Positions 1 to 59,083 of a DNA stretch of 59,083 nucleotides are shown here, in pieces. The stretch is taken from the NCBI GenBank assembly GCA_002725285.1, contig PBRC01000030.1, forward strand, positions 22,117 to 81,199. The letters run 5' to 3'. This stretch comes from Gammaproteobacteria bacterium. Lineage in GTDB: Bacteria > Pseudomonadota > Gammaproteobacteria > Pseudomonadales > Azotimanducaceae. How positions within the stretch are numbered: position 1 is the stretch's first letter; each line of letters begins with the position of its first letter. A program made the translations under genes and the position numbers. A model generated the notes under the pieces. The model was not told the DNA's origin, ran no database searches, and saw only the letters and a list, made by a program, of their open reading frames with translations.

Positions 1-49
1 TCTGGTCTTTTTGCTGTCCTTCAGACACTTTTTGACGTTTACTTGGTAC

Positions 50-1210
50 ATGGGAATTAAAAAAGAACAGAACTACATGGGCTTCGAACAGGGGCCGATT
101 CGGCCGCCGAGTGAGGCAAACTCGCTGCTTCTGAGGGTGACGCGAAACTGTCCCTGGAATCGTTGTACTTTCTGCTCGGTCTACAAGCAACAGCAATTCT
201 CACTTCGTTTAGTGGAGCATGTCATTGCTGATATTGAAGCCATCTATGAGGTGGTGTATCGAGTACTCGATGAGCTGAATGAGCAGGGGCACCTGACGCA
301 GGAACGTGTTAACTACCTGGCGGAGAATTACTTCGCAGACAATATTCAGGTCTTTAGTATCGCCGTCAACTGGCTTGCCCGGGGAGAGGGTTCTGTTTTT
401 CTACAGGATGCGAATAGTCTGATTATCAAACCGGACAATTTAATTACGATTCTCAAACATCTGAAGATGAGATTTCCGTGGATTTCCCGGATCACATCCT
501 ATGCCCGGTCGCACACCATCAACAGGATATCAGACGATAAACTGGCGGAACTAGCCGAGACTGGTCTGAATCGAATCCATATTGGTATGGAATCTGGTTG
601 TGATGAGGTTCTGAAATTAACTGATAAGGGGGTTACCAAAGCCCATCACATCAAAGCAGGCCAGGCGGTAAAGAAAGCGGGTATTGAGTTGTCAGAGTAT
701 GTAATGCCTGGTCTGGGCGGGGCCGATCTTTCATCTGAGCATGCCTATCACACGGCTGATGCGTTGAATCAGATCGATGCAGATTTTATCCGGCTTAGAA
801 CACTCGCCATTCCGCCGAACATTCCGCTTTATCAGGACTATCAGTCCGGTGAATTCAAAAAGTGCACCGACCTGCAGATTATCCTTGAGATACATGAGTT
901 TGTAACAGCGTTGACCGGCATCAGTTCAACGCTAGCAAGTGACCATTTCTACAACCTGTTGCAGGAAGTTGACGGTAAACTGCCGGATGATAAACCGCGC
1001 ATGCTGGAGATCCTGGAATACTACATGCAGCTACCGCCGGATGAGCAGTCACTTTACCAGTTGGGTCGCCGGCTGGGGTACTTCCAATCTCTTGCTGATC
1101 TTGAGCCTGGGGTGCAGCGGCGAGGTATTGAGTCAGTCTACGAGAAACTCCAGGTGACACCAGATAATATCGACATGATAGTCGAAAAACACATGCTCAA
1201 GGCAATCTAG
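50..1210 (+). CDS. radical SAM domain protein with a CX4CX2C cluster motif
   Basis: ORF 11..1210. The N-terminus GPIRPPSEANSLLLRVTRNCPWNRCTFCSVY carries a Cys triad spaced C-x4-C-x2-C, and a radical-SAM-like core follows (RIHIGMESG). The start is uncertain (ATG 50 or 77), and the frame is open to the window edge. Confidence 0.7.
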   Translation: MGIKKEQNYMGFEQGPIRPPSEANSLLLRVTRNCPWNRCTFCSVYKQQQFSLRLVEHVIADIEAIYEVVYRVLDELNEQGHLTQERVNYLAENYFADNIQVFSIAVNWLARGEGSVFLQDANSLIIKPDNLITILKHLKMRFPWISRITSYARSHTINRISDDKLAELAETGLNRIHIGMESGCDEVLKLTDKGVTKAHHIKAGQAVKKAGIELSEYVMPGLGGADLSSEHAYHTADALNQIDADFIRLRTLAIPPNIPLYQDYQSGEFKKCTDLQIILEIHEFVTALTGISSTLASDHFYNLLQEVDGKLPDDKPRMLEILEYYMQLPPDEQSLYQLGRRLGYFQSLADLEPGVQRRGIESVYEKLQVTPDNIDMIVEKHMLKAI

Positions 1211-1229
1211 ACAGCAGATTGCCTTGTTG
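1201..1229. terminator. hairpin between convergent genes (possible bidirectional terminator)
   Basis: GGCAATCT-agacagc-AGATTGCC forms a perfect 8-bp stem (1201..1223) overlapping the radical SAM stop codon, followed by TTGTTG. The U-tract is weak. Confidence 0.3.
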
Positions 1230-1244
1230 CCGGGCTGGAGAAAT

Positions 1245-1844
1245 CTAAGCCTCGAAGCGTTTGTTTACCTCATCCCAGTTAACAAGATTCCAAAAAGCAG
1301 CAATCCAGTCGGGTCTCACATTTTTGTACTTCAGATAGTATGCGTGTTCCCATACATCGATTGTCAGTAATGGTTTCTGACCTAGTGAAAGTGGACACAC
1401 CTGATCGTGTGTGTCTGTAATCTGCAGTTCACCATCGCCATCCACAATCAGCCATGCCCAGCCTGAACCGAAGTGGTTGGCTGCTTTATCACTGAATGCC
1501 TCTTTAAAGGCGTCAAAAGAATCCCACCTGGCTTGAATAGCATCGGAGATAGCGCCGGTTGGTTCACCACCACTTGGAGACAGTGAGTGCCAGAAGAAAG
1601 TATGGTTCCAGGTACCACCAGCGTGGTTACGTACAGGGGTACGTTTGTCTTCAGAAATGCTGTCAAGATCAGTCAGAATATCTTCCAGCGACTTGTCAGA
1701 AACTCCGGCTGCATCCGCTGCAGCGTTCAGCTTGGTCACATAGGTGTTGTGATGTTTGCTGTGATGAATCTCCACTGTTTGCGCGTCGTAGTGCGGTTCC
1801 AGGGCATCATAGTTATAGGGTAATTCGGGTAATTCAAAAGCCAT
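1245..1844 (-). CDS. sodA: superoxide dismutase, Fe/Mn family, Mn-type
   Basis: 199 aa. The sequence contains MAFELPELPYNYDALEPH..EIHHSKHH, NHAGGTWNH (Gly-Gly rather than the Fe-type Ala-Gln), THDQVCPL (Gln at the Mn-SOD position) and DVWEHAYYLKYKNVRPDWI..FWNLVNWDE. GGAGAA lies 8 nt upstream of the ATG. Confidence 0.9.
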   Translation of the reverse strand: MAFELPELPYNYDALEPHYDAQTVEIHHSKHHNTYVTKLNAAADAAGVSDKSLEDILTDLDSISEDKRTPVRNHAGGTWNHTFFWHSLSPSGGEPTGAISDAIQARWDSFDAFKEAFSDKAANHFGSGWAWLIVDGDGELQITDTHDQVCPLSLGQKPLLTIDVWEHAYYLKYKNVRPDWIAAFWNLVNWDEVNKRFEA

Positions 1845-1858
1845 GTTTAATTTCTCCG

Positions 1859-1906
1859 TTATATTATTAGTTATATTATTAGTTATATTATTAGTTATAT
1901 TATTAA
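1859..1906. repeat. 12-bp tandem repeat, 4 copies (TTATATTATTAG)
   Basis: Read directly: three perfect copies plus a fourth ending in A, starting 15 nt upstream of the sod start codon. Confidence 0.95.
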
Positions 1907-2013
1907 AAGAAGCATTGTCAAAAGAATCTTGTTCAGGACGATGTCATATGACTAAATCGTCAATATATTGCTAATAATAACCATTTCTATAGGGTAAATG
2001 CGAGATATATTGT

Positions 2014-2032
2014 TATAATGATAATATATTGG
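2014..2032. promoter_or_regulatory. Fur-box-like AT-rich site / TATAAT hexamer in the divergent sod-regulator intergenic region
   Basis: TATAATGATAATATATTGG contains the 11-mer ATAATGATAAT, identical to the core of the Fur consensus GATAATGATAATCATTATC (12/19 overall). It also contains a TATAAT hexamer. Confidence 0.35.
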
Positions 2033-2114
2033 ATGTCCTGACAAGGATAATCTACTATCTCAGCAACTGAAGGGATCTGAGACACGATCCTAGACTGGTA
2101 CCTGATCTGGAGAA

Positions 2115-2693
2115 ATGATGGTGAGTAATCCCGTATCTGATGGCATTAGAAGATTGCGTTCAGTTCATAAGCTGACCCAGACGGAACTTGCCAATCTGGC
2201 AGGCATCCCCCGAGCGACTCTGGCTAATATGGAGAAAGCATCCAGCAATCCATCGATATCGGTGGTGGTAAAGGTTGCCCGTGCCTTAGGTGTCTCGGTA
2301 GAGGATCTGGTGGCGAAACAGCAAGCCACTTTCGTAACTCAGGTAAAACGCAAAGATATGCAAATTAGTCGTCAGGATGATGGTAGATATGTCGGAACCC
2401 GGGCTTCGCCGATTAATGCACCCTATATTCAGGTCAACGACGTGAGTATGCTGCCCAATTGTCATACGCGTGGCAATCCACACCCGGAAGGTAGCCATGA
2501 ACTTTTCCTTTGTCTTGAGGGAACCGCGACCATCGTGATTCAAGATGAAAAGTTTGAAGTAGCAGCGGGTGACTTGATCTACTTCCCGGGGAATTTACCT
2601 CATGACTATAGCAATGCGGGTCTGAAACCAGTCCACGCAATCTCGATCGTCAATATTCTTGAGCCAAAACAGACATCTCGAAAAATCAGCTAG
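2115..2693 (+). CDS. XRE-family HTH transcriptional regulator with a C-terminal cupin domain
   Basis: The N-terminal segment LTQTELANLAGIPRATLANMEKASSNPSISVVVKVARALGVSVEDL is an HTH_3-type motif. The C-terminal segment GNPHPEGSHELFLCLEG..GDLIYFPGNLPHDY is cupin-like. GGAGAA is the RBS. Confidence 0.85.
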   Translation: MMVSNPVSDGIRRLRSVHKLTQTELANLAGIPRATLANMEKASSNPSISVVVKVARALGVSVEDLVAKQQATFVTQVKRKDMQISRQDDGRYVGTRASPINAPYIQVNDVSMLPNCHTRGNPHPEGSHELFLCLEGTATIVIQDEKFEVAAGDLIYFPGNLPHDYSNAGLKPVHAISIVNILEPKQTSRKIS

Positions 2694-2846
2694 AATATAT
2701 CTCGCAGGCTTCGACCACCCGCTTTCTCAAATTTGCTGGTCGAGTGAGCGCCATACACAGCTGCTGCCGGTGGTAAGATATTGGTCATAAACTGCTGGGT
2801 AGCAGTATCCTGCTAACAAGTGAACTGATGCGCTGGAGGCATAGCT

Positions 2847-3659
2847 ATGGAATATACTGAAATACTCGTTGAAAAACTGGACCGGGTAGCAAAAATAACC
2901 CTGAACCGACCTCATTATAGGAATGCGATCGGTCGGATCACGATTGAAGAACTTGATCACGCCTTCATGGCAGCTGCAGAGGATGATGAGATTGGTGTGA
3001 TTGTTCTTTGTGCGAAGGGAGACCATTTCTCAGGTGGCCATGATATCGGCACACCCGAGAAGGTTGCCGACGACGAGGTCAGACCATTTCCAGATGGTGT
3101 GAGAGGCACCTTTCACCGGAGCTGGTATCTATATATTGAGCATGGTCTACGCTGGCGAAATCTGCCCAAGCCCACGATTGCTGTAGTTCAGGGCAAGTGT
3201 ATCTGGGGTGGGTGGATGGTTGCGACAACCATGGACATGATCTTTGCAGCTGAAGATGCCCAGTTTCTCGGTTCCAATTTTCAGTTCTTTTCAGTGCCGT
3301 GGGACATTGGCATTCGCAAAGCCAAAGAGGTGTTATTCGAGCCCAGATTTATAACGGCAAGAGAAGCCCAGGATCTGGGGTTTGTTAATCGTGTCCTTGC
3401 GAATCAGGCAGAAGCCGAAGAAGAAGCGCTTGCCTATGCGGCAAGGGTAGCAACAAACAGCCTGTTCAATCTGCGCATGACAAAGGTGAATATCAATATG
3501 GCGCAGGACATGCAGGGTTACACCAATCACATCGTCGCTGCGCATACCAAGCCGGGTGGAGGTTCTAATCGAGGCGCACAACTACCGTCTGGCGGGAGAA
3601 GGGTCGCCCCCATACCAACTGCCGAGGAAAACCTGCGTAAGACCAGGGGAATTGGCTGA
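2847..3659 (+). CDS. enoyl-CoA hydratase/isomerase (crotonase) family protein
   Basis: The sequence shows VAKITLNRPHYRNAI, VIVLCAKGDHFSGGHD and TIAVVQGKCIWGG, a crotonase-fold pattern. GGAGG is the RBS. Confidence 0.85.
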   Translation: MEYTEILVEKLDRVAKITLNRPHYRNAIGRITIEELDHAFMAAAEDDEIGVIVLCAKGDHFSGGHDIGTPEKVADDEVRPFPDGVRGTFHRSWYLYIEHGLRWRNLPKPTIAVVQGKCIWGGWMVATTMDMIFAAEDAQFLGSNFQFFSVPWDIGIRKAKEVLFEPRFITAREAQDLGFVNRVLANQAEAEEEALAYAARVATNSLFNLRMTKVNINMAQDMQGYTNHIVAAHTKPGGGSNRGAQLPSGGRRVAPIPTAEENLRKTRGIG

Positions 3660-3663
3660 ACTT

Positions 3664-6009
3664 CTACCCAGGGTCTGATTGGACCTTTTCCAGAAGCTGG
3701 CCGGTAATATTCGCATTGATGAGTTCCTGTATTTCCCCGGCAGACAGACCGAGATCTTCCGAGAGGATCTCGATACTGTGTTCGCCAATTCTGGGTGCCG
3801 GACGACTCACGACGAGTTCGCTGCTGGAGAATTGCCATGGGAATCCACCGTGCAGACAGGTTTGCAGGTCCGGATGGCTCACGGGGATGAACCACTGCTT
3901 TGCTGCGAGATGGGGGTGATCCAGGATGCGTAATATATCGAGTACTTCTTCTGCCGGAATACCTGTCGCCTGGAGTTGTTCGCTTACCTGTTCAGGTTGC
4001 CGAGACCGCGTCCAGTCTGATATCACCGAATAAAGTTGATTTGCATTCTCCTCTCGAGCCGATTCTGTGTCGTATCCGCTTAGTCCCACAATTGATTCAA
4101 AATCATTCCACTCGACCTCATTTCTGACGGAAATAGCAATCCACTTATCCAGCCCCTTGCAGGGATAGATGCCCTGTAATGCCATATCTGGGTGGTTATT
4201 ACCGTGAGAAATACTATCCGTACCGTATGAAGCAGCCAGAATGTCTTCGCCGATATAGGTGAGTGCGGCCTCAATCATCGAAGCGCTCACTGACTGTCCC
4301 TCACCGGTGATATCTCTCTGATTCAGAGCAGCCAGGGTCATTGCAGCAAGATGCATTCCCGTGATGGCATCTGCCTGATAAAAACCCATCACCATCGGTT
4401 CTTCCTGTGGATTACTAAACAGCGCATCCCAGCCAGCCAGCGCTTCAATCGTGGTGCCATTCGCCTTGTAGTTGGCATAAGGTCCTTCTTTTCCGTAGCC
4501 TGAGCAGCAGACGGAAATAATCTCTGGATTCACTGCCTGTAACACCTCGTACTGCAATCCAAATTTGTCCATGACACGCGGTGTGAAATTCTCAATAATA
4601 ATATCTGCGTCCTTGATTAATTCAAGAATCAGGGAGCGGCCCTTTTCAGTCGTTAGATCGAGGCAAAGTCCGCGTTTGTTTCGGTTGGCACCATTGAATC
4701 TGCCGCATGCGTTGAGAGGATGCGCATTGGCATTGGTGACGGCAGCCACCTCGTCTGGAGACCGAGCGCCACGCCAGACATCCGGACGCCTTAGCGATTC
4801 AATTTTGATGACATCTGCACCCAGGTCAGCAAGCAGTTGGGTTGCAAATGGACCTATCCATGCCTGCGTCAGATCAATGATGCGGATATTCTCAAGTGGG
4901 CGATTAGAACTGTTTTCGTTTGGTTCGGCTTCGATGGGAAATGAGATTCGCTGACGCCATTTAAGGTTTGGTTCCATCTTCACCGGTGCGGGTGTGCTGG
5001 CAGTATCCTCAAGCCCAGAGATGCGACCTGGCGGTCCGTTGACTTTAAGATCACCTAACTGATGATGGTGCGATCTGAAGTAGCCCGTCTCAACCAGGTG
5101 GTCATTAGTCAACGCCTCACCGGGCGTGTTCAGCAGCCCCACAGGCTGTGAGGAAGTTTCATTGAATGCCCGAAATATCGCCCGCGCGGAGGTGCCTTTT
5201 GAGTTGCTTTTCAGGAATTCTGCAACGGCAGCATCGTTCATGCGCTTCTCGGGAGTCGACACTGACTCGGGGATTGAATCCGGGTCAATATCCAGAAGCT
5301 CAAGGAGTCGATCAAAGGCTCGCTGAGATCGAAGATTGAGGGAAAGATATCCGTCGCCAATTGGAAACAACCTCACGCCAGATCCCGGTCCACCTTCGCG
5401 TTCTTCAGGTGAACCCGAGTACTGGGCACGAACAAACGGCACCATGGTGACAACCGAATCGAAGCAGGAAACATCAACGGTTTCACCAGTTCCGGTAACC
5501 TGTCTTTTGTGTAGTGCCGCGAGTGCACCGACAAAAGCAGTTACGCCGCAGTAATATCCAATCAAGTGACCGGGTGCTCGAAGGGGTGCGTGACCCATTT
5601 TACCATTCAGGGATAAGTACCCGGCACTTGCTTCAATGGTAAGTTCAGTAGCTTGCCTCGTGCTAAAGGGCCCTGTTGTCCCGAAAGGCGTGATCGAAAT
5701 GACGATAACGCCTGGTGGTTTTTCCATTCCAAGTCTGGAAAAAGGTTGATCGGTAATAATCACATCGGATGTTTCCCACAGATCTTTTGTCAATGATTCC
5801 AGACTTTGGAGGCGCTTTCGTCGATGCAGATTTTCCCAGAGCAGGGAATAGGTGCCCCCATCTTTCTTCACTGAAGGTGCTGCATCTCGGAGCGGAGATC
5901 CTGTCGTATCCTCGAGGAGTATGACATCAGAACCCCATTGGGCGAATTGTTGTCCACACCAGGCCGCGGCAATTGATGTACTGTATTCGAGGATCCTGAG
6001 CTGTTTCAT
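3664..6009 (-). CDS. fused tandem family-III CoA-transferase (CaiB/BaiF type), two modules in one 781-aa chain
   Basis: The C-terminal module has IRIIDLTQAWIGPFATQLLADLGADVIKIE and QADAITGMHLAAMTLAAL. The N-terminal module has LRILEYSTSIAAAWCGQQFAQWGSDVILLE and LIGYYCGVTAFVGALAAL. Confidence 0.8.
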   Translation of the reverse strand: MKQLRILEYSTSIAAAWCGQQFAQWGSDVILLEDTTGSPLRDAAPSVKKDGGTYSLLWENLHRRKRLQSLESLTKDLWETSDVIITDQPFSRLGMEKPPGVIVISITPFGTTGPFSTRQATELTIEASAGYLSLNGKMGHAPLRAPGHLIGYYCGVTAFVGALAALHKRQVTGTGETVDVSCFDSVVTMVPFVRAQYSGSPEEREGGPGSGVRLFPIGDGYLSLNLRSQRAFDRLLELLDIDPDSIPESVSTPEKRMNDAAVAEFLKSNSKGTSARAIFRAFNETSSQPVGLLNTPGEALTNDHLVETGYFRSHHHQLGDLKVNGPPGRISGLEDTASTPAPVKMEPNLKWRQRISFPIEAEPNENSSNRPLENIRIIDLTQAWIGPFATQLLADLGADVIKIESLRRPDVWRGARSPDEVAAVTNANAHPLNACGRFNGANRNKRGLCLDLTTEKGRSLILELIKDADIIIENFTPRVMDKFGLQYEVLQAVNPEIISVCCSGYGKEGPYANYKANGTTIEALAGWDALFSNPQEEPMVMGFYQADAITGMHLAAMTLAALNQRDITGEGQSVSASMIEAALTYIGEDILAASYGTDSISHGNNHPDMALQGIYPCKGLDKWIAISVRNEVEWNDFESIVGLSGYDTESAREENANQLYSVISDWTRSRQPEQVSEQLQATGIPAEEVLDILRILDHPHLAAKQWFIPVSHPDLQTCLHGGFPWQFSSSELVVSRPAPRIGEHSIEILSEDLGLSAGEIQELINANITGQLLEKVQSDPG

Positions 6010-6222
6010 TAGAACTGCCTGGACTCGATAGTCCTTCCCACGGATTCAACTGCCCCAGCACATTTCGACAGGTGGCTCATGAGCAGTAACTTAATCATGG
6101 ATTCGATCCTTCTTCATAGTCTTTGGGAGAATATCACCGAAAAAAACATTTGGCAGTTCCGGTGCAGCCCGGTAATTCTGCCAGACAATAGGATGTGATC
6201 AGCTGTAATATGTATCTGCTGA

Positions 6223-6249
6223 CGACAATGGCCTATTTGAACATTGTCG
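6223..6249. promoter_or_regulatory. inverted repeat upstream of the amidase gene (operator or 5'-UTR hairpin)
   Basis: CGACAATG-11 nt-CATTGTCG has perfect 8-bp arms. It ends 38 nt upstream of the GTG start at 6288, in the divergent intergenic region. Confidence 0.3.
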
Positions 6250-6287
6250 TGAGTCTTTGAAGTCGGTTTTCTTAAGAGGAGGTAACC

Positions 6288-7847
6288 GTGGTGGGGAAAG
6301 AGGATGAAAACGCTGTCGGATCTGTTTCACGTCGTGATGTCCTGAAGTCCATGGTCGTCCCGGTACTTGGCCTTGCCACCAATCGCGCAGCAGGTCAGCA
6401 AGGCGCCTCAGGTTCAAATTCACAACCAGGATTGGAGGGGCTTATGTTTCAATCTGCTGCTTCCCAGGCTCAGCAAATCCGAAATAAACAGTTAAGCAGT
6501 GAAGAACTGGTTGAACTCTACCTGCGTCGAATCGAGCAGATTAATCCAAAAATAAATGCAGTGGTGGCGATAGCAGACGATGCCATGGAGCAGGCGAGAC
6601 TTGCTGACAATGCGCTGGCGAAGGGTAAGTATAAAGGTCAGTTGCATGGTGTGCCTATGACCATCAAGGACTGTTTTGATACAGCTGGAGTAGTTTCTAC
6701 CTGGGGAACTCTGGGGCGCAGGAATTTTATTCCAGATGAAGACGCAGCCGTGGTGAAACGTCTTAAAGCTGCTGGTGCTATTCTCATCGGCAAAACGAAT
6801 ACGCCTGAATTCACGCTGTCTTTTGAAACGCATAACAAGATTCATGGTTTTACCAACAACCCTTACGACACGAAAAGATCGCCAGGCGGAAGTAGTGGTG
6901 GTGCAGCTGCTGCGATTGCTGCCGGATTGACTTCATTCGACATCGGCACTGACTATGGTGGAAGCATACGCGTCCCTTCTCATTGTTGTGGGACAGTTGG
7001 CATCAAACCAACAAGCGGGAGTGTTCCCAGAACAGGGTTGTGTCTTCCTCCGGGGATGCTAACAGATTCATTGAGTCACGTAGGACCCCTGGCTCGAAGA
7101 GTTGAAGATTTGAAACTGATATTACCTATCATCTGGGGGCCTGATTCAGTTGATACGCGAATTTCTGCGGTTCGTTTCCCAGATCCAGATTTGATCAAAT
7201 TGAAACCCTTAAAATGCGCTGTGATGTTTGATAATGGAATCGTTACGCCTGACAAAGAAACGGTGGCAGTTGTGGAAATGACGGCGAAGACACTGGCAGG
7301 TGCTGGCGTTACAGTAAATGAAGATCGACTCGATGGCGTCGCAGACACCACCAATGTGAGTGGGGGTTTCTGGGCGGTTGGTGCTCATGCATCCGTTAGA
7401 CAGCTGTTAGATTCGGTTGGGACAAGGCCTGAAGATTTCGCGAATAATTGGTTTAAAGAACTGGATGAGGTGATTCCAGATCAAGTCTCTGCAAAGGCGC
7501 TTAGCAGCCAGCTCGCAAGATTTGAAGAATATCGAGCCCGGATGCAGCAGCACATGGCTCGATACGATGTACTTATATCGCCTGTTAATGCTCATCCAGC
7601 TCAGCTTCATCCCTCGCCAGGTGAAGCTCCCTTTCCCAGCTCGGATGCGAGTTATACTGAGGCATTTGATCTGACGGGATGGCCCTCAGGTGTCGTACGT
7701 GGCGGAACAACATCAGATGGCTTGCCAATTGGTGTTCAGATCACGGCTAATCCTTGGCGAGAGGACATCGTGTTGTCGGTGATGTCATATCTGGAGCAGG
7801 AAATACCTGCGTTCGCGCCTCCGGATGAGCAGATGCTCATGGCCTAA
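6288..7847 (+). CDS. amidase-signature family amidase with a twin-arginine signal peptide
   Basis: GGSSGGAAAAIAAG is the amidase-signature Gly/Ser-rich motif, and MTIKD contains the catalytic Lys context. The N-terminal SRRDVLKSMVVPVLGLATNRAAG is Tat-like. AGGAGG lies 5 nt upstream of the GTG. Confidence 0.85.
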   Translation: MVGKEDENAVGSVSRRDVLKSMVVPVLGLATNRAAGQQGASGSNSQPGLEGLMFQSAASQAQQIRNKQLSSEELVELYLRRIEQINPKINAVVAIADDAMEQARLADNALAKGKYKGQLHGVPMTIKDCFDTAGVVSTWGTLGRRNFIPDEDAAVVKRLKAAGAILIGKTNTPEFTLSFETHNKIHGFTNNPYDTKRSPGGSSGGAAAAIAAGLTSFDIGTDYGGSIRVPSHCCGTVGIKPTSGSVPRTGLCLPPGMLTDSLSHVGPLARRVEDLKLILPIIWGPDSVDTRISAVRFPDPDLIKLKPLKCAVMFDNGIVTPDKETVAVVEMTAKTLAGAGVTVNEDRLDGVADTTNVSGGFWAVGAHASVRQLLDSVGTRPEDFANNWFKELDEVIPDQVSAKALSSQLARFEEYRARMQQHMARYDVLISPVNAHPAQLHPSPGEAPFPSSDASYTEAFDLTGWPSGVVRGGTTSDGLPIGVQITANPWREDIVLSVMSYLEQEIPAFAPPDEQMLMA

Positions 7848-7909
7848 CCTTTCTGAGTTCGACAAGATTAGTACTGTTCGGCGGATAGAAGACATCAGGG
7901 AGGTTGTAA

Positions 7910-9274
7910 ATGAAAACTGTTAGTGAAACGGCAAGAGAAATCCCCGTAATTGCTGAGACCGATATTCTGGTAGTTGGCGGTGGTCCTGCAGGCCTTGCGG
8001 CGTCTTTATCTGCGGCACGGGAGGGTGTCGAGACGATGCTTGTTGAACGATATGGCTGTTTTGGTGGAACGATCACTCAGGTAGGTGTTGGTAGTATGTC
8101 ATGGTATCGCTCTGCCGACACGGTCGATGCTGAGGGCATAGGGATTGAGTTCGAAACCCGGGCGCAGGAGATGGGGGCCGCTCAAGGCCGACCCAGGAGC
8201 TCGAGAAAGGGTGGGGTACTACTGGACACGGAGATGTTCAAAGTCGTGGCCGACAAATTGGTACAGGAAGCTGACATCAGACCGCTATTGCATAGCAAAG
8301 TAGTAGACACCGTGATGGATGGCAACATGATTCAGGGTGTAGTTATTGAAAGCAAATCAGGCAGGCAGGCGATTCTGGCCAAACGGGTGATAGATGCAAG
8401 TGGTGACGCCGATATAGCAGCATATGCTGGTGCACCTTTCGAGAAACTCCCCAAAAACGAATTGATGGGTGTCACGGTCTTATTCAGTTGTGCGGGAGTT
8501 GAAAAAGGTGCCTTCTATGAATATCTGAAGGCAAACCCGGCAACCTATAGGGACTGGGGAGAGACCTGGGAGATTGAAACGAGCGGCAAGGAGGACAACC
8601 TTCGGACATCCTATATTGCAGAACCCTTTGACAGAGCCCGTAAGGAAGGATTGATTCCTGCTGATATGCCCATCGTTGGTTCCTGTGGGCCTGTCTCTGA
8701 GACTGGCGGGAGTATAACTCTGAACATGAACTACATGTTTGGATTTGACTCAACCGATGTCTTCGACCTTACCCGGGCAGAAATTGAAGGCAGAGAACAG
8801 GCAATGTATGCCATCAAGGCGCTGAAGGCGTATGTTCCCGGATTTGAGAAAGCAAAATTGAAAAACTTTGGTATGACTCTCGGCACCCGTGACTCCAGAA
8901 AGATCGTTGGGAGGACGAACCTGACTGCAACTCACGTGAGGGAGGAAGGCAGGTCAGATGAATCAATCGGGATATTCCCGGAGTTTATTGATGGCCATGG
9001 CGTTCTTGTTCTTCCGACGACGGGTCGCTATTTTCAGGTTCCACTTGGGGTTATTGTGCCGCAGAAAGTTGAAAACCTGCTAGTCGCAGGACGATGTGTT
9101 GCAGGAGACAAGATCGCCCACGCCGCAACGCGAAGCATGATGTGTTGTGCATTGACGGGGCAGGGTGCCGGTGTAACGGCCGCGTTGTCAATCAAAAATA
9201 ATGTTGCCAGTGGTTCTGCAAGCATCGGTGAGGTTCAGACTGCCCTGAAAAATCGGGGCGTGCGGATTGATTGA
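7910..9274 (+). CDS. FAD-dependent oxidoreductase
   Basis: DILVVGGGPAGLAASLSAAREG is a dinucleotide-binding fold motif. The C-terminal GRCVAGDKIAHAATRSM is typical of the FAD_oxidored family. GGGAGG is the RBS. Confidence 0.75.
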   Translation: MKTVSETAREIPVIAETDILVVGGGPAGLAASLSAAREGVETMLVERYGCFGGTITQVGVGSMSWYRSADTVDAEGIGIEFETRAQEMGAAQGRPRSSRKGGVLLDTEMFKVVADKLVQEADIRPLLHSKVVDTVMDGNMIQGVVIESKSGRQAILAKRVIDASGDADIAAYAGAPFEKLPKNELMGVTVLFSCAGVEKGAFYEYLKANPATYRDWGETWEIETSGKEDNLRTSYIAEPFDRARKEGLIPADMPIVGSCGPVSETGGSITLNMNYMFGFDSTDVFDLTRAEIEGREQAMYAIKALKAYVPGFEKAKLKNFGMTLGTRDSRKIVGRTNLTATHVREEGRSDESIGIFPEFIDGHGVLVLPTTGRYFQVPLGVIVPQKVENLLVAGRCVAGDKIAHAATRSMMCCALTGQGAGVTAALSIKNNVASGSASIGEVQTALKNRGVRID

Positions 9275-9726
9275 GATCCGGGACCATCGTTGGTTTGGTT
9301 AACCGAGTCTGGATATTGTCAGGATGCGGTTTACTCAGGCACTTTATTCTGCCCCCAACTGATTTGCCACCTGAGTCTGATTATCAGCAGTACGCTGATG
9401 ACAGTGAAGGGATATATACAGAAAAAGCAGAAAGGTAGGGACCACAAAATGTGCAGGGCATTGACATACTTTTCTAAACGGCATGCGCTGCTGAGAAAAG
9501 TCAGCAGAGGGGATTGCCAGCAACAAAAGCGAGTGTGAAACCGAAAGGAATCATCATCAGCCAGGGTAGCAGACTGTTTTTTTTAGCCAGTTCTGTTTCC
9601 AGCTGTTAAAGTTAAAGCACATGACCGGCGTTACCTCAAAGCGCGTCTATATCCATACATTAATCCGTACCAATCCCACGCAGGGCGTAAACGGGATTAC
9701 TCAGATCATACCCGTTCCTGTATACA

Positions 9727-9757
9727 TCCAGTGTTTGAAAATATTTGATACACTGGA
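9727..9757. promoter_or_regulatory. inverted repeat / AT-rich operator-like site upstream of the His-tailed MFS gene
   Basis: TCCAGTGT-TTGAAAATATTTGAT-ACACTGGA has perfect 8-bp arms around an AT-rich core. It lies 36 nt upstream of ATG 9793. Confidence 0.35.
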
Positions 9758-9792
9758 TTGTGCTTGAGTTCAACGAACCTTTTCCTGAAGAA

Positions 9793-11166
9793 ATGACTGA
9801 GCTACATAACCCTTTAAGAAACAGCGAGTTCAGAAAACTGTTCACGGCTCAGGTCATTGCATTGGTCGGTACTGGTCTTGCTACAGTCGCGCTGACCTTG
9901 CTTGCCTATGATATGGTTGGTGGGAATGCAGGTGTTCTGCTGGGACAGGCGCTCGCTATCAAGATGGTGGCTTATGTGGTCTTTGCTCCCATTGTTGGTG
10001 GTATTGCGCATCGTTTCAATCGAAAACCACTATTAATCACTCTGGACCTTATGCGTGCCATTATCGTATTGGCAATGCCGTTCGCCACAGAGGTCTGGCA
10101 TATCTTTGTTCTTATCTTCCTGCTCAATGTTTTCTCGGCAGGATTCAAGCCCGTCTTTCAGGCGACGATTCCGGACATCATCAACGAAGAGCAGGCGTAT
10201 ACGCGTGCGCTGTCCTTTTCTCGGTTGGCGTATGATCTGGAAAATCTTATCAGCCCGGCACTTGCGGGGCTGGCACTACTCTTCTTTACATATGACTTCC
10301 TTTTCATTTCGAACTCGATCGCCTTTTTGGTTTCTGCATCGCTCATCCTCGTTACGGTGCTGCCCGGAGGTGAGTCTGTGGATCGACTCGGCGGGTTGTG
10401 GCAGGAGATCAGTTTTGGTGTTCGTTCGTACCTTAAAACACCGCGACTCAGAGGTTTGTTAGTCCTTTATCTTGGTGTTGCCTGCACGAGTGCAATGGTC
10501 ATCGTCAATACGGTGGTGTATATCAGAGAGATCCTGCAAAGGTCAGATTCCGATGTGGCCATGGCGCTTGCTGCATCAGGCGCTGGATCCATGATTGCCG
10601 CACTGTCACTGCCAAGGGTTTTGAACCACATATCGGATCGCACCGTCATGTTGTCAGGCGCAATCATCATGAGTCTGGGGCTTATGACTATCTGGCTCTC
10701 ACCAGACTTCGTAACCCTGTTGGCAATCTGGTTTATGATTGGTCTGGGTTTGTCTCTTGTTCAGACTCCTTCAGGGCGTATTGTCAATCAATCATCAGCA
10801 CCAACGGACAGGCCATCCTATTTCTCTGCTCAGTTTGCCTTAAGTCACGCGTGCTGGATGTTAGCCTATCCTGTCGCAGGACAGCTTGGTCACTTAATCG
10901 GGATCGAAACAACCGCCTTAATGCTGGGTATTCTGGTTACGTTGTTTTCAATAGTTGCGGCGCTGGTGTGGCCCAGAAACGACCCGGAAGTTATTGAACA
11001 TAGCCATGCTGATGTCAGCCATCGGCATCAACACACTCACGATATACATCACGATCATTTTCACAATAGCGATGATGCAACAGAAGATCACAACCACCAT
11101 CATACGCCACTCACCCACTCGCATCTATTTGTTATAGACGACCATCATCCTCGCTGGCCAGAATAG
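9793..11166 (+). CDS. MFS transporter with a histidine-rich C-terminal tail
   Basis: The protein is multi-TM throughout (FRKLFTAQVIALVGTGLATVALTLLAY...). The C-terminal ~58 aa HSHADVSHRHQHTHDIHHDHFHNSDDATEDHNHHHTPLTHSHLFVIDDHHPRWPE contain 17 His. The start is taken at the first ATG, because the TTG at 9745 overlaps the palindrome. Confidence 0.8.
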   Translation: MTELHNPLRNSEFRKLFTAQVIALVGTGLATVALTLLAYDMVGGNAGVLLGQALAIKMVAYVVFAPIVGGIAHRFNRKPLLITLDLMRAIIVLAMPFATEVWHIFVLIFLLNVFSAGFKPVFQATIPDIINEEQAYTRALSFSRLAYDLENLISPALAGLALLFFTYDFLFISNSIAFLVSASLILVTVLPGGESVDRLGGLWQEISFGVRSYLKTPRLRGLLVLYLGVACTSAMVIVNTVVYIREILQRSDSDVAMALAASGAGSMIAALSLPRVLNHISDRTVMLSGAIIMSLGLMTIWLSPDFVTLLAIWFMIGLGLSLVQTPSGRIVNQSSAPTDRPSYFSAQFALSHACWMLAYPVAGQLGHLIGIETTALMLGILVTLFSIVAALVWPRNDPEVIEHSHADVSHRHQHTHDIHHDHFHNSDDATEDHNHHHTPLTHSHLFVIDDHHPRWPE

Positions 11167-11242
11167 TGTGGAGTGGGAATGTTGGTTTGCTTTAATTAAG
11201 TAGATGACAATAGGAATATTGGTCCTGGAATACCAGGGCGTG

Positions 11243-11518
11243 TCAGCGGCTGAATTTTTTTTGCAGCTCCAGACGTTCTATCTCATGGCGAATTTGAATC
11301 TGTTCGTCACTGCGTTGTCTGAGTTCTTTGCTTAATTTCGTATATTCCAGTTCGAGCTTTGTTCGAACTCCTGCCTTGCTTTTGTCTTTTGACATCGCTT
11401 GAATCCGTGAAAACAGCACCCCTGTTTTACTTTCGAAATCAGGTATGATTCGATGTTGCAGGTCCTTTAGCCTGATTCCCAGTCGTGTAATTTCCTCATC
11501 CAACATACCCATAGCCAC
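11243..11518 (-). CDS. hypothetical small coiled-coil protein
   Basis: 91 aa, rich in charged heptad-like sequence (KLELEYTKLSKELRQRSDEQIQIRHEIERLELQKK). GGAGG lies 7 nt upstream of the ATG. I recognised no family. Confidence 0.45.
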   Translation of the reverse strand: MAMGMLDEEITRLGIRLKDLQHRIIPDFESKTGVLFSRIQAMSKDKSKAGVRTKLELEYTKLSKELRQRSDEQIQIRHEIERLELQKKFSR

Positions 11519-11644
11519 ACCTCCCCGGAGCCAGGTCGATTTACTTTAGTACTAGCAGTTATCGGTTGTTCCATATATTTAGATATATATTTTACACGAA
11601 GCCCGCTATTAGTGAGAAGCTTAAACATGAATCCAAAAGTCTAG

Positions 11645-12817
11645 CTAGTCAGGCAGCCCCAGGACCCGTTTGGCAATGATGTTCTTCTGTACTTCATTAG
11701 AGCCGCGAGCGATTGAGCGTCGCTTGATGCTGAAATAGTGTCGGCAGGCTGCGATCTCACCATCTGTGAAGCCGTTACCTTCCCAGCCGAGCCCCTGAAA
11801 TCCGCAAATTAGCGCCTTGACGTTGGCGTCTTCCTTCTCGAGTTCTGCAGTTACCAGTTCCATGATTGAGGTCTGGGGACCAGGCGTTTGTCCATCCTCT
11901 GATTCTTCGACGATACGTCGCTGGGTAAGTCGATATGCTCTGTCTCGCATCTCGTGAGCCACTGCTTGTTTAATCAGTGCATCGTCAGCACCATAGATCT
12001 TAATGAGATTCAGGAAAGGATTCTCGTCGCTGGCTGGTTTTGCCGCTCCCCCCATTAATATCGTCATCCCGGAACGTTCGTGCTGTAAGAGCCTTTTGCC
12101 AATGCTCCACCCTCGATTCAGCTGCCCAACAAGATCATCCCTGCGTGCAAGTGCATCATCAAAAAAAGTTTCGCAGAAAGGTGAGTCGCCGCTGATCAGT
12201 CGAATGGGGCGAGTTGTCACACCGGATTGGTTCATATCTAGAAGCAGCAGGCTGATGCCCTCATGTTTGGGCACATCGGGGTCTGTTCTGACCAGGCAGA
12301 ACATCCAGTCCGAATGGTCAGCACCGGAAGTCCAGATCTTCTGTCCATTGATAATGAAGTTGTCGCCGTCGGCAACGGCACGAGTTTGCAGGCTGGCAAG
12401 ATCTGATCCTGCATTTGGTTCGCTATAGCCCTGACACCAGCGTACTTCGCCGCGGGCAATGCGTGGCAGGTGGCGCTGCTTTTGATCATCCGTGCCGAAT
12501 TCTACGAGCGTTGGTCCTATCAGGCCGATGCCCATTCCCTGGACAGGTGAGCGTGCTTTAATACGGCGCATTTCCTCCAGCAGGATCAGGTATTCATCTT
12601 TAGACAGGCCTGCACCACCATGTTCTTTTGTCCACATAGGGACGGTGTAGCCTTTCTCCGCACAAAGATCGAGCCAGCGTCTTGCATCAGGGTCTGTTAT
12701 TGGGACTTTCTTTCCTCCACCCGGAACATTTCCGGGGCCCCTGATGCTATCCGGGCAGTTCTCATCAAGCCAGGCTCGTGTCTCGGATCGGAATTCTTCG
12801 AGTCGTGTCGTCGCCAT
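11645..12817 (-). CDS. acyl-CoA dehydrogenase
   Basis: The sequence shows WCQGYSEPNAGSDLASL, INGQKIWTSGA and a C-terminal GSNEVQKNIIAKRVLGLP. The ATG at 12817 is preferred over the TTG/GTG two codons upstream. Confidence 0.9.
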   Translation of the reverse strand: MATTRLEEFRSETRAWLDENCPDSIRGPGNVPGGGKKVPITDPDARRWLDLCAEKGYTVPMWTKEHGGAGLSKDEYLILLEEMRRIKARSPVQGMGIGLIGPTLVEFGTDDQKQRHLPRIARGEVRWCQGYSEPNAGSDLASLQTRAVADGDNFIINGQKIWTSGADHSDWMFCLVRTDPDVPKHEGISLLLLDMNQSGVTTRPIRLISGDSPFCETFFDDALARRDDLVGQLNRGWSIGKRLLQHERSGMTILMGGAAKPASDENPFLNLIKIYGADDALIKQAVAHEMRDRAYRLTQRRIVEESEDGQTPGPQTSIMELVTAELEKEDANVKALICGFQGLGWEGNGFTDGEIAACRHYFSIKRRSIARGSNEVQKNIIAKRVLGLPD

Positions 12818-13049
12818 CACCAAAACCCTTATTAAAACGAATCTTAGCTTGCGGCAGGAAGACCTTGCGGGTCAACCTGCATTCTCGCGATGTTATAATC
12901 CTGGCTGCCACAGTCGTGTGGGTGTGATCGACCAATTATTCGCAATATCCTGCTTTATCAGGAAAATCCTTCACAAGAAGGTAAACTCTCATAGGTAACT
13001 GTGCATCCTGCGGGATCCATTTCTCGGAAAAACGATGGACTCACCATTG

Positions 13050-13088
13050 TTAGAGAGAACAGTTAGAGAAAACAATTAGAGAAAACAG
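13050..13088. repeat. 13-bp tandem repeat, 3 copies (TTAGAGARAACAR)
   Basis: TTAGAGAGAACAG / TTAGAGAAAACAA / TTAGAGAAAACAG were read directly, inside a ~530-bp stretch with no convincing ORF. Confidence 0.9.
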
Positions 13089-13354
13089 AGAGTAGTTTCA
13101 CTCCCACTAAGAAGAGCATTGCTTGCACGCGCATTACGTGATGCATTAGGCAGACCGGGGAGAAACCAGTGTTGCCAACACGATGTTGTTATGTTCCAGC
13201 CATCCTGCCGGCCAACTGCGGTTGGTTGCCATATTGCCGGGTCCGACGTGCTGTTTATCAATCGTTCGAAACGGACGACGAAGGTCACAACCGTCTTCAT
13301 CATAGGAGTAAATGCATGAGTATGAGGTGACTTTCAGGAGAGCGTGCGCTTGGA

Positions 13355-14821
13355 TTACTTGAGAGTTCCGCTTGTTTCTGCGCGCAGCGGTTTGACCTCG
13401 AGCGTCCAGTCCGCGTGATTATCGGGTCCCGCAGGCCCAATCCTTCCTTCCGCAGACAAAAGCAGGGTTTTAGGATCGTGAATCACACCCTCTTTTACCA
13501 CGAGCCGGATATTACGCACGACCTTGATGTCATTCAGGGGATCTCCACTGACCACCACCAGGTCGGCGAGCTTTCCGACTTCGAGGGAGCCAAGCCTGTC
13601 GGCAATGCCCAGGGCAGTGGCCCCATTGATAGTCGCCGCTTTTAAAACAGCGACCGGGGGTAAACCCGCATAGGTCATGGCGAGTAGTTCTCGGTGATAG
13701 GCAAAGCCTGGTAACAGGCTGGTGTAGACAGGCTCATCGGTGCCAACAATCAGAAGGTTTTCACCACCCGCCTCATAAAGTGCCATGAGCTCAATCATTC
13801 TCTGGTTAAATTCCGGTTCATCCGATTCAGGAGGTGGGGGTCCGCGCAACTCAAGAAGGGTCTGTGCGTAGGGTGTGAAATATTTTGCTTCCTCGGTCCA
13901 GATCATTTCAGAGGGATGATCCCGGCGCAGATTGATGCCACCATACATCTGTAAGTTGGCATCGTAGTAAACCTGATGCTTTATCATCAGATCGACCATC
14001 TGATGCATGTCGGCACTTCTGGGTCCACCGCTTCCAAGGGTGAGCTGGTGTTCAATGCGGTTGATCCCCATCAGGATTGCATCGCGCAAACTCACATCGT
14101 ATTCGACTTCATAATTAGCCAGATGCCCGGCCGTTGTCATGCCGTTCTTATGTGCCTGTTCAATGATGATCTTTGCCTCAGCCGGGGTTGCCTGCTTTAT
14201 TTTGATGCTGATAACACCTTGTTGAGCCCATTTGTCGACTTCGTTTCGAATCTCTTCTTCCGAGATGTCATTTGGCCAGGCCACGCACTCATCGGCAGCC
14301 ACCTTGACTTGATACTCACAACGAAAGGCACCGAAATAGGGGCCGGATACGAATAAGCGCGGCCCGATGGCGTCGCCCTTATCAATCAGGTCCCGCTGGG
14401 CAATGACACGCTCAGGGTAGAACTCGCCTGCTGACCAGGTTGAAGTCACTCCATTAGCCAGAAAAATAATACCGTTATGATGAACTTCTTCTACACGCCC
14501 TTTATCCACGAGATCCAAGTTGTAATGGGCATGCAAATCGATTAGGCCGGGGAGGATCGTTTCTGACTCGGCTAACTTTATGAGTGTTGCGTGTGTGAGG
14601 CTCTGTTGCTCTGCGGTAACATCAAGGCTGACGATTTTGCCCTTTCGAATAACGATGCCACTATTGTGGCGGCGGGTGTTACTGATCCCGTCAAACAGCC
14701 AGCCGCCACGGATAACCAGCAATCCTGCCTCCGACTCAGTTCCTTGGGCGCCCACCGAGATCTGTGTGAGGCTAACAAGAAGTGTGATCCCATAGATAAC
14801 AAGTCGAACTGAATATCGCAT
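13355..14821 (-). CDS. secreted metal-dependent amidohydrolase family protein
   Basis: GLIDLHAHYN carries the HxH metal motif, and the C-terminal GSLEVGKLADLVVVSGDPL is typical of the amidohydrolase fold. A signal peptide MRYSVRLVIYGITLLVSLTQISVGAQG begins at ATG 14821. Confidence 0.8.
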   Translation of the reverse strand: MRYSVRLVIYGITLLVSLTQISVGAQGTESEAGLLVIRGGWLFDGISNTRRHNSGIVIRKGKIVSLDVTAEQQSLTHATLIKLAESETILPGLIDLHAHYNLDLVDKGRVEEVHHNGIIFLANGVTSTWSAGEFYPERVIAQRDLIDKGDAIGPRLFVSGPYFGAFRCEYQVKVAADECVAWPNDISEEEIRNEVDKWAQQGVISIKIKQATPAEAKIIIEQAHKNGMTTAGHLANYEVEYDVSLRDAILMGINRIEHQLTLGSGGPRSADMHQMVDLMIKHQVYYDANLQMYGGINLRRDHPSEMIWTEEAKYFTPYAQTLLELRGPPPPESDEPEFNQRMIELMALYEAGGENLLIVGTDEPVYTSLLPGFAYHRELLAMTYAGLPPVAVLKAATINGATALGIADRLGSLEVGKLADLVVVSGDPLNDIKVVRNIRLVVKEGVIHDPKTLLLSAEGRIGPAGPDNHADWTLEVKPLRAETSGTLK

Positions 14822-15163
14822 GCTGATTGTTTCCGCCAATGCTGAATCCTGTAATGTGAGGTGAATGTGAGGTGCAATTTTACTATACACAGTCATTACA
14901 GGAAGACAATCGCATCGTGGGCTCAAGGTCGCCCTGGATCCATGTGAGAAGGTAGGCTATGGCACTGAGACGCCGTTACGTCAGTTCGTTTACTGGTAAG
15001 TGGTCGTTATGGGGAGATTTTTTCAACAGGTATGAGTCGGCTATCGGTTGACTGTAGAGGTCTCTAAGATCTGAGCTACCTGTTCATTCTACCCACTATG
15101 GGGTGCAAAGCTGACCATCAAACTGTCTAAAGGATCTCTGATAGCAGAGTTTGATTATCTGGT

Positions 15164-15180
15164 GATATCATAATGATATC
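15164..15180. promoter_or_regulatory. perfect 17-bp palindrome (candidate operator)
   Basis: GATATCAT-A-ATGATATC was read directly. It lies in the intergenic region between divergent genes (amidohydrolase and MFS). Confidence 0.35.
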
Positions 15181-15467
15181 CTAATAAAACATGCTGGTTT
15201 CATTTACGGAATCACGATTTGAATATGAGCTTGATGAATCAGTCCTGTGACGCGAAAGGTAGTCGTTAGATTCTAATAGGGAAATTGCACAACTGATTTT
15301 CTACCACTTCGTTGAGGCTTTTTTGCCCAAAGGCTGAATGAGACCTTCAATGACTCCCACCGAACATTCTCCTTCTACACTTGAGCACAAACGCATTGAT
15401 CAAATTTGTACAGCGCCAGACCTGTGTTAGAGTCCGGACTGAACTAGACGGACCATCGGAAGTACTG

Positions 15468-16781
15468 ATGTCGGTAAGTCAGATATATTCATCGAAGTAT
15501 AGAAATTATGCCCTGGGAGTTCTCTTTCTTGGCTATGTCGTGAATTTCATTGATCGTTCTATCCTGTCTATCCTGCTGGAACCGATCAAACATGATCTTG
15601 CACTAAATGATACTCAGCTTGGATTGCTGGGAGGTCTGGCTTTTGCGATTTTTTATACTACCATGGGTATACCCATAGCCGCCCTGGCTGATCGTTGGAG
15701 CAGAGTCAAGATTCTGTCTATCTCGATTGTCATCTGGAGTGCGATGACTGCAGCTTGCGGTATGGCCTCCAACTTCATCATGCTGCTTCTTGCCAGGATA
15801 GGCGTTGGTGTAGGAGAAGCTGGTGCAAGCCCGCCATCTCATTCATTGATATCGGATTACTTCCCGATTGAAACCCGAGCCACTGCATTATCGATTTATG
15901 CACTCGGCATCCCCTTTGGATCAATGATCGGGAATTTTGTCGGTGGCTGGGGAGCGGATGAACTGGGTTGGCGGGCAACATTCTTTCTGGTTGGCGTCCC
16001 AGGAATATTTGTCGCTCTGCTGGTGTGGCTTACGCTGAGGGAACCGCCTCGTGGCATGTCTGAGGCCAGGGTTGAATCCGAACCAGAAAAAGATCTGGGT
16101 GGCGATGCACCTAATGTCGTTGAAGTGTTGACCTTTCTGTGGAAGCGGAAATCCTTTAGACATATTGGCTGGGCTGCAGGGCTGCATGCCTTTGTTGGTT
16201 ATGGCGCCGGAACCTGGAATGCGCCTTTTCTGATTCGAAGCCATGAGATGCCGATTACCGAAGTGGGTTCCTGGCTTGCGCTGATTTCGGGGATTGGTGC
16301 TATAGGCGTTTTTTCGGGTGGATACCTTGCTGACAAAATATCCGATCGAACCGGGGACCGTCGCTGGTACCTCTGGGTTCCTGGATTCTCTACCATCCTG
16401 ATGGTGCCTTTTCAGTTTGTTGCGTACCTGTATGGTGGCCTGTGGGCAGTTATTCCGGCTCTCTTCGTTGTGTCCATACTTGGTGGGATGTATCTTGGTC
16501 CCTCCTTCGCCATGACTCAGGGACTCGTCACCTTGCGTATGCGCGCGGTTGCTTCTGCGATTTTGCTGTTTATGCTGAATATCATCGGCATGGGCCTGGG
16601 TCCCTATTTCGTCGGGGCGGGCAGTGATTTTCTGGCGCCAACCTACGAAATTGATTCGCTTCGATATGCACTATGTTTTGCTGTACTGGCTAACATCTGG
16701 GCAACGGTTCACTACTTTATGGGTGCGAGGACGCTCAGAGAGGACCTTGCAGAAACAGAAGCTCTGGTTCACGCGGCATAG
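15468..16781 (+). CDS. MFS transporter
   Basis: The sequence shows YRNYALGVLFLGYVVNFIDRSILSILLEPI, GIPIAALADRWSR and LLLARIGVGVGEAG, which are MFS signature loops, with about 12 TM segments. The start is taken at ATG 15468. Confidence 0.85.
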   Translation: MSVSQIYSSKYRNYALGVLFLGYVVNFIDRSILSILLEPIKHDLALNDTQLGLLGGLAFAIFYTTMGIPIAALADRWSRVKILSISIVIWSAMTAACGMASNFIMLLLARIGVGVGEAGASPPSHSLISDYFPIETRATALSIYALGIPFGSMIGNFVGGWGADELGWRATFFLVGVPGIFVALLVWLTLREPPRGMSEARVESEPEKDLGGDAPNVVEVLTFLWKRKSFRHIGWAAGLHAFVGYGAGTWNAPFLIRSHEMPITEVGSWLALISGIGAIGVFSGGYLADKISDRTGDRRWYLWVPGFSTILMVPFQFVAYLYGGLWAVIPALFVVSILGGMYLGPSFAMTQGLVTLRMRAVASAILLFMLNIIGMGLGPYFVGAGSDFLAPTYEIDSLRYALCFAVLANIWATVHYFMGARTLREDLAETEALVHAA

Positions 16782-16836
16782 ACGATAGCGTTTGCGACCT
16801 GGGAATTCAGAATACGTGATCTGATTTCATTCTCGT

Positions 16837-17652
16837 TTAGCGCGAGTTCATCGCAATCCGGGCATCGCGCATTGCTTCCGGCGATTGCATTTTAGCCCGA
16901 TCAATATCACCGATCTCAGGTGGTACGTACCAGTGAATTATATTTTCATGGTAGGCAGCCCAGGCTGCGTCAGCAACCTCCGAAGGTGCGATCAGTCGAA
17001 AAGGCCCCTCATCTGGTGCGTTAGCACCAATTGTGCGCTCGCTGGTTGTAACTGGAGAGCCATTCACATACCTCAAAGAGTCAGTCAGGATTGGGGTGTC
17101 AATAAGACCTGGCAGGACGTCAGCGGCTCGGACACCACAGCGAGAAAGCTCAACAGCAAGTGCCTCGGTCAATCCTTTTACTGCAAACTTTGTTGCTGCA
17201 TAAACTGCAAGGTTGGGTGACCCGTAGGTTGCAGCAGAAGATGATGTGCTGAAACACAAGCTGTTGTTTGCGTTCTTTAAGAGGGGCAGCGCAGAGTAGA
17301 TGCCATTGATGACTCCGATGAGATTAACGTTTATTATCTTCATGGACTCTTCCAGCGGAATGTCTTCAAAGAAACCAGCAGCACCAATACCGGCGTTGTT
17401 GTATAACATATCAAGCTTGCCGTCAGTCAGAACACCCAACTCCTCAATAACCTGGTCATAGGCTGACTTGTCCGTAACATCGAGCTGCCAGGTGGAGCAG
17501 TTGTCGGTGCCAAGCTCAGATCTGAGTGATTCCAGACCAGCCGTATTTAGATCAGCTGCACCAATCCACCAGCCTTCCTGTGCGAATCTTTCCGCTGTTG
17601 CCCTGCCGATGCCACTCGCGGCGCCAGTAATGAAAATAGTCTTTCTCTGCAT
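16837..17652 (-). CDS. short-chain dehydrogenase/reductase (SDR)
   Basis: TIFITGAASGIGRATA is the TGxxxGxG motif, and NNAGI and YAATKFAVKG (YxxxK) are present. AGGAGA is the RBS. It lies 23 nt downstream of the ABC gene. Confidence 0.9.
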   Translation of the reverse strand: MQRKTIFITGAASGIGRATAERFAQEGWWIGAADLNTAGLESLRSELGTDNCSTWQLDVTDKSAYDQVIEELGVLTDGKLDMLYNNAGIGAAGFFEDIPLEESMKIINVNLIGVINGIYSALPLLKNANNSLCFSTSSSAATYGSPNLAVYAATKFAVKGLTEALAVELSRCGVRAADVLPGLIDTPILTDSLRYVNGSPVTTSERTIGANAPDEGPFRLIAPSEVADAAWAAYHENIIHWYVPPEIGDIDRAKMQSPEAMRDARIAMNSR

Positions 17653-17675
17653 GAGTTTTTCTCCTGATTCTGACG

Positions 17676-19691
17676 TTACTCTAACGGTTTGGTCTGCAAC
17701 TCAACAAAACTGCGATAGTGACCGTCAGTCGAGTTCATCAGATCTTCATGGCTGCCCTGTTCGATAATCCTGCCATTATCAAGGAAAACGATCTTATCTG
17801 CCTGGGCTATGGTTGAAAGGCGATGAGCGATAATAATCACCAGTCTGTTTTTTGCAGCCTCATGCAAAGACTTCACCAGATATTCTTCCGTTTCTGGGTC
17901 AAGAGCAGATGTGGGTTCATCAAGAATGAGTATTTTCGAATCTCTGAGTAATCCCCTGGCAATGGAAATACGTTGTTTTTGACCAACAGAAAGTTTGCTT
18001 CCTGCAGCAGAACCGAGCCTGGTGTCATAGCCATCGGGTAATGTTGTGATGAAATCGTGTATGCCTGATATTTTCGCCACCTCTTCTACTTCATCTCTTC
18101 CGGCTTCCGGTTTTCCATAGCAGATATTGTTATGAATCGAGTCAGAGAAGAGCTGAGTTTCCTGAAAGACGTAGGTGATCTGGCTACGCATACTTTCGAG
18201 CGTCAGGTCATTTACATTGTGGCCATCGATTAAAACATCCCCTTCTGTTGCAACATGAAAGCGTGGGATCAGATAAGCCAGACTCGTCTTACCGGCACCA
18301 GTCGGACCAACGAAGGCAATGATCTCGCCGATTTTTGCGTCAAGGTTGATGTTGTCGAGTGCTCGGCGACCATCAGGATAGGTGAATCCGGCGCCCCGCA
18401 ATGCGATTCCATCCTGGACTAGTGACAGATCTGTACTGCCGAGATCACCTTCAGCTGGAAGGTCCAGCATTGCGAAAACACGTCGCATGCCTGCAACATT
18501 ATCCTGTAACGTAAGCCAGAGATAACCCAACGACATGGCAGGGCCGCGAAGATAGGCAAGATAAAGGAGCAGCACAGCCAGATCACCAGGCGACATTTCT
18601 CCGTCGATGACCCTGGACACTACAAAAATGATAAAAAGAACCTCAACCAGCTTTGCGAGAATTTGGCCCAGCCTGCCAATTGCTATCCACAGCAGTCTTA
18701 CCGACCGAAAACGTCTGAATGATTCGTCGCTGTCCGAGTCAAATCGGTTCTGCTCCGCCTGATTGCCGCCGAGACTCTGGACCGCAAGGATATTATCCAT
18801 ACCTTCTTCGATAGTGCTGGTGGTGATTGCACCTGCAGCACGTGCTGCCTGTCCCCGGCGCCGCATCGCGCGAGAGAAGAGGGATGTTGTAGCAGCCCAT
18901 ATAGGGAATATAGCTGCGGTCATCCAGAGTATTTCCGGCGTGTCGGGATACGCGCTCATGACGGTTAACGTCGCCTGAATGTAAAGCAGAATTGAAATAA
19001 ATGGTGTATGAGTGATATCGAAAAAAATCTGATTCATTTGCGGTGCGTCATACATCACCCGATAAATGGAATCCCCGATTCGCTGGTCTTCCAGTTGAGT
19101 CATCGAGAGTGATCCAATGCGGCTGAATATTTCTGCTCGCAGCGTGTGGCTGAGGGCCTGTACCAGTCTTGTGCTTAGTTTGAATTCAAGATAACCATAA
19201 AGACCGCCTGCTTTGCTGTCACCGCCGTGGATCAGATTTTCCACTTGGGTGGCATAGTCCTGACCTTCAGCGAGTCTTGCTTCTGCTTCATCTTCATAGT
19301 CGGTACTGTATGACCCGATGGTGAGAACCAGGGTGACGCCGATCAGTGCGAGCCACATAAGTAGTTCCAGTGAGGTACTGCCATGCAGTGCATTGATCAG
19401 TGGCCACATGTAGGCTGGATAATCGGTGGCCTCTTGAATGGGATTTCCCAGAATCACATGATCGGTCAGGATTTTTACGGGCCAGGGAATTAGTGCCATA
19501 GGCAGGGCATAGGAGCCAAATTTGAGAAGGAATTTGGCAATATAGCGCCAGGTGAAAAACCTGATATAAGTCGCACTGCGAACAATGATGGCTGCTGCTT
19601 CTCGATAGTTGATATCAGTATGAGTATCGATACCGCTGGACCGTGAATTGAGATCCTGCCTGGGCGCTGTTTCCTGAACGATATCAGACAT
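17676..19691 (-). CDS. ABC exporter, fused permease/ATPase subunit (heterodimer partner 2)
   Basis: Walker A is GPTGAGKTS, the signature is LSVGQKQRISIARG and Walker B is ILILDEPTSALD. An N-terminal 6-TM ABC_membrane domain is present. ATG 19691 overlaps the upstream stop codon by 8 nt (ATGTCTGA). Confidence 0.9.
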   Translation of the reverse strand: MSDIVQETAPRQDLNSRSSGIDTHTDINYREAAAIIVRSATYIRFFTWRYIAKFLLKFGSYALPMALIPWPVKILTDHVILGNPIQEATDYPAYMWPLINALHGSTSLELLMWLALIGVTLVLTIGSYSTDYEDEAEARLAEGQDYATQVENLIHGGDSKAGGLYGYLEFKLSTRLVQALSHTLRAEIFSRIGSLSMTQLEDQRIGDSIYRVMYDAPQMNQIFFDITHTPFISILLYIQATLTVMSAYPDTPEILWMTAAIFPIWAATTSLFSRAMRRRGQAARAAGAITTSTIEEGMDNILAVQSLGGNQAEQNRFDSDSDESFRRFRSVRLLWIAIGRLGQILAKLVEVLFIIFVVSRVIDGEMSPGDLAVLLLYLAYLRGPAMSLGYLWLTLQDNVAGMRRVFAMLDLPAEGDLGSTDLSLVQDGIALRGAGFTYPDGRRALDNINLDAKIGEIIAFVGPTGAGKTSLAYLIPRFHVATEGDVLIDGHNVNDLTLESMRSQITYVFQETQLFSDSIHNNICYGKPEAGRDEVEEVAKISGIHDFITTLPDGYDTRLGSAAGSKLSVGQKQRISIARGLLRDSKILILDEPTSALDPETEEYLVKSLHEAAKNRLVIIIAHRLSTIAQADKIVFLDNGRIIEQGSHEDLMNSTDGHYRSFVELQTKPLE

Positions 19692-22122
19692 GGGATTCAG
19701 ACCGGTTGGTAAGATTTGATTCTGATTCAACAAATCTGCGATAGCGGCCATTCTCAATCTGCATCAGTGTTTCATGATCCCCGCTTTCAACAATACGACC
19801 ACTGTCGAGATAAAGTATGTTGTCGGCGCGGCGAATAGTTGAAATACGGTGGGTGATGAGAAATATCGCACGGCCTTGTGGCTGCCCACTTTCACCATGT
19901 GCTTCTCGCACCCAGGTCGTCAGGTTTGACATCACGCGATGCTCGGTAGCAGCATCAAGAGCAGCGGTAGGTTCATCCAGGATTAAAACAGGTGCATTGC
20001 GAACGACAGCCCTTGCGATAGAGAGTCGTTGTCTTTGTCCTGTTGATAATTTCCCACCACGATCACTTAACACCGTATCGAGGCCAAAAGGCAGGCTGGA
20101 AACAAAATCATCCATTGCAGCGATCCTTACTGCTTCTTGAATCGCTTTCTCGTCGGCATCCTTTGCGACATAGCGAATATTGTCACGCACCGACATGGCG
20201 AACAGTACATTCTCCTGCAACGCTATCGAGATTTTTACTCTTAAACTATCAACCTGATATTCCCGGATGTCCTTCCCATCGATGGTAATGGAACCCTTGT
20301 CAACATCAAAAAGGCGCAACAATAGTGACATCGCAGTGGTCTTGCCTGAGCCGGTGGGACCAATGATCGCAGTAACAGAACCGGGTTTGGTTGAGAAATT
20401 GATTCCATTCAGAACCGGGCGGCTTTTCTCGTAGGCGAAACTCACATCATTAAATCGAATTTCGTGCTCAAAACCTGAAAGCGGAATAGCATCTGTGCTG
20501 TCTTTGACATCCGGCTCAATATCCAGGATGTCAAAGACGCGATGCAATCCCATCGCAATATCCTGAACTGTCAACCAATCTCGCAGCAGCCTACGCAGGT
20601 TTTTGCTGGACTCACGAAACTGATCCCGGCTCCAACTGAAACTGGCAAGGTTCCAGACAACAAAACTGACCCCCACCAGAGCAATCAGGTCCGCTGAGAA
20701 AGTGGGATTTGCATTGTGCGCCCACCACGCCATTAGGAACTCGCCGGAGATCATAAAGGAAGCCGCGATGGTGAACATAACGATGGTGACCAGTGCGACA
20801 AGCACACGCACTCGAAAAGCCGCATTGAATGCGATGATAGAATCTTCTTCGAGCTTTTTCTCGGCACGCTCTGCTGTGCCGAATGCCTTAATCAGTTTTA
20901 TTGCGCCGAATGTCTCCTGGATCGTTGAAGTGACATTTGATGTTGCGGCCCGATAAACCAGTGTACGGACGCGCATCCTTGGCATTGCCCAGTGTGCCCA
21001 GATAAAGCCCGGTACGACCAGAACGCCTGCAATAAAGCCGATCAAGGGGCTCAACAGGGTGACGAGGCCGACCATGATGTAGTAGGTAACCAGTGCCAGC
21101 AGAATTCCAAGAAGCTTCATTATGACCGCAGTCACAACAGCGCTGTCCTGGTAGATTCTGAATATTGAATCACCGGTTCGATGATCACTGTGATACCGCA
21201 TCGATAGCTGATGCCAGCGCGCCAGTAATGCCATGCGCAGATCTTGATTGATCCGTTGCATAATCCACATCGCATAGTAGTCTATGGCTGCCCGTAGAAT
21301 GACCTGGATAAGGGTGATGCCCATCGTTATGTATCCCAATGTCCATTTGAGATCATGACGCTGTTCGCTTGTAAGGGTATCAACCGCGCCTTGTGATAAT
21401 TCGGGTAGTCCCAAAACCGATGCCAGTCCAGGCGCTATAGGGTCGTTTTGCAGCAGGTTTTGGTTTAGAAGATCAGCGATAACCAGCGCAAGAGATAGCT
21501 CGAGTAATCGTTCGAGGATGGCGATAGCGCAGAAGTAGACCAGGTGAGTAGCACCGCGAATGCGAAATTTAAGTTTGCCGTCCGTTGTTTTGTACTGTAC
21601 GCACCATCCAAAAAAACAAGCCAGTACGATCCCAAGCGCATAGTAGCCATCTTCGGCGCCATCAATGACAAAAGCGGAGACAGCAAAAAGGAAAAGACCG
21701 GATAAGAGCAACCCAAACGTTGCAAAAACCTGCCCCTTGCTGCTTGCGTAGGACATGAAGTACATGCTCATCACCATGACAGCGATAGGAGCATAAAGCA
21801 GATAGACAGGCCATTGCAGGGATGCGGGAACGATGCCGAGTAAAGGGCCTGCGAAAGCTACGAATGCGACCAAAAAGGGCGCATAACGAGAATGATAAGG
21901 GGTGATTTCAAGATTATCGACGGCTCTGTCTTCGAGTCCGTTTTCTGGTGTCCACCAGCGACCAAGAAACTGCGGTTTGATATAGGGCCAGGATCGCCCA
22001 AGAAGCTTCACCACATCCTTAAAACCGCTGTCATCATCTTCGACACTGCGATCCTGCTCTGGAGGGATGTAACCCTCACCAAACATGGGCAAAGCTCGTG
22101 AGCGCTGGTAGTTAGTTGTCAT
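19684..22122 (-). CDS. ABC exporter, fused permease/ATPase subunit with an extended N-terminal membrane region (heterodimer partner 1)
   Basis: 812 aa. Walker A is GPTGSGKTT, the signature is LSTGQRQRLSIARA and Walker B is VLILDEPTAALD. About 270 aa of extra hydrophobic sequence precede the canonical TMD. Confidence 0.9.
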   Translation of the reverse strand: MTTNYQRSRALPMFGEGYIPPEQDRSVEDDDSGFKDVVKLLGRSWPYIKPQFLGRWWTPENGLEDRAVDNLEITPYHSRYAPFLVAFVAFAGPLLGIVPASLQWPVYLLYAPIAVMVMSMYFMSYASSKGQVFATFGLLLSGLFLFAVSAFVIDGAEDGYYALGIVLACFFGWCVQYKTTDGKLKFRIRGATHLVYFCAIAILERLLELSLALVIADLLNQNLLQNDPIAPGLASVLGLPELSQGAVDTLTSEQRHDLKWTLGYITMGITLIQVILRAAIDYYAMWIMQRINQDLRMALLARWHQLSMRYHSDHRTGDSIFRIYQDSAVVTAVIMKLLGILLALVTYYIMVGLVTLLSPLIGFIAGVLVVPGFIWAHWAMPRMRVRTLVYRAATSNVTSTIQETFGAIKLIKAFGTAERAEKKLEEDSIIAFNAAFRVRVLVALVTIVMFTIAASFMISGEFLMAWWAHNANPTFSADLIALVGVSFVVWNLASFSWSRDQFRESSKNLRRLLRDWLTVQDIAMGLHRVFDILDIEPDVKDSTDAIPLSGFEHEIRFNDVSFAYEKSRPVLNGINFSTKPGSVTAIIGPTGSGKTTAMSLLLRLFDVDKGSITIDGKDIREYQVDSLRVKISIALQENVLFAMSVRDNIRYVAKDADEKAIQEAVRIAAMDDFVSSLPFGLDTVLSDRGGKLSTGQRQRLSIARAVVRNAPVLILDEPTAALDAATEHRVMSNLTTWVREAHGESGQPQGRAIFLITHRISTIRRADNILYLDSGRIVESGDHETLMQIENGRYRRFVESESNLTNRSESHV

Positions 22123-22152
22123 GGTGACTAGCAGCGCACCTAACAGTATCGA

Positions 22153-22404
22153 CTAGGGCGCATGAGTCACCCATACTTCAGCGTGAACACTGTAACCGTT
22201 GAGAGATCCGCCAGCCAGATAGAGTTTACGGTCTATGATCACAGTTCCCGGTTCCCATTTACCCACTGGCATATCGGCTAATTTCTTCCACGCGAGTCCT
22301 TCTGCCTGTACCTCTGCAGAGACAAGTGCAGCAAATAGGGAAATCGCAGGAAAGATTCCGGTATTAAGGACCGACCACCGGTCTCGTTTTGGGCCACACG
22401 TCAT
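22153..22404 (-). CDS. small secreted protein with a single Kelch-like blade (possible gene remnant)
   Basis: A signal-like segment GIFPAISLFAALVSAEVQAEG is followed by WKKLADMPVGKWEPGTVIIDRKLYLAGG, a Kelch-motif pattern. The ORF ends after one blade. GGGAGAA lies ahead of ATG 22404. Confidence 0.3.
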   Translation of the reverse strand: MTCGPKRDRWSVLNTGIFPAISLFAALVSAEVQAEGLAWKKLADMPVGKWEPGTVIIDRKLYLAGGSLNGYSVHAEVWVTHAP

Positions 22405-22474
22405 GTATTCTCCCAGGAATGTCTCACCAGAATTATTTGGTCGTGACCTAAACCTCAAAACAGCACTCCCGGCA

Positions 22475-22981
22475 CTATTTAAACAACTTTGACGATGCGT
22501 ACTTAAACATCAGGAATACGACAATTCCGATAACCACTAGGCTTTCCAGAGATCCGAAGAATCCTATAATCAGTCGTAACTTGAATAGTGCCAGTACTAC
22601 AAGAAAGCTAAGCCCAATCATCATCATCAACCCTGACAGACGACCAAACCCAGGCAGACGGTTGAAACTCACGCGACGACCAATCAGAAAGAACGACAGG
22701 GCCATCGAGATGATCGGCACAAAATAGATCAGAAAATTCACCTCAAGCAGGTTCTGGCGTACGAAGAACAGTGAGTATCCGATTAGTACGGCAGATATCA
22801 CCCCGGGGATACAGACAAGATATATCAGAACCGAGTAGACATAATCGAAAAACATGATTCTGCCTTCACGGTTGTATGTGACAAACCCAAGTGACCAGCC
22901 AAACAACGGAGGCAGAACGAAGTAGAACGCGATATAGAAGCCGTAGTTTCCGAGCTGATCTATCAGGTCCTGAATCGTCAT
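22475..22981 (-). CDS. hypothetical integral membrane protein
   Basis: 168 aa with about 5 hydrophobic helices. I recognised no family. It is on the same strand as the Kelch-like ORF and the ABC genes and tightly spaced with them. Confidence 0.5.
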   Translation of the reverse strand: MTIQDLIDQLGNYGFYIAFYFVLPPLFGWSLGFVTYNREGRIMFFDYVYSVLIYLVCIPGVISAVLIGYSLFFVRQNLLEVNFLIYFVPIISMALSFFLIGRRVSFNRLPGFGRLSGLMMMIGLSFLVVLALFKLRLIIGFFGSLESLVVIGIVVFLMFKYASSKLFK

Positions 22982-23125
22982 ACTGACAGCTTAAGGAAAA
23001 ACATCTTCAGATGCCATCCGGCAAATTCAGCCAGTCATCTCGGCTGTGAGAGTTATTCCATCAGCCTGGTTTGTGTCAACTGACGTATTTCTCACCCTTT
23101 GAATCCGACCTTAACGAGGTTGGCG

Positions 23126-23902
23126 CTAACGATCAAACTCAACCTGGGCCCGGAGAGGAATGGTTTCACCTGTAATTCTCTCGGCAGCATCAGAGGCAAG
23201 AAAGACAGCAAGGTGGGCGCAGTGTTCAGGTTCTGGTGGAAACTGCAGTGGTGGCAGAGGATCGCCATTCTTATCGGTATTTTTCGGTAGCATGCCACTT
23301 TTCTGAATACCCGGTGTTGCGGTCAGGCCTGGCGCGATGCAGTTCACTGTTATCGAGTCTTTCGCCCATGATGCTGCAAGTGTGCGAGTTAGACTGATGA
23401 CGCCAGCCTTTGCCGCGCCGTAATGGGCCATACTCGGTGTGTGTTTTATTCCTGCAACCGAGGAAATATTAATGATGCGACCACCTGACTGCGTCATCAT
23501 CACCCGGGCTGCAGCAACACTTCCAAAAAAGACGCTGTTCAGGTTAAGTGCAATTCCGTCTCGCCATTCGTCCGCTGAAAGATCCAGTGCCTTTTTGATG
23601 TGCAGTGCGCCACCTGCATTGTTCACCATGATGTCCAGCCTGCCAAATTCCGATACGGTCTGTTCGACAAGTGAATCGACCTGATTTTCATCCGTGACGT
23701 CGGCTGCAATTGCCAAAGCGGTTCCACCGGCACTGACAATCCTACCTGCAAGCGCCTTGAGATTGTCAAGATTGCGGCTGGCAATGACGACCCTGGCGCC
23801 AGCGCGCGCGTATTCGCGGGCGATGGCACTGCCTATTCCACCTGCGCCACCTGTAACAATGGCAACTTTTTCTTTGAGATCACTATCTTTCAGGTCAGGC
23901 AC
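23126..23902 (-). CDS. SDR family oxidoreductase (FabG-like)
   Basis: The sequence shows VAIVTGGAGGIGSAIA, NNAGG and YGAAKAGVISL. The start is GTG, with AAGGAGA 7 nt upstream. Confidence 0.9.
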   Translation of the reverse strand: MPDLKDSDLKEKVAIVTGGAGGIGSAIAREYARAGARVVIASRNLDNLKALAGRIVSAGGTALAIAADVTDENQVDSLVEQTVSEFGRLDIMVNNAGGALHIKKALDLSADEWRDGIALNLNSVFFGSVAAARVMMTQSGGRIINISSVAGIKHTPSMAHYGAAKAGVISLTRTLAASWAKDSITVNCIAPGLTATPGIQKSGMLPKNTDKNGDPLPPLQFPPEPEHCAHLAVFLASDAAERITGETIPLRAQVEFDR

Positions 23903-24274
23903 TTGGGTTCTCCTTGATGGTTGGATGCCATTGAACAGTGATGCAGGCCTCAGTTTACCTCAGAACGAATCGCGGCTATTCGATTTCCTCAAATCGACCC
24001 TGGAAAAAATTCAGCATTTCAGGCTCATAGACAAATCGTAATCCTTTGACGTTGCCTGTATTCTGCATTACACGAATCACACTTTCTGCTGTCACATCCA
24101 TATGCGCCTGGGTATAAGCTGTGGTGATGATTGTGTTAAGAGACAGTTACACCACAGGTTGTGGCATTTCATCCCTTGTTGCCGGAGAGGGCAAAGAAGT
24201 GGCTGAATGCTGCTCGAATTCGTCTTACAGCATTGATGCTAAGTGTATACCGGACTCAGTTTATGACCCGGATT

Positions 24275-24297
24275 CGGGAACCCCTGGCAGGTTCCCG
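24275..24297 (-). terminator. stem-loop downstream of the carboxylase operon (no U-tract)
   Basis: CGGGAACC-7 nt-GGTTCCCG forms a perfect 8-bp stem 17 nt after the stop codon at 24314. Confidence 0.3.
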
Positions 24298-24313
24298 ATC
24301 AAACCGAGATAGA

Positions 24314-26293
24314 CTATTCCACCTTTTCTTGTTCCGCCAGGACAACCAGTATCTGACCGTTATCTACCTGATCGCCTTTCGCCACCTCGAGTTCACTCAC
24401 ACGACCTGCCCGTGGCGCGGTGATTCGATGTTCCATCTTCATACCTTCAAGGATCAGCAGCAGTTGTCCTTCCTCTACCTCGTCGCCGACAGAGACGTAG
24501 GTTTCGACAACATTTCCTGGCATCGGGGCGGTAAGACCGCCTGCCAGTCCGAGATGGTCAAGATCCGGAAATCTAGGTAACTCGACCAGCTCAATTTGAC
24601 CGGATGGACCGTGGGTGAGCCATCGATCACCATCAGCAGTGACCGTAAATGCCAGCAGGCGACCCTCAATTTCCAGTGATATTTGCTTCCCGTCTCTGGA
24701 TTTGATGAATACGACCAGTTCGAGATCGTCAGCCATGGCTAGAAAACTGCCGTTTCGCTGACTTTGATATTCCAGTGCCAGTTCTTCATCACCGATTGAG
24801 TATTCAATCAATTCTGGTGGCATCACTGAGTTTCGCCAACCGCTGGGAATTCGATGCAGTGTTTTTGAAGCAGCCCGTCGGTCTCCCTGGGCAATCATGG
24901 CGGCTGCAATCGCAGCTTCGATCAACTCACCGCGACCGGGCGTTTTACCTCGTGGAGGATCGATCCGTGAGATGAAGTCGGTGGTCGTGTCACCATCAAG
25001 AAACGCCTCGGTTCGCAGCACTGAAACCAGAAAATCCCGGTTAGTGACCAGTCCCTGGATACGAGTTGTCTCCAGTACGCGTGCCAGTCGCAATGCAGCT
25101 TCAGCACGGGTGGGTGCGTGTACGATAACCTTGCTCAGCATGGGATCAAACTCAATACCAACCCTGCTTCCGGTCTCAATCCCGCTATCAAATCGGGCAT
25201 CGGCCACCTTCGAGGGTTCAAACAGCAATACGGGGCCGGCGGTTGGCAGGAAATCCTTTACCGGATCCTCGCCATAGATCCGTGCCTCAATGGCATGACC
25301 GTTAATGACCAGATCGTCCTGGGTAAAGCTGAGTTGGTCACCCTGGGCGACGAGTATCTGTTCGCGTACCAGATCAAGGCCTGTGATTTCTTCGGTTACA
25401 GGGTGTTCAACCTGCAGGCGTGTATTCATCTCCAGGAACCAGAAATCTTCACCGTCCAGCAGGAATTCCACGGTTCCTGCCGAGGTATAGCTAATTGCCC
25501 TGGCAGCAGCTACCGCAGCAGCCCCCATTTTTTCTCGCAGTTCAGGAGACACTGCAGAGGAAGGTGCTTCTTCAATAATCTTCTGGTGTCGACGCTGTAT
25601 GGAACATTCCCGCTCGAAGCAGTGCACGGCGTTTCCGTGTTCATCCCCCATCACCTGTATCTCCACGTGACGTGAAGAAGACAGCCAGCGTTCCAGGAAG
25701 ATGGTGTCATCGCCAAAGGCAGCAGCGGCTTCCCGACGTGCGCCATCCACGGCTTCGTCGAGTTCATCATCGGACTCGACCACCCGCATGCCTTTCCCTC
25801 CACCACCGGCTGAGGCTTTGACCAGCAATGGATAGCCAATGTCCTTCGCAAGTGCCTTTGCGTCAGCACCTGCCGCGACCTCGGCAGAAGGCAGCGTTGG
25901 CACGCCTGCATCGGTCATCAGTTTCTTGGATGAGAGCTTATCTCCCATCTGGGAAATGGCATCGGCGTTCGGCCCGATCCAGATGAGTCCTGCATCCTTT
26001 ACTGTCGCTGCAAAGGTCGTGTTCTCAGATAGGAATCCATAGCCGGGATGGATGGCGTCAGCACCTGTGCGTTTCGCCGCTGCCAGAACCTTGGCCTGGT
26101 CAAGATAGGTTTCCAGTGAACTGGTTCCACCAAGAGCGACCGCCTGATCGGCTTCTTTGACAAAGGGCTCACTGGCATCCCCGTCGGCGTAGATAGCCAC
26201 GGTACTGATGCCCATGTTGTGAGCAGTTCTCATGATACGGCGAGCAATCTCGCCGCGGTTGACGACTAAAATACGTTCGATATGTTTTGACAT
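24314..26293 (-). CDS. acyl-CoA carboxylase alpha subunit (biotin carboxylase + biotinyl carrier domain)
   Basis: The N-terminus is ILVVNRGEIARRI, with ATP-grasp and KASAGGGGKGMR motifs. The C-terminus has EGMKMEH, the biotinylation motif (E)AMKM variant. The start is ATG 26293, 2 nt after the beta-subunit stop codon. Confidence 0.9.
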   Translation of the reverse strand: MSKHIERILVVNRGEIARRIMRTAHNMGISTVAIYADGDASEPFVKEADQAVALGGTSSLETYLDQAKVLAAAKRTGADAIHPGYGFLSENTTFAATVKDAGLIWIGPNADAISQMGDKLSSKKLMTDAGVPTLPSAEVAAGADAKALAKDIGYPLLVKASAGGGGKGMRVVESDDELDEAVDGARREAAAAFGDDTIFLERWLSSSRHVEIQVMGDEHGNAVHCFERECSIQRRHQKIIEEAPSSAVSPELREKMGAAAVAAARAISYTSAGTVEFLLDGEDFWFLEMNTRLQVEHPVTEEITGLDLVREQILVAQGDQLSFTQDDLVINGHAIEARIYGEDPVKDFLPTAGPVLLFEPSKVADARFDSGIETGSRVGIEFDPMLSKVIVHAPTRAEAALRLARVLETTRIQGLVTNRDFLVSVLRTEAFLDGDTTTDFISRIDPPRGKTPGRGELIEAAIAAAMIAQGDRRAASKTLHRIPSGWRNSVMPPELIEYSIGDEELALEYQSQRNGSFLAMADDLELVVFIKSRDGKQISLEIEGRLLAFTVTADGDRWLTHGPSGQIELVELPRFPDLDHLGLAGGLTAPMPGNVVETYVSVGDEVEEGQLLLILEGMKMEHRITAPRAGRVSELEVAKGDQVDNGQILVVLAEQEKVE

Positions 26294-26295
26294 GA

Positions 26296-27966
26296 TTACA
26301 TCCGCCAAACGCCGAAACCCTTGGCGCCTTCAATTTTGTTGTTGTGACAGACTGACAGAGCAATAGCGATATGCTCCCGAGTATCTCGAGGATCGATCAG
26401 GCCATCATCGGAAATTGCGGCAGTAGACAGCAGTGCCAGCGAGCCCTCTTCTGCAGAAGCTTCAACGGCCGCGACGCGTTTCGCATCAGCTTCTTCATCG
26501 AAGACCAGGCCACGCCGTTCTGCAGCTTCTCGTCCGACGATTGTCATGACGCCAGCCATCTGCTTTGGTCCCATTACAGCGATCTTGGCAGTGGGCCAGA
26601 TAAAGGTGAAACGGGTGCCGTATGCTCGACCACTCATTCCGTAGTTACCTGCGCCATACGATGCTGCCGGAATAACAGAAATATGCGGTACGGTTGAATT
26701 TGCCACCGCGTTGATCATTTTCGAACCGTTCTTGGTGATGCCACCCTGCTCGAAGTCTGTACCCACGATGTAGCCTGTAATGTTGTGCAGGAACAGGAGA
26801 GGAATATCTATCTGATTGCAGAGCTGGATGAACTGGGTCGCTTTCTCAGAAGATTCGGACATCAGTGGGCCGTTGTTGCCCAGAATTCCGACGGGATAGC
26901 CGTCAATGGATGCCCAGCCGCATACTATTGTCGGGCCGTAAAGAGGTTTGAAATCCTCGAATCTGGATCCGTCGACGATGCGTGCAATTACTTCCCTCAT
27001 ATCGAAAGGTGCTTTGAGGTCACGGGAGACGATACCCAGTAATTCGTCAGGGTCGTGAATCGGTGGATCAGACGGGAGGGTTGGACCAGGACCGAGCTTC
27101 CGCCAGTTGAGGTGCGCAACCACCTCGCGACACATTCGAATGCCATCATGTTCATCCTCAGCCAGATAGTCTCCCAGCCCTGAGATTTGTGTGTGCATTT
27201 CGGCACCACCCAGATCCTCTGGATCAGCGTCTTCTCCGGTCGCCATCTTCACAAGGGGCGGGCTCCCGAGGAATACCTTGGATTGTTTCTTGATAAAGAT
27301 GTTGTAGTCACTCATCCCCGGTTGATAGGCACCGCCTGCTGCAGATGCACCGAATACAACCGAGATGGTTGGGATACGCATCTGGGAAAGCTCGGTGATT
27401 TCGTAGAACAATCGACCGGATTCACCAAAGTGGGATATACCGGCACGGGTCTTGATCTTGGGAGGTGGTCCCGCTTCTTTTTGACCACCACCACCACCAC
27501 CACCACCGCCAGCGTTGCCTCGAAGGTCAGCACCGGCCGATTCCACGAACTGGACGTAAGGGAGCCGGTTTACCCGGGCAATCTCCAAACCACGCATAAG
27601 CTTCTTGCTGTTCCAGGCATTAAAGGCACCAGCTCGCACTGAGGGATCGTGACCGAGGATGACACATTCGGTGTCGGCAATAATGCCGATGCCAACGATA
27701 AAACCGGAACCGATCTTGACGTTCGAGTTGTAAGCTGCGAGTGGGCTGACCTCAAAGAAAGGTGAATCCCGGTCCAATACCAGCGAAATCCGTTTTCGAA
27801 GTGGTAGCTTATTGCGTGAGCGCAGTCGCTCCATCGCCTCCTCGCCACCGCCCTGGGCAGCCTCGGTGTGCAAACCCTCAATGTATTCAAGTTCATCGAG
27901 CATTTCCTCTCGATTTTTCTGATACTCCTCTGAGCGAGTATCCAGCTTGGATTTAATTATCTGCAT
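26296..27966 (-). CDS. acyl-CoA carboxylase carboxyltransferase (beta) subunit, MCC/GCC-like, with a poly-Gly insertion
   Basis: The sequence has a carboxyl_trans pattern (KLPLRKRISLVLD, GIIADTECVILGHDPSVRAGAF, VVFGASAAGGAY, PLLFLHNITGY). An insertion NAGGGGGGGGGQKEAGPPPKIK follows ESAGADL. Confidence 0.85.
   Translation of the reverse strand: MQIIKSKLDTRSEEYQKNREEMLDELEYIEGLHTEAAQGGGEEAMERLRSRNKLPLRKRISLVLDRDSPFFEVSPLAAYNSNVKIGSGFIVGIGIIADTECVILGHDPSVRAGAFNAWNSKKLMRGLEIARVNRLPYVQFVESAGADLRGNAGGGGGGGGGQKEAGPPPKIKTRAGISHFGESGRLFYEITELSQMRIPTISVVFGASAAGGAYQPGMSDYNIFIKKQSKVFLGSPPLVKMATGEDADPEDLGGAEMHTQISGLGDYLAEDEHDGIRMCREVVAHLNWRKLGPGPTLPSDPPIHDPDELLGIVSRDLKAPFDMREVIARIVDGSRFEDFKPLYGPTIVCGWASIDGYPVGILGNNGPLMSESSEKATQFIQLCNQIDIPLLFLHNITGYIVGTDFEQGGITKNGSKMINAVANSTVPHISVIPAASYGAGNYGMSGRAYGTRFTFIWPTAKIAVMGPKQMAGVMTIVGREAAERRGLVFDEEADAKRVAAVEASAEEGSLALLSTAAISDDGLIDPRDTREHIAIALSVCHNNKIEGAKGFGVWRM
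27484..27507. repeat. perfect trinucleotide microsatellite (ACC)8 = (GGT)8 on the coding strand
   Basis: Read directly. Together with the adjacent GGC codon it encodes the 9-Gly run inside the carboxyltransferase gene. Confidence 0.95.
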
Positions 27967-28427
27967 GTGTCTCTCATTCCCATCTGCTTAACCAGGTGAT
28001 CCGCTTCTGAGCCCATGTTCGGGTACTTATTAAACGGCGCACCAATGCTATCGTTGTCTCGCCTTCTAGACAACATTTGAAATATCTCAATGTTTGATCC
28101 AGGTCGTGGTATTAATCAAATCTATTAAAATAATGGGTCAGTCCCTTATTCATATCTAAAATAGCAGATCCTGATCCGGGCACTGTATAAGGGCCTCAAT
28201 AAGGCAGAACGTAAAGGCAGAAGCCGTTAGGATCCAATAGAAGATGCCAAGGGATGAGGAAACTCAATTTTGAGTCAACACATGACATAGCGCATGCCTT
28301 TACTGAATATTCCCGCCCAGCTAGCTGACAGAGAGTGGAAAAAAGGCTACCCTGCCGGCCCACCATATTCATTAGGTGCTGGCCGAGGTGCCGGTACTCG
28401 TGCTTGCCAGGCAGAGGTAGATAAGAG

Positions 28428-30656
28428 ATGTCGAGATCCAGGATTATTTGGACAAAAATTGACGAAGCACCCGCACTAGCGACCTATGCTTTGCTTCCAA
28501 TTGTTCAGAAGTTTGCAGTCGGGAGTGACCTTGACATTGAGCTGAGTGACATTTCGCTCGCAGGAAGGATTATTGCAAATTTTCCTGAAAATCTATCCGA
28601 AGATCAGAGAATTTCGGATTGCCTGGCCCAACTCGGTGAGCTGACACAGTCACCAGATGCCAACATTATCAAACTGCCGAATATCAGTGCATCAATCCCG
28701 CAGCTTCAGGAAGCGATCGCTGAGCTTCAGCAAAAAGGATATGACATACCTGATTATCCTGAAGAGCCAAAAACCGATGAAGAAAAAGGGCTTCAGGGGA
28801 GATTCGCCAGGTGTCTTGGTTCGGCTGTTAACCCGGTGCTTCGTGAAGGAAACTCTGATCGCAGAGCCGCGATCTCAGTCAAGGAGTTTGCCCAGAAAAA
28901 TCCGCATAAAATGATGTTGCCCTGGCCTGCATCAGGCTCAAAAGCACAGGTTGTTCACATGGATGGTAACGACTTCTTCGGAAGCGAGACATCCACAACG
29001 GTTGAAAATGCTGTTGAGGTAAGAATTGAATTCGTCGCTGATGATGGCACGGTAACACCGTTGAAAGAGGGCCTTGGACTTTTGGAAGGTGAGGTTGTCG
29101 ACTCATCATCAATGAATGTGAAAGCGTTGCGCGAATTCTTTGCGGAACAGATAGAAGAAGCGAAGAAGAACGATGTACTGTTGTCTCTCCATCTTAAGGC
29201 CACCATGATGAAGGTCTCTGACCCAATCATGTTCGGTCACTGCGTCTCGGTTTACTATAAGGATGCTCTCGACAAGCATGCTGATGTCTTGAGTGAAATA
29301 GGAGCAAATGTTAATAACGGACTGGCTGACGTCCTTGAAAAACTGGACAGGTTACCTGCTGAGAAAAAGGCTGAGATTGAAGCAGACATCGCGGCGGTCT
29401 ACGACAGTCATCCGGCGCTGGCAATGGTGGACTCCCGGAAGGGAATCACAAACCTGCATGTACCCAATAACATAATCGTTGATGCCTCGATGCCCAATGT
29501 CATTCGTGATGGTGGCAGGATGTGGAACAATGACGATGAGCTTCAGGACTGTATTGCCGTGGTGCCGGACCGCTGTTACGCAACCACTTACGACGTAATT
29601 CTCGAAGATGCCAAGAAGAATGGACAATTTGATCCGGCAACCATGGGAAGCGTCTCCAATGTAGGTCTTATGGCCCAGAAGGCCGAAGAGTACGGATCTC
29701 ACGACAAGACATTTGAAGCCCCAGCCGATGGTTCGATTCGGGTCGTCGATTCAACCGGCACGGTCCTTCTCGAACAGGCGGTTGAGACCGGGGATATCTT
29801 CAGAATGAGCCAGACCAAAGATGCGCCCATCCGGGATTGGGTGAAGCTGGCCGTGGCCCGCGCGAGGGCATCCGGATCCCCAGCGATCTTCTGGCTTGAT
29901 GATCGTCGGGGACATGATATTGAAATCATCAAGAAAGTGAATTCCTACCTGCCAGAGTTCGACATGGCAGATCTCGATATCCGCATCATGAGACCGGAGG
30001 ATGCGATGACATTGTCTCTCGAAAGAATCAGGAAGGGTGAAGATACGATTGCTGTCACGGGTAATGTCCTTCGTGACTACCTGACGGACCTGTTTCCAAT
30101 TCTTGAACTGGGCACCAGTGCTCGAATGCTCTCAATCGTGCCACTCATGGAGGGAGGCGGGCTGTTTGAAACCGGGGCTGGTGGATCAGCGCCAAAGCAT
30201 GTTCAGCAGTTTATCAAAGAAGGTCATTTAAGATGGGATTCACTCGGCGAGTACTGTGCGCTTGTTCCTTCTCTCGAGCAGGCTGCAGAAAGTACTGGAA
30301 ATGCGCGGATCGCGCTTCTGGCCCGAAGCCTCGATCAGGCAATTGCCAGATATCTTGAATATGGCAGGCTGCCGTCCCGAAAGGTAAATGAAATAGACAA
30401 TAGGGGAAGTTCGTTCTATCTCACCCTCTACTGGGCTCAGACGCTGGCCGAACAGGATGAAGACGAGGAGATGCGGACACGGTTTGGTCAGCTAGCCAGA
30501 AAACTTGAAGAGAGTGAGTCGAAAATCGTGGAAGAACTGATCGCCGTTCAGGGAGACCCTGTCGATATAGGTGGCTACTATCTGCCGGATAGTGACAAGG
30601 TTGAAAGTCAGATGAGACCGAGTAAAACCTTCAACACCATCATCGAGTCCATGTAG
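28428..30656 (+). CDS. icd: NADP-dependent isocitrate dehydrogenase, monomeric type
   Basis: 742 aa. The N-terminus [26 protein letters not shown] and the overall length are typical of the monomeric IDH family. Confidence 0.9.
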
Positions 30657-30717
30657 AGGCGGGGATTTGCTAGGGAAATCCTCACTTAAACATCGCCATG
30701 ATCAGTCAGGGAGAGAT

Positions 30718-31257
30718 ATGATGAAAGTGAGACGAGTTGTAACAGGGCATACCAGCGATGGTAAGGCAACGGTAGTGAGTGATTCGCTGGTAGATGGTAC
30801 AAGGCTCAACATGCTGCCAGGTCCGGAGTATCACTATCTCTGGAGTGCGGATCAGGCGCCGACATTCCCGGATGATGGCCTGGAGAATCCAGCCAGATTG
30901 TGGTTTCCACCCGTTGGTGGTTTTCGATTTGCGATGTTTTCCGTCGCGCCGCAGACAACAGCATTACCGGAGGATTTTGATCGTGAAACGGCGGTTGCTG
31001 AACTCGAAGAAACCTTACCCGGAATGGTCTCCCAGGCAAATATGGAGTCAGAAAATCCCGGCATGCATACCACTGACAGCATCGATTTTGAGTACGTAAT
31101 TTCAGGAGAAGTCTGGCTTGAGCTGGATGATGGAGAGGAAGTGCATCTCAAGCCAGGGGATACCGTCGTACAAAATGGTACAAGGCATGCCTGGCGGAAC
31201 AAGGGAACCGAACCATGCCGGATGGTTGTCATTCTTCTTGGTGCGCATCGAACCTGA
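30718..31257 (+). CDS. cupin domain protein
   Basis: The C-terminal segment EYVISGEVWLELDDGEEVHLKPGDTVVQNGTRHAWRNKGTEPCRMVVILLG shows cupin beta-barrel motifs. GGGAGAG lies ahead of ATG 30718. Confidence 0.7.
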   Translation: MMKVRRVVTGHTSDGKATVVSDSLVDGTRLNMLPGPEYHYLWSADQAPTFPDDGLENPARLWFPPVGGFRFAMFSVAPQTTALPEDFDRETAVAELEETLPGMVSQANMESENPGMHTTDSIDFEYVISGEVWLELDDGEEVHLKPGDTVVQNGTRHAWRNKGTEPCRMVVILLGAHRT

Positions 31258-31434
31258 CTGGCGATTGCTATCTTGGAAAGAGGAAGGCAGTTTCCGAACA
31301 GAGTGGCAATACTGGGTTTGCCCAAACGTTCAATCATGTTAAGTACCTGAAGGCGCTGGGATGATTACTTTGCTTTTAGTCATTCATTGATGGTGCCGAC
31401 TGATGATGCATAGAACAAGCCGCTAACCGAAGAG

Positions 31435-32175
31435 TCAACTCGGTTTTCTTAAGAGGTCAATCCGGTTTGGGATTTCAAATACAAAACCCTCGTCTGACTC
31501 ATTGCTTAAGAATAATTTTTTGATTGAGTTCATTGTTTCATCGTTTATCTGGTGGTTGGTATGAGTCACGCCGAGAATACCAGTTTCATATTGCTCGAAA
31601 GAACGAAGTCTCAGTTTGTTTTTGAAAAAGAACTCTTCCGCGAGTTTAAAAACACCTGAATCCACGATTTTCTTCACGGCTTCAAATGCCTGCTTTCTGA
31701 CAATCTCTTCATCGTGAAACAATCGCATAATCTCATTGTAGGCTCCCGCGAAAACCGGTTCCGAGATATAGCTGTATCCGCCAGGCTTGAGGACCCGGTA
31801 AATCTCTTTCAAGGCTGCATCAAGATCATTTGCAGGTACGTGATGGAGTGACTTGAACATCATTACAATGTCATAACTGTTGTTTTCCGCCTGGATGTCT
31901 TCCGCCCCAAAAGACTGAAAGCGGACTTTGGGTAGGTCAGTTATCTCAAGGTTCTTCTGGTGCTGAGTTTTGTCTATTTCAACTGCGGTGATGCTTGCCA
32001 CATCGGTTCGTTCGGCGATTGCTCTGGTTTTTTCAGCGCCGCCACAGCCTAGTTCAAGAACACTCGCGTCCGCCAGAGGCAGCATACGGTTAATCACTGC
32101 CAGTTCACTAAGAATCTCCTGATTGTCCGGACCAACCAGGCACATGTTTCGATTTATCCTGCCTCGTGACGGCAT
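31435..32175 (-). CDS. class I SAM-dependent methyltransferase
   Basis: VLELGCGGAEKT is motif I, and YDIVMMFKSLHHV and LKPGGYSY are present. The start is set at ATG 32175, which has GAGG 6 nt upstream. The longer ORF reaches 32289. Confidence 0.8.
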   Translation of the reverse strand: MPSRGRINRNMCLVGPDNQEILSELAVINRMLPLADASVLELGCGGAEKTRAIAERTDVASITAVEIDKTQHQKNLEITDLPKVRFQSFGAEDIQAENNSYDIVMMFKSLHHVPANDLDAALKEIYRVLKPGGYSYISEPVFAGAYNEIMRLFHDEEIVRKQAFEAVKKIVDSGVFKLAEEFFFKNKLRLRSFEQYETGILGVTHTNHQINDETMNSIKKLFLSNESDEGFVFEIPNRIDLLRKPS

Positions 32176-32355
32176 ATGCCAACCTCGCGTACTTTGAATC
32201 TGAGAACAGATTCTGAAGATTAGCATATCCTGATCCCCTGGCTGACCCGCGTTCTGTTTCTGTAAGGGCGCATATTGGGGTTGCCTCAAAATGTTTGAAA
32301 TCTTATTTAAAGCAAGCCAAGATCAATTGACCCGTCAGAATAAGAGGAATTAGTA

Positions 32356-33251
32356 ATGGCAAGCGACGAGATGAAAGCCGTGATTGAGATGATGCGGAGT
32401 CAGGAGGGTATTGCAGCAGAAGGTATCAGCCTGCAGGAACGGCGTGATGGCATGGAAGAGATGCAAGCCGCCATACCGGTGCCTGAGGACATTGTGACTA
32501 AAGAAGTTGATATTGATGGGGACCAGGTTTGTGGGTAGAGGCGCCGGGTGCTCGAGACAGTGCCTATGTTATCTATTACCACGGTGGCGGGTATGTGATG
32601 GGGTCACTTTCAACTCACAAGGAACTGATGGGTCGCATATCCCGCTCATGCGAGGCCAGGGTGCTCGGGGTAGATTATCGACTGGCGCCCGAACATGTAT
32701 ACCCTGCCGCGGTGGAAGATGGCGTTAAAAGTTATGAATGGTTACTCGCCCAGGATGCGGATCCAGCGAGTGTGATGCTGGCGGGGGATTCAGCAGGTGG
32801 CGGCCTGACACTTGCGACCTTGCTTGCATTGAAAGAAAAGGGTGGCCATATGCCTGCCGGTGGTATTTTACTGTCACCGTGGACGGATCTGACTGCGTCC
32901 GGTGAAAGTGCCACGTCCCGGGCTGAGGCGGATCCGATGATTACCATGTCGGCTTTGCTTGAAATTGCAAAAACTTATTATGCAGATTCAAATCCGAAGG
33001 ATCCGTTGATTTCGCCTGTGTTTGCAGACTTAAGTGGATTACCGCCCTTACTTATACAGGTCGGTGATGCAGAGGTACTGCTCGATGATGCATCCCGGCT
33101 CGCGGACAATGCCATGGCGGCAGGGGTATCAGTTCAGTACCAGGTATGGGAAGAGGCGTTTCATGTGTTTCAGGCCATGCCGCAGCTACCGGAATCTGCC
33201 GATGCATTGGAGAAGATTGCCAGGTTTTATAGAGACGTGATTAGCCTGTAA
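32356..33251 (+). pseudogene. alpha/beta-hydrolase (HSL-family esterase/lipase) with a -1 nt frameshift
   Basis: The N-terminal 60 aa (32356..32538, frame 1) end in VDIDGDQVCG*. The rest continues in frame 0 from 32529 as WVEAPGA..VIYYHGGGYVMGS..GDSAGG. Together they reconstruct a normal esterase, so the shift must lie within 32517..32535, which contains GGGG and TTT runs. Confidence 0.7.
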
Positions 33252-33307
33252 CTTTGAGGGTAGCGGAATCAGATCGCATCAGGGGCTACCATATGATGGG
33301 GAGAGAA

Positions 33308-33928
33308 ATGTCTGAGATAAGACCGGTAGGTGAATTTGGTTCGAAAGAATGGTGTGTGGCGTGTGCCGGGGAAGGCGTCAAAATACTTAAGGATGCGGAT
33401 CTTCCCTCGGGGCTCGAGTGGGGATTTAGCGAAATTTACACTCATGCACCAGAAAGGTTGTTAGCAGGCGATCGAGAGATATCAGCCTACTACTTTATGG
33501 TCAAGGATGGTGAAGTAACCGGGGGTGATGGTGCCCCGGATGAGTGTCGTGCCCTACCCGGTTTCCATGTCAAGATTCAGTGGGCAGCTATTTGCAATCA
33601 GTCACAATCTAAATATGGTCGCAAAGGTCAGAAACAACGATCCGAAGAAGAGAGGAGCCTGTTCCAGGAGATAGCCGAATTTCTCGGCAGATCTAATCCA
33701 CTGGGGCTTGGTGGTGGTCCAAAGGCTATATGGCCAAAGGAGATTGGTGAAGCACTGGGTAAAGGATCTGAGGAAGGTGGTGGACTGCACAATATTGCGG
33801 CGAGTTTGCAGATACCTTCACCTGAGTTCGCTGACCTACCGACAACTCAACTGGGTGTGCCGGTTTTCTCACAGATGACGGATGATCGGAAGAAAAGTTT
33901 TCTGAGGTTGTGCGGTATACAGATCTAG
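33308..33928 (+). CDS. hypothetical protein
   Basis: It is an ORF with reasonable composition, and GGGGAGAG precedes ATG 33308. I recognised no family. A CVAC motif lies near the N-terminus. Confidence 0.45.
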   Translation: MSEIRPVGEFGSKEWCVACAGEGVKILKDADLPSGLEWGFSEIYTHAPERLLAGDREISAYYFMVKDGEVTGGDGAPDECRALPGFHVKIQWAAICNQSQSKYGRKGQKQRSEEERSLFQEIAEFLGRSNPLGLGGGPKAIWPKEIGEALGKGSEEGGGLHNIAASLQIPSPEFADLPTTQLGVPVFSQMTDDRKKSFLRLCGIQI

Positions 33929-34258
33929 GTAAAGGTATTGTTCCGGCAGATTTTTTTTGGTTATTTTGCTTGAATTGTTCCCATGAAATTTTCAGGAATT
34001 GATCAGATGTTTGCGGGTAACGGGAAAAGGGTAGCAAATGGTGGACTCGGTGCAATCTGTCAGATTGAGCGTGCTGGTGTGCATCTGTTGGAGGACATCC
34101 TTTCTTTTAAGAAAAGAGAAACCTGGGATCGGAACGGCCTAAGACTACGTTTGTAAGTGCCATTCTGATCTGAATAGCAAAAACAGTTACGCGACCCCAG
34201 CAATACTGGCAATTTTCAATCCTGTTCGCCTGGAAATCACGGGTGCAGCGATGATGGC

Positions 34259-35380
34259 CTAGATTTTTTCCAGCACGATACTGCCGATGCTGTAACCAGC
34301 GCCAAAAGAACAAAGAACGCCAAGGTCAGCGGTTACCAGATCCGCCCGGTGTTTGTGGAATGCGATCACGGAACCTGCCGAACTGGTGTTGGCATATTCG
34401 TCGAGAATGGTAGGTGCTTCTTCCGGCGTGGCTGCTCTGCCCAGCACTCGACGGCTGATGAGCAGATTCATGCTTAGGTTCGCCTGGTGCAGCCACATGC
34501 GCCTGAGCGATTCTGCTTCAAGACCCAGATCCGCCAGATGATTGCTGATGTGAGTTGCGACCATTGGGCAAACTTCCTTAAAAACTTTTCGGCCGTTCTG
34601 TTTGAACAGTTTGTCAGGTTGACCGATACCGCTCTGGTCGCCTCGATTCAGGAATCCAAAGTTGTTTCGGATGTTATTCGAATATGAGGTTTGAAGGCGA
34701 CTGCCAAGGATTTTGTACTGGTCGTTTCCTGTTGCCTGATCAGCCCTTTCCACAATGACAGCGGTACAAACGTCACCAAATATGAAATGAGCATCCCGGT
34801 CGCGAAAATTGAGATGACCGGAGCATATTTCTGGATTGACAACCAGGATGCAGTTGGCGCTCCCGTTAGCGATGCTGTCTCGTGCCTGTTGGATACCGAA
34901 TGTGGCAGACGAGCAGGCAACATTCATATCGAAGCCAAAACCATCAATCCCAAGTGCCTGCTGGACCTCGATAGCAACGGCGGGATAGGCACGCTGCAGG
35001 TTCGAGCATGCAACGATAACTGCATCGATATCGGCAGCGTCCTTGACGGCCATGGCCATGGCCTGGCGCGCTGCATCAACACTGATATCACACTGGATCG
35101 AAGGGTCTTCGTTGGAACGTTCATTAATATTTGGGCACATTCGCGTTGGATCGAGTATTCCCTCTTTGTCCATTACGTATCTGCTTTTAATACCAGATGC
35201 GTTCTCGATAAATTCAGAGGAAGAGTGTTCGAGGGCTTCCATCTCGCCTGATTCGATGGCACTTCGATGTTCAGCATTGTGCAGGTCTACAAAACTATTG
35301 AATGCCTGCACCAACTCTTCATTGTCAATCGATTGTGCTGGTGTAAAAAGTCCAGTTCCACTGATGACGATATCAGTCAT
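34259..35380 (-). CDS. beta-ketoacyl-ACP synthase III family (FabH-like condensing enzyme)
   Basis: The Cys-His-Asn triad contexts are ACSSATFGIQQA, WLHQANLSMN and YANTSSAGSVIA. The C-terminus is FGAGYSIGS. Confidence 0.85.
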   Translation of the reverse strand: MTDIVISGTGLFTPAQSIDNEELVQAFNSFVDLHNAEHRSAIESGEMEALEHSSSEFIENASGIKSRYVMDKEGILDPTRMCPNINERSNEDPSIQCDISVDAARQAMAMAVKDAADIDAVIVACSNLQRAYPAVAIEVQQALGIDGFGFDMNVACSSATFGIQQARDSIANGSANCILVVNPEICSGHLNFRDRDAHFIFGDVCTAVIVERADQATGNDQYKILGSRLQTSYSNNIRNNFGFLNRGDQSGIGQPDKLFKQNGRKVFKEVCPMVATHISNHLADLGLEAESLRRMWLHQANLSMNLLISRRVLGRAATPEEAPTILDEYANTSSAGSVIAFHKHRADLVTADLGVLCSFGAGYSIGSIVLEKI

Positions 35381-35491
35381 GCCCGCTTGGTCCCATTCAG
35401 GTAATTAAGTGCCTGAGTATACTGCTTAAACAGAAAAAGGCAGAGTAAAGGAATCTCAAGAACCTGTTCGTTACTGAAATTTGTCGAATAT

Positions 35492-36610
35492 TCAGCTGTC
35501 ATAAGCGGCCGAAATCATAGCCTGCACATTTTCAAGCTTTGCATTCTCAGGAATATCGCATCCGGATTGAAGAATAAAACCCTCCCTGCCAACTTGCCGG
35601 ATGAGGCGTGAGCAGTATTCATAGACATCGTCCGGAGTGCTGTTAAACAGCATCACTGATGGCACGTCACCCATCAGGCAGATGTGATCGTTAAGGATTT
35701 CCCTGGCTCTGAAGATATCGGTCTTGCCATCCAGAGCCATGATCACTTTACCCTTTGGCAGTTCTCTGAAACGTGCCAGTTCCCTGTCCCAGCAGGAATC
35801 AAGGTGCAGAATGGGGATCAGGCCCTGTTCGATAACCTCTTCGATAAGGGCGCGAAGGTACTGCCAGACAAATCTTTCCCACATATCCGGTGAAAGCATT
35901 TCTGGTGCGGAACGCCAACCGCCAACCCATACACAGGGAAATCCCTGTCTTTTTACGGATTTGCAGGTTGATTCATAAAGATACGGCATCATATGAGCCA
36001 TTACCTCATCCAGTTTCTCCGGGCAGGTCATCAGGTCCAGGAAAAAGTTCTCAAGGGACCTCGCCCCACAAAGGTATTCAAACGGAGGTGCCACATCCCC
36101 ACCAGAAAGGACGGGAATGCCAATTTTCTGCCAGGATCCAATAACGTCTGGCTTGTGCTGATTTCTGGGCCAGTACTGAGTGGGTACATCATTCAGCACC
36201 CTGGTGTCCTGAAATTCACGATAGAATGTTGGCCAGCCTTTATCCAAAATGGTGTCGTAGTCATCCGCCGTCATCAGTTCGGTTTCATCCACCTGGTACG
36301 AAACGTTTTCCGGCAGATCGACTCCCGGCACTTTGATTTTTGAAAGCCAGATGTTGGACAGCATATAGGGCGAGAAATTGCCGTAGTTGATTGCGTCGGC
36401 TGGGGTATTCTCCGAGACAATCTGAAAGGCCTCGATCATCACAGCCACCGCACGGTCCATGCTAAGTAAAAACTCAGACTGGGGTGTATCGGTCAGACGT
36501 GCTGCAAAGGCGCAGTATTCCAACACCACTGGAACCCTGTCAGGGGTTTCAAGAGCTACAGCCTGCGTAATGCGTCTCATCCGTTCTGTCGTTGTCTCTT
36601 TCTTTGTCAA
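35492..36610 (-). CDS. uroporphyrinogen decarboxylase (URO-D) family protein, MtaA/methyltransferase-like
   Basis: The sequence shows ETPDRVPVV near the N-terminus, ILHLDSCWDREL and a C-terminal ILQSGCDIPENAKLENVQAMISAA. The TTG start at 36610 is uncertain, and an alternative ATG lies at 36580. Confidence 0.7.
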   Translation of the reverse strand: MTKKETTTERMRRITQAVALETPDRVPVVLEYCAFAARLTDTPQSEFLLSMDRAVAVMIEAFQIVSENTPADAINYGNFSPYMLSNIWLSKIKVPGVDLPENVSYQVDETELMTADDYDTILDKGWPTFYREFQDTRVLNDVPTQYWPRNQHKPDVIGSWQKIGIPVLSGGDVAPPFEYLCGARSLENFFLDLMTCPEKLDEVMAHMMPYLYESTCKSVKRQGFPCVWVGGWRSAPEMLSPDMWERFVWQYLRALIEEVIEQGLIPILHLDSCWDRELARFRELPKGKVIMALDGKTDIFRAREILNDHICLMGDVPSVMLFNSTPDDVYEYCSRLIRQVGREGFILQSGCDIPENAKLENVQAMISAAYDS

Positions 36611-36701
36611 TTCGGGAGACCGGAAGCTACTGATTTGACCATCCTATCAGGAACCGGACCCTATTTATTCTCTGGAATGTCGCGGTGATAGCCCAATAAA
36701 C

Positions 36702-37169
36702 GGTATTGCCGAGTTAACTGCCTACAAGTGACAATTCAGCAATGAATAATTCTAAAATGTATAAATGATATCGGTTCCCGCCGGAAATCATCCAATATGC
36801 AGTGTGGCTCTATTTTCGCTTCAACCTCAGTCATCGTGGTATCGAAGATTTGTTAGCTCATCGCGAATTGACTCCGAAATCTGTTCACGACAATGCCCAA
36901 TATGTAAACAATAGAGCTGAGTTATCTCATCAACCAACCAGAGTGACAGAGCGGGGCATGCGGAGCTTCAAATCAATGAAACAAAGCCAGCAATTTCTAA
37001 ACATCCATGCTGCTGTCTATATTGTGTTCAACTTGGGTCGTCATCTAGTGTCAGCTGAGACTTATCGATTTTTCAGATTGTGTTCCTTTGCGTCTTGGAA
37101 AAATGCGGTGATGGTCTAAGAGCTAATTCGACAAAATTCTGAGCGTGGGGAAGTTAATTTGGCGAGACC
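36702..37169 (+). mobile_element. internally deleted IS6-family insertion sequence remnant retaining both terminal inverted repeats
   Basis: The transposase remnant YRFPPEIIQYAVWLYFRFNLSHRGIEDLLAHRE is joined directly to VNNRAELSHQPTRVTERGMRSFKSMKQSQQFLNIHAAVY..YRFF. The IS6 N- and C-terminal motifs are present, but about 130 aa of DDE core are missing and a TGA lies upstream at 36766. The termini GGTATTGCCGAGTTAACTGCC (36702..36722) and the reverse complement of 37149..37169, GGTCTCGCCAAATTAACTTCC, match at 16/21 positions. Confidence 0.65.
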
Positions 37170-37170
37170 C

Positions 37171-38367
37171 TCACTCTTTCTGTTGTGACGATTTGTCTGT
37201 CAGATGCTTCACTGTAAGGTAGATGATAAACCCGGCTAGTCCAGCCAGGCTGGCGATGACATATGCATGAACGTAGCTGCTGTCTGAAGAGTAGATATAT
37301 CCAAGCAGAAAGGGGCCAAGCGCGACACCGAAAGTTGTCAGAAGGTTAGACAGTCCATAGATTCGGCTATAGCTGATCTGACCGTAAACCTCGGCGATGA
37401 GCAGTGGCTGCAGCATGAGAAGGTTACCGATAGTGATACCGAACAGGGCCAGGCTGATCAGAAAAACTGGAATTGAATCAGCCAGCCCCAGACTGAGCAA
37501 TGCGATAAACTGCAACAACATCATCACCAGTGAAAAGATCCCGGTACCGAAACGATCTACAAACACGCCGCCTGCCAGACGTCCGAGAATGCTTGCTGCT
37601 GGAATAACAGAAAGCGCCGCGACAGCCAGTTCCGGCTCCAGCTTTTCACTCAGAAGCCCAAATTGATGGGCAATGCCGCCTACCTGCGCCAGCATTAGAA
37701 ACAGATATGAGATGCTTAAACCCCAGAAGTATTTTTCGCGGATGGCATCCCGATAGTCTGTGCCGGAGGGTACCCAATGGTTGTCTGCATCCTCAATTCC
37801 GCCATCTATCTGCAAACCGATATCACCAGGATACGAACGTAGAATGATAAGCGTCAGCGGTACGGTTCCGAGTAGATAGACCAGGGCGAACAGCCTGGTT
37901 GAAAATGTCAGTCCGAGTTGCTCCAGAAGTAACGCACTTGCAGGGGTCACGACAATCCCGCCAACTGACAGACCCGTTGAAGCCACGGATAGTGCGATCG
38001 CCCTTCGTTCTTCAAACCAGCGTGTAACCAGTGTCGTCGCCGGTAGAAGGCCCGATGCGGCAAAACCAACACCGAAAACAGCATAGGCAAGAAATACCTG
38101 CCATTCCTGTGTCACCAATCCAATGGAAAACAAAGACGCACTGGCGAGGACTGCCCCGGTACAGATTACAAGGCGGATATCATGTTTTTCCAAACTGGCT
38201 GCTACTTGAAGACCAATGAGGCCACTGCACAGAAAGAATATAGAAACCGCAGTGGATGCCATGGTGACTGAAAAACCTCTTTCGAGGACGAGCGCTTGCA
38301 GTACTACCGTGTGGTTATAGAAACCCAGTCCCGATGAAAAAAGCAGGGTAATAAACAACGCCACCAC
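37171..38367 (-). CDS. MFS transporter
   Basis: About 12 TM helices. The first canonical start is GTG 38367. The in-frame upstream sequence SNKIYYGWKIV looks like a native MFS N-terminus, and ATC 38406 is preceded by AGAGGT. The stop codon abuts the IS6 remnant. Confidence 0.75.
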   Translation of the reverse strand: MVALFITLLFSSGLGFYNHTVVLQALVLERGFSVTMASTAVSIFFLCSGLIGLQVAASLEKHDIRLVICTGAVLASASLFSIGLVTQEWQVFLAYAVFGVGFAASGLLPATTLVTRWFEERRAIALSVASTGLSVGGIVVTPASALLLEQLGLTFSTRLFALVYLLGTVPLTLIILRSYPGDIGLQIDGGIEDADNHWVPSGTDYRDAIREKYFWGLSISYLFLMLAQVGGIAHQFGLLSEKLEPELAVAALSVIPAASILGRLAGGVFVDRFGTGIFSLVMMLLQFIALLSLGLADSIPVFLISLALFGITIGNLLMLQPLLIAEVYGQISYSRIYGLSNLLTTFGVALGPFLLGYIYSSDSSYVHAYVIASLAGLAGFIIYLTVKHLTDKSSQQKE

Positions 38368-38511
38368 GATCTTCCAGCCGTAGTAGATTTTATTGGAGGG
38401 ACTGATATGGGCACCTCTGCTCGCTTGGATTAATATGCAACTGGAGTTGGATATCTGCTCATATAAACTTATGATTTGTCCTGGTGCAATCTACGACAAA
38501 GGTAAAACAGC

Positions 38512-39063
38512 ATGCCAGATACAAACATCGAATCACTCGGGGCTCATCACATCGCTTATACGACCCGTGACCCGGAAGCAACCTACGACTTCTACTCTAA
38601 CAAATTAGGAATGCCTCTGCTTAGAACCGAGAATCATCTGCAGGGTGATGGTCATTTCCGCCATTTCTTTTTTGGCATGGGTAATGGTGAGGCACTGGCT
38701 TTTTTTGCTGTGGAGAATGTTGGCGAAGATGCTGATTTCAAAACGGATATTTCAACCGGCCTCGGGCTTCCTGTCTGGGCAAACCACATCGCCTTTAAAC
38801 TCAACACGCTTGAAGAACTGGCGGCCAAGACGCAACAGATGCACGACGGTGGTATCAAGGATATTCTTGAGATTAACCATGGCTGGTGTACCTCAATCTA
38901 CGCGAATGATCCAAACGGCATCATGGTTGAATTCTGCGTCACCACTGATGCAGAACAGTTTGCAGAGCAGACCGAAGAAGAAGCACTGAGGTTGCTCAGA
39001 CTACCAACCAGTGAAATTGCGGCGGAAAGCCGCAAGGAACCAACGGATGCGAAGCGCGTGTGA
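38512..39063 (+). CDS. VOC family (glyoxalase/bleomycin resistance/dioxygenase) protein
   Basis: GAHHIAYTTRDPEATYDFYSNKLGMPL and ANHIAFKL..NGIMVEF show the paired beta-alpha-beta-beta-beta pattern. Confidence 0.7.
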   Translation: MPDTNIESLGAHHIAYTTRDPEATYDFYSNKLGMPLLRTENHLQGDGHFRHFFFGMGNGEALAFFAVENVGEDADFKTDISTGLGLPVWANHIAFKLNTLEELAAKTQQMHDGGIKDILEINHGWCTSIYANDPNGIMVEFCVTTDAEQFAEQTEEEALRLLRLPTSEIAAESRKEPTDAKRV

Positions 39064-39407
39064 AAGTAAGTTGTGCTTACTCCGCTTCGTCGTCTTCCTG
39101 ACCGTAGCTTGAATCAATTCTTACGATGTCAGTCGTGATTTTCTTGAATCTTCCTGCTGGGCCCAGTTTGAAGCCTTGATCAGAAAGATTTTTGTATTGT
39201 CATAATCATCGAGCTGGAAATGGATGTGTCCACGCCAGTCATTGAGGTTAGAACTGAAGGGCATCAATTGATAAACCGCGGTGATGAGTTGCAGTGCTTC
39301 GTCCAGACGGGAGCCAAATCCTGGATGTCTCACACTTCCCTGTACTTTCCTTGAAACCCCGGCTTCTGATACCCTTGGATGTACTGTTGCTTCTTGGGTC
39401 GAAGAGC

Positions 39408-40682
39408 ATGGCTAATATTCAATTTGACGATCGTCTTAAGAACCTCAAAGGTTTATTCCCCGAGACCCCGGATACAATTATTCTCAAAGCTGATGTGCTT
39501 CGTGAAGGTATTAGCTTCAGTCCAGAAATGGCCGAAGCCGGGAGTTGGTCGCTACCTGGCGCCGCCTTCCTCAGCCGGGAGGCCATTCCAGATCGAGAAA
39601 GTTACGGTGCCGACGCTCGTGTACCCAATCAGATGATCCTTGAGGATGACACGCGCATTAATACAGAGCTTGAACAGATCAGCCCCTATGTCATTCGTGG
39701 AAACAGGGAATCTGGTTATTCATTGTGTAGAAATGATATGCCCATTACACCGATTAAGTTTACTGAACGGCCCGTGTTTGACCACGAACTTTCAGACGGT
39801 TCTCCGGTGGCGAGAGCACTTGGCCAAAGGGCAGAGCACTGCGCTGCTATTGTACACACGGTATTTTGTGAATATGGCAGAGACAGTATGGAGTGCACAT
39901 ACTGTTTTCTCGGGAATGTGCAAACACCAAGGATTCTTGAAACGGGGCAGCATTTAAAAGGCACCAGTCACAATCGCACTATCGAAGCTTGCGCGGCAGC
40001 AGCGAAGCTGTTCCGGTTGGATCATGTAGTTGTTAGTGGTGGTGCTTTTGTAGATACCGATCTGGAAGTAAAGTCCTACGTCAAAACCATATCGGCGCTG
40101 CGAAAGGCAGTGGGTCCTGATACACGCATCACTGCCGTGTGTCAGGCATTCGATGAAGCAGGATGGAGAGCGCTGAAAGAAGCTGGCGCCAGTCGCGTAC
40201 AGCCAAATCTTGAAGTATGGGATGAAGAACTCTGGTCCAGGGTGATTCCGGGAAAAGAAAAGGCTATTGGTAAAACCCGTTGGATGGAAGGACTAAAGCA
40301 GGCAGTTGACGTATTCGGTGTGGGTGAAGTCGCCAGTAGTTTTGTCGGTGGTATTGAACTCTGTGATCCACGCATTGCCTACACCGAGGATAAGGCAGTG
40401 GATTCTGCCAGAGCAGCATATGATTCGCTGCTGGAGAAGCAGATTGTGCCAATGTTCGGCATGCTTACCAAAGCTCGTGGTACGCGTTATGAGCATGTTG
40501 ACCTGCCCCCTACTGAGTACTACTTACGACTAGGTTGGGAGAGGACATCCATGATGATCCAGGCAGCTATGTTTGATCAGTATTCAGGTGGCGTGGATTC
40601 GGATTTTTCATGTTATAAATGTGTCAGTCATAAGATCTGTCAGGACTACCCCCGTTTGATGGAACTAAACAATAATTCCTGA
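39408..40682 (+). CDS. radical-SAM-like (BioB/HydE-type barrel) protein with a non-canonical CX8CX2C motif and a ~165-aa N-terminal extension
   Basis: FCEYGRDSMECTYCFLGN is followed by HVVVSGGAFVD (GGE-like), NLEVWDEELWSRVIPGKEKAIG and SSFVGGIEL. The order and spacing resemble radical SAM core motifs. The start is set at ATG 39408. Confidence 0.45.
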   Translation: MANIQFDDRLKNLKGLFPETPDTIILKADVLREGISFSPEMAEAGSWSLPGAAFLSREAIPDRESYGADARVPNQMILEDDTRINTELEQISPYVIRGNRESGYSLCRNDMPITPIKFTERPVFDHELSDGSPVARALGQRAEHCAAIVHTVFCEYGRDSMECTYCFLGNVQTPRILETGQHLKGTSHNRTIEACAAAAKLFRLDHVVVSGGAFVDTDLEVKSYVKTISALRKAVGPDTRITAVCQAFDEAGWRALKEAGASRVQPNLEVWDEELWSRVIPGKEKAIGKTRWMEGLKQAVDVFGVGEVASSFVGGIELCDPRIAYTEDKAVDSARAAYDSLLEKQIVPMFGMLTKARGTRYEHVDLPPTEYYLRLGWERTSMMIQAAMFDQYSGGVDSDFSCYKCVSHKICQDYPRLMELNNNS

Positions 40683-40722
40683 TCGCAAAGGCGTGCCACA
40701 ATTTCCCGTACCTTTTTCCCGG

Positions 40723-41187
40723 CTATTCGTATCGCAACGCAGTAACGGGATTCGACCCGGCAATTTTCAAAGCATGGATGCCAGCAACGGCCCAGGAGAG
40801 TGTGACGCCCGGAATCCCGGCGCCGAGTACGATGCCCACAGCCGATTCCGGTCGATCGGGGAAAAAGTCCAGATAGATGTTGGCAGTAAAATATGAAGCC
40901 GGTAGCGCAACCATTGATGCCCATATCACCGGTCTGGAGAATTGTCAGATCAGTATGCGAACAATCTGCAACAGGTTTGCACCCATGATCTTTCCAATGC
41001 CGATCTCCCTGGTTCGTGGTACCGCCATGAATGCAGCGAGCCCATACAAACCGGTCATGGATAAAGTCAGGGTGACGAAGGAGAATCCGTTTAATACGGA
41101 GGTCAGACCAGAATCAAATTTAAAAAGACGCTCGAATTCTTCATCAAGAAATTCAGACTGAACAGGATAGTCAGGGTTGATATCGTC
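40723..41187 (-). pseudogene. 3' remnant of an FtsX-family (MacB/LolC-like) ABC permease gene with an internal stop codon
   Basis: The minus-strand translation reads DDINPDYPVQSEFLDEEFERLFKFDSGLTSVLNGFSFVTLTLSMTGLYGLAAFMAVPRTREIGIGKIMGANLLQIVRILI*QFSRPVIWASMVAL...ALKIAGSNPVTALRYE*. It has the typical RTREIGI and C-terminal ALRYE motifs. An in-frame TGA lies at 40945..40947, another stop codon at 41188..41190, and there is no N-terminal part. Confidence 0.7.
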
Positions 41188-41373
41188 TCAGACGCTTTCA
41201 GTATGATGCGCGGGTGTCGCATGGTCAAAAATCAGGTTTTTCAGCAGCAAGGTCAGTTGCATGCGATGGATCCAGGATTGTCGTGGTTTAGTGACTTCTA
41301 GGTTGAGCCCCCGAATTTGATGGATCGCGATGGTTTGAAATCAAGATTGGTACTGCCTGTTCTCCAAGGGCGG

Positions 41374-41401
41374 ACAAAAAATGGGCTGGTCAGACCAGCC
41401 C
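41374..41401 (-). terminator. Rho-independent terminator of the peroxiredoxin-glutaredoxin operon
   Basis: On the minus strand, 9 nt after the stop codon, GGGCTGGT-ctg-ACCAGCCC is followed by ATTTTTTGT. Confidence 0.75.
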
Positions 41402-41410
41402 AGGGTGAAG

Positions 41411-41659
41411 TTAATCCAGGAATTGATCCACGAGAAAACTCTTGATTACTTCTGATGCGCGCATCGTCTCACCGTTAACGGTTAAAGTCGGTACGATTGA
41501 ATCGCCACAGAGAGCAATCAATTCGTTTTTGAACTCTTTTTCTTGAATGTCTTTTTGTGTGACTCGATCAGAAATATCGAGATTTCTGATGGTATTGAGC
41601 ACACTTTTAGAAAAACCGCATTCTTGAGAAAAGTAGAGTTCCAGCTGCGGATCAGCCAT
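41411..41659 (-). CDS. glutaredoxin-like thioredoxin-fold protein with a monothiol CGFS motif
   Basis: 82 aa. The sequence has LELYFSQECGFSKSV (the active-site position after beta1), a cis-Pro context VPTLTVNGE, and an ATG overlapping the upstream stop codon by 8 nt (ATGGCTGA). Confidence 0.7.
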   Translation of the reverse strand: MADPQLELYFSQECGFSKSVLNTIRNLDISDRVTQKDIQEKEFKNELIALCGDSIVPTLTVNGETMRASEVIKSFLVDQFLD

Positions 41660-42119
41660 TTACCTTCCTGCATTCATTGAGCAGATCCTCTGCTTTACGT
41701 AATCCGGGTATACCTGCGGATTCCGCATACTGCACAGTACCGTCCTTATCAATAATAATCGTCGCTCTGTCGGTTATCCCCTTGTCGTCATGGTAAACAC
41801 CAAAACTGGTTGCAACCGCGCCTTTTGGGTGAAAGTCCGCCAGTAAAGGGAAAGAAATTCCCCCCAGAGAGCTGGCCCAATTATCATGTGAGAACTTGCT
41901 ATCTACGCTGATACCCAAGACTTGGGTATCTGCCGATTTAAAATCTTCAAGATTCGCCTGAAGATCCGGCATTTCAGTGCTTCAGTTAGGTGTCCAATCG
42001 AGGGGATAGAATACTAACATTACGTTCTTCTCTCCCTTGAATTGAGCTAACGAATAGCTCTTATCAGCCAATTGAGAATCAAGTTCAAAATCGGGTGCTG
42101 TGGTTCCTACTTCTATCAT
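41652..42119 (-). CDS. peroxiredoxin (BCP/PrxQ-like) with in-frame UGA at the peroxidatic Cys position; candidate selenoprotein
   Basis: ORFs 41982..42170 and 41652..41972 share one frame. Read-through gives MIEVGTTAPDFEL..VMLVFYPLDWTPN-U-STEMPDL..DRATIIIDKDG. AGGAGG lies 6 nt upstream of ATG 42119. The TGA is at 41982..41984. Confidence 0.7.
41941..41967 (-). promoter_or_regulatory. SECIS-like stem-loop 14 nt downstream of the in-frame UGA
   Basis: The mRNA segment GGAUCUUCAG-GCGAAUC-UUGAAGAUUU forms 7 Watson-Crick plus 3 G-U pairs. The 7-nt apical loop starts with G and begins 24 nt after the UGA. Confidence 0.5.
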
Positions 42120-42275
42120 CAAAAACCTCCTGATTCGTGTAATAAAGATTGAAAGGCATTCACCTTTCAAGGTGAATCATAGTTCTATCCAGAATCGCAA
42201 ACAAGTTCTGAAATTATTCCCAATAGGTGACACGGGTTATACTCGTGGTTTTAGCAGTCTGATCACGAGGTTTAT

Positions 42276-43046
42276 ATGTCAAAACTAGAAGTGCACCAGT
42301 TCATCTGTTTATCTGATAACTACGGTTACCTGATTCACGACAGCGACAACGACCTGACGGCAGCCATTGATGCGCCGGAAGCGGGCCCCATAAACAAGGC
42401 ACTGGAGGAAAAAGGCTGGAAGTTGAATCATATTCTAAACACACACCATCACTTTGATCATTCTGGCGGAAATGTTGAATTAAAGGAAAAGTGGGGATGC
42501 ACGATTGTTGGTTCGAAAGACGATGCCGAACGAATTCCGGGTATTGATGTAGAGGTCGGGGATGGAGACTCCTTTGAGTTCGGAAGCCATACGGCGCAGG
42601 TATATGATCTTTCGGGCCACACCAGAGGGCATATCGTGTTCTACTTTGCCGAAGACGATGTTCTATTCAGTGGTGATGCACTCTTTGCTCTCGGTTGTGG
42701 ACGTCTGTTTGAAGGTACTCCCCAGCAGATGTGGACCAACCTGCAAAAACTGATCGATTTACCTGATGCAACGCTGGTTTACTGCGCGCATGAGTACACC
42801 CAGGCCAATGCAGCATTTGCGCTGTCAGTCGAACCGGAAAACGAGCAACTGCAGGCGCGGGCAAAAGAAATTGACGTACTGCGAGCAGAAGGTAAACCCA
42901 CGGTTCCTTCGACAATGAAACTCGAAAGGGCAACCAATCCTTTCCTCAGGGCTTCGAGTCCGCAGTTGCAGGCCAACGTCAGTCTAACGGGAGCGGAACT
43001 TGTTGATGTTTTTGCAGAAACTCGTCGGCTTAAAGATAATTTCTGA
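42276..43046 (+). CDS. gloB: hydroxyacylglutathione hydrolase (glyoxalase II)
   Basis: 256 aa. The sequence shows DNYGYLI, NTHHHFDHSGGN (the metallo-beta-lactamase motif), a CAHEYT context and a C-terminal NPFLR. Confidence 0.9.
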   Translation: MSKLEVHQFICLSDNYGYLIHDSDNDLTAAIDAPEAGPINKALEEKGWKLNHILNTHHHFDHSGGNVELKEKWGCTIVGSKDDAERIPGIDVEVGDGDSFEFGSHTAQVYDLSGHTRGHIVFYFAEDDVLFSGDALFALGCGRLFEGTPQQMWTNLQKLIDLPDATLVYCAHEYTQANAAFALSVEPENEQLQARAKEIDVLRAEGKPTVPSTMKLERATNPFLRASSPQLQANVSLTGAELVDVFAETRRLKDNF

Positions 43047-43148
43047 TTAAACCTGGCGTCTCTCAGTGAGTTGATAAAACATAGACACTGACGCTGGTTA
43101 TTAAGTCAGAGTGCCAATCCGTACAACAGTTGTTAAAAGGGGAATGGA

Positions 43149-43904
43149 ATGACCGAAGGGGCGATATATCCGAGCCTGTCTGGTCGACATGTTCTGATAA
43201 CCGGTGGTGCCAGTGGTATTGGTGAAGCATTTGTAGCTGCATTCGCGTCACAGAAAGCAAAGGTAACGTTCCTTGATATTGCTCTTGATGCTGGCCGGAA
43301 TCTTCAATCACGTTTGTCCGCCGACACTGCGTTTATTGAATGCGATCTCACTGATATTGATGCACTCGAATCGTCTGTTGCCAAGGCTCGTATGTTGAAC
43401 GGCAATATCGATGTTCTCATCAACAACGCGGCTAACGATGATCGTCATAACATCGAGGAGGTAAGTCCCGAATACTGGGATAACCGGATTGCCGTTAACC
43501 TCAGGCATCAGTTTTTTGCCGCTCGTGCTGTTGCAGCGGACATGCGTGAGTCAGGTCGGGGCAGTATCATCAATCTCGGTTCTATCAGCTGGCATGTGGG
43601 ATTGGGTGGGATGTCCGTTTATGTGACCAGTAAAGCCGCAATCACGGGCATGACCCGGGCTCTTGCCAGGGAACTGGGTGGTGATCGTATCCGGGTAAAC
43701 TGTATCGTACCAGGTGCCGTCAGAACTGAACGTCAGGTTGAGCACTGGTTGACCCCGGATGCTGAAAAAGAAATTATGGATGGTCAGTGTCTGAAAAAAT
43801 CCATTTTCCCTCAACATGTTGCTTCGATGGGACTCTTTCTTGCTTCGGATGATAGTCTTATGTGTACAGGCCGTGAGTATTTTGTTGATGCGGGTTGGCT
43901 GTAG
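43149..43904 (+). CDS. SDR family oxidoreductase
   Basis: The sequence shows VLITGGASGIGEAF, NNAAND and YVTSKAAITGM. AGGGGA is the RBS. Confidence 0.9.
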   Translation: MTEGAIYPSLSGRHVLITGGASGIGEAFVAAFASQKAKVTFLDIALDAGRNLQSRLSADTAFIECDLTDIDALESSVAKARMLNGNIDVLINNAANDDRHNIEEVSPEYWDNRIAVNLRHQFFAARAVAADMRESGRGSIINLGSISWHVGLGGMSVYVTSKAAITGMTRALARELGGDRIRVNCIVPGAVRTERQVEHWLTPDAEKEIMDGQCLKKSIFPQHVASMGLFLASDDSLMCTGREYFVDAGWL

Positions 43905-44231
43905 TGGGTACACATTGAGTTGAGGTGATTGCCACTTGCCTAAGATAGAAGTCCTGTGCGGGTTAAAGTAAATGATCTCTTCAGCAGGTACCATTCCTGT
44001 TTCCTCCCTAACCTTGCAAAAAAAGAACTTACCTGCATCCCGGTTTTTTCTGATTCCGTTTTCTTTGAGAGATGAATGGTACTTCTAGTTGCTATTTGCA
44101 TTGTTTCGATCCCAGGCTTCCCTTTTCGCATACTCGTTCCGTTCATCCATGCGCTCCGGTCGATCAAACAGCTTCGTAGCTACCGCTGCTGATCGGTTTT
44201 CTCTCCACTTTTGGATGACAAGATGAGACTT

Positions 44232-44927
44232 TCACTTGGAGTATCTTTTTATCGCTGCCAGCGAAAAGTCGTAGTGATGCTTCATCTGATCCGGAAGATA
44301 CTGGTGCTCTTTACCGAGGGGGCAGACCTGCCTGGATATGCAGCGAGACTGGCAGGATGATTCTGCCTGAAGACGATAGTCTGTGCACTGTCTGACCTGA
44401 TATCTATCTGTGGTGACAGCCCTGGCTGGACAGGCTGTGATGCATGGTTCGCGCTCGCAGGTATCACAGGGTGATTCAGGCATAGCAGAGGAATCTGTCG
44501 TATAGGGTGAAAACTCCGTGTTGGTCAACACAGCCCCGCGATAGGCAAACCAGAGTCCGAACACAGGATGGATCCCGAGTCCCATTGTAGAATCGTGGTG
44601 CCAGCCGGCTAACCTGCCCAGGCCCTGAAGTGGCAAGAAGTGGTTCCCCGGGTAGACGGTTTTGTAATCCGAATCCGCAAAAACGCGGTCTATACAATCT
44701 ATGAAGAACGAATCAACGAGATGTGTTTCATCCTGCTGGTTTTTCTGCATACATTGCCAGAGCCTGGTACCGCCATTTCCAAAAAGCATCAGATTTCGAT
44801 ATGCCGTCGATTCCGGTGCATGCTGATGGAGTTGCTCTTTCAAATCATCGGGCAATTGATTGATGACAAAAGAAGCCTGCAGGTTAATACCTTCAGCAAC
44901 AAGTTCTTCCGCAGCAGAATCAGCCAT
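44232..44927 (-). CDS. Fe-S cluster-binding protein resembling the QueG/reductive-dehalogenase superfamily core
   Basis: GIHPVFGLWFAYRGAVLTN is followed by CDTCEREPCITACPARA and CTDYRLQAESSCQSRCISRQVCPLG, which look like two Cys clusters. The start lies 1 nt after the stop codon of the upstream URO-D-like gene. Confidence 0.4.
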   Translation of the reverse strand: MADSAAEELVAEGINLQASFVINQLPDDLKEQLHQHAPESTAYRNLMLFGNGGTRLWQCMQKNQQDETHLVDSFFIDCIDRVFADSDYKTVYPGNHFLPLQGLGRLAGWHHDSTMGLGIHPVFGLWFAYRGAVLTNTEFSPYTTDSSAMPESPCDTCEREPCITACPARAVTTDRYQVRQCTDYRLQAESSCQSRCISRQVCPLGKEHQYLPDQMKHHYDFSLAAIKRYSK

Positions 44928-44928
44928 A

Positions 44929-46191
44929 TCAACGATACTGATCTAGTGCTTTAAGCAGGGCGATGATGTTTTCCACCGGCGTTCTTGCTTGGATATTGTG
45001 GATCGCGTCAAAGACGAAACCACCATCCTTGCTGAAGATCTCACATCGTTCGCTGACTTCATCATAGACTTGATCCGGTGTGCCAAATGGGAGCGTATTC
45101 TGAGTATCCACACCACCACCCCAGAAGACAAGGTCGCTGCCATAGTTGTCCTTGAGCTGCTTTGGATCCATACCAGCGGCTGAACATTGAACCGGATTGA
45201 TAATGTCGAAACCTGATTCGATAAAATGTGGCATAAACATCTCTACAGCGCCGCACGAGTGTTTGAATGTTTTCCAGTCCGTGTTTCTGTGGATCCAGTC
45301 ATTGATTTCCTTGTAATAGGGTGACCAGAGTTCATCAAAAGTCTCCGTGCTGCAGAAACTGCTTGTCTGGGTCCCAAAATCTGTTCCGCAGATAAAAACC
45401 ACATCGACCAGGTTGCCAACCTGTTGCCAGATCTTATCCAGATTGCTGAGCGCTATCTCACATTGCTTTGAATAGATTTCGTGTACATAGCCCTGGCGAA
45501 TCGCGGTCGTGATATACCATTCTTCGATGTCGCGAATTCCCCTTGGATTGACAAGATTGGGGGCTGGCACGAGCGCAATGTCACCAAAAGCGGTCCCGCC
45601 GAAAGTTGCGACAACGGCTTTGCCACTCATGGAAGCCTGTTCCACCTCCTTCTTAAAATGAGCGAGATCAATATCAGAGATCTCACCGAACTCCTCGAGG
45701 TTATCATTGACATCGAGGTTGTCCTCATCGACAGGAGGCTGGCGGATGATGGTATCGAAGAAGAAACCACTTACCGGCAGGCGTCCGCTCGCTTCAGCAG
45801 TCAGGTCACCTTTTGGGTAGATAAAGGTATCACCCTTGTCATCAATCGTGGTCTTGAATTCTGTGGAAACCAGTACTTCCTGGCCCCATGGCGTCCTGTA
45901 TTTCCGCCATTGCTCGTTGGGGAATCCGAACATTGTTTCTCTCGGATAAATACCGACGGTATCAATGCCAATTGCCTCTTTTAGTAACTCATCGACTTCT
46001 CCCAGCATCTGATAAGGCTCAATCACCTTAACTGGATCGTTAGGCAGATCAAAGTGCCGATGCAGGTTCTCGATACAGGACACGTGAATACCGGTGACCG
46101 CAGTACTGCCAAAATCGACAGGTATTGCCGCTCCCTGCTCGTGATTTAGGGCTTGTCTGACTTTTTCTTTTGAATTCATAGCACCATTCAT
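44929..46191 (-). CDS. uroporphyrinogen decarboxylase (URO-D) family protein, MtaA/methyltransferase-like
   Basis: 420 aa. The sequence shows FKHSCGAVEMFMPHFIESGFDIINPVQCSAAGMDP and VFWGGGVDTQNTLPFGTPDQVYDEV, matching the C-terminal half of the URO-D barrel pattern. Confidence 0.7.
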   Translation of the reverse strand: MNGAMNSKEKVRQALNHEQGAAIPVDFGSTAVTGIHVSCIENLHRHFDLPNDPVKVIEPYQMLGEVDELLKEAIGIDTVGIYPRETMFGFPNEQWRKYRTPWGQEVLVSTEFKTTIDDKGDTFIYPKGDLTAEASGRLPVSGFFFDTIIRQPPVDEDNLDVNDNLEEFGEISDIDLAHFKKEVEQASMSGKAVVATFGGTAFGDIALVPAPNLVNPRGIRDIEEWYITTAIRQGYVHEIYSKQCEIALSNLDKIWQQVGNLVDVVFICGTDFGTQTSSFCSTETFDELWSPYYKEINDWIHRNTDWKTFKHSCGAVEMFMPHFIESGFDIINPVQCSAAGMDPKQLKDNYGSDLVFWGGGVDTQNTLPFGTPDQVYDEVSERCEIFSKDGGFVFDAIHNIQARTPVENIIALLKALDQYR

Positions 46192-46395
46192 AGCTTGAGC
46201 TGTTTCGAATATCTCAGAATGTTCCCTGAGTTTACTTCAAATAGTGAATTGACGGGCTATCTCCCACCCGAAGTTCGTCTCCGGCCCCGGATTGTTTAGT
46301 ATCGGTTTCGGCAGAGTCTGCCTGTGCTGTTTTCAGCCCATTCCGATTTGCGCTATGATGGCAGGCCCTCGCCAAAACCAGATTTGAGGAATACT

Positions 46396-48525
46396 ATGAG
46401 CCGCGATCAGCAAGCAGTCCGCACCATACTAGAGGCAGTGAAGTCGGAGGGCAGATCTTCCCTGTCTTCCGATGAGGCACGCGAGCTTTGCCAGGCCTAC
46501 GATATACCGACACCGGGACAGGGGCTTGCTACATCTGCTGATGACGCGGTCTCATTGTCGGATAGCGTTGGATATCCGGTTGTTCTCAAGATCGAGTCTC
46601 CTGACATTCTTCACAAGACAGATGCTGGTGGCGTGATTGTGGGCCTAACGACAGCGGACGAGGTGCGAGATGCGTTCGAGGAGATCTCAGCGAATGCGAA
46701 GGCATATAACGCCAGTGCTTCTATAAGCGGTGTGCAGGTTCAACAGATGTTACCTGCCGCAACAGAAGTTATCGTTGGTGCAGTAACTGATCCGACGTTT
46801 GGCAAACTCACCGCATTTGGGCTTGGCGGTACTTTAGTTGAGGTGCTTGGTGATATGACTTTTCGTCTGGCACCAACGCCTGCAGATCAGGCGATGTCAA
46901 TGCTCGATGACATTTCAGGTGCTGAAGTGCTTGCTGGTATACGTGGTGCCGCGCCCGTAGACCGTTCAGCATTAGCGTCTATTGTCGAAAACGTGGGGGC
47001 GCTGGTCGGCGATTTTCCCGAGATTGATGAACTTGATCTGAATCCTGTGATGGCATCGAGTGAAGGTGCGACGGCGGTTGATGTTCGAATTCTCACTGAT
47101 TTCAATCCCAAACCGGCTCGTTTCAGACCATCCCATGACGATATTCTGAGTGCGATGCAGCGGGTCATGCAACCGGATGGTGTCGCTGTGATCGGGGCGT
47201 CCGCGGAGGATGGAAAGATTGGTAACTCGGTGATGAAGAACCTGATTGACGGGGGATACGAGGGTGAAATCTACCCCATACATCCAAGGGAAGAAGAGAT
47301 ACTGGGTCGTAAATGCCATGCCAGTGTCACCGATGTGAGCGGAAATATCGATATTGCGATCTTCTGCATTCCGGCGCGATTTGTCGCGGGTGTTCTGGCT
47401 GAAGTTGGTCAAAAGGGAATAGCCGGTGCCATTCTGATTCCGTCGGGTTTTGCCGAAGTGGGGGAACATGAATTACAGGAAGAAGTTGTGCAGGCGGCCA
47501 GGGATAACAACGTTCGCCTGATGGGACCGAATATCTACGGCTTTTACTACACCCACAAGAATCTGTGTGCCACATTCTGTACGCCTTACGACGAGAAGGG
47601 CTCAGTGGCATTGTCGTCCCAGAGTGGTGGCGTCGGCATGGCGATCATTGGATTTTCCCGTTCCGCGAAAATGGGCGTCTCGGCGATCGTGGGCCTGGGT
47701 AATAAATCCGATATTGATGAAGATGATCTTCTGGTCTACTTCGAACAGGACCCGAATACGGAAGTTATCGCAATGCATGTGGAAGATCTGAAGGACGGTC
47801 AGGCATTTGCGGAAGTAGCCACCAGGGTATCGAAGACCAAGCCAGTGGTCGTCCTGAAAGCTGGACGCACCAGCATTGGTGCAAAGGCAGCCAATTCCCA
47901 TACGGGTGCCCTGGCGGGCGATGATCGTGTTTATGATTCGATATTGAAACAATCCGGCGTAATACGAGCAAGGAGCCTGAACGATCTGCTGGAATATGCG
48001 CGAGGTCTTTCTGTGCTGCCCACACCAAAAGGTGAGAACATCCTTATTTTAACTGGGGCAGGAGGTTCGGGTGTATTGCTCTCGGATGCCTGTGTCGATA
48101 ATGACCTGACGCTGATGAGCATGCCAGATGACCTGGATGCTGCATTCAAGGAGTTCATTCCTCCTTTTGGTGCATCAGGGAATCCAGTTGATATCACCGG
48201 AGGTGAACCGCCCACCACATATCGGGCAACGATCGAGCTTGCGCTGAATGATGAACGTATTCACTCACTGGTTCTCGGCTACTGGCACACAATTATTACG
48301 CCGCCCATGGTCTTTGCTGAATTATTGTCTGAAGAAGTAGAAGCTGCGCGCAATAAGGGCATCAACAAGCCAGTGGTCGTCTCACTGGTTGGTGATGTGG
48401 AAGTTGAAGAGGCGTGCCGCTATCTTCTGGATCGCGACATCCTTGCCTATCCTTATACGGCTGAAAAACCAGTGGCGGTCCTGGGGGCGAAATACAGATG
48501 GGCCAGATCTGCCGGGCTATTGTAG
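46396..48525 (+). CDS. ADP-forming acyl-CoA synthetase (acetate--CoA ligase family) with ATP-grasp domain N-terminal to the CoA-binding/ligase domains
   Basis: The N-terminal ATP-grasp is GYPVVLKIESPDILHKTDAGGVIVGL. The CoA-binding domain VAVIGASAEDGKIGNSV..IAIFCIPA follows, and the phospho-His loop NSHTGALAGDD is present. GAGGAA precedes ATG 46396. Confidence 0.8.
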   Translation: MSRDQQAVRTILEAVKSEGRSSLSSDEARELCQAYDIPTPGQGLATSADDAVSLSDSVGYPVVLKIESPDILHKTDAGGVIVGLTTADEVRDAFEEISANAKAYNASASISGVQVQQMLPAATEVIVGAVTDPTFGKLTAFGLGGTLVEVLGDMTFRLAPTPADQAMSMLDDISGAEVLAGIRGAAPVDRSALASIVENVGALVGDFPEIDELDLNPVMASSEGATAVDVRILTDFNPKPARFRPSHDDILSAMQRVMQPDGVAVIGASAEDGKIGNSVMKNLIDGGYEGEIYPIHPREEEILGRKCHASVTDVSGNIDIAIFCIPARFVAGVLAEVGQKGIAGAILIPSGFAEVGEHELQEEVVQAARDNNVRLMGPNIYGFYYTHKNLCATFCTPYDEKGSVALSSQSGGVGMAIIGFSRSAKMGVSAIVGLGNKSDIDEDDLLVYFEQDPNTEVIAMHVEDLKDGQAFAEVATRVSKTKPVVVLKAGRTSIGAKAANSHTGALAGDDRVYDSILKQSGVIRARSLNDLLEYARGLSVLPTPKGENILILTGAGGSGVLLSDACVDNDLTLMSMPDDLDAAFKEFIPPFGASGNPVDITGGEPPTTYRATIELALNDERIHSLVLGYWHTIITPPMVFAELLSEEVEAARNKGINKPVVVSLVGDVEVEEACRYLLDRDILAYPYTAEKPVAVLGAKYRWARSAGLL

Positions 48526-48629
48526 TCCTTGCAGTGTGTCTGTCCCTGGAAGGAGATAATGTAAGTGATTTCTGATCCTGATATAGCTGGTGGCTCTTTT
48601 TAGGAATTCGGAATTCAATGGAGAGAAGT

Positions 48630-50006
48630 ATGGCAGAAGCAGAACACCCCCTGATAGAAGCATTTCGCGAGTTCAGTCCTCAGTCGGCGATCGTCGCAGA
48701 TAGAGCTCGGAAAGTATTTCCAGGCGGGGATACGAGAGCAAGTGCCCACTACAGTCCATATCCACTTACCATGAAGAAAGCAGAAGGTTGCATACTGACT
48801 GATATTGATGGGAATGAGATTCTGGATTGCATGAATAATTTCACTTCCCTGATTCACGGCCATGCTCATCCGGATATTGTTGACGCGGTATCTCGACAGG
48901 CTGCCCTTGGCTCAGCTTACGCTGCGCCCAGCATGAATCAGATTGAACTGGCTGAGCTAATCACCGAACGGGTCTCATCCATTGATAAAATGAGGTTCTG
49001 CAGTTCCGGTACTGAAGGCACACTGATGGCGTTGAGGTGCGCACGAGCAGCGACCGGACGTCAAAAGATCATGAAGATGGAAGGCGGATATCACGGCAGC
49101 TATGAATTAGCAGAGGTATCATTAGTTCCATTACCAGATCAACGCGGTGATCTTGAAGCCCCCAATTCACTGGCGGTCGATGGTAGTTTTCCCGATAGCG
49201 TGTTGAACGATACAGTGATCTGTCCTTATAACGAACCTGCTATGGCAAAGAAGCTGATTGGACAACATGCTGACGATCTGGCGGCAGTCATTGTCGAGCC
49301 GATACTTGGTTCCATGGGTATGGTTTCTGCCACTACGGAGTTCCTGAATACGCTAAGAGAAGAGACACTGAAGCACGGTATCGTTCTGATATTTGATGAG
49401 GTGATTACGCTGCGGGTCGATATGGGTGGTGCACAAAAGGTGCATGGTATCGAACCTGACCTTAGTAGCATGGGAAAGATTATTGGCGGCGGATTACCTG
49501 TTGGTGGTGTGGGTGGCAAGGATGAATTGATGCAGCTCTTCAGCCCTGATAGCGCCCACCCCGTAATGCATGCCAGTACCTTTTCTGGAAACGCGCTAAC
49601 CATGGCGGCAGGATTTGCAGCGATGAACGCATACTCCAGCAGTGAATGCGCCCGCATCAACGAAATGGCAGATCGTTTGCGAAAAGGATTTACCAGGGCG
49701 TTTGAACAGGCAGGAATCAAGGGACAGGTGACGGGCATGGGATCTCTCTCGAATCTGCATTTTACCGATGAACCGATCCATGATGCTCGTGATTCCTTGA
49801 CCGGAATGATTGCTGCCGGCCATGTTTCTAGATTGCTGCACCTGACGATGATTCGTCACGGTGTCATGTTGGCCAGTCGCCTGATGTGCTGTGTCAGCAC
49901 TGCGATGACTGATGAACATATCGAACGGGCTATCACGGCATTGAATGAATCCCTCGCTGAAATACGTCCTTTTATTGAGAATGAACGTCCTGCACTGATG
50001 CGCTGA
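48630..50006 (+). CDS. class-III pyridoxal-phosphate aminotransferase (glutamate-1-semialdehyde aminomutase-like)
   Basis: The sequence shows FTSLIHGHAHP, FCSSGTEGTLMALRCARA, LIFDEVITLR and SSMGKIIGGGLPVGG (the PLP Lys context). GGAGAG precedes ATG 48630. Confidence 0.85.
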   Translation: MAEAEHPLIEAFREFSPQSAIVADRARKVFPGGDTRASAHYSPYPLTMKKAEGCILTDIDGNEILDCMNNFTSLIHGHAHPDIVDAVSRQAALGSAYAAPSMNQIELAELITERVSSIDKMRFCSSGTEGTLMALRCARAATGRQKIMKMEGGYHGSYELAEVSLVPLPDQRGDLEAPNSLAVDGSFPDSVLNDTVICPYNEPAMAKKLIGQHADDLAAVIVEPILGSMGMVSATTEFLNTLREETLKHGIVLIFDEVITLRVDMGGAQKVHGIEPDLSSMGKIIGGGLPVGGVGGKDELMQLFSPDSAHPVMHASTFSGNALTMAAGFAAMNAYSSSECARINEMADRLRKGFTRAFEQAGIKGQVTGMGSLSNLHFTDEPIHDARDSLTGMIAAGHVSRLLHLTMIRHGVMLASRLMCCVSTAMTDEHIERAITALNESLAEIRPFIENERPALMR

Positions 50007-50050
50007 GATCGGGTGTCTTGACATGGGATAAACAGACAAAGGAAGTATCA

Positions 50051-52264
50051 ATGACTCGTATTATTCCGGAAGCAGAAGCACCACTTGAAATATGCTGGGA
50101 TAAGGTAGGTGTGCCACATATCTTTGCCGGTTCTGTAGAAGATGCGTTTCGTGGTATGGGTTATGCCTGTGCGAGCGAACGGCTATGGCAACTTCATCTC
50201 AGCAACCTCTATGCTACCGGAACAGCCTCAAGTGCGCTGGGAGAAAAGTTCGTTGTTCAGGATCTGCTGCATAAGGCTTTTAGTGTACCGGCTTATGATA
50301 TCCCGGATTCTCCGGGCGACTACATCGTTGACGCGTATCTGCAGGGTGTAAATGCCTACATCGCGGGTCTTGATGAGGTACCACCGGAATTTCTGAAAGC
50401 AGGAACCGAACCAAGAATAGTAACCCGCCAGGACGTTGCGTCAAGGTACCGCTTCACCGGCTGGTTTCAGCACAAGAGCTGGATGGAAAAGATCTACGTC
50501 GGCAAGCTGATGGCGGAATACGGTGTGGATTGGTTTAAGAATAACATCCGGCGCTTTTCACTCGAGGATGCAAACTGTATTGAAACCCTGAAGGAGGAAC
50601 TGCGCGGCCTCGATGTCAATGTTGCTCGATTGCTGTTTCCTCTGGTACCAGAACTTGCGCAAGGTTCGAGTGGCAGTAACAACTGGGCAATCGCTGCTGA
50701 ACTGTCTGCCTCAGGCTACCCCATGCTGGCAACGGACCCTCATCAGCCATTCGGTATCCCTGGTGTTTTCTTCTGCTCTCACCTGAGTGCACCAGGCTTC
50801 GACGCATTTGGGGCGAGTTTCCCGGGCGTACCTTATTTTATGATGGGTTTTAATCAGGATCTCTCCTGGGGACTGACAACCGGATACATTGATACTTACG
50901 ATGTATTTATCGAGCGGGAGGTGCCGGAAGTCTCACGGAATTACGAGGTTGATGTTGCCAATGAGTCTGCAAGAAAGTTCGATATCCTTGAGTCTCGCCA
51001 CGGCCCAATTCTTGAATCCCTGTCTGACGCGTTGGGAATTACAACTCCATCTGACCGGCTCTCTGTGACCTCACTGGATTGGGTAATGCGAGACAAGCCA
51101 ACATCAGCAGGAGCGCTGGCTCTCTTGCCACTTGCCAAAACCAGCGAGGAATTCGGGGAATATCTTTTCGAAGACGATCTCTGTCCTCTAGTGAATAATA
51201 TTATCTGTGTGGACCGAAACAACGATCTGCGACGGTTTATTGCTGCAACGATTCGAAAACGAAAAGGTGTCACTGGAATTGTACCTATGATCGGGTGGAA
51301 AGATGAATACTACTTCGAAACCAGTCAGGCAGAAGAACTGCTGGTAGAACACAATCCTGAATCTGGTTACGCGCTTACCGCCAACAACGACACGATGGGT
51401 GATCGTGGAGACTACCCGATCCATAATTTCTCAGCGCCCGGCGCAAGAGCCAAACGAATCGAGCAGCTGTTGGTCGAAGGAAAATCGGGATTCACGATTG
51501 ATGATTTTACCTCCATGCAATTAGATCTGGTGGATGTTCGCGCGCAGGATCTGGTGCCGGATATCGTTTCTGCTCTGACAGATGAGAGTGAAGAAGTGCA
51601 GTTCGCGAAAAAACTGCTCTCGGACTGGGACTGCATTCCCGCTACAGAATCAAGAGCAGCCTGCGTCTTTTATCCATTACTCGACAAGCGCTGGCATCTG
51701 AGGTTTATGCAGGAGGTCCTGGGCAAAGACGTCCTCTTCAGAACCATGTGGTTTGTTGCACCCAGTCTGAATCGATTCAGCATTCAAGACTTTATGCATC
51801 CGGATTCACCCTGGCTCGAGCACAAAAAGACGCTGGAAAAGATTATCTGTGAGAATGTGAAGGAGGTTGTCAGGTGGCTGCGCAGCAACCATGGTGATGA
51901 TTGGAACTGGGGTATGTTTCACAAGATCAGTTTCAGAAACTCACTGGCGAAACACGAAACCTGGAAGCATATGCGGCTTGGTCCGGATCCAATCGGTGGC
52001 AGTCCCACCACGCTGGCAATGGCGGCGCATAATCCACCTCAGGCTGGATCCATTGAGCAGGACGTATTTGTCGGACCGGCGTTTCGCTGGGTTGTGGACC
52101 TGGCTGATCCCATGCATTTCAAGTTCGTGATTGCCGGAGGTAACGGCGGAAGGCACGATAGTGAGTTTCTCACGAACAATTACAAACACTGGCTTGATGG
52201 GAAATATTTTGACATGACGCTGGTGAAACAAGAGTTGGATATTGAAAAGCAATGGAATTTCTAG
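50051..52264 (+). CDS. penicillin-acylase family Ntn-hydrolase without a recognisable signal peptide
   Basis: The sequence shows VPHIFAGSVEDAFRGMGYACASERLWQL and GSSG-SNNWAIAAELSASG, the nucleophile Ser context after the spacer. AAGGAAG lies 7 nt upstream of ATG 50051. Confidence 0.8.
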   Translation: MTRIIPEAEAPLEICWDKVGVPHIFAGSVEDAFRGMGYACASERLWQLHLSNLYATGTASSALGEKFVVQDLLHKAFSVPAYDIPDSPGDYIVDAYLQGVNAYIAGLDEVPPEFLKAGTEPRIVTRQDVASRYRFTGWFQHKSWMEKIYVGKLMAEYGVDWFKNNIRRFSLEDANCIETLKEELRGLDVNVARLLFPLVPELAQGSSGSNNWAIAAELSASGYPMLATDPHQPFGIPGVFFCSHLSAPGFDAFGASFPGVPYFMMGFNQDLSWGLTTGYIDTYDVFIEREVPEVSRNYEVDVANESARKFDILESRHGPILESLSDALGITTPSDRLSVTSLDWVMRDKPTSAGALALLPLAKTSEEFGEYLFEDDLCPLVNNIICVDRNNDLRRFIAATIRKRKGVTGIVPMIGWKDEYYFETSQAEELLVEHNPESGYALTANNDTMGDRGDYPIHNFSAPGARAKRIEQLLVEGKSGFTIDDFTSMQLDLVDVRAQDLVPDIVSALTDESEEVQFAKKLLSDWDCIPATESRAACVFYPLLDKRWHLRFMQEVLGKDVLFRTMWFVAPSLNRFSIQDFMHPDSPWLEHKKTLEKIICENVKEVVRWLRSNHGDDWNWGMFHKISFRNSLAKHETWKHMRLGPDPIGGSPTTLAMAAHNPPQAGSIEQDVFVGPAFRWVVDLADPMHFKFVIAGGNGGRHDSEFLTNNYKHWLDGKYFDMTLVKQELDIEKQWNF

Positions 52265-52383
52265 ATCAGCGGATTATTTACATTCTCGTCAGGGGATCTT
52301 GTGAGGACTGAGAGGGTGTACGATTCCAACCAAATTCAATCTGCTGTGATGAACCGGAGACGACCCTGAAAAGTTTCTTTGTA

Positions 52384-52656
52384 TTATTTCTGTTGTTGAT
52401 CAGCGCATGCAGCCTGAATTCCGACGTGGTTAAAGTGAGGACAGTAGAAGACATTCGTTTCGCCGATCAACTGTGGAATATGATGGATGCTGAAAGACTG
52501 GTTGGTGAAGACGAAGTTGGCTTTTCCCATGGCCTCCCACAATTTCTGGGGATACTTGATATCAGCTGACTCTCCGAAGGGAGCTGCATAAATCGATGTG
52601 GATATGAGTATCACCAGGACAGTCAGGCTGGTCATGCTACGGATTAAGATTTTCAT
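52384..52656 (-). CDS. hypothetical small secreted protein
   Basis: 90 aa with a signal-peptide-like N-terminus MKILIRSMTSLTVLVILISTSIYAAP. I recognised no family. Confidence 0.4.
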   Translation of the reverse strand: MKILIRSMTSLTVLVILISTSIYAAPFGESADIKYPQKLWEAMGKANFVFTNQSFSIHHIPQLIGETNVFYCPHFNHVGIQAACADQQQK

Positions 52657-52985
52657 TCAATGTCCTCTGTTTCCGGGGTTTACTCATATAAGAGTCTTGG
52701 CAAATCACTCTCGTTGTAGTCACCTATAGTGACTGAGTAAATGGCCGGTTTATTAAAATGCTTTCCCGATTTGTTGTTTACACTGATTCGTCAATCGTCG
52801 AGAGAGTCCCTCATGCTGGCGACGGGACGCCACTATCTGATGAAATAAGTGTGGAGGATAAATACGCTGGGTCGCGGAAACACAATAACTCAGGCACAAT
52901 CGGTTCTATATCAGTTTTGTATTTAAGAGTGTGCAAACTGAATCCACTCTTCAACAATCGGGGAAAGATCTGATGCTATCCCCAA

Positions 52986-53861
52986 ATGAAATTAATGGTG
53001 AATGCAATGTTATCCAGAGTAGACAGAGTTCAAGTCAGTACTCGTGATCCCGATACAGTCGCAGACAGCTGGGTCAGGTTATTGGATGCACGGGAAGTCG
53101 GAAGAGACACTATTGCTGCACTGTCAGCGAAGCGAATAACGCTTGATGTGGGTAACTGTCAGATAGAGGTTCTTTCTCCTGATGGTGAGGGAATTGTGCA
53201 GTCGCATCTCGCATCCAATCCGGGTGGTCCTTTCGCCGCTGGTTTTGCCACTCAGGATTTGAGTGCCGTCAAAACCCGGCTGAAGGAAGAGCAAGTAGAC
53301 TTTCAGGAAGAAACCGGGCAGGTCCTTATTGAGCCCGATGTACTGGGGATTGCCGGCTTAAGACTGGTGATTTCACAGGATGAAGAGAGAGAACGTCAGG
53401 GCGTTCTGCAAAACCTCTATGAAGTGACTCACCTCACCGTAGAAGTACAGGCAGCTGCAGATGACTTCGCCAGAATTTTCAAGCTGGATTCGAAACACTT
53501 TGTACCAATCAATTCAGAAAACTATGGCTATGATGGGTATCTGACACTGGTAAATCCGGCTGAACTGGACCGTATTGAAACCATTAACCCCTACGATCTG
53601 GATAAGACCATGGGTCGGTTTTACTCGAAATTTGGCGCTTCATTATATATGTGTTACGGGGAATGTGATGATCTGCCTTCTCTTCGAAACCGATTACAGG
53701 AGCTGGTTCCTAACGATTGGACAGGAGACCGGGAAGGTCCCCTGGACGGACTGTTCATTCATCCCAAAGCATTGGGTGGTGTGATGCTCGGTGTCAGTCG
53801 CACAACCTTCGCCTGGTCCTGGTCCGGAAGTCCTGAGCGCATCCAGCCAAACGACAAATAG
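52986..53861 (+). CDS. VOC-like protein with two glyoxalase-type halves
   Basis: VDRVQVSTRDPDTVADSWVRLLDA and a second half YEVTHLTVEVQAAADDFARIFKLD show the repeated VOC N-terminal pattern. The start is uncertain, as several ATGs lie between 52986 and 53010. Confidence 0.45.
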   Translation: MKLMVNAMLSRVDRVQVSTRDPDTVADSWVRLLDAREVGRDTIAALSAKRITLDVGNCQIEVLSPDGEGIVQSHLASNPGGPFAAGFATQDLSAVKTRLKEEQVDFQEETGQVLIEPDVLGIAGLRLVISQDEERERQGVLQNLYEVTHLTVEVQAAADDFARIFKLDSKHFVPINSENYGYDGYLTLVNPAELDRIETINPYDLDKTMGRFYSKFGASLYMCYGECDDLPSLRNRLQELVPNDWTGDREGPLDGLFIHPKALGGVMLGVSRTTFAWSWSGSPERIQPNDK

Positions 53862-53966
53862 TAGGTGCTTGTTTTGGGACATTGCAGTTATATTTAGAGA
53901 AAAGCGATGCTCGTATTCAGGTCGGTCATCCAGGTACTTGTATTAGGTTTTGCACTCCGGTAGTGA

Positions 53967-54006
53967 TCGTCTCAAGACCCGGTGTCTGTTGAGACGACGA
54001 ATTTTG
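53967..54006 (+). terminator. stem-loop with a short T-run downstream of the VOC-like gene
   Basis: TCGTCTCAA-13 nt-TTGAGACGA has perfect 9-bp arms and is followed by CGAATTTT. Confidence 0.35.
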
Positions 54007-54077
54007 GCCACCGAAAAGAGTTCGTGAAGGCGCGCGATCAATACCAACTTCGATTGTAAATAAACGGGGATTTGAAT

Positions 54078-54479
54078 ATGAGTTTATATGGTGTCACCAA
54101 AGGGACCGATCTTGAAAAGGATATCGAGCATATCATGCACCTGGAGGAAAACGGGGTATCTACCTACTACGCGATTGCAAGGATAGCGGCAGAGAAGGGG
54201 TTGAATGATCTGGCTGACGAGTTAAGAAAAATAGCGGCAGACGAAGCCGAACATGCCGGTCTTTACGCCATGATGAATGGCGTGGTCAGTGATGATATTT
54301 TTTCCCTGCTCAGCAGAATGGCGGAGGGCGAAACCGCCGGAGAAAAAGCCATTGAAGGATTTGCCCAGAGGGTGAGTGAAGCGGGATTGGAAGATGCAGC
54401 ACAGGCTATCCGGGCTGCCGGGGTTGATGAAGGTAGGCACGGGACTAGATTGAAAGAGCTGATCGAAAAGTACTCCTGA
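54078..54479 (+). CDS. ferritin-like / rubrerythrin-family diiron protein
   Basis: Paired ExxH motifs are present (ADEAEHAGLY and VDEGRHGTRL) in four-helix-bundle-like sequence. GGGGA lies 7 nt upstream of ATG 54078. Confidence 0.65.
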   Translation: MSLYGVTKGTDLEKDIEHIMHLEENGVSTYYAIARIAAEKGLNDLADELRKIAADEAEHAGLYAMMNGVVSDDIFSLLSRMAEGETAGEKAIEGFAQRVSEAGLEDAAQAIRAAGVDEGRHGTRLKELIEKYS

Positions 54480-54503
54480 TCTTATTTCACACCCGGGATC
54501 TGT

Positions 54504-54539
54504 CTGACTTAAACAGTTTCTGATCTCCTAAACTGTCAG
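54504..54539. terminator. bulged hairpin between convergent genes
   Basis: CTGAC-ttaaa-CAGTTT ... AAACTGTCAG forms a 7-bp stem plus a 4 to 5-bp stem with a bulge. There is no clear U-tract. Confidence 0.25.
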
Positions 54540-54622
54540 AAGCACGTAAGCCATAACGCTAAAGTAGCAGAGCACCTTGTAATCAACGGACATCGCCGTG
54601 CAGTAAGGTTCTGTTACCTGGC

Positions 54623-55150
54623 TTATTGGTGGGTCCGACTTGCGTCGGCGCTGCTAGCATACATTTTCGCTAGTGCCTTCATGACGATCGTGGATTGTTG
54701 CGGCGTTGCCGAGATCATTTGGTCGGGCCAGTTCTCACTGCCCAAATCCTCCAGTAGCGACAAGACATAGTTTTTGTTATCAATGGTGGTGAAATGACAG
54801 CAGGGGATGATGACACCGGGATCATTTACTTGCAGATTGAAGCAGACTTCCCTTTTTACCAGATGCTGAAGCGCTTCTGGTACAGAGGAGCCATCTGTAA
54901 ATTTGCCAACGAATGTGGTTGGCACATCCACTGTTTGCGAATATTGCACGGCAAATCGGTACAGACTACTGGTAAAGCCAACGTCTGCTGCAATCTGTTT
55001 CCAGTCGACACTTATCAGGCTGGTTTCTGGACCAATGGTATCACCACGCCTCAGGGTATCTGTTAACCAATCATTAGTGATGAATTCGGGGTTTATGGAA
55101 ATTGAGCTGGCATATTCTTGGTTTGGATAGAGGGGCTGTGAGTGCTTCAA
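54623..55150 (-). CDS. N-terminal lobe only of an APH/ecdysteroid-kinase-like phosphotransferase (probably truncated)
   Basis: NDWLTDTLRRGDTIGPETSLISVDWKQIAADVGFTSSLYRFAVQY..PTTFVGKF resembles the N-lobe of this kinase family. The ORF stops at 175 aa, right after LAKMYA, where the catalytic lobe should begin. The TTG start overlaps the upstream stop codon (TTGA). Confidence 0.4.
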   Translation of the reverse strand: MKHSQPLYPNQEYASSISINPEFITNDWLTDTLRRGDTIGPETSLISVDWKQIAADVGFTSSLYRFAVQYSQTVDVPTTFVGKFTDGSSVPEALQHLVKREVCFNLQVNDPGVIIPCCHFTTIDNKNYVLSLLEDLGSENWPDQMISATPQQSTIVMKALAKMYASSADASRTHQ

Positions 55151-56643
55151 GCAATCGCCAGACTACGCCGCAGTGATCTCCCGGACCTTGCGCCAGTATG
55201 TTCACCCTCGTTAATAACCTGTACGCCATTGACAAACAAATGATGAATCCCCTCTGGGTAATGGTTGGGGTCGGCAAACGTACCCTTGTCTACAATGGAA
55301 TTTTGATCAAACACCACCAGATCTGCAAAGGTGCCCTGGTGAAGTTCTCCTCGGTCTGTCAGGCCGAATTTCCTTGCAGAAAGTCCGGTCATTTTGTGGA
55401 TTGCCGTTTCCAGTTTAAACAAACCAAGATCACGAGAGTAGTGACCAAGAACACGTGCAAAAGACCCATAGAGCCGGGGATGTGGTTTACCTTCCAGGGT
55501 AGGTATGCCATCTGATCCGATCATTGTACTGGGATGCTGCATCACCGTCTGAACATCGTCTTCATCCATGCTGTGTAGTACAACGGTTGCACCCGGTTCT
55601 TGCGCCAGGATAGCCTCGGCCGTCTCCTGGGGGGATTGACCAAATGATGTCGCCAGCTCTGCGATGGATTGGCCTTCCCATTCCTGATGGCTTTCGGTGG
55701 AGGCCAATACAATTCCTTCGGCATCCATATCCCCCAGGCCACCACCTTCGCGATCAAGCCCGCCCTGTTGGATGGTTGCCGATAAGATGGTGCTGCCAGC
55801 AGTATAGGGATACTGATCGGCGTGCACATCAATATTACGCTGTTGGGCGTCCTCGATCAGTTTAAGCGACTCTTTAACCAGCCCCCAGCTTTTTCGGCCC
55901 GCAGCCTTATGATGTGAAATCTGAATTCCAACACCTGCAGATTGACCGATCTGAATTGCCTCCTCAAGGGATTGCAGGAGTTCCGTTCCTTCATTCCGCA
56001 TGTGGGTGGTGTACAGAGCCCCGGTGCCCTCCATAATTGAAGCGAGTTCAATCAGCTCATCAGTATCCGCGTGCCGACCCGGGTCATAGATAAGACCTGA
56101 CGACAGTCCAAGCACGCCAGCCTCAAGACCTTCCTGTAGAAGCTTTTTCATGTGCCCCATTTCATCTGCCGTGGGTGTTCGGGCTTCATTACCCATAACG
56201 GCCATTCTGATGGTGCCGTGACCAGCGAGTGCGCCGATGTTTATACTCGGGCTGTGACTGTCAATGTAGTTCAGGTAGCCGTTGTATCCAGACCAATCCG
56301 GTAGCACGGCATGAGGATGAAATGCTCGTGCCAGTAATGCTGCCTGGGGACAGGGAGCTGCTCCCATTCCACAGTTTCCGACGACACAGCTGGTGACACC
56401 ACCCATGGCTTTGAATGACATATCAGGATGGAGAATTGCGGCGAAATCATCATGAGTGTGAACATCAATAAATCCAGGGGCAACTGCCAGACCATTCAGA
56501 TCTATCTCCCTGTCACTATTGCCTGGCACAGTTCCGACGGAAGTAATTCTGTCTTTAGTGATGCCGATATCACCTTCGTAGGGAGCATTCCCCTTACCAT
56601 CAAAGATTTTTGCGTTACGAAGGACGAGTGTCTGGTGAGTCAT
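55147..56643 (-). CDS. D-aminoacylase (N-acyl-D-amino-acid deacylase) family amidohydrolase
   Basis: The N-terminus is LVLRNAKIFDG, followed by VAPGFIDVHTHDD and later ISHHKA. The length and the C-terminal beta-sandwich pattern (ADLVVFD) fit the family. Confidence 0.85.
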   Translation of the reverse strand: MTHQTLVLRNAKIFDGKGNAPYEGDIGITKDRITSVGTVPGNSDREIDLNGLAVAPGFIDVHTHDDFAAILHPDMSFKAMGGVTSCVVGNCGMGAAPCPQAALLARAFHPHAVLPDWSGYNGYLNYIDSHSPSINIGALAGHGTIRMAVMGNEARTPTADEMGHMKKLLQEGLEAGVLGLSSGLIYDPGRHADTDELIELASIMEGTGALYTTHMRNEGTELLQSLEEAIQIGQSAGVGIQISHHKAAGRKSWGLVKESLKLIEDAQQRNIDVHADQYPYTAGSTILSATIQQGGLDREGGGLGDMDAEGIVLASTESHQEWEGQSIAELATSFGQSPQETAEAILAQEPGATVVLHSMDEDDVQTVMQHPSTMIGSDGIPTLEGKPHPRLYGSFARVLGHYSRDLGLFKLETAIHKMTGLSARKFGLTDRGELHQGTFADLVVFDQNSIVDKGTFADPNHYPEGIHHLFVNGVQVINEGEHTGARSGRSLRRSLAIA

Positions 56644-56914
56644 GCCAAATTCTCTTTAAGGTCTTTTTCCATGCGCCATAGTAGTTGTCTCGATAGCGGG
56701 AGCGCAACTATGAGAATAACCAGATCTGTGATCAAAACGACGACTGGTTGTTGCACATCTGTCAATGAATGTGATCGTTCTGAAGTGATTGTTGGCTGTA
56801 AACAGGATAGCGACTCAAACAGCCCCGACGATTCAGTGGCGCTTCACTGAAAATCGTGGTTTATTCTTCCTAACGGTTTTAGCTATAGTTGCACGGAAGA
56901 AGAAGTAATAATAA

Positions 56915-57451
56915 ATGAAGCGCAGGGAGATCATCGCAGCATTGGGTGCATTTACGATTGGGATAAAACCCGTTCGAGGTGCAAAACCAGATCGGATCAA
57001 ACCACAAGTTGGTGATGTTCTGGTCCATGCCTTTGGTGAAAAGGCGGGCGTTGTGATTCAGTCTGATGATATTGAAACGGATCGTGTATTTGCTTTTCCA
57101 ATGTCACCTGAGGGCGTGGTTCGACGCGGTTCACTGCACAACCAGGTTACTTTGCTGCGACTGGATGAATCATTGATGTCCGTCAAAACAAAACGGCATG
57201 CAGCCGGGCCGATTCTCGCCGTATCCGCTGCCTGTACTCATACGGGTTGTGAAGTCAGCGGCTGGGAGCCTGAGACAAATGAACTCGTCTGCCCTTGCCA
57301 CGGATCTCGTTTTGATGTCCTCGATGCTTCCAGGGTTCTTCTGGGACCTGCTGCAAAGCCACTCGCGTTGCTGCCTATTGCGAATATCGAGGGGTCATTT
57401 CAGGTTACGGGGAAATTCTCCAGACGTGTGGGTCCTGAACCTGCCTTTTAG
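56915..57451 (+). CDS. Rieske [2Fe-2S] domain protein with a Tat-type signal
   Basis: CTHTGCEV-x15-CPCHGSRFD matches the CxH...CxxH Rieske motif. The N-terminus is MKRREIIAALGAFTIGIKPVRGA. Confidence 0.85.
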   Translation: MKRREIIAALGAFTIGIKPVRGAKPDRIKPQVGDVLVHAFGEKAGVVIQSDDIETDRVFAFPMSPEGVVRRGSLHNQVTLLRLDESLMSVKTKRHAAGPILAVSAACTHTGCEVSGWEPETNELVCPCHGSRFDVLDASRVLLGPAAKPLALLPIANIEGSFQVTGKFSRRVGPEPAF

Positions 57452-57479
57452 AACACTTATATACGATATGGGGGAACCT

Positions 57480-59083
57480 ATGAAAGTACTCTTAATCATT
57501 GCGGGCTTGTTGGCGGTTACCAGTATATTTGCTGCAGACTATTCGCCTGTCACAAGTGCAAGACTCGCAAACCCGGAACCAGAAAACTGGCTGATGTATC
57601 GGCGCACCTATGATTCGCACGGATACAGTCCACTGAAGGAGATTACCAGCCGAAATGTCAAGAAGTTAAAACCTCTATGGTCTTTTTCTACGGGTTTGCG
57701 AGAGGGTCATCAGTCGCCGCCTGTTGTAAATGGTGGTTTCATGTTTATTACCACACCGCACAACCACCTTCTGGCACTCAATGCAGAATCAGGTGAAATG
57801 CTCTGGCGATATATTCGCGAATTGCCGGAGGATCAGGTGCAGATGCATCCCACCAACCGGGGTGTTGGTTTGTATGGAGATCTGGTCTTCATGGCGACCG
57901 TAGACTGTTACGTCGTCGCACTCGATGCCACAACCGGTGAGGTTGTCTGGGAAACCGAAGTAGAAGACTATACCAACGGTTACTATATGACACTCGCACC
58001 CCTGGTGGCGGATGGTAATGTCATGGTAGGTGTTTCCGGCGGTGAGTTCGGTATTCGTGGTTTTGTCATGGCGCTGGATGCAAAGACGGGAAAACTGGCA
58101 TGGAAGACTTATACGATCCCGGCGCCGGGAGAGCCTGGCAGCAGTTCCTGGCCGGGTGATTCATGGAAAACCGGTGGTGTTCCTGTCTGGATTACCGGCT
58201 CCTATGACGTCGCAACCGGGTTAAGTTACTGGGGGACAGGTAACGGCGGTCCCTGGATGGGAGATACTCGTGGTGGCGATAATCTTTACGCCACCTCGGT
58301 GATGGCGTTGGATGTCAAAACCGGCGAGATCAGGGGACATCATCAATATCACTGGAACGATTCCTGGGACTGGGATGAAGTTTCCGCCCCGCTTCTGATT
58401 GATTTCAAGCGAGACGGAGAAACCATCAGTGGAATGATTCATCCTGCAAGAAACGGTTATCTGTGGTTTCTTGAAAGGCAAAGTAATGGCATCGGCTTCG
58501 TTGATGCGAAGCCTTATGTGAAGCAGGACGTTTTTACGTCGATTGATCCAAAGACCGGCAGACCCAGCTACGATGAGACTAAGAAACCGGGCACGGGTAA
58601 GGGGGCAACTTTTTGTCCATCCCACTGGGGTGGTAAAGATTGGCCACCTGCCGCATTCAGCCCAAAAACTCGACTGCTCTACATTCCAGCCAACGACAAT
58701 GTCTGCGCTTATATGATCGGTGAAGATGTGGAATACAGGCAAGGCCGTGAATTCATCGGGACAGACTGGCAGGCGTCAAATCTTGTATTGGCTGACGAGG
58801 CCAGCGATTATATTGGTGAGTTGCAGGCCTGGAATGTCGACACCGGTACGAAAGTCTGGAGCCGGAAATTCAAGAGTCAGAATTGGGGGCCTGTCCTCGC
58901 GACTGCAGGTAACCTGGTATTTATGGGTGGCACCAATGACCGAAAGTTCAGAGCATTTAATGCTAAGACCGGCAAGCTGCTCTGGGAGCAGCGGACCAAT
59001 TCCGGGATAACCGGCGTTCCTTCAACCTACGAAGTCGGTGGCAAGCAATATGTTGCCGTCCTGTCGGGCTGGGGGGTAGATGC
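57480..59083 (+). CDS. PQQ-dependent dehydrogenase, methanol/ethanol family (partial, runs off the window end)
   Basis: This frame is not in the supplied ORF track because no stop codon is reached. I translated it by hand: signal peptide MKVLLIIAGLLAVTSIFAA, then NWLMYRRTYDSHGYSPL, VSGGEFGIRGF, YWGTGNGGPW, HWNDSWDWDEV, CPSHWGGKDW, and VLSGWGVD at the edge. GGGGGA precedes ATG 57480. Confidence 0.85.
   Translation, partial: MKVLLIIAGLLAVTSIFAADYSPVTSARLANPEPENWLMYRRTYDSHGYSPLKEITSRNVKKLKPLWSFSTGLREGHQSPPVVNGGFMFITTPHNHLLALNAESGEMLWRYIRELPEDQVQMHPTNRGVGLYGDLVFMATVDCYVVALDATTGEVVWETEVEDYTNGYYMTLAPLVADGNVMVGVSGGEFGIRGFVMALDAKTGKLAWKTYTIPAPGEPGSSSWPGDSWKTGGVPVWITGSYDVATGLSYWGTGNGGPWMGDTRGGDNLYATSVMALDVKTGEIRGHHQYHWNDSWDWDEVSAPLLIDFKRDGETISGMIHPARNGYLWFLERQSNGIGFVDAKPYVKQDVFTSIDPKTGRPSYDETKKPGTGKGATFCPSHWGGKDWPPAAFSPKTRLLYIPANDNVCAYMIGEDVEYRQGREFIGTDWQASNLVLADEASDYIGELQAWNVDTGTKVWSRKFKSQNWGPVLATAGNLVFMGGTNDRKFRAFNAKTGKLLWEQRTNSGITGVPSTYEVGGKQYVAVLSGWGVD

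Follow-up and report, generated by a model that had tools for sequence, protein, structure and literature searches.

Does a UGA codon that lies in frame within a peroxiredoxin gene, exactly where the peroxidatic cysteine is expected, specify selenocysteine (Sec), or does it mark the end or the decay of the gene? The question is raised by a minus-strand locus in a 59,083-nucleotide stretch of DNA from a marine gammaproteobacterium, the whole of which was analysed and is referred to here as the window. It is highly probable that the locus is a prx(U)-grx operon encoding a candidate selenoprotein, a Sec-peroxiredoxin produced through a SECIS-recoded UGA and recycled by a glutaredoxin (Grx) with glutathione (GSH).

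Two minus-strand ORFs, 41982..42170 and 41652..41972, occupy a common frame, and the gap between them consists of TGA 41984..41982 followed by the codons AGC ACT GAA. The first-pass annotation had drawn attention to this arrangement, in which the TGA and three codons alone separate the ORFs, and to an AGGAGG 6 nt before ATG 42119; both were confirmed from the sequence, the latter at 42131..42126. The mechanical ORF list reports the gene as the same two pieces. Its features are as follows.

41652..42119, minus strand: prx(U), a 155-codon AhpE-like peroxiredoxin gene that ends in TGA 41654..41652 and has one UGA (Sec46) in frame
42126..42131, minus strand: Shine-Dalgarno sequence AGGAGG, 6 nt 5' of ATG 42119, read from the sequence
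41982..41984, minus strand: UGA codon, predicted to specify selenocysteine as the peroxidatic residue (P39-x3-T43-x2-U46)

Translation from ATG 42119 with the UGA read through extends over 155 codons, for a protein of 17 kDa, and yields ...VMLVFYPLDWTPN-U-STEMPDLQ..., or, in a longer excerpt, ...NVMLVFYPLDWTPN-U-STEMPDLQANLEDF.... The interval from ATG 42119 to the stop at 41652 is one peroxiredoxin gene with a recoded UGA, which public annotation divides into two fragments.

The peroxiredoxin motif that had been claimed for the 155-aa read-through product was borne out by a match to Pfam AhpC-TSA (PF00578) at 9.6e-39 (132.6 bits against a cutoff of 26), in which residues 4-131 covered profile positions 1-123 of 124. 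When the protein was compared with PDB sequences using phmmer, seven entries for Mycobacterium tuberculosis AhpE (Rv2238c) ranked at the top (approximately 6e-30, 107 bits), and the next types, Prx1/AhpC, scored 83 bits or less. The printed alignment sets the U of codon 46 on Cys45, the peroxidatic cysteine of AhpE, in agreement with the position assigned to the UGA beforehand. P39, T43, U46 and R118, which together make up the peroxiredoxin signature P-x3-T/S-x2-C(U) with its Arg, are all present in the window protein; in an alignment of 15 homologues P39 and R118 were invariant and position 43 was either T or S. Alignment across phyla demonstrated that both halves of the protein are conserved at 50-81% identity, with the catalytic residues invariant.

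The protein had been proposed as a peroxiredoxin of the BCP/PrxQ type. Its identity as a peroxiredoxin was upheld, but the subfamily was not, because AhpE heads the PDB search and the NCBIfam scores for the proposed types are low: the protein reached 55.5 bits with the BCP model NF006960 (cutoff 140) and 50.9 bits with the PrxQ model NF053650 (cutoff 260). By sequence comparison the window protein is assigned to an AhpE-like subfamily. The PrxU equivalog model, NF040737, was also tried and rejected (88.3 bits against a cutoff of 270). The Cp-x4-Cr motif is missing from the window protein, which has no Cys near the active site, and is present in TGC relatives. A distal residue, Cys150, lies 104 residues past Sec; it is found in most, although not all, members of the Sec clade, and the TGC relatives lack it. 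Cys150 may have a resolving or protective role, speculatively by forming a selenenylsulfide.

The conservation of the UGA was assessed by a scan of species-representative genomes, which returned at least 600 pattern-matched stretches; 594 of the 600 listed encode a relative of the query. Among the best 80 of these at least 600 species-level genome matches, the codon aligned with Sec was TGA in 73 and TGC in the remaining 7. Among the genomes with TGA are those of Myxococcota and other delta-type bacteria, SAR324, Planctomycetota, Acidobacteriota (with a sub-clade of Thermoanaerobaculia), Binatia and Gammaproteobacteria, and one is from a cultured carrier, the myxobacterium Paraliomyxa miuraensis SMH-27-4 (L068), in which the protein takes the form of a Prx(U)-Grx fusion. 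Orthologues with Cys at this codon, which the first-pass annotation had suggested be looked for, were thus found in the seven TGC genomes and, closest to the window, in P0002/L123, which has a genuine Cys (TGC), is 69% identical and carries the same grx gene downstream. Judged by the best 80 genome matches, Sec is predicted to be the rule within the AhpE-like clade and Cys the exception.

Downstream of the UGA the mRNA is predicted to fold into a hairpin with the following elements.

41931..41971, minus strand: bacterial SECIS-type hairpin within the coding sequence, from the fold, the synonymous-recoding control and covariation
41971..41967 with 41935..41931, minus strand: outer 5-bp stem UGCCG/CGGCA of the minimum-energy fold
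41966..41957 with 41951..41942, minus strand: inner 10-bp stem GAUCUUCAGG / CUUGAAGAUU of the minimum-energy fold
41956..41952, minus strand: apical loop CGAAU of the minimum-energy fold

The stem GGAUCUUCAG/UUGAAGAUUU that had been noted 14 nt past the UGA is present, and the minimum-energy fold is slightly larger, its stem starting 10 nt past the UGA. As an isolated 45-nt element (41972..41928) it has a folding energy of -16.4 kcal/mol, corresponding to z = -3.5 against dinucleotide shuffles, of which 2 of 200 were as good. The bacterial SECIS model of bSECISearch (PMC13188914) specifies a loop of 3-9 nt, an upper stem of 4-16 bp, a G in loop position 1 or 2, a distance from UGA to loop of 16-37 nt and a minimum free energy of -7.5 kcal/mol or lower. 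On 4/4 criteria the window hairpin falls within this model, having a 5-nt loop, a 10-bp upper stem, a G at loop position 2, a spacing of 25 nt and an energy of -16.4 kcal/mol. The loop G is absent or shifted in the closest relatives of the window, where the loops read CCAAC, UCCAAAC and UCUAAGC, and the UGGAA loops of another clade do conform to the rule. The earlier proposal of a SECIS-like hairpin with a loop G stood as regards the hairpin, on its z-score and its agreement with the SECIS model; the G at the start of the loop is unconserved in the closest relatives.

Synonymous recodings of the same peptide were used as the control for a hairpin situated inside a coding sequence. The window hairpin was more stable than 99% of these recodings (z = -2.56). 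Mean recoding z was -1.68 for 56 distinct TGA genes versus -0.89 for 7 TGC genes, and in the closest TGC orthologue, P0002/L123, it was +0.56, with no hairpin at that place. Within the clade of the window, 96.9% of cells were paired across 7 distinct close relatives, and 2 stem pairs had undergone compensatory change from U:A to C:G; in each case the change on the 3' side alters the encoded residue (D to G and E to G). In more distant marine relatives the peptide D-L-Q...L-E-D is replaced by D-I-Q...L-D-A or D-I-E...L-D-A, and the substituted sequences re-form a hairpin at that position (AUCCA/UGGAU, AUCGAG/CUCGAU). When 30 distant relatives were compared in a fixed register, double-sided changes occurred in 11 of 16 pairs; the covariation score of 0.245, against 0.143 in shuffles, was reached by none of 500 shuffles and exceeded every slid control. 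In the register-68 set, members of which were partly picked for the presence of the hairpin, the percentage of paired positions is inflated and the count of compensatory changes is unaffected. TGA orthologues accordingly retain a downstream hairpin with compensatory changes, as would be anticipated from the first-pass annotation, and the closest Cys orthologue lacks it.

The centre of the hairpin differs by clade, lying at approximately +24, +30 or +34. Because of this difference in register, RNAalifold predicted no pairs as a single consensus structure for 30 distant TGA genes, and fixed-register pair counts were used in place of one consensus. A search of Rfam gave no family at the gathering threshold and chance-level matches only at E of 10 or below.

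Public records hold the gene in an incomplete form. The expectation that standard ORF callers would split or drop it was realised: GenBank contains only a 106-aa fragment, MBP18918.1, named 'alkyl hydroperoxide reductase [Gammaproteobacteria bacterium]', and the proteins neighbouring it in GenBank are named Pseudomonadales bacterium. The 106-aa C-terminal product has exact matches indexed for 364 sample blocks, including those of Tara and other ocean metagenomes, on contigs that reach 261 kb; ERZ27286462:k119_955172 is one long contig of this population. Five independent assemblies that were fetched all displayed the same division into 45 aa and 106 aa with identical neighbours. The host is a widespread marine gammaproteobacterium that NCBI labels as Gammaproteobacteria or Pseudomonadales MAGs. 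A search of 5.8 billion proteins further yielded dozens of homologues of 105-109 aa with the same start position. Public homologues that appear 'full-length' have W (eight entries) or G (one entry) at the Sec position; these derive largely from short contigs of metagenomes, with six of the nine under 1 kb and eight under 1.2 kb, and the W and G are probably the result of alternative-code gene calls. Once the mis-annotation is corrected, a cosmopolitan marine gammaproteobacterium regains an antioxidant enzyme, as do dozens of further lineages.

The fragmentary annotation, in GenBank and from gene callers alike, is also what would be seen if the locus were a nonsense pseudogene, in which mutation of TGC or TGT to TGA had inactivated a peroxiredoxin, and the decayed FtsX-like gene with in-frame TGAs situated approximately 300 bp downstream of the operon lends this reading some colour. 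It is contradicted by the recurrence of TGA at this position in 73 of the best 80 species-level genomes, distributed over many phyla, by the C-terminal product in its 364 sample blocks and the identical split in 5/5 assemblies, by the 50-81% identity of both halves with invariant catalytic residues, and by the covariation of the hairpin downstream of the UGA. The conservation evident in these comparisons effectively refutes the pseudogene, the chance of which we consider negligible. The same annotation could arise if two separate functional products were made, namely an N-terminal peptide of 45 aa and a C-terminal protein of 106 aa that is initiated at ATG 41972 and works without the peroxidatic residue. 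An ATG does lie four codons past the UGA in the clade of the window, and gene callers accept it. In most other clades, however, the Met is replaced by Ile or Val (E-I-P, E-V-P), and ATG 41972 is for that reason not a conserved start; reading of the sequence by eye noted no ribosome binding site before it. Neither fragment would constitute a complete thioredoxin fold, the C-terminal one lacking the entire active-site loop, and the frame is equally undivided in relatives fused to Grx. Separate products are accordingly regarded as extremely improbable.

Somewhat less remote is the decoding of the UGA as an amino acid other than Sec, through either reassignment of the code to Trp or Gly (tables 4 or 25) or near-cognate insertion of Trp or Cys. 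The public entries with W or G at the Sec position could be taken to favour such decoding, as could the searches for Sec machinery in the window, its flanks and the fetched loci. With ARAGORN, the window gave no tRNA and the fetched loci gave no tRNA-Sec, the gene for which, selC, may be embedded in selB in Gammaproteobacteria (PMC13188914). SelA, SelB and SelD domains were lacking in 40 window ORFs scanned against Pfam, tblastn with E. coli SelA/B/D sequences as queries produced nothing in approximately 120 loci, and none of selA, selB, selD or tRNA-Sec occurred in approximately 18 kb of extra flank obtained by extending each end of the window by about 10 kb. Against this, TGA terminates 16 of the 42 long ORFs in the window, prx among them, and the genetic code is consequently standard, with no reassignment. 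A peroxiredoxin with Trp or Gly in place of its peroxidatic residue would be inactive, and most of the W/G entries are short contigs and probably alternative-code calls, as described above. Cys is the sole alternative to the TGA codon among orthologues, and a co-varying hairpin that is tied to TGA and missing in the TGC orthologue is a signature of SelB-dependent recoding. Taken together, these comparative and indirect observations make a non-Sec reading of the UGA very unlikely, and the first-pass interpretation of the locus as a candidate selenocysteine peroxiredoxin is supported.

The Sec-peroxiredoxin gene does not stand alone. Its immediate surroundings contain the following features.

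41411..41659, minus strand: grx, 82 aa, with a monothiol C-G-F-S motif and a Pfam Glutaredoxin match; its ATG overlaps the prx stop by 8 nt (ATGGCTGA)
41372..41402, minus strand: intrinsic-terminator-like hairpin with a T-run, 9 bp of which 6 are G-C, 9 nt past the grx stop; a consensus-scan pattern match only
42276..43046, plus strand: gloB (hydroxyacylglutathione hydrolase), divergently oriented; NCBIfam TIGR03413 at 328 bits versus 200.8, with Pfam Lactamase_B and HAGH_C

From this layout prx(U) and grx are predicted to form a two-gene operon closed by the terminator-like hairpin. The match of the grx-like protein to Pfam Glutaredoxin PF00462 is marginal (24.4 bits against a cutoff of 22.9); the protein has no NCBIfam match, and its closest solved relative was a marginal match to human Grx3 at E = 0.14. 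It contains both C-G-F-S and the cis-Pro sequence I-V-P-T (V-P motif), which are conserved in the partners and fusions. A grx-like gene is located directly 3' of prx(U) in all marine relatives examined, in neighbourhoods that otherwise differ, and the Planctomycetota members of prx(U) have no adjacent grx. In 27 loci, mostly of Myxococcota and Acidobacteriota, the two are joined as Prx(U)-Grx fusions of approximately 250 aa that preserve a single frame. The Grx motifs of these 27 fusions are all of the monothiol form C-x-x-S (CGFS, CGAS, CMFS, CGPS and CGSS); a further Prx-Grx fusion, P0004, has C-G-F-C. Inspection by eye of all window in-frame TGAs in open frames gave no other convincing split selenoprotein gene, and the sole other in-frame-TGA candidate in the window is the decayed FtsX-like fragment approximately 300 bp downstream of the operon.

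Since gloB adjoins the operon as a divergent neighbour, the host organism is taken to use glutathione. The gene overlap, the adjacency and the fusions suggest that the Grx-like partner may serve as a glutathione-dependent reductase of Prx(U). A one-Sec peroxidase recycled by GSH and Grx is the most economical model, because it accounts for the linkage to and fusion with grx, the neighbouring gloB and the precedent of AhpE and mycoredoxin-1. Under this model the hairpin would act as a SECIS element, recruiting SelB-GTP-Sec-tRNA(Sec) so that UGA 41984..41982 is read as Sec. By analogy with peroxiredoxin chemistry, the selenolate in the pocket formed by P-x3-T-x2-U and Arg118 would reduce peroxides and be converted to a selenenic acid. 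Prx(U) would then be recycled by the co-transcribed, translationally coupled C-G-F-S Grx-like protein together with glutathione, either through a Se-SG intermediate cleared by Grx or by direct attack of Grx, as is envisaged from the AhpE/mycoredoxin-1/mycothiol system and from the Prx(U)-Grx fusions of other phyla. The dedicated Grx-like partner provides a testable model for the recycling of one-Sec peroxiredoxins.

Sec-containing peroxiredoxins with a TxxU motif have been described from bacterial genomes and marine metagenomes by Zhang & Gladyshev and are covered in reviews (PMC9312934, PMC13188914). In the GOS survey the family 'PF00578, TxxU' comprised 253 sequences against 7,348 Cys homologues and ranked among the most abundant marine selenoprotein families (PMC2398784), which substantiates the marine metagenomic precedent that had been cited for this locus. 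The TxxU family and the window protein have in common the PF00578 domain and the substitution of Sec for the peroxidatic Cys in P-x3-T-x2-U, and both are accompanied by many Cys homologues, a SECIS hairpin within the coding sequence and a marine origin. The TxxU family is, however, a broad, motif-defined bin, and in the part of the GOS dataset searched its members were Prx5-, BCP- and Prx1-like; the strings YPLDWTP, YPLDFTP and PLLADF, which typify the present clade, gave no match in that part of the dataset. No report of an AhpE-type peroxiredoxin with selenocysteine, or of its pairing or fusion with Grx, was found in open-access text. It appears that prx(U) joins the established TxxU selenoprotein family as part of a sub-family whose architecture is possibly undescribed, and it adds to marine selenium demand. 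The general picture is unchanged, in that Sec-peroxiredoxins and bacterial SECIS elements within coding sequences are well established.

PrxU of Eubacterium acidaminophilum is the only biochemically characterised Sec-peroxiredoxin (Sohling et al. 2001). It shares with the window protein a selenocysteine at the peroxidatic position, but its model NF040737 has 233 positions and is named thioredoxin-dependent, whereas the window protein is 155 aa long, AhpE-like and paired with Grx. A nearer counterpart is M. tuberculosis AhpE, which aligns with the window protein from end to end (153 versus 155 aa, 6e-30), is of the one-Cys type and is recycled by a small Grx-fold protein and a low-molecular-weight thiol. 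In mycobacteria the Grx homologue mycoredoxin-1 (Mrx1) reduces AhpE, with or without prior mycothiolation of the enzyme. At approximately 84 aa, Mrx1 is close in size to the 82-aa product of the window grx, although its motif is the dithiol CGYC and that of the window protein the monothiol CGFS. The two systems differ further in that AhpE employs Cys and mycothiol, and the window protein would employ Sec in a glutathione-using proteobacterium.

The Prx-Grx hybrids of the PGdx type (Haemophilus influenzae) and the selenium glutathione peroxidases may be considered functional analogues, since they achieve glutathione-driven peroxide reduction by means of a Grx domain, whether fused or dedicated, or at a Sec active site. 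The Prx domain of PGdx is of the Prx5 type and uses Cys, and the glutathione peroxidases are a family of their own among thioredoxin-fold proteins. The window system departs from both in combining an AhpE-like Prx fold with a monothiol Grx. We tentatively suggest, at a little short of even confidence, that the Sec clade represents an undescribed, self-contained 'selenoperoxidase module', in which an AhpE-type one-Sec peroxiredoxin is always accompanied by or fused to a monothiol Grx-like reductase. Such a module would extend over at least six phyla, be abundant in the ocean and missed by annotation, with Sec predominant, and would form a bacterial, peroxiredoxin-fold counterpart in function of the selenium glutathione peroxidase. 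Paraliomyxa miuraensis, as a cultured organism with the fused form, offers an experimental handle on this proposal.

Relatives of the window's peroxiredoxin gene, prx(U), fall into Sec-type loci, with TGA at the peroxidatic position, and Cys-type loci, with TGC. All of the Cys-type relatives compared with the TGA loci (L051, L064, L070, L073, L075, L078 and L082) possess a second Cys five residues past the peroxidatic Cys, a PrxQ-like C-x4-C arrangement, and all lack a C-terminal Cys. The Sec-type proteins, in contrast, are without C-x4-C and mostly have a Cys 104 residues past the Sec instead. The Sec/Cys switch therefore accompanies a change of candidate resolving residue.

Genomes of Myxococcota and Acidobacteriota encode the Sec-peroxiredoxin joined in frame to a glutaredoxin-like domain, in products of approximately 250 amino acids. 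Such fusions were found at loci L014, L018-L021, L023-L033, L035-L038, L043, L044, L046, L049, L056, L068 and L069, with the match at about 10001-10760 in most, and the glutaredoxin motif is a monothiol C-x-x-S in all of these. They include a locus from a cultured myxobacterium, Paraliomyxa miuraensis SMH-27-4 (L068).

One Sec clade (L019, L023, L033, L037, L046, L049, L056 and L069) has a short hairpin near the UGA, CAGCGC-UGGAA-GCGCUG, at TGA +15 to +33, the stem of which occurs in covarying forms, e.g. CUGCGC with GCGCAG. With its G-G loop, this hairpin is a closer match to the consensus SECIS loop than the window's own hairpin. A Thermoanaerobaculia/Acidobacteriota Sec sub-clade (L052-L081) carries the motif YPLDWTPV-U-TVQMP, and its outer stem is formed, as in the window, from the Met-Pro codons (AUGCCG); the partner strand is CGGUAU (Arg-Tyr) in the sub-clade and CGGCA in the window.

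Among homologous protein database entries, P0001, P0003-P0008 and P0013 have Trp exactly at the Sec position, and P0030, an NCBI entry from a Planctomycetota contig of 166 kb, has Gly. These residues appear to represent TGA translated by automated gene callers under genetic code 4 or 25.

In-frame TGA codons also occur downstream of the operon, between the terminator of the glutaredoxin-like gene and a radical-SAM gene, in the following feature:

40723-41340, minus strand, remnant of an FtsX/MacB-type permease (C-terminal part), motif ...REIGIGKIMGANLLQIVRILI*QFSRPVIW...

The remnant is broken by two such codons (about 41190 and 40947), and no gene call was present for it in related assemblies. 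The likeliest reading is a pseudogene in decay, not a second recoding site.

Other redox and detoxification genes in the window are:

1245-1844, minus strand, Fe/Mn superoxide dismutase
38512-39063, plus strand, glyoxalase-family protein
42276-43046, plus strand, gloB (glyoxalase II), divergent from prx(U)
54072-54479, plus strand, rubrerythrin-like protein

The window, with a GC content of approximately 49%, additionally encodes family III CoA-transferases, amidohydrolases, an amidase, acyl-CoA dehydrogenase, methylcrotonyl-CoA carboxylase-like subunits, monomeric isocitrate dehydrogenase, PQQ dehydrogenases and several MFS transporters. This gene content suggests that the host is a heterotrophic mesopelagic gammaproteobacterium; the MAGs are named Gammaproteobacteria or Pseudomonadales at NCBI.

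Follow-up and report, generated by a model that had tools for sequence, protein, structure and literature searches.

Conserved pairing of a Tat-exported Rieske protein with a lanthanide-type PQQ dehydrogenase suggests a non-cytochrome electron acceptor

Introduction

Which protein receives the electrons of a periplasmic quinoprotein when the gene ahead of the enzyme encodes an iron-sulfur protein? In the PedH/PedE–PedF, ExaA–ExaB (ethanol dehydrogenase and cytochrome c550), XoxF–XoxG and MxaFI–cytochrome cL systems, the neighbour of the enzyme gene encodes a c-type cytochrome (XoxG, cL or PedF/ExaB), whereas the gammaproteobacterial locus described here contains a gene for a Tat-exported [2Fe-2S] Rieske protein. 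The initial annotation of this DNA regarded the Rieske protein as an unusual non-cytochrome partner of the dehydrogenase. Synteny in both directions supports this reading, in which electrons would pass from the dehydrogenase to the Rieske protein.

Lanthanide-type PQQ dehydrogenases have been reported as widespread and strongly diversified in the ocean (PMC11996626), and soil Acidobacteria and Gemmatimonadetes possess related XoxF systems (PMC10875860). A Rieske or iron-sulfur partner is mentioned in neither of these two papers. A full-text literature search for Rieske with PQQ, quinoprotein, XoxF or redox partner returned nothing relevant. No paper or curated family describing a Rieske–PQQ pairing was found, nor was any precedent found in the literature for a quinoprotein that donates electrons to a Rieske centre.

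Organization of the locus

The analysed stretch of DNA (the window) is 59,083 nucleotides long. As the initial annotation had described, a Rieske gene with a Tat leader precedes a PQQ dehydrogenase gene on the same strand with a spacing of 28 nt. The features of the locus are as follows.

56644–56914, no strand assigned: divergent intergenic region, presumed from its sequence to hold the promoter
56915–57451, plus strand: Rieske [2Fe-2S] gene, 178 aa, product predicted to be periplasmic (PF00355, PDB sequence search, AF2/Foldseek)
56915–56983, plus strand: putative Tat signal peptide, MKRREIIAALGAFTIGIKPVRGA (export and cleavage predicted from the sequence)
57233–57250, plus strand: cluster-binding box I, C107-T-H109-T-G-C112 (sequence; columns invariant in alignment A1)
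57290–57301, plus strand: cluster-binding box II, C126-P-C128-H129 (sequence and alignment)
57452–57479, plus strand: Rieske–PQQ spacer, 28 nt, AACACTTATATACGATATGGGGGAACCT (sequence)
57480–59083, plus strand: PQQ dehydrogenase gene, 5' 1604 nt with 534 of the 563 codons, truncated where the window stops (TIGR03075)
57846–57854, plus strand: H123-P-T125, in place of the vicinal Cys-Cys ring (PedH alignment and clade alignment)
58368–58376, plus strand: D297-W-D299, catalytic-base Asp and extra Asp (PedH alignment and clade alignment)

The Rieske open reading frame starts at the first ATG following an in-frame TAA, and a purine-rich Shine-Dalgarno-like run, GGAAGAAGAAG, is located 9–19 nt 5' of this ATG. 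The upstream neighbour is an amidohydrolase gene (55147–56643) on the opposite strand. Because the two genes are divergent, the Rieske gene opens its own plus-strand unit and does not close an operon that begins upstream, a possibility that had been raised as an objection to the pairing. The spacer contains GGGGGA at 57470–57475, a Shine-Dalgarno-like run and the predicted ribosome-binding site of the PQQ gene. A promoter and terminator scan identified no terminator-like site between the Rieske and PQQ genes; around the pair, the scan returned fewer sites than the shuffled expectation and is uninformative on an operon either way. The complete PQQ gene was recovered at L001:10566–12257.

The other genes of the window have ordinary catabolic functions in a Pfam scan, which found no cytochrome, pqq or lanthanide-uptake genes among them. 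The initial annotation had noted that no CxxCH protein is encoded upstream of the pair, and this absence extends to the entire 59-kb window, in which no open reading frame of at least 80 aa in any frame contains CxxCH.

Structure and export of the Rieske protein

The Rieske protein matches Pfam PF00355 with an E-value of 6.7e-10 and a score of 39 bits (cutoff, 20.3). Box I is predicted to contribute the cluster ligands Cys107 and His109, and box II the ligands Cys126 and His129, with Cys112 and Cys128 as the predicted disulfide cysteines. The disulfide cysteines are invariant in the family alignment, and the CxHxGC...CxCH pattern is kept in 106 of the 109 paired Rieske homologues. Box II is followed by G-S-R-F-D and then by the Pro loop G-P-A-A-K-P-L-A, which is conserved across the family as G-P-A-x-K-P-L-A. 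The extreme C-terminus forms a conserved tail, F-S-R-R-V-G-P-E-P.

In a PDB sequence search, the Thermus thermophilus Rieske protein (1NYK/3FOU) was retrieved with an E-value of 1e-23 over residues 29–175, followed by actinobacterial QcrA. An AF2 model of the Rieske protein (pLDDT 87) also has 1NYK as its top Foldseek match, with a TM score of 0.85. The Thermus Rieske protein and the C-terminal domain of QcrA, which match best in both sequence and fold across the entire soluble domain, share with the window protein the CTHxGC/CPCH boxes, the disulfide cysteines, the Pro loop and a C-terminal G-x-F-x-x-x-V-G-P tail. However, these proteins are anchored in the membrane as subunits of quinol:cytochrome c oxidoreductases and are encoded beside cytochrome b, whereas the window protein carries just a short Tat leader of the cleavable type, lacks a cytochrome b neighbour and is paired with a quinoprotein. 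No cytochrome b gene is located near the Rieske gene in the loci examined, and the NCBIfam models for QcrA, PetC and proteobacterial Rieske or complex III proteins all score far under their cutoffs (for example, 93 versus 275 bits).

Judged by its sequence, the Rieske protein is of the respiratory (bc) type, given its disulfide cysteines, the Ser after CPCHG, the Pro loop and its kinship with the Thermus and QcrA proteins. The characteristics of a bc1/b6f subunit are only partly present: the disulfides and Pro loop are found, but the anchor and the link to cytochrome b are not. Respiratory-type Rieske proteins with the disulfide cysteines, the Ser and the Pro loop have a positive potential. 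A positive potential in the window protein would suit it to accept electrons from PQQH2.

The leader begins with MKRREIIAAL and contains a hydrophobic stretch of ∼13 residues, which is too short for a membrane anchor. Its R3 and R4 residues show a conservation of at least 90% across the family, and an in-frame RR in the RR-x-hydrophobic-L-K context is found in all 109 full-length family members. The Gemmatimonadota forms additionally contain a long Pro-rich linker, apparently a tether.

Active site of the PQQ dehydrogenase

The PQQ open reading frame belongs to the methanol/ethanol family TIGR03075 (562 bits; cutoff, 480) and carries, as initially annotated, a signal peptide. This signal is of the Sec type and spans residues 1–18 (MKVLLIIAGLLAVTSIFA, with the predicted cleavage site before ADY). 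The Tat leader of the Rieske protein and the Sec leader of the enzyme would thus direct both proteins to the same compartment.

The closest solved structure is that of the lanthanide enzyme PedH (6zcv). GGEFG (E189), GTGN (N255), D297 and R-N-G of the window enzyme align to the PedH ligands, and the segment S-W-D-W-D-E-V is invariant across the PQQ clade. An extra Asp two residues past the catalytic Asp (D-x-D) marks lanthanide-dependent enzymes (PMC11996626). By its D-x-D motif, the window enzyme is of the lanthanide type and would be expected to use such a metal. The enzyme shares with the Ped, Exa, Xox and Mxa systems the eight-bladed PQQ propeller and NCBIfam family, the metal and PQQ ligands (the GGEFG Glu, the GTGN Asn and D-x-D, including the lanthanide Asp), a periplasmic location, which is predicted here, and a small redox-protein gene adjoining the enzyme gene.

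[quoted passage not shown] In the 6zcv alignment, 'q-mHPTNRG' of the window enzyme is opposite 'pcCDVINRG' of PedH, and the ring is absent. The His and Thr residues of H-P-T are invariant throughout the clade, and the ring is missing in 73 of 73 genome orthologues and 80 of 80 metagenome orthologues. The absence of the ring, which the initial annotation had set beside the Rieske gene, is thereby established, but it is not diagnostic. A second, ring-bearing PQQ clade (45% identity) has a homologous Tat Rieske gene 39 nt upstream, and ring-less relatives exist that have a small cytochrome c or fused haem domains, such as the ring-less sister clade P0256, in which a classical small cytochrome c gene is located just downstream. 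Ring-less members without a Rieske gene are also found, and ring loss was rejected as a correlate of a Rieske partner.

Conservation of the Rieske–PQQ pair

Synteny in related genomes, which had been proposed as a check on the pairing, was positive in both directions. Gene selection in high-GC loci was GC3-aware, and the key synteny counts were obtained by tblastn. Among 79 Rieske-holding species-representative genomes that were retrieved via Rieske-only patterns, 69 contain an orthologous PQQ gene (58–83% identity) just downstream on the same strand, and these genomes span Gammaproteobacteria, Gemmatimonadota, Binatia and Acidobacteriota. In the reverse direction, a Rieske gene is located directly upstream of the PQQ gene in 52 of 71 assessable metagenome loci that were retrieved via PQQ-only patterns. 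Adjacency to one orthologous PQQ clade is therefore found in 73–87% of loci across phyla. In total, 118 independent loci exhibit the adjacency, the median distance between the two genes being 77 nt, and the genes flanking the pair vary between clades. Two complete chromosomes in which the pair is split have both genes retained elsewhere. The pairing recurs in ∼120 loci that represent at least four phyla of bacteria and is no local accident.

The Rieske and PQQ genes probably constitute a conserved bicistronic module that serves to oxidise a substrate in the periplasm and in which the Rieske protein would accept electrons from PQQH2. The Rieske protein is most likely the dedicated electron acceptor of the enzyme, with which it would interact directly.

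It is unlikely that the Rieske protein functions instead as a general periplasmic carrier, similar to a soluble cytochrome c or cupredoxin, that serves several dehydrogenases or acts further down the chain. Related Rieske genes do occur alone amid housekeeping genes, which suggests that the carrier may not be dedicated to a single enzyme, and both genes of the pair occur unpaired. No PQQ gene lies within 10 kb of ten of the 79 Rieske genes, and 19 of the 71 clade members, including two subclades without any Rieske gene, lack one within 4 kb; these 19 loci have no common neighbour, with a CxxCH open reading frame nearby in only four. At locus L050, three Rieske paralogues are located ahead of a single PQQ gene, and marine Pseudomonadales can possess dozens of lanthanide PQQ enzymes (PMC11996626). 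However, the adjacency is far tighter than a shared carrier predicts. The pairwise identities of the Rieske and PQQ proteins also correlate (r = 0.81), although shared ancestry alone would give the same correlation.

Cytochrome-bearing relatives

Slightly less probable is an arrangement in which the electrons are in fact received by a c-type cytochrome from another locus, or by the haem domain of a neighbouring PQQ protein, and the Rieske protein has an accessory role in cofactor protection or repair, assembly or regulation. Cytochrome c or quinone is the acceptor in every characterised family member, and accessory redox 'relay' proteins are known beside other PQQ enzymes (PMC12997753). Inspection of the downstream genes, another check that had been suggested, revealed that the next gene in the same species, 175 nt downstream, encodes a separate PQQ enzyme, 720 aa long, which itself carries a haem domain at the N-terminus. 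However, this gene is not kept beside orthologues of the pair, and in some strains a 4.4-kb mobile insert parts the two; the 720-aa protein was thus rejected as a conserved cognate cytochrome. Beside the 118 pairs, no gene for a cytochrome c is conserved, and no XoxJ/MxaJ/PedG-like gene is conserved nearby.

Relatives within the clade do have cytochrome partners or fusions. In the P0242 subgroup, the product of the gene just upstream of the dehydrogenase gene carries a cytochrome c domain at its C-terminus. This gene occupies the position of the Rieske gene and substitutes for it rather than joining it, which argues against an accessory Rieske protein that works beside a cytochrome. In one in-clade protein, P0241, this cytochrome-c-bearing protein and the dehydrogenase form a fusion. 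The P0242 replacement and the P0241 fusion indicate that the slot ahead of the enzyme holds a redox partner. Among 150 cluster representatives, haem domains are found in 39 and a Rieske–PQQ fusion in none; export of the two proteins by Tat and Sec, respectively, would disfavour such a fusion.

Comparison with other acceptor arrangements

Acceptors that are coupled to the enzyme in cis are known from the type II quinohaemoprotein alcohol dehydrogenases, in which a C-terminal haem c domain is the dedicated one-electron acceptor. The acceptor proposed here is instead encoded by a gene of its own and contains an iron-sulfur centre, although many relatives of the window enzyme, including P0241 within the clade, carry fused haem domains.

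A comparable arrangement is found in the arsenite oxidase AioAB, a periplasmic oxidoreductase with a Tat-exported bc-type Rieske protein as its electron exit. The Rieske small subunit of AioAB hands electrons to cytochrome c or azurin. The catalytic partner in AioAB is a molybdopterin enzyme that rides the Tat signal of the Rieske subunit, whereas the partner here is a PQQ propeller with its own Sec signal. By analogy, the Rieske protein and the dehydrogenase could form a stable heterodimer, a 'quino-iron-sulfur' enzyme, in place of a pair with a diffusible carrier. Such a complex is improbable, more so than either alternative above. The tight gene coupling and the conserved C-terminal tail of the Rieske protein are consistent with it, as are the AioB-type Rieske subunits among the structural matches, although the sequence similarity to AioB is low (E ∼5e-6). 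In contrast, the Sec signal of the enzyme implies that it is not co-exported with the Rieske protein, unlike AioA, and the split pairs, the orphan genes and the apparent tether of the Gemmatimonadota forms also argue against a heterodimer. Relative to the main explanation, the heterodimer would alter the stoichiometry and leave the electron path as it is.

Finally, adjacency through shared regulation or genomic hitch-hiking without a functional link, for example of a spare bc-type complex subunit, is highly improbable: the top sequence matches are complex III/b6f Rieske subunits and homologues are automatically annotated as 'ubiquinol-cytochrome c reductase iron-sulfur subunit', but the missing cytochrome b gene, the short hydrophobic segment and the low complex III model scores argue against this origin, and a synteny shared by four phyla whose flanking genes are otherwise unrelated would be difficult to account for if it served no function.

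Proposed electron path

In the preferred reading, with the Rieske protein as the acceptor, the PQQ dehydrogenase would be exported unfolded via Sec and would bind PQQ and, as its D-x-D motif suggests, probably a lanthanide in the periplasm, where it may oxidise an alcohol or aldehyde substrate. SHMT and PhyH genes, which are conserved neighbours in Gammaproteobacteria, may together with the amidohydrolase gene give a clue to the pathway. The Rieske protein would gain its [2Fe-2S] cluster in the cytoplasm and then be exported in the folded state via Tat, to be released or, in Gemmatimonadota, possibly lipid-anchored. It would accept electrons singly from PQQH2, the role of cytochrome cL, XoxG or c550 in known members, and may pass them onward, for example to a c-type cytochrome, a cupredoxin or a terminal oxidase.

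On balance, a Tat-exported Rieske protein, soluble or lipid-tethered, may well be the primary physiological acceptor of a large, environmentally abundant lanthanide-type PQQ clade. The setting of this clade comprises marine Gammaproteobacteria and soil Acidobacteriota, Gemmatimonadota and Binatia.

Implications

The hypothesis is directly testable because it concerns two small, well-defined proteins. The pairing also provides an annotation rule for Rieske genes that are now mislabelled as complex III subunits. If the proposed path is correct, heterologous assays of the clade should use the Rieske protein in place of cytochrome c or dyes, and the respiratory entry point of these electrons would need to be re-examined. 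It would be the first exit route from a quinoprotein that relies on iron-sulfur and is independent of haem, and the first role of a respiratory-type Rieske centre beyond the quinol oxidase complexes and molybdoenzymes. The clade would then constitute a large exception to what textbooks give as the rule, namely that soluble quinoprotein alcohol dehydrogenases donate their electrons to a dedicated c-type cytochrome.

The Rieske gene opens its own transcription unit

The 3' end of the window is organized as follows:

55147–56643, minus strand: amidohydrolase (Amidohydro_3, D-aminoacylase-like), divergent, upstream of the Rieske gene
56915–57451, plus strand: Rieske gene, 178 amino acids; Pfam Rieske domain, E 6.7e-10
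28-nt spacer between the Rieske and PQQ dehydrogenase ORFs, containing GGGGGA
From 57480, plus strand, cut by the window end: PQQ dehydrogenase ORF; 562 bits against the NCBIfam methanol/ethanol PQQ dehydrogenase model (cutoff, 480 bits)

The start of the Rieske gene is unambiguous, as it is the first ATG past an in-frame TAA. The N-terminus of the Rieske protein reads MKRREIIAALGAFTIGIKPVRGA, and its CTHTGC and CPCH motifs occupy residues 107–112 and 126–129, respectively. The PQQ ORF begins with a Sec-type signal peptide and encodes a full protein of 563 amino acids on longer contigs. No CxxCH motif was found in ORFs of at least 80 residues in any frame of the whole 59-kb window, and pqq biosynthesis, cytochrome and lanthanide-uptake genes are absent from the window. 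All factual elements of the initial annotation (the Rieske ORF, the 28-nt spacer, the PQQ ORF with its signal and the lack of CxxCH) were borne out. Its alternative, that the Rieske gene belongs to another upstream operon, fails; with the amidohydrolase gene upstream on the opposite strand, the Rieske gene starts a transcription unit of its own.

Several other genes of the window were recorded. A 175-residue ORF (54623–55150, minus strand) shares 4 nt with the start of the amidohydrolase gene and has no Pfam match; it seems to be conserved, as it is called in 10 of 10 related contigs. A 106-residue AhpC/TSA ORF (41652–41972, minus strand) matches only profile positions 45–123 and looks N-terminally truncated or miscalled at its start. 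Two URO-D-family and two radical SAM genes (35492–36610 and 44929–46191, minus strand; 39294–40682 and 11–1210, plus strand) are scattered among catabolic genes for a CoA-transferase, an amidase, acyl-CoA carboxylase subunits, a penicillin amidase and an ADP-forming acyl-CoA synthetase.

The Rieske protein is not a complex III subunit

The best PDB sequence match of the Rieske protein is the soluble domain of the Thermus thermophilus Rieske protein (residues 29–175, E 1e-23), followed by actinobacterial QcrA. An AlphaFold2 model built on an alignment of 24 Rieske homologues (A1) has pLDDT values above 93 for residues 31–170, and Foldseek ranked 1NYK first (TM 0.85), ahead of mycobacterial QcrA, b6f PetC and arsenite oxidase AioB. 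A1 is invariant at both disulfide-forming extra cysteines of bc-type Rieske proteins, at the Ser residue after CPCHG, in the Pro loop and in the C-terminal tail, which reads F-S-R-R-V-G-P-E-P. The family is not named in any NCBIfam model, and public annotations list the protein either under generic Rieske proteins or as a subunit of complex III. The latter role was ruled out because every NCBIfam complex III/b6f model scored far below its cutoff, the hydrophobic segment is short (∼13 residues) and no cytochrome b gene was found nearby in the loci inspected.

RR-x-hydrophobic-L-K, with the twin arginine in frame, is present in 109 of 109 full-length family members. In the Gemmatimonadota-type Rieske proteins (loci L060, L061 and L094–L099), a lipobox-like motif, L-x-[GD]-C, and a long Pro/Glu-rich linker come after the twin arginine, an arrangement that hints at a Tat-exported lipoprotein with a lipid tether.

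The dehydrogenases form a ring-less, lanthanide-type clade

Among solved structures, the PQQ enzyme is closest to PedH (6zcv, 354 bits), a lanthanide-dependent ethanol dehydrogenase from Pseudomonas putida; the metal and PQQ ligand motifs GGEFG, GTGN, W-D-W-D and R-N-G align between the two. The window enzyme has the additional Asp by which lanthanide enzymes are recognized (PMC11996626), and S-W-D-W-D-E-V is invariant in 73 of 73 genome and 80 of 80 metagenome orthologues. In all of these orthologues, x-H-x-T-[NS]-R-G, whose His and Thr are invariant, takes the place of the Cys-Cys ring, a vicinal disulfide next to PQQ that has been tied to electron transfer to c550 (PMC12997753). The clade boundary lies at ∼55% identity, judging from a search of 1.84 billion cluster representatives. 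Among the nearest outgroup representatives (45–48% identity), P0246, P0248 and P0250 keep the ring, and P0256 is ring-less in a different way.

The Rieske–PQQ pair is conserved in both directions

Synteny in related genomes, the test suggested in the initial annotation, is kept both ways. Genes in the fetched loci were called heuristically, and the key synteny counts rest on tblastn. One genome per GTDB species was scanned with A1, using patterns in the Rieske protein only, which yielded 79 loci from Gammaproteobacteria (Pseudomonadales, Azotimanducaceae and Pseudohongiellaceae), Gemmatimonadota, Binatia and several Acidobacteriota orders. An orthologous PQQ gene (58–83% identity) lies directly downstream on the same strand in 66 of the 79 loci, lies within 1.2–1.6 kb in two and is cut by the contig end in one; the remaining 10 contain no PQQ gene within 10 kb of the Rieske gene. 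Two of these 10 exceptions were checkable, both complete chromosomes, and each carries the orthologous PQQ gene at another position on that chromosome. In one genome, the ancestral SHMT / Rieske-PQQ-PhyH cluster has separated into SHMT + PQQ and Rieske + PhyH, and in the other into SHMT + Rieske and PQQ + PhyH. Both partners are retained in these two genomes even when unlinked.

The reverse scan used 16 diverse PQQ orthologues (A2), with patterns in the enzyme only, on metagenome contigs and returned 80 loci, 71 of which had enough upstream DNA for assessment. The Rieske gene is directly upstream in 52 of the 71. The other 19 include two entirely Rieske-less subclades (5/5 and 3/3 assessable) and scattered singles; they share no common alternative neighbour, and a CxxCH ORF is nearby in only four. 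Across both scans, the 118 pairs have a median intergenic gap of 77 nt, and 113 gaps are shorter than 250 nt. Locus L050 contains three Rieske paralogues within 6 kb before one PQQ gene (3933–4358, 8034–8573 and 10001–10477).

The flanks of the pair vary by lineage, with unrelated genes outside Pseudomonadales, the window organism and Gemmatimonadota, and the Rieske and PQQ genes are the only invariant unit of these loci. In many Pseudomonadales, a serine hydroxymethyltransferase (SHMT) gene is divergently upstream (L018, L027–L033, L035, L037, L042, L049, L050, L052 and L170) and a PhyH-family dioxygenase gene is directly downstream (L017, L022, L023, L025, L036, L046 and L171). In the window organism and Gemmatimonadota loci (L060:8017–9666, minus strand; L061), the divergent gene upstream of the Rieske gene is Amidohydro_3, which may act in the same pathway as the pair or have been transferred in the same block. 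Unpaired Rieske genes in L014–L016 also have an Amidohydro_3 gene nearby.

The downstream haem protein is not a conserved partner

The identical Rieske protein occurs in 328 assembly-collection blocks, mostly marine metagenomes and MAGs. Past the PQQ gene, two features were located on the longer contigs:

L001:12432–14594: 720-residue protein, 175 nt downstream of the PQQ gene and just past the window end
L003:12335–16158 (also L004 and L008): strain-variable insert between the Rieske–PQQ pair and the 720-residue protein gene

The 720-residue protein carries a cytochrome c domain (CVACH) at its N-terminus, joined to a second PQQ propeller with a D-L-D motif. Its haem domain is N-terminal, whereas that of classical type II quinohaemoproteins is C-terminal; the N-terminal arrangement is common to many relatives in the representative library. 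The gene was not found beside orthologous pairs of other lineages, and a role as conserved cytochrome partner was rejected on this ground. The protein is a self-contained quinohaemoprotein-like enzyme.

The insert (4.4 kb) parts the pair from this gene in 3 of the 10 places returned and looks like a mobile element. It encodes a 500-residue protein that is integrase-like in appearance, judged by eye only, a HAMP-guanylate cyclase and two small proteins (111 and 105 residues) with ∼70% identity over their first 17 residues.

One-electron carriers neighbour related enzymes

Related enzymes have redox proteins in the adjacent position. P0242, representing an in-clade subgroup (57% identity, H-P-T and S-W-D-W-D-E), is immediately preceded by a gene for a 508-residue protein (L173:2404–3930) with a C-terminal cytochrome c domain (CASCH), a Gln-rich linker and an N-terminal part that resembles an SMP30-type propeller, judged by eye only. 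P0241 combines this architecture with the dehydrogenase in a single 1075-residue fusion protein. P0256, from the ring-less sister clade, has a 126-residue cytochrome c directly downstream. Upstream of P0250, from a ring-bearing clade (45% identity), a Tat Rieske homologue is encoded at a distance of 39 nt; this 202-residue protein shares 33% identity with the window protein (E 1e-23). The slot next to the enzyme therefore holds a one-electron carrier, either a cytochrome or a Rieske protein, which is the strongest indirect support for an acceptor role of the Rieske protein.

Two further members of this second Rieske family precede H-P-T-type enzymes, and others are orphans among housekeeping genes, in tandem (L183:6001–6612 and 6840–7439) or singly (L179:4001–4597) on Acidobacteria-like contigs. 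The surrounding genes encode DNA ligase, RNase T, HIT and S1 proteins.

The initial annotation had also argued from the missing Cys-Cys ring. The ring is indeed absent from the window enzyme and its clade, but its absence is not diagnostic of a Rieske partner because ring-bearing P0250 has a Rieske neighbour and ring-less P0256 a cytochrome c. Fused haem domains are found in 39 of 150 representatives, with or without the ring, and a fused Rieske motif in none of the 150. We consider it plausible that Rieske–PQQ fusions are missing because Rieske proteins need Tat and PQQ enzymes use Sec.

A proposed electron path from PQQ to the Rieske centre

Members of this enzyme family are known to pass electrons to cytochrome cL, XoxG, c550 (PedF/ExaB) or fused haem domains, and membrane glucose dehydrogenase to ubiquinone. 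In the proposed path, the PQQ enzyme would oxidize its substrate in the periplasm, and the Rieske centre would reoxidize PQQH2 in two one-electron steps and pass the electrons to a further acceptor, from which they would reach the respiratory chain. The PQQ/PQQH2 potential is near +90 mV, and bc-type Rieske centres that have both the disulfide and the hydrogen bond from Ser range from about +100 to +300 mV; on these values, the step would be downhill. The window protein reads CPCHGSRF, with Phe in place of the bc1 Tyr, which would lower the Rieske potential somewhat.

The evidence for a link is all comparative, with genome-wide co-occurrence covering two genomes. It makes it highly probable that the two proteins are functionally linked in some direct way, and reasonably likely that the Rieske protein has the more specific role of dedicated electron acceptor of the PQQ enzyme. 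No Rieske protein linked to a PQQ dehydrogenase was found in the open-access full-text literature, and iron-sulfur partners go unmentioned in recent surveys of lanthanide PQQ enzymes. The pair would represent a quinoprotein oxidation module whose redox partner is of a new type.

Follow-up and report, generated by a model that had tools for sequence, protein, structure and literature searches.

The window, by which we mean the whole 59,083-nt stretch of DNA analysed, ends in two genes on the forward strand: a short gene predicted to encode a Rieske iron-sulfur protein and, downstream of it, most of a PQQ dehydrogenase gene (Table 1). Translation of positions 57480-59081 (+) gives a stop-free frame of 534 codons that runs off the window end. 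A full-length, near-identical protein of 563 aa (P0001) differs from the window translation only at aa 461 (R/Q), so that 29 residues are absent from the window copy. A scan of 56500-57600 found no terminator- or promoter-like sites, a result that is uninformative by itself, and neither Rfam nor tRNA searches of the window returned a match. An ORF at 56428-56850 (+) was taken as spurious; it has no family match and overlaps an amidohydrolase gene on the opposite strand.

Table 1. Features of the Rieske and PQQ dehydrogenase genes, in window coordinates.
Feature	Position	Strand	Basis or remark
Rieske [2Fe-2S] protein gene, 178 aa, predicted TAT-exported	56915..57451	+	PF00355, 39 bits (cut-off 20.3)
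Twin-arginine R3-R4 of the Rieske signal peptide MKRREIIAALGAF	56921..56926	+	RR followed by hydrophobic residues
Rieske box I, C107-T-H109-T-G-C112	57233..57250	+	C107, H109 and C112 invariant (n=77)
Rieske box II, C126-P-C128-H129-G-S131	57290..57307	+	C126, C128, H129 and S131 invariant (n=77)
Intergenic spacer, 28 nt; GGGGGAA 5 nt ahead of ATG, probable ribosome-binding site	57452..57479	+	Read from the sequence
PQQ dehydrogenase gene, codons 1-534 of 563	57480..59083	+	Gene cut by the window end
Putative Sec-type signal peptide MKVLLIIAGLLAVTSIFAA, 19 residues	57480..57536	+	Assigned by eye; hydrophobic N-terminus without RR
Q121-M122-H123, in place of the ring Cys-Cys-Asp	57840..57848	+	Alignments to PedH, SolV XoxF, XoxF 6DAM and ADH-IIB
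E189, predicted metal ligand, GGE motif	58044..58046	+	Invariant, 81/81; on the Glu of VSGGEFGVRG in SolV XoxF
N255, predicted metal ligand, GTGN motif	58242..58244	+	Invariant, 81/81; on the Asn of GTSN/GTGN in XoxF and PedH
D297-W298-D299, predicted catalytic Asp and lanthanide-type extra Asp	58368..58376	+	Invariant, 81/81

The dehydrogenase scored 562 bits against TIGR03075, the model for methanol/ethanol-family PQQ dehydrogenases (cut-off 480), despite the truncation of the ORF, and it has a Pfam PQQ match at 1.9e-79, with PF01011 scoring 268 bits against a cut-off of 26.7. Its closest solved structure is the lanthanide enzyme PedH (6ZCV, E = 1e-101; 7e-118 by profile). An AF2 model with a pTM of 0.79, in which the active-site loops are of low confidence, was used for a Foldseek search and gave a TM of 0.83 to PedH and of 0.75-0.83 to 30 PQQ-DH chains. 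The match to solved mature enzymes begins at about aa 20-30, and none of 81 PQQ proteins has an RR motif. TIGR03074, the model for membrane-bound glucose/quinate dehydrogenases, scored 196 bits against a cut-off of 833, and the N-terminal membrane domain is absent. These matches and the structure model identify the product as a methanol/ethanol-family PQQ dehydrogenase, predicted to be secreted and to fold as an eight-bladed beta-propeller. The earlier note had placed the frame in this quinoprotein family, an assignment that TIGR03075, Pfam PQQ and the PedH match all bear out, and the four motifs it quoted are present at aa 120-128 (VQMHPTNRG), 185-194 (VSGGEFGIRG), 250-259 (YWGTGNGGPW) and 295-301 (SWDWDEV).

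Ligand and ring positions were read from HMMER alignments, both single-sequence and profile, to solved enzymes including PedH, SolV XoxF, XoxF 6DAM and ADH-IIB, the ligands and the ring substitute being aligned to five solved enzymes in total; conservation was read from 81 sequences of 63-83% identity, and gene context from 80 related genome loci. D297-W298-D299 falls on WDFD in PedH, on WDYD in XoxF and, in the Ca-dependent ADH-IIB, on WDFT, and D299 stands opposite the Thr of D-F-T in the Ca enzyme 1KV9. Together with E189 and N255, D297 and the extra D299 make up a predicted metal site of the XoxF/PedH type. A propeller that is non-catalytic or has no cofactor, of the kind of the acidobacterial 'empty quinoproteins', is very unlikely: the one match that points that way, to TIGR04528 (acido-empty-quinoprotein group A), scores 362 bits, far under the 650 that this model requires, whereas the cut-off of TIGR03075 is exceeded, and every metal and catalytic residue that was checked is present and invariant.

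Lanthanide dependence we infer from one diagnostic residue, D299. E. coli mGDH has D466-M-D468 at the aligned positions and is not known to us to depend on lanthanides, which, with the weight that the call puts on a single residue, speaks for an enzyme that uses Ca2+ or is metal-promiscuous despite its D-x-D, the extra Asp being a trait of the clade. The D-x-D motif is likewise treated as an assumed indicator only in PMC11996626. We nevertheless consider such an enzyme unlikely, because D299 is invariant in the 81 sequences, because the solved ADH/MDH-family enzymes with an Asp at this position (PedH and the XoxFs) all bind lanthanides while the Ca enzyme 1KV9 has Thr, and because the nearest solved relative is the lanthanide-dependent PedH. 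Searches of the 37 ORFs of the 59-kb window with Pfam and NCBIfam found no pqqABCDE, xoxG/J or lanthanide-uptake genes; two radical-SAM ORFs in the window were considered as PqqE and are not PqqE.

At the position of the PQQ-capping ring, a typical feature of MDH and of type I/II ADH, the alignments place Q121-M122, or a gap and M122, opposite Cys-Cys. Q121 is found in 78 of the 81 sequences, position 122 is M, L or F, and H123 is present in every aligned sequence (80/80). A CC pair occurs in none of the 81 mature proteins; among the cysteines, C379 and C409 alone are invariant, and they lie opposite the separated Cys pair of SolV XoxF, presumably the distal disulfide. Both MAFFT L-INS-i and BLASTP set H123 on His262 of E. 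coli mGDH. By alignment, then, Q-[M/L/F]-H replaces the Cys-Cys ring, with an invariant His that is homologous to mGDH His262. A sequencing or assembly error as the source of the missing Cys-Cys has a negligible probability: Q-x-H-P-T-N-R-G recurs in 80 independent genome loci and four near-identical contigs, and no evidence for an error was found.

These alignments agree with the earlier note in its statement that no vicinal Cys-Cys is possible, Q121-M122 occupying the place of the ring and no Cys pair being found elsewhere. Its reading of the WDWD Asp pair as the catalytic and Ln-binding residues, and of GGE and GTGN as ligand contexts, is likewise upheld by profile alignment, all being invariant across the clade. 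It had named beforehand two observations that would speak against it, a misaligned Asp or a Cys pair elsewhere, and alignment revealed neither. A D-x-D site without a ring, which it had singled out, is correctly described and is less unusual than was implied, because the ring is also absent from the solved enzymes 4CVB, 9M2C, 7WMD and 22VI and, among the top 150 representatives, from many clades. Its absence has been noted for quinoproteins of marine Thaumarchaea as well (PMC7300363). Taken alone, the combination of D-x-D and no ring has precedents.

Among solved structures, the protein encoded upstream is most closely related to 1NYK, the Rieske protein of Thermus thermophilus (aa 29-175, E = 1.4e-23), and its AF2 model (pLDDT 87.7) gave a Foldseek TM of 0.87 to the same structure. 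The order of likeness runs from Thermus 1NYK through actinobacterial QcrA to the arsenite oxidase subunit AioB. Among 77 Rieske sequences all four cluster ligands and both disulfide cysteines are invariant, and position 133 is Phe in 67 and Tyr in 10. An RR motif precedes the mature domain in 75 of the 77 homologues; of the two exceptions one is cut by a contig end and the other reads TRRQWL. The NCBIfam models for QcrA, PetC and bc1 all scored far below their cut-offs on this protein (e.g. 93 vs 275), and no cytochrome b gene accompanies the pair. We classify the protein, from these matches, as a Rieske protein of the respiratory, quinol-oxidising type with predicted TAT export. With a TAT signal on the cluster-bearing Rieske protein and a Sec-type signal on the propeller, both are predicted to reside in the periplasm. 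The Rieske gene, the most informative part of the locus, went without mention in the earlier note.

The two genes form a conserved unit. In 76 of the 80 related genome loci the PQQ gene is immediately preceded, on the same strand, by the Rieske gene, with a spacer of 9-222 nt in 74 of the 76, and these loci span Gammaproteobacteria, Binatia, Bryobacterales, Rokubacteria and Myxococcota. The Rieske and PQQ proteins co-diverge (Mantel r = 0.88, a value reached in 0 of 999 permutations). Cluster analysis, in which rarer neighbour families were not individually annotated, found no other gene family conserved across the 80 loci, and a cytochrome c or SBP_bac_3 gene adjoining the PQQ gene, as expected for the dedicated cytochrome (XoxG/PedF) and the frequent XoxJ of lanthanide-dependent enzymes, is absent from the window and not conserved in the 80 loci. 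The dehydrogenase gene is accordingly the second of a conserved two-gene unit. More than 590 genome matches were obtained, mostly from marine Pseudomonadales, Porticoccaceae, SAR86 and Pseudohongiella, and also from Binatia, Acidobacteria and Rokubacteria. OY729419.2, OY762070.1 and OZ241908.1 are examples of complete MAGs with both genes. One protein considered as a Rieske-PQQ fusion, P0288, was rejected: half a Rieske domain is joined to dehydrogenase residue ~163, which we attribute to assembly collapse or a deletion.

The ring is reported to be indispensable if electrons are to pass efficiently to cytochrome c550 (Mennenga 2009, cited by PMC12997753), which agrees with the importance for transfer to cytochrome c that the earlier note had attached to it, and a ring-less enzyme therefore plausibly uses another acceptor. 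We regard a lanthanide-PQQ dehydrogenase that passes its electrons to the Rieske protein as the best reading of the locus, with a probability of roughly 0.55. The periplasmic enzyme would bind PQQ and a light lanthanide and would oxidise some alcohol, aldehyde or sugar. The Rieske protein, and not a c-type cytochrome, would re-oxidise it in two steps of one electron each, and would pass the electrons on to the aerobic respiratory chain via a cytochrome c or an oxidase encoded elsewhere. With Ser131 and Phe133, the midpoint potential of the Rieske protein would be expected at roughly +150 to +250 mV, higher than the approximately +90 mV of PQQ/PQQH2. In bc1 complexes the exposed His ligand of the Rieske protein acts on ubiquinol; more speculatively, the exposed His ligand of the cluster might here act on PQQH2, the absent ring giving it access. 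That the soluble periplasmic Rieske protein is the dedicated oxidant of the lanthanide-PQQ dehydrogenase, taking electrons from PQQH2 via its exposed His with the mGDH-like His of the dehydrogenase permitting this, is a tentative proposal to which we give somewhat less than even odds.

The electrons might instead go to a c-type cytochrome encoded elsewhere, the adjacent Rieske protein having another periplasmic redox task or acting further down the chain. Cytochrome c partners are found with more distant ring-less relatives that share the H-P-T-N motif: upstream of P0242 lies an SMP-30-like plus cytochrome c protein, the same protein is fused to the PQQ domain in P0241, and downstream of P0256 there is a small cytochrome c. 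For P0248, the nearest relative with a ring, the downstream gene is an SBP_bac_3 gene. Such linkage or fusion to cytochrome c domains in the HPTN sister clades is in favour of a c-type acceptor, as are the 4 of 80 loci with no Rieske gene within 10 kb and the cytochrome c-PQQ fusion protein encoded by the next gene in near-identical contigs. Set against these are the adjacency, common strand, short spacers and co-divergence of the Rieske and PQQ genes across phyla, the lack of any small cytochrome c gene conserved beside the pair, and a Rieske protein with neither cytochrome b nor any other evident partner nearby. A c-type cytochrome as the direct acceptor is, in our judgement, a rather unlikely explanation. 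The ring-less sister clades with cytochrome c partners also indicate that ring loss preceded, and does not require, the Rieske partner, which rules out ring loss and Rieske gain as a single event.

The electron acceptors that we know of for quinoprotein dehydrogenases are c-type cytochromes, haem c domains, ubiquinone and cupredoxins. We found no paper describing a Rieske acceptor for a PQQ dehydrogenase or quinoprotein; an earlier description in the subscription literature is possible. If transfer to the Rieske protein is correct, the iron-sulfur acceptor would be a new exit route and a new class of acceptor for quinoproteins, found in Gammaproteobacteria that are abundant in the sea and in several phyla of soil bacteria, and the clade would serve as a natural experiment on what the Cys-Cys ring does, a matter of long debate. 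PQQ dehydrogenases of the lanthanide type are reportedly ubiquitous in the ocean, where their transcription is high (PMC11996626). The module is widespread, and the way in which this clade is linked to respiration matters for carbon turnover in the sea and for the biology of rare earths.

Among known systems, the PedH/ExaF type (6ZCV, 6ZCW) is the best match both in sequence and in structure (TM 0.83, 35% identity): it shares with the dehydrogenase here a soluble periplasmic propeller of eight blades and an identical set of ligands (Glu, Asn, Asp and extra Asp). PedH has the ring (PcCDVINRG) and reduces a c-type cytochrome, whereas the dehydrogenase described here has Q-M-H-PTNRG and an adjacent Rieske gene. 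The XoxF enzymes (4MAE, 6DAM, 6OC5) align in their W-D-x-D, GGE and GT(G/S)N contexts and differ in overall sequence (~33% identity) and in having the ring. XoxF has XoxG/XoxJ partners (PMC10875860), while xoxG/xoxJ are neither in the window nor conserved in the loci studied here.

E. coli Gcd (mGDH) resembles the dehydrogenase in having no Cys pair at the ring position, where Gcd reads FQ-HVTCRGV and the protein here QM-HPTNRGV, and D466 and D468 of mGDH align with D297 and D299. According to Cozier and Anthony, His262 reportedly stands in for the ring in mGDH, whose acceptor is ubiquinone and not cytochrome c. The two enzymes are only 27% identical; the dehydrogenase here is without the N-terminal membrane domain and keeps the Glu and Asn ligands of the ADH family, whereas mGDH has Asn355 and Thr424. 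Pseudogluconobacter ADH 4CVB, DepA 7WMD, 9M2C and 22VI are also soluble, type-I-like propellers without vicinal Cys at the ring position. They belong to another clade (~28-31% identity), with a metal site and loop cysteines of their own (TCQFSGFGC, WDSE), no His at the ring position and no reported Rieske partner.

On the side of the Rieske protein, arsenite oxidase AioAB is likewise a periplasmic oxidoreductase from which electrons exit via a TAT-exported, respiratory-type Rieske subunit. The catalytic subunit of AioAB is a molybdopterin protein and its subunits are exported together, whereas the dehydrogenase here contains a PQQ/metal site and carries a Sec-type signal of its own. The Thermus Rieske protein (1NYK, 3FOU) shares 33% identity and the same cluster boxes, including the disulfide cysteines; it is a subunit of a bc-type complex, whereas its relative here is linked to a PQQ dehydrogenase, with no gene for cytochrome b alongside.

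The dehydrogenase reading frame begins with an ATG 5 bases downstream of GGGGGAA, and the near-identical full-length protein P0001 from public assemblies has 563 residues, so that 29 are absent from the window. The window's final 9 kb has 99.8% identity with four public marine metagenome contigs. An earlier note had read this frame by eye as a lanthanide-type PQQ dehydrogenase without the adjacent Cys-Cys disulfide (ring) of the methanol/ethanol family, and all of the motifs it quoted are present in the translation. The NCBIfam model TIGR03075 (PQQ-dependent dehydrogenase, methanol/ethanol family) matches with 562 bits (cut-off 480); the NCBIfam models for membrane glucose dehydrogenase (196 bits, cut-off 833) and "empty quinoprotein" (362 bits, cut-off 650) score below threshold. 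Among solved structures, Pseudomonas putida PedH, which is lanthanide-dependent, is closest (E = 1e-101), followed by two XoxF enzymes and quinohaemoprotein ADHs. PedH also gives the best superposition (TM 0.83) on an AlphaFold2 model of P0001 (pLDDT 73, pTM 0.79) whose active-site loops are poorly defined. Database names for this protein and for the Rieske protein encoded upstream are generic.

Features of the gene pair, its surroundings and related loci
Feature	Position	Strand	Remarks
Rieske 2Fe-2S protein gene	56915-57451	+	178 residues; ends 28 nt 5' of dehydrogenase, same strand
PQQ dehydrogenase ORF	57480-59081	+	534 residues; stop-free translation, continues past window end
VQMHPTNRG	aa 120-128		dehydrogenase translation
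VSGGEFGIRG	aa 185-194		dehydrogenase translation
YWGTGNGGPW	aa 250-259		dehydrogenase translation
SWDWDEV	aa 295-301		dehydrogenase translation
ORF with no family match	56428-56850	+	140 aa; overlaps amidohydrolase gene on opposite strand
Amidohydrolase gene	55147-56643	-	
Two URO-D/MtaA-like methyltransferase-family ORFs flanking a "variant radical SAM" protein (NF045502)	35492-36610; 39294-40682; 44929-46191	-; +; -	
Next gene, just past window end	L081:9598-11760		720 aa; also in contigs L082 and L084
ORF in the same downstream slot, fourth contig	L083:11770-13272		500 aa; no Pfam match
Duplicated dehydrogenase N-terminus fragment	L006:8700-8906		aa 20-88, 64% identity; 1.1 kb upstream
MauG-family/YtkA-like neighbours (examples)	L029:12308-13573	-	
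	L023:13629-14090	-	
MauG-family gene adjoining P0256	L089:939-2810		
Protein preceding P0242	L085:2404-3930		508 residues

Pairwise and profile HMMER alignments to PedH, SolV XoxF, M. buryatense XoxF and ADH-IIB were mutually consistent. They identify D297 as the catalytic Asp, match D299 to the Asp that binds the lanthanide in PedH and XoxF and to Thr in the Ca enzyme ADH-IIB, and align E189 and N255 with the Glu and Asn ligands of the solved enzymes. Q121-M122-H123 matches the ring's Cys-Cys-Asp, with a one-residue deletion relative to some references. Dehydrogenase homologues extracted from 80 genome loci (63-83% identity) were then all aligned: E189, N255, D297, W298 and D299 are invariant, as is the His in the ring-region consensus Q-[M/L/F]-H-P-T-N-R-G-V, and no mature sequence in the alignment contains a Cys pair. 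The sole invariant cysteines, C379 and C409, align with the separated Cys pair of SolV XoxF, and we take them to be the distal structural disulfide of the family, as in methanol dehydrogenase structures. Both the D-x-D assignment and the missing vicinal cysteines are therefore borne out; the WDWD Asp residues align as claimed, and no Cys pair occurs elsewhere. Because Q-[M/L/F]-H and the ligands recur across the 80 loci, sequencing error is excluded as the source of the missing ring, and the chance that its absence is an artefact is negligible. It is also very improbable, given ligands that never vary, that the protein is a cofactor-less propeller. Use of Ca2+ despite the D-x-D pattern is unlikely, and would be compatible with the main reading.

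The earlier note was right that the ring is missing, but such absence is more common than it implied. Among 1.8 billion representative proteins searched, the xHPTNRG / SWDWDE clade forms a distinct group, whose closest ring-bearing relatives (47-48% identity) carry VCCGMVNRG and TWDYDE, and many further clades among the best 150 representatives have no ring. The solved enzymes 4CVB, 9M2C, 7WMD (DepA) and 22VI likewise have no Cys pair at this position, and Aylward and Santoro described marine thaumarchaeal quinoproteins in which D-x-D is kept and the Cys-Cys motif is missing (PMC7300363). Lanthanide-type PQQ dehydrogenases are described as ubiquitous in the ocean (PMC11996626). Judged by sequence, the window dehydrogenase belongs to a large, unnamed clade of ring-less lanthanide-type enzymes, and similar cases have already been reported.

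Genome comparison shows that the genes for the dehydrogenase and for a predicted exported, respiratory-type Rieske protein form a conserved unit of two. A Rieske homologue lies directly upstream on the same strand at 76 of the 80 loci, with a spacer of about 9-222 nt in 74 of these 76, and is truly absent within 10 kb at the other four. This set of 80 spans marine Pseudomonadales, Porticoccaceae, SAR86 and Pseudohongiella as well as Binatia, Bryobacterales, Rokubacteria and Myxococcota. Rieske pairwise identities follow those of the dehydrogenases (Mantel r = 0.88, reached by 0 of 999 permutations). Across the 80 loci no other gene family is conserved, and genes for cytochrome b or for a small cytochrome c did not turn up beside the pair; in the window, no terminator-like site separates the two genes.

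The window's Rieske protein matches PF00355, has the boxes CTHTGC and CPCHGS, and begins with a twin-arginine signal, MKRREIIAALGAF. Its nearest solved relative is the Thermus thermophilus respiratory Rieske protein (E = 1.4e-23), on whose structure an AlphaFold2 model (pLDDT 88) superposes with TM 0.87; actinobacterial QcrA domains and arsenite oxidase AioB are next. All 77 Rieske sequences share the four cluster ligands, both disulfide cysteines and Ser131; at position 133, 67 of them have Phe and 10 have Tyr. From the analogy of bc1 mutagenesis, Ser131 and Phe133 suggest a potential somewhat below +300 mV yet above that of PQQ. The RR motif occurs in 75/77 Rieske proteins and 0/81 dehydrogenases, a pattern that fits a folded, cluster-bearing Rieske protein that is exported via TAT and, in the periplasm, encounters a propeller exported through Sec.

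At L006, one of the Rieske-less loci, the duplicated fragment suggests local rearrangement, and a Rieske homologue, P0230, is probably elsewhere in the same genome. In P0288, from the representative search, a Rieske domain cut off halfway, after CTHTGC, is joined straight to dehydrogenase residue ~163; we rejected this as a true fusion, the half-domain junction looking like assembly collapse or deletion. A di-haem cytochrome c peroxidase/MauG-family gene and small YtkA-like proteins lie within a few kb in 23 of the 80 loci, and the MauG-family gene, which also adjoins the distant ring-less P0256, may be an additional redox partner or mere conserved synteny. The ORF at 56428 is probably not a gene. 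Past the window end, three of the near-identical contigs encode the 720-aa protein, in which a cytochrome c domain at the N-terminus (CVACH, residue 54) is fused to a second ring-less PQQ propeller with W-D-L-D; the L083 ORF, which takes its place in a fourth contig carrying the same dehydrogenase, has a tyrosine recombinase likeness near the C-terminus, seen by eye. Strains thus diverge precisely at the window end, possibly through a mobile-element insertion. The remaining window genes are those of ordinary heterotrophic metabolism, with no pqq, xoxG/J or lanthanide-uptake genes within the window; the URO-D/MtaA-like and NF045502 ORFs may form a methyl-transfer or demethylation gene set.

Respiratory Rieske proteins oxidise quinols, the class of compound to which PQQH2 belongs. 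We propose that the dehydrogenase would oxidise an alcohol, aldehyde or sugar at Ln3+-PQQ, that the Rieske protein would re-oxidise PQQH2 in two one-electron steps, and that it would then supply the aerobic chain. Efficient transfer of electrons to cytochrome c550 reportedly requires the ring (Mennenga 2009, as cited in PMC12997753). Among more distant relatives, the gene ahead of ring-less P0242 (LQVHPTNRG, 57% identity) encodes a protein in which a Q/D-rich linker joins an SMP-30/gluconolactonase-like domain to a cytochrome c domain; in P0241 (1075 aa) such an SMP-30-like/cytochrome c protein is fused to the dehydrogenase, and P0256 (45% identity) has a 126-residue cytochrome c gene downstream. 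Ring loss therefore predates the Rieske partnership, and ring-less enzymes apparently can use cytochrome c. P0248, the closest relative that does carry the ring, lacks an adjoining Rieske gene and is followed by a gene of SBP_bac_3, the family that includes XoxJ. That the true acceptor is a cytochrome c encoded elsewhere, with the Rieske protein acting elsewhere or further downstream, is thus a tentative alternative, somewhat unlikely beside so constant a Rieske partner. That partner points to a potentially new, testable electron-transfer route for a ring-less lanthanide-type dehydrogenase. We found no paper connecting a PQQ dehydrogenase with a Rieske acceptor; an earlier description is possible, key subscription papers lying outside our coverage.

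A parallel at the ring position is E. coli membrane-bound glucose dehydrogenase (mGDH, Gcd), which likewise has no Cys pair there and in which His262 substitutes for the ring; its electron acceptor is ubiquinone, not cytochrome c. MAFFT and BLASTP agree in aligning His262 with H123 (FQ-HVTCRGV in mGDH, QM-HPTNRGV in the window) and D466/D468 with D297/D299. The sister clade's lactonase-like partner hints at sugar-to-lactone chemistry and, together with the mGDH-like His, offers a weak lead towards aldose oxidation by the window dehydrogenase. The ORF product is shown to be a PQQ dehydrogenase, predicted to be secreted, whose metal site is of the lanthanide type and in which a His like that of mGDH replaces the ring. 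It thus unites the metal site of an ADH/XoxF enzyme with a cap over PQQ of the mGDH type.
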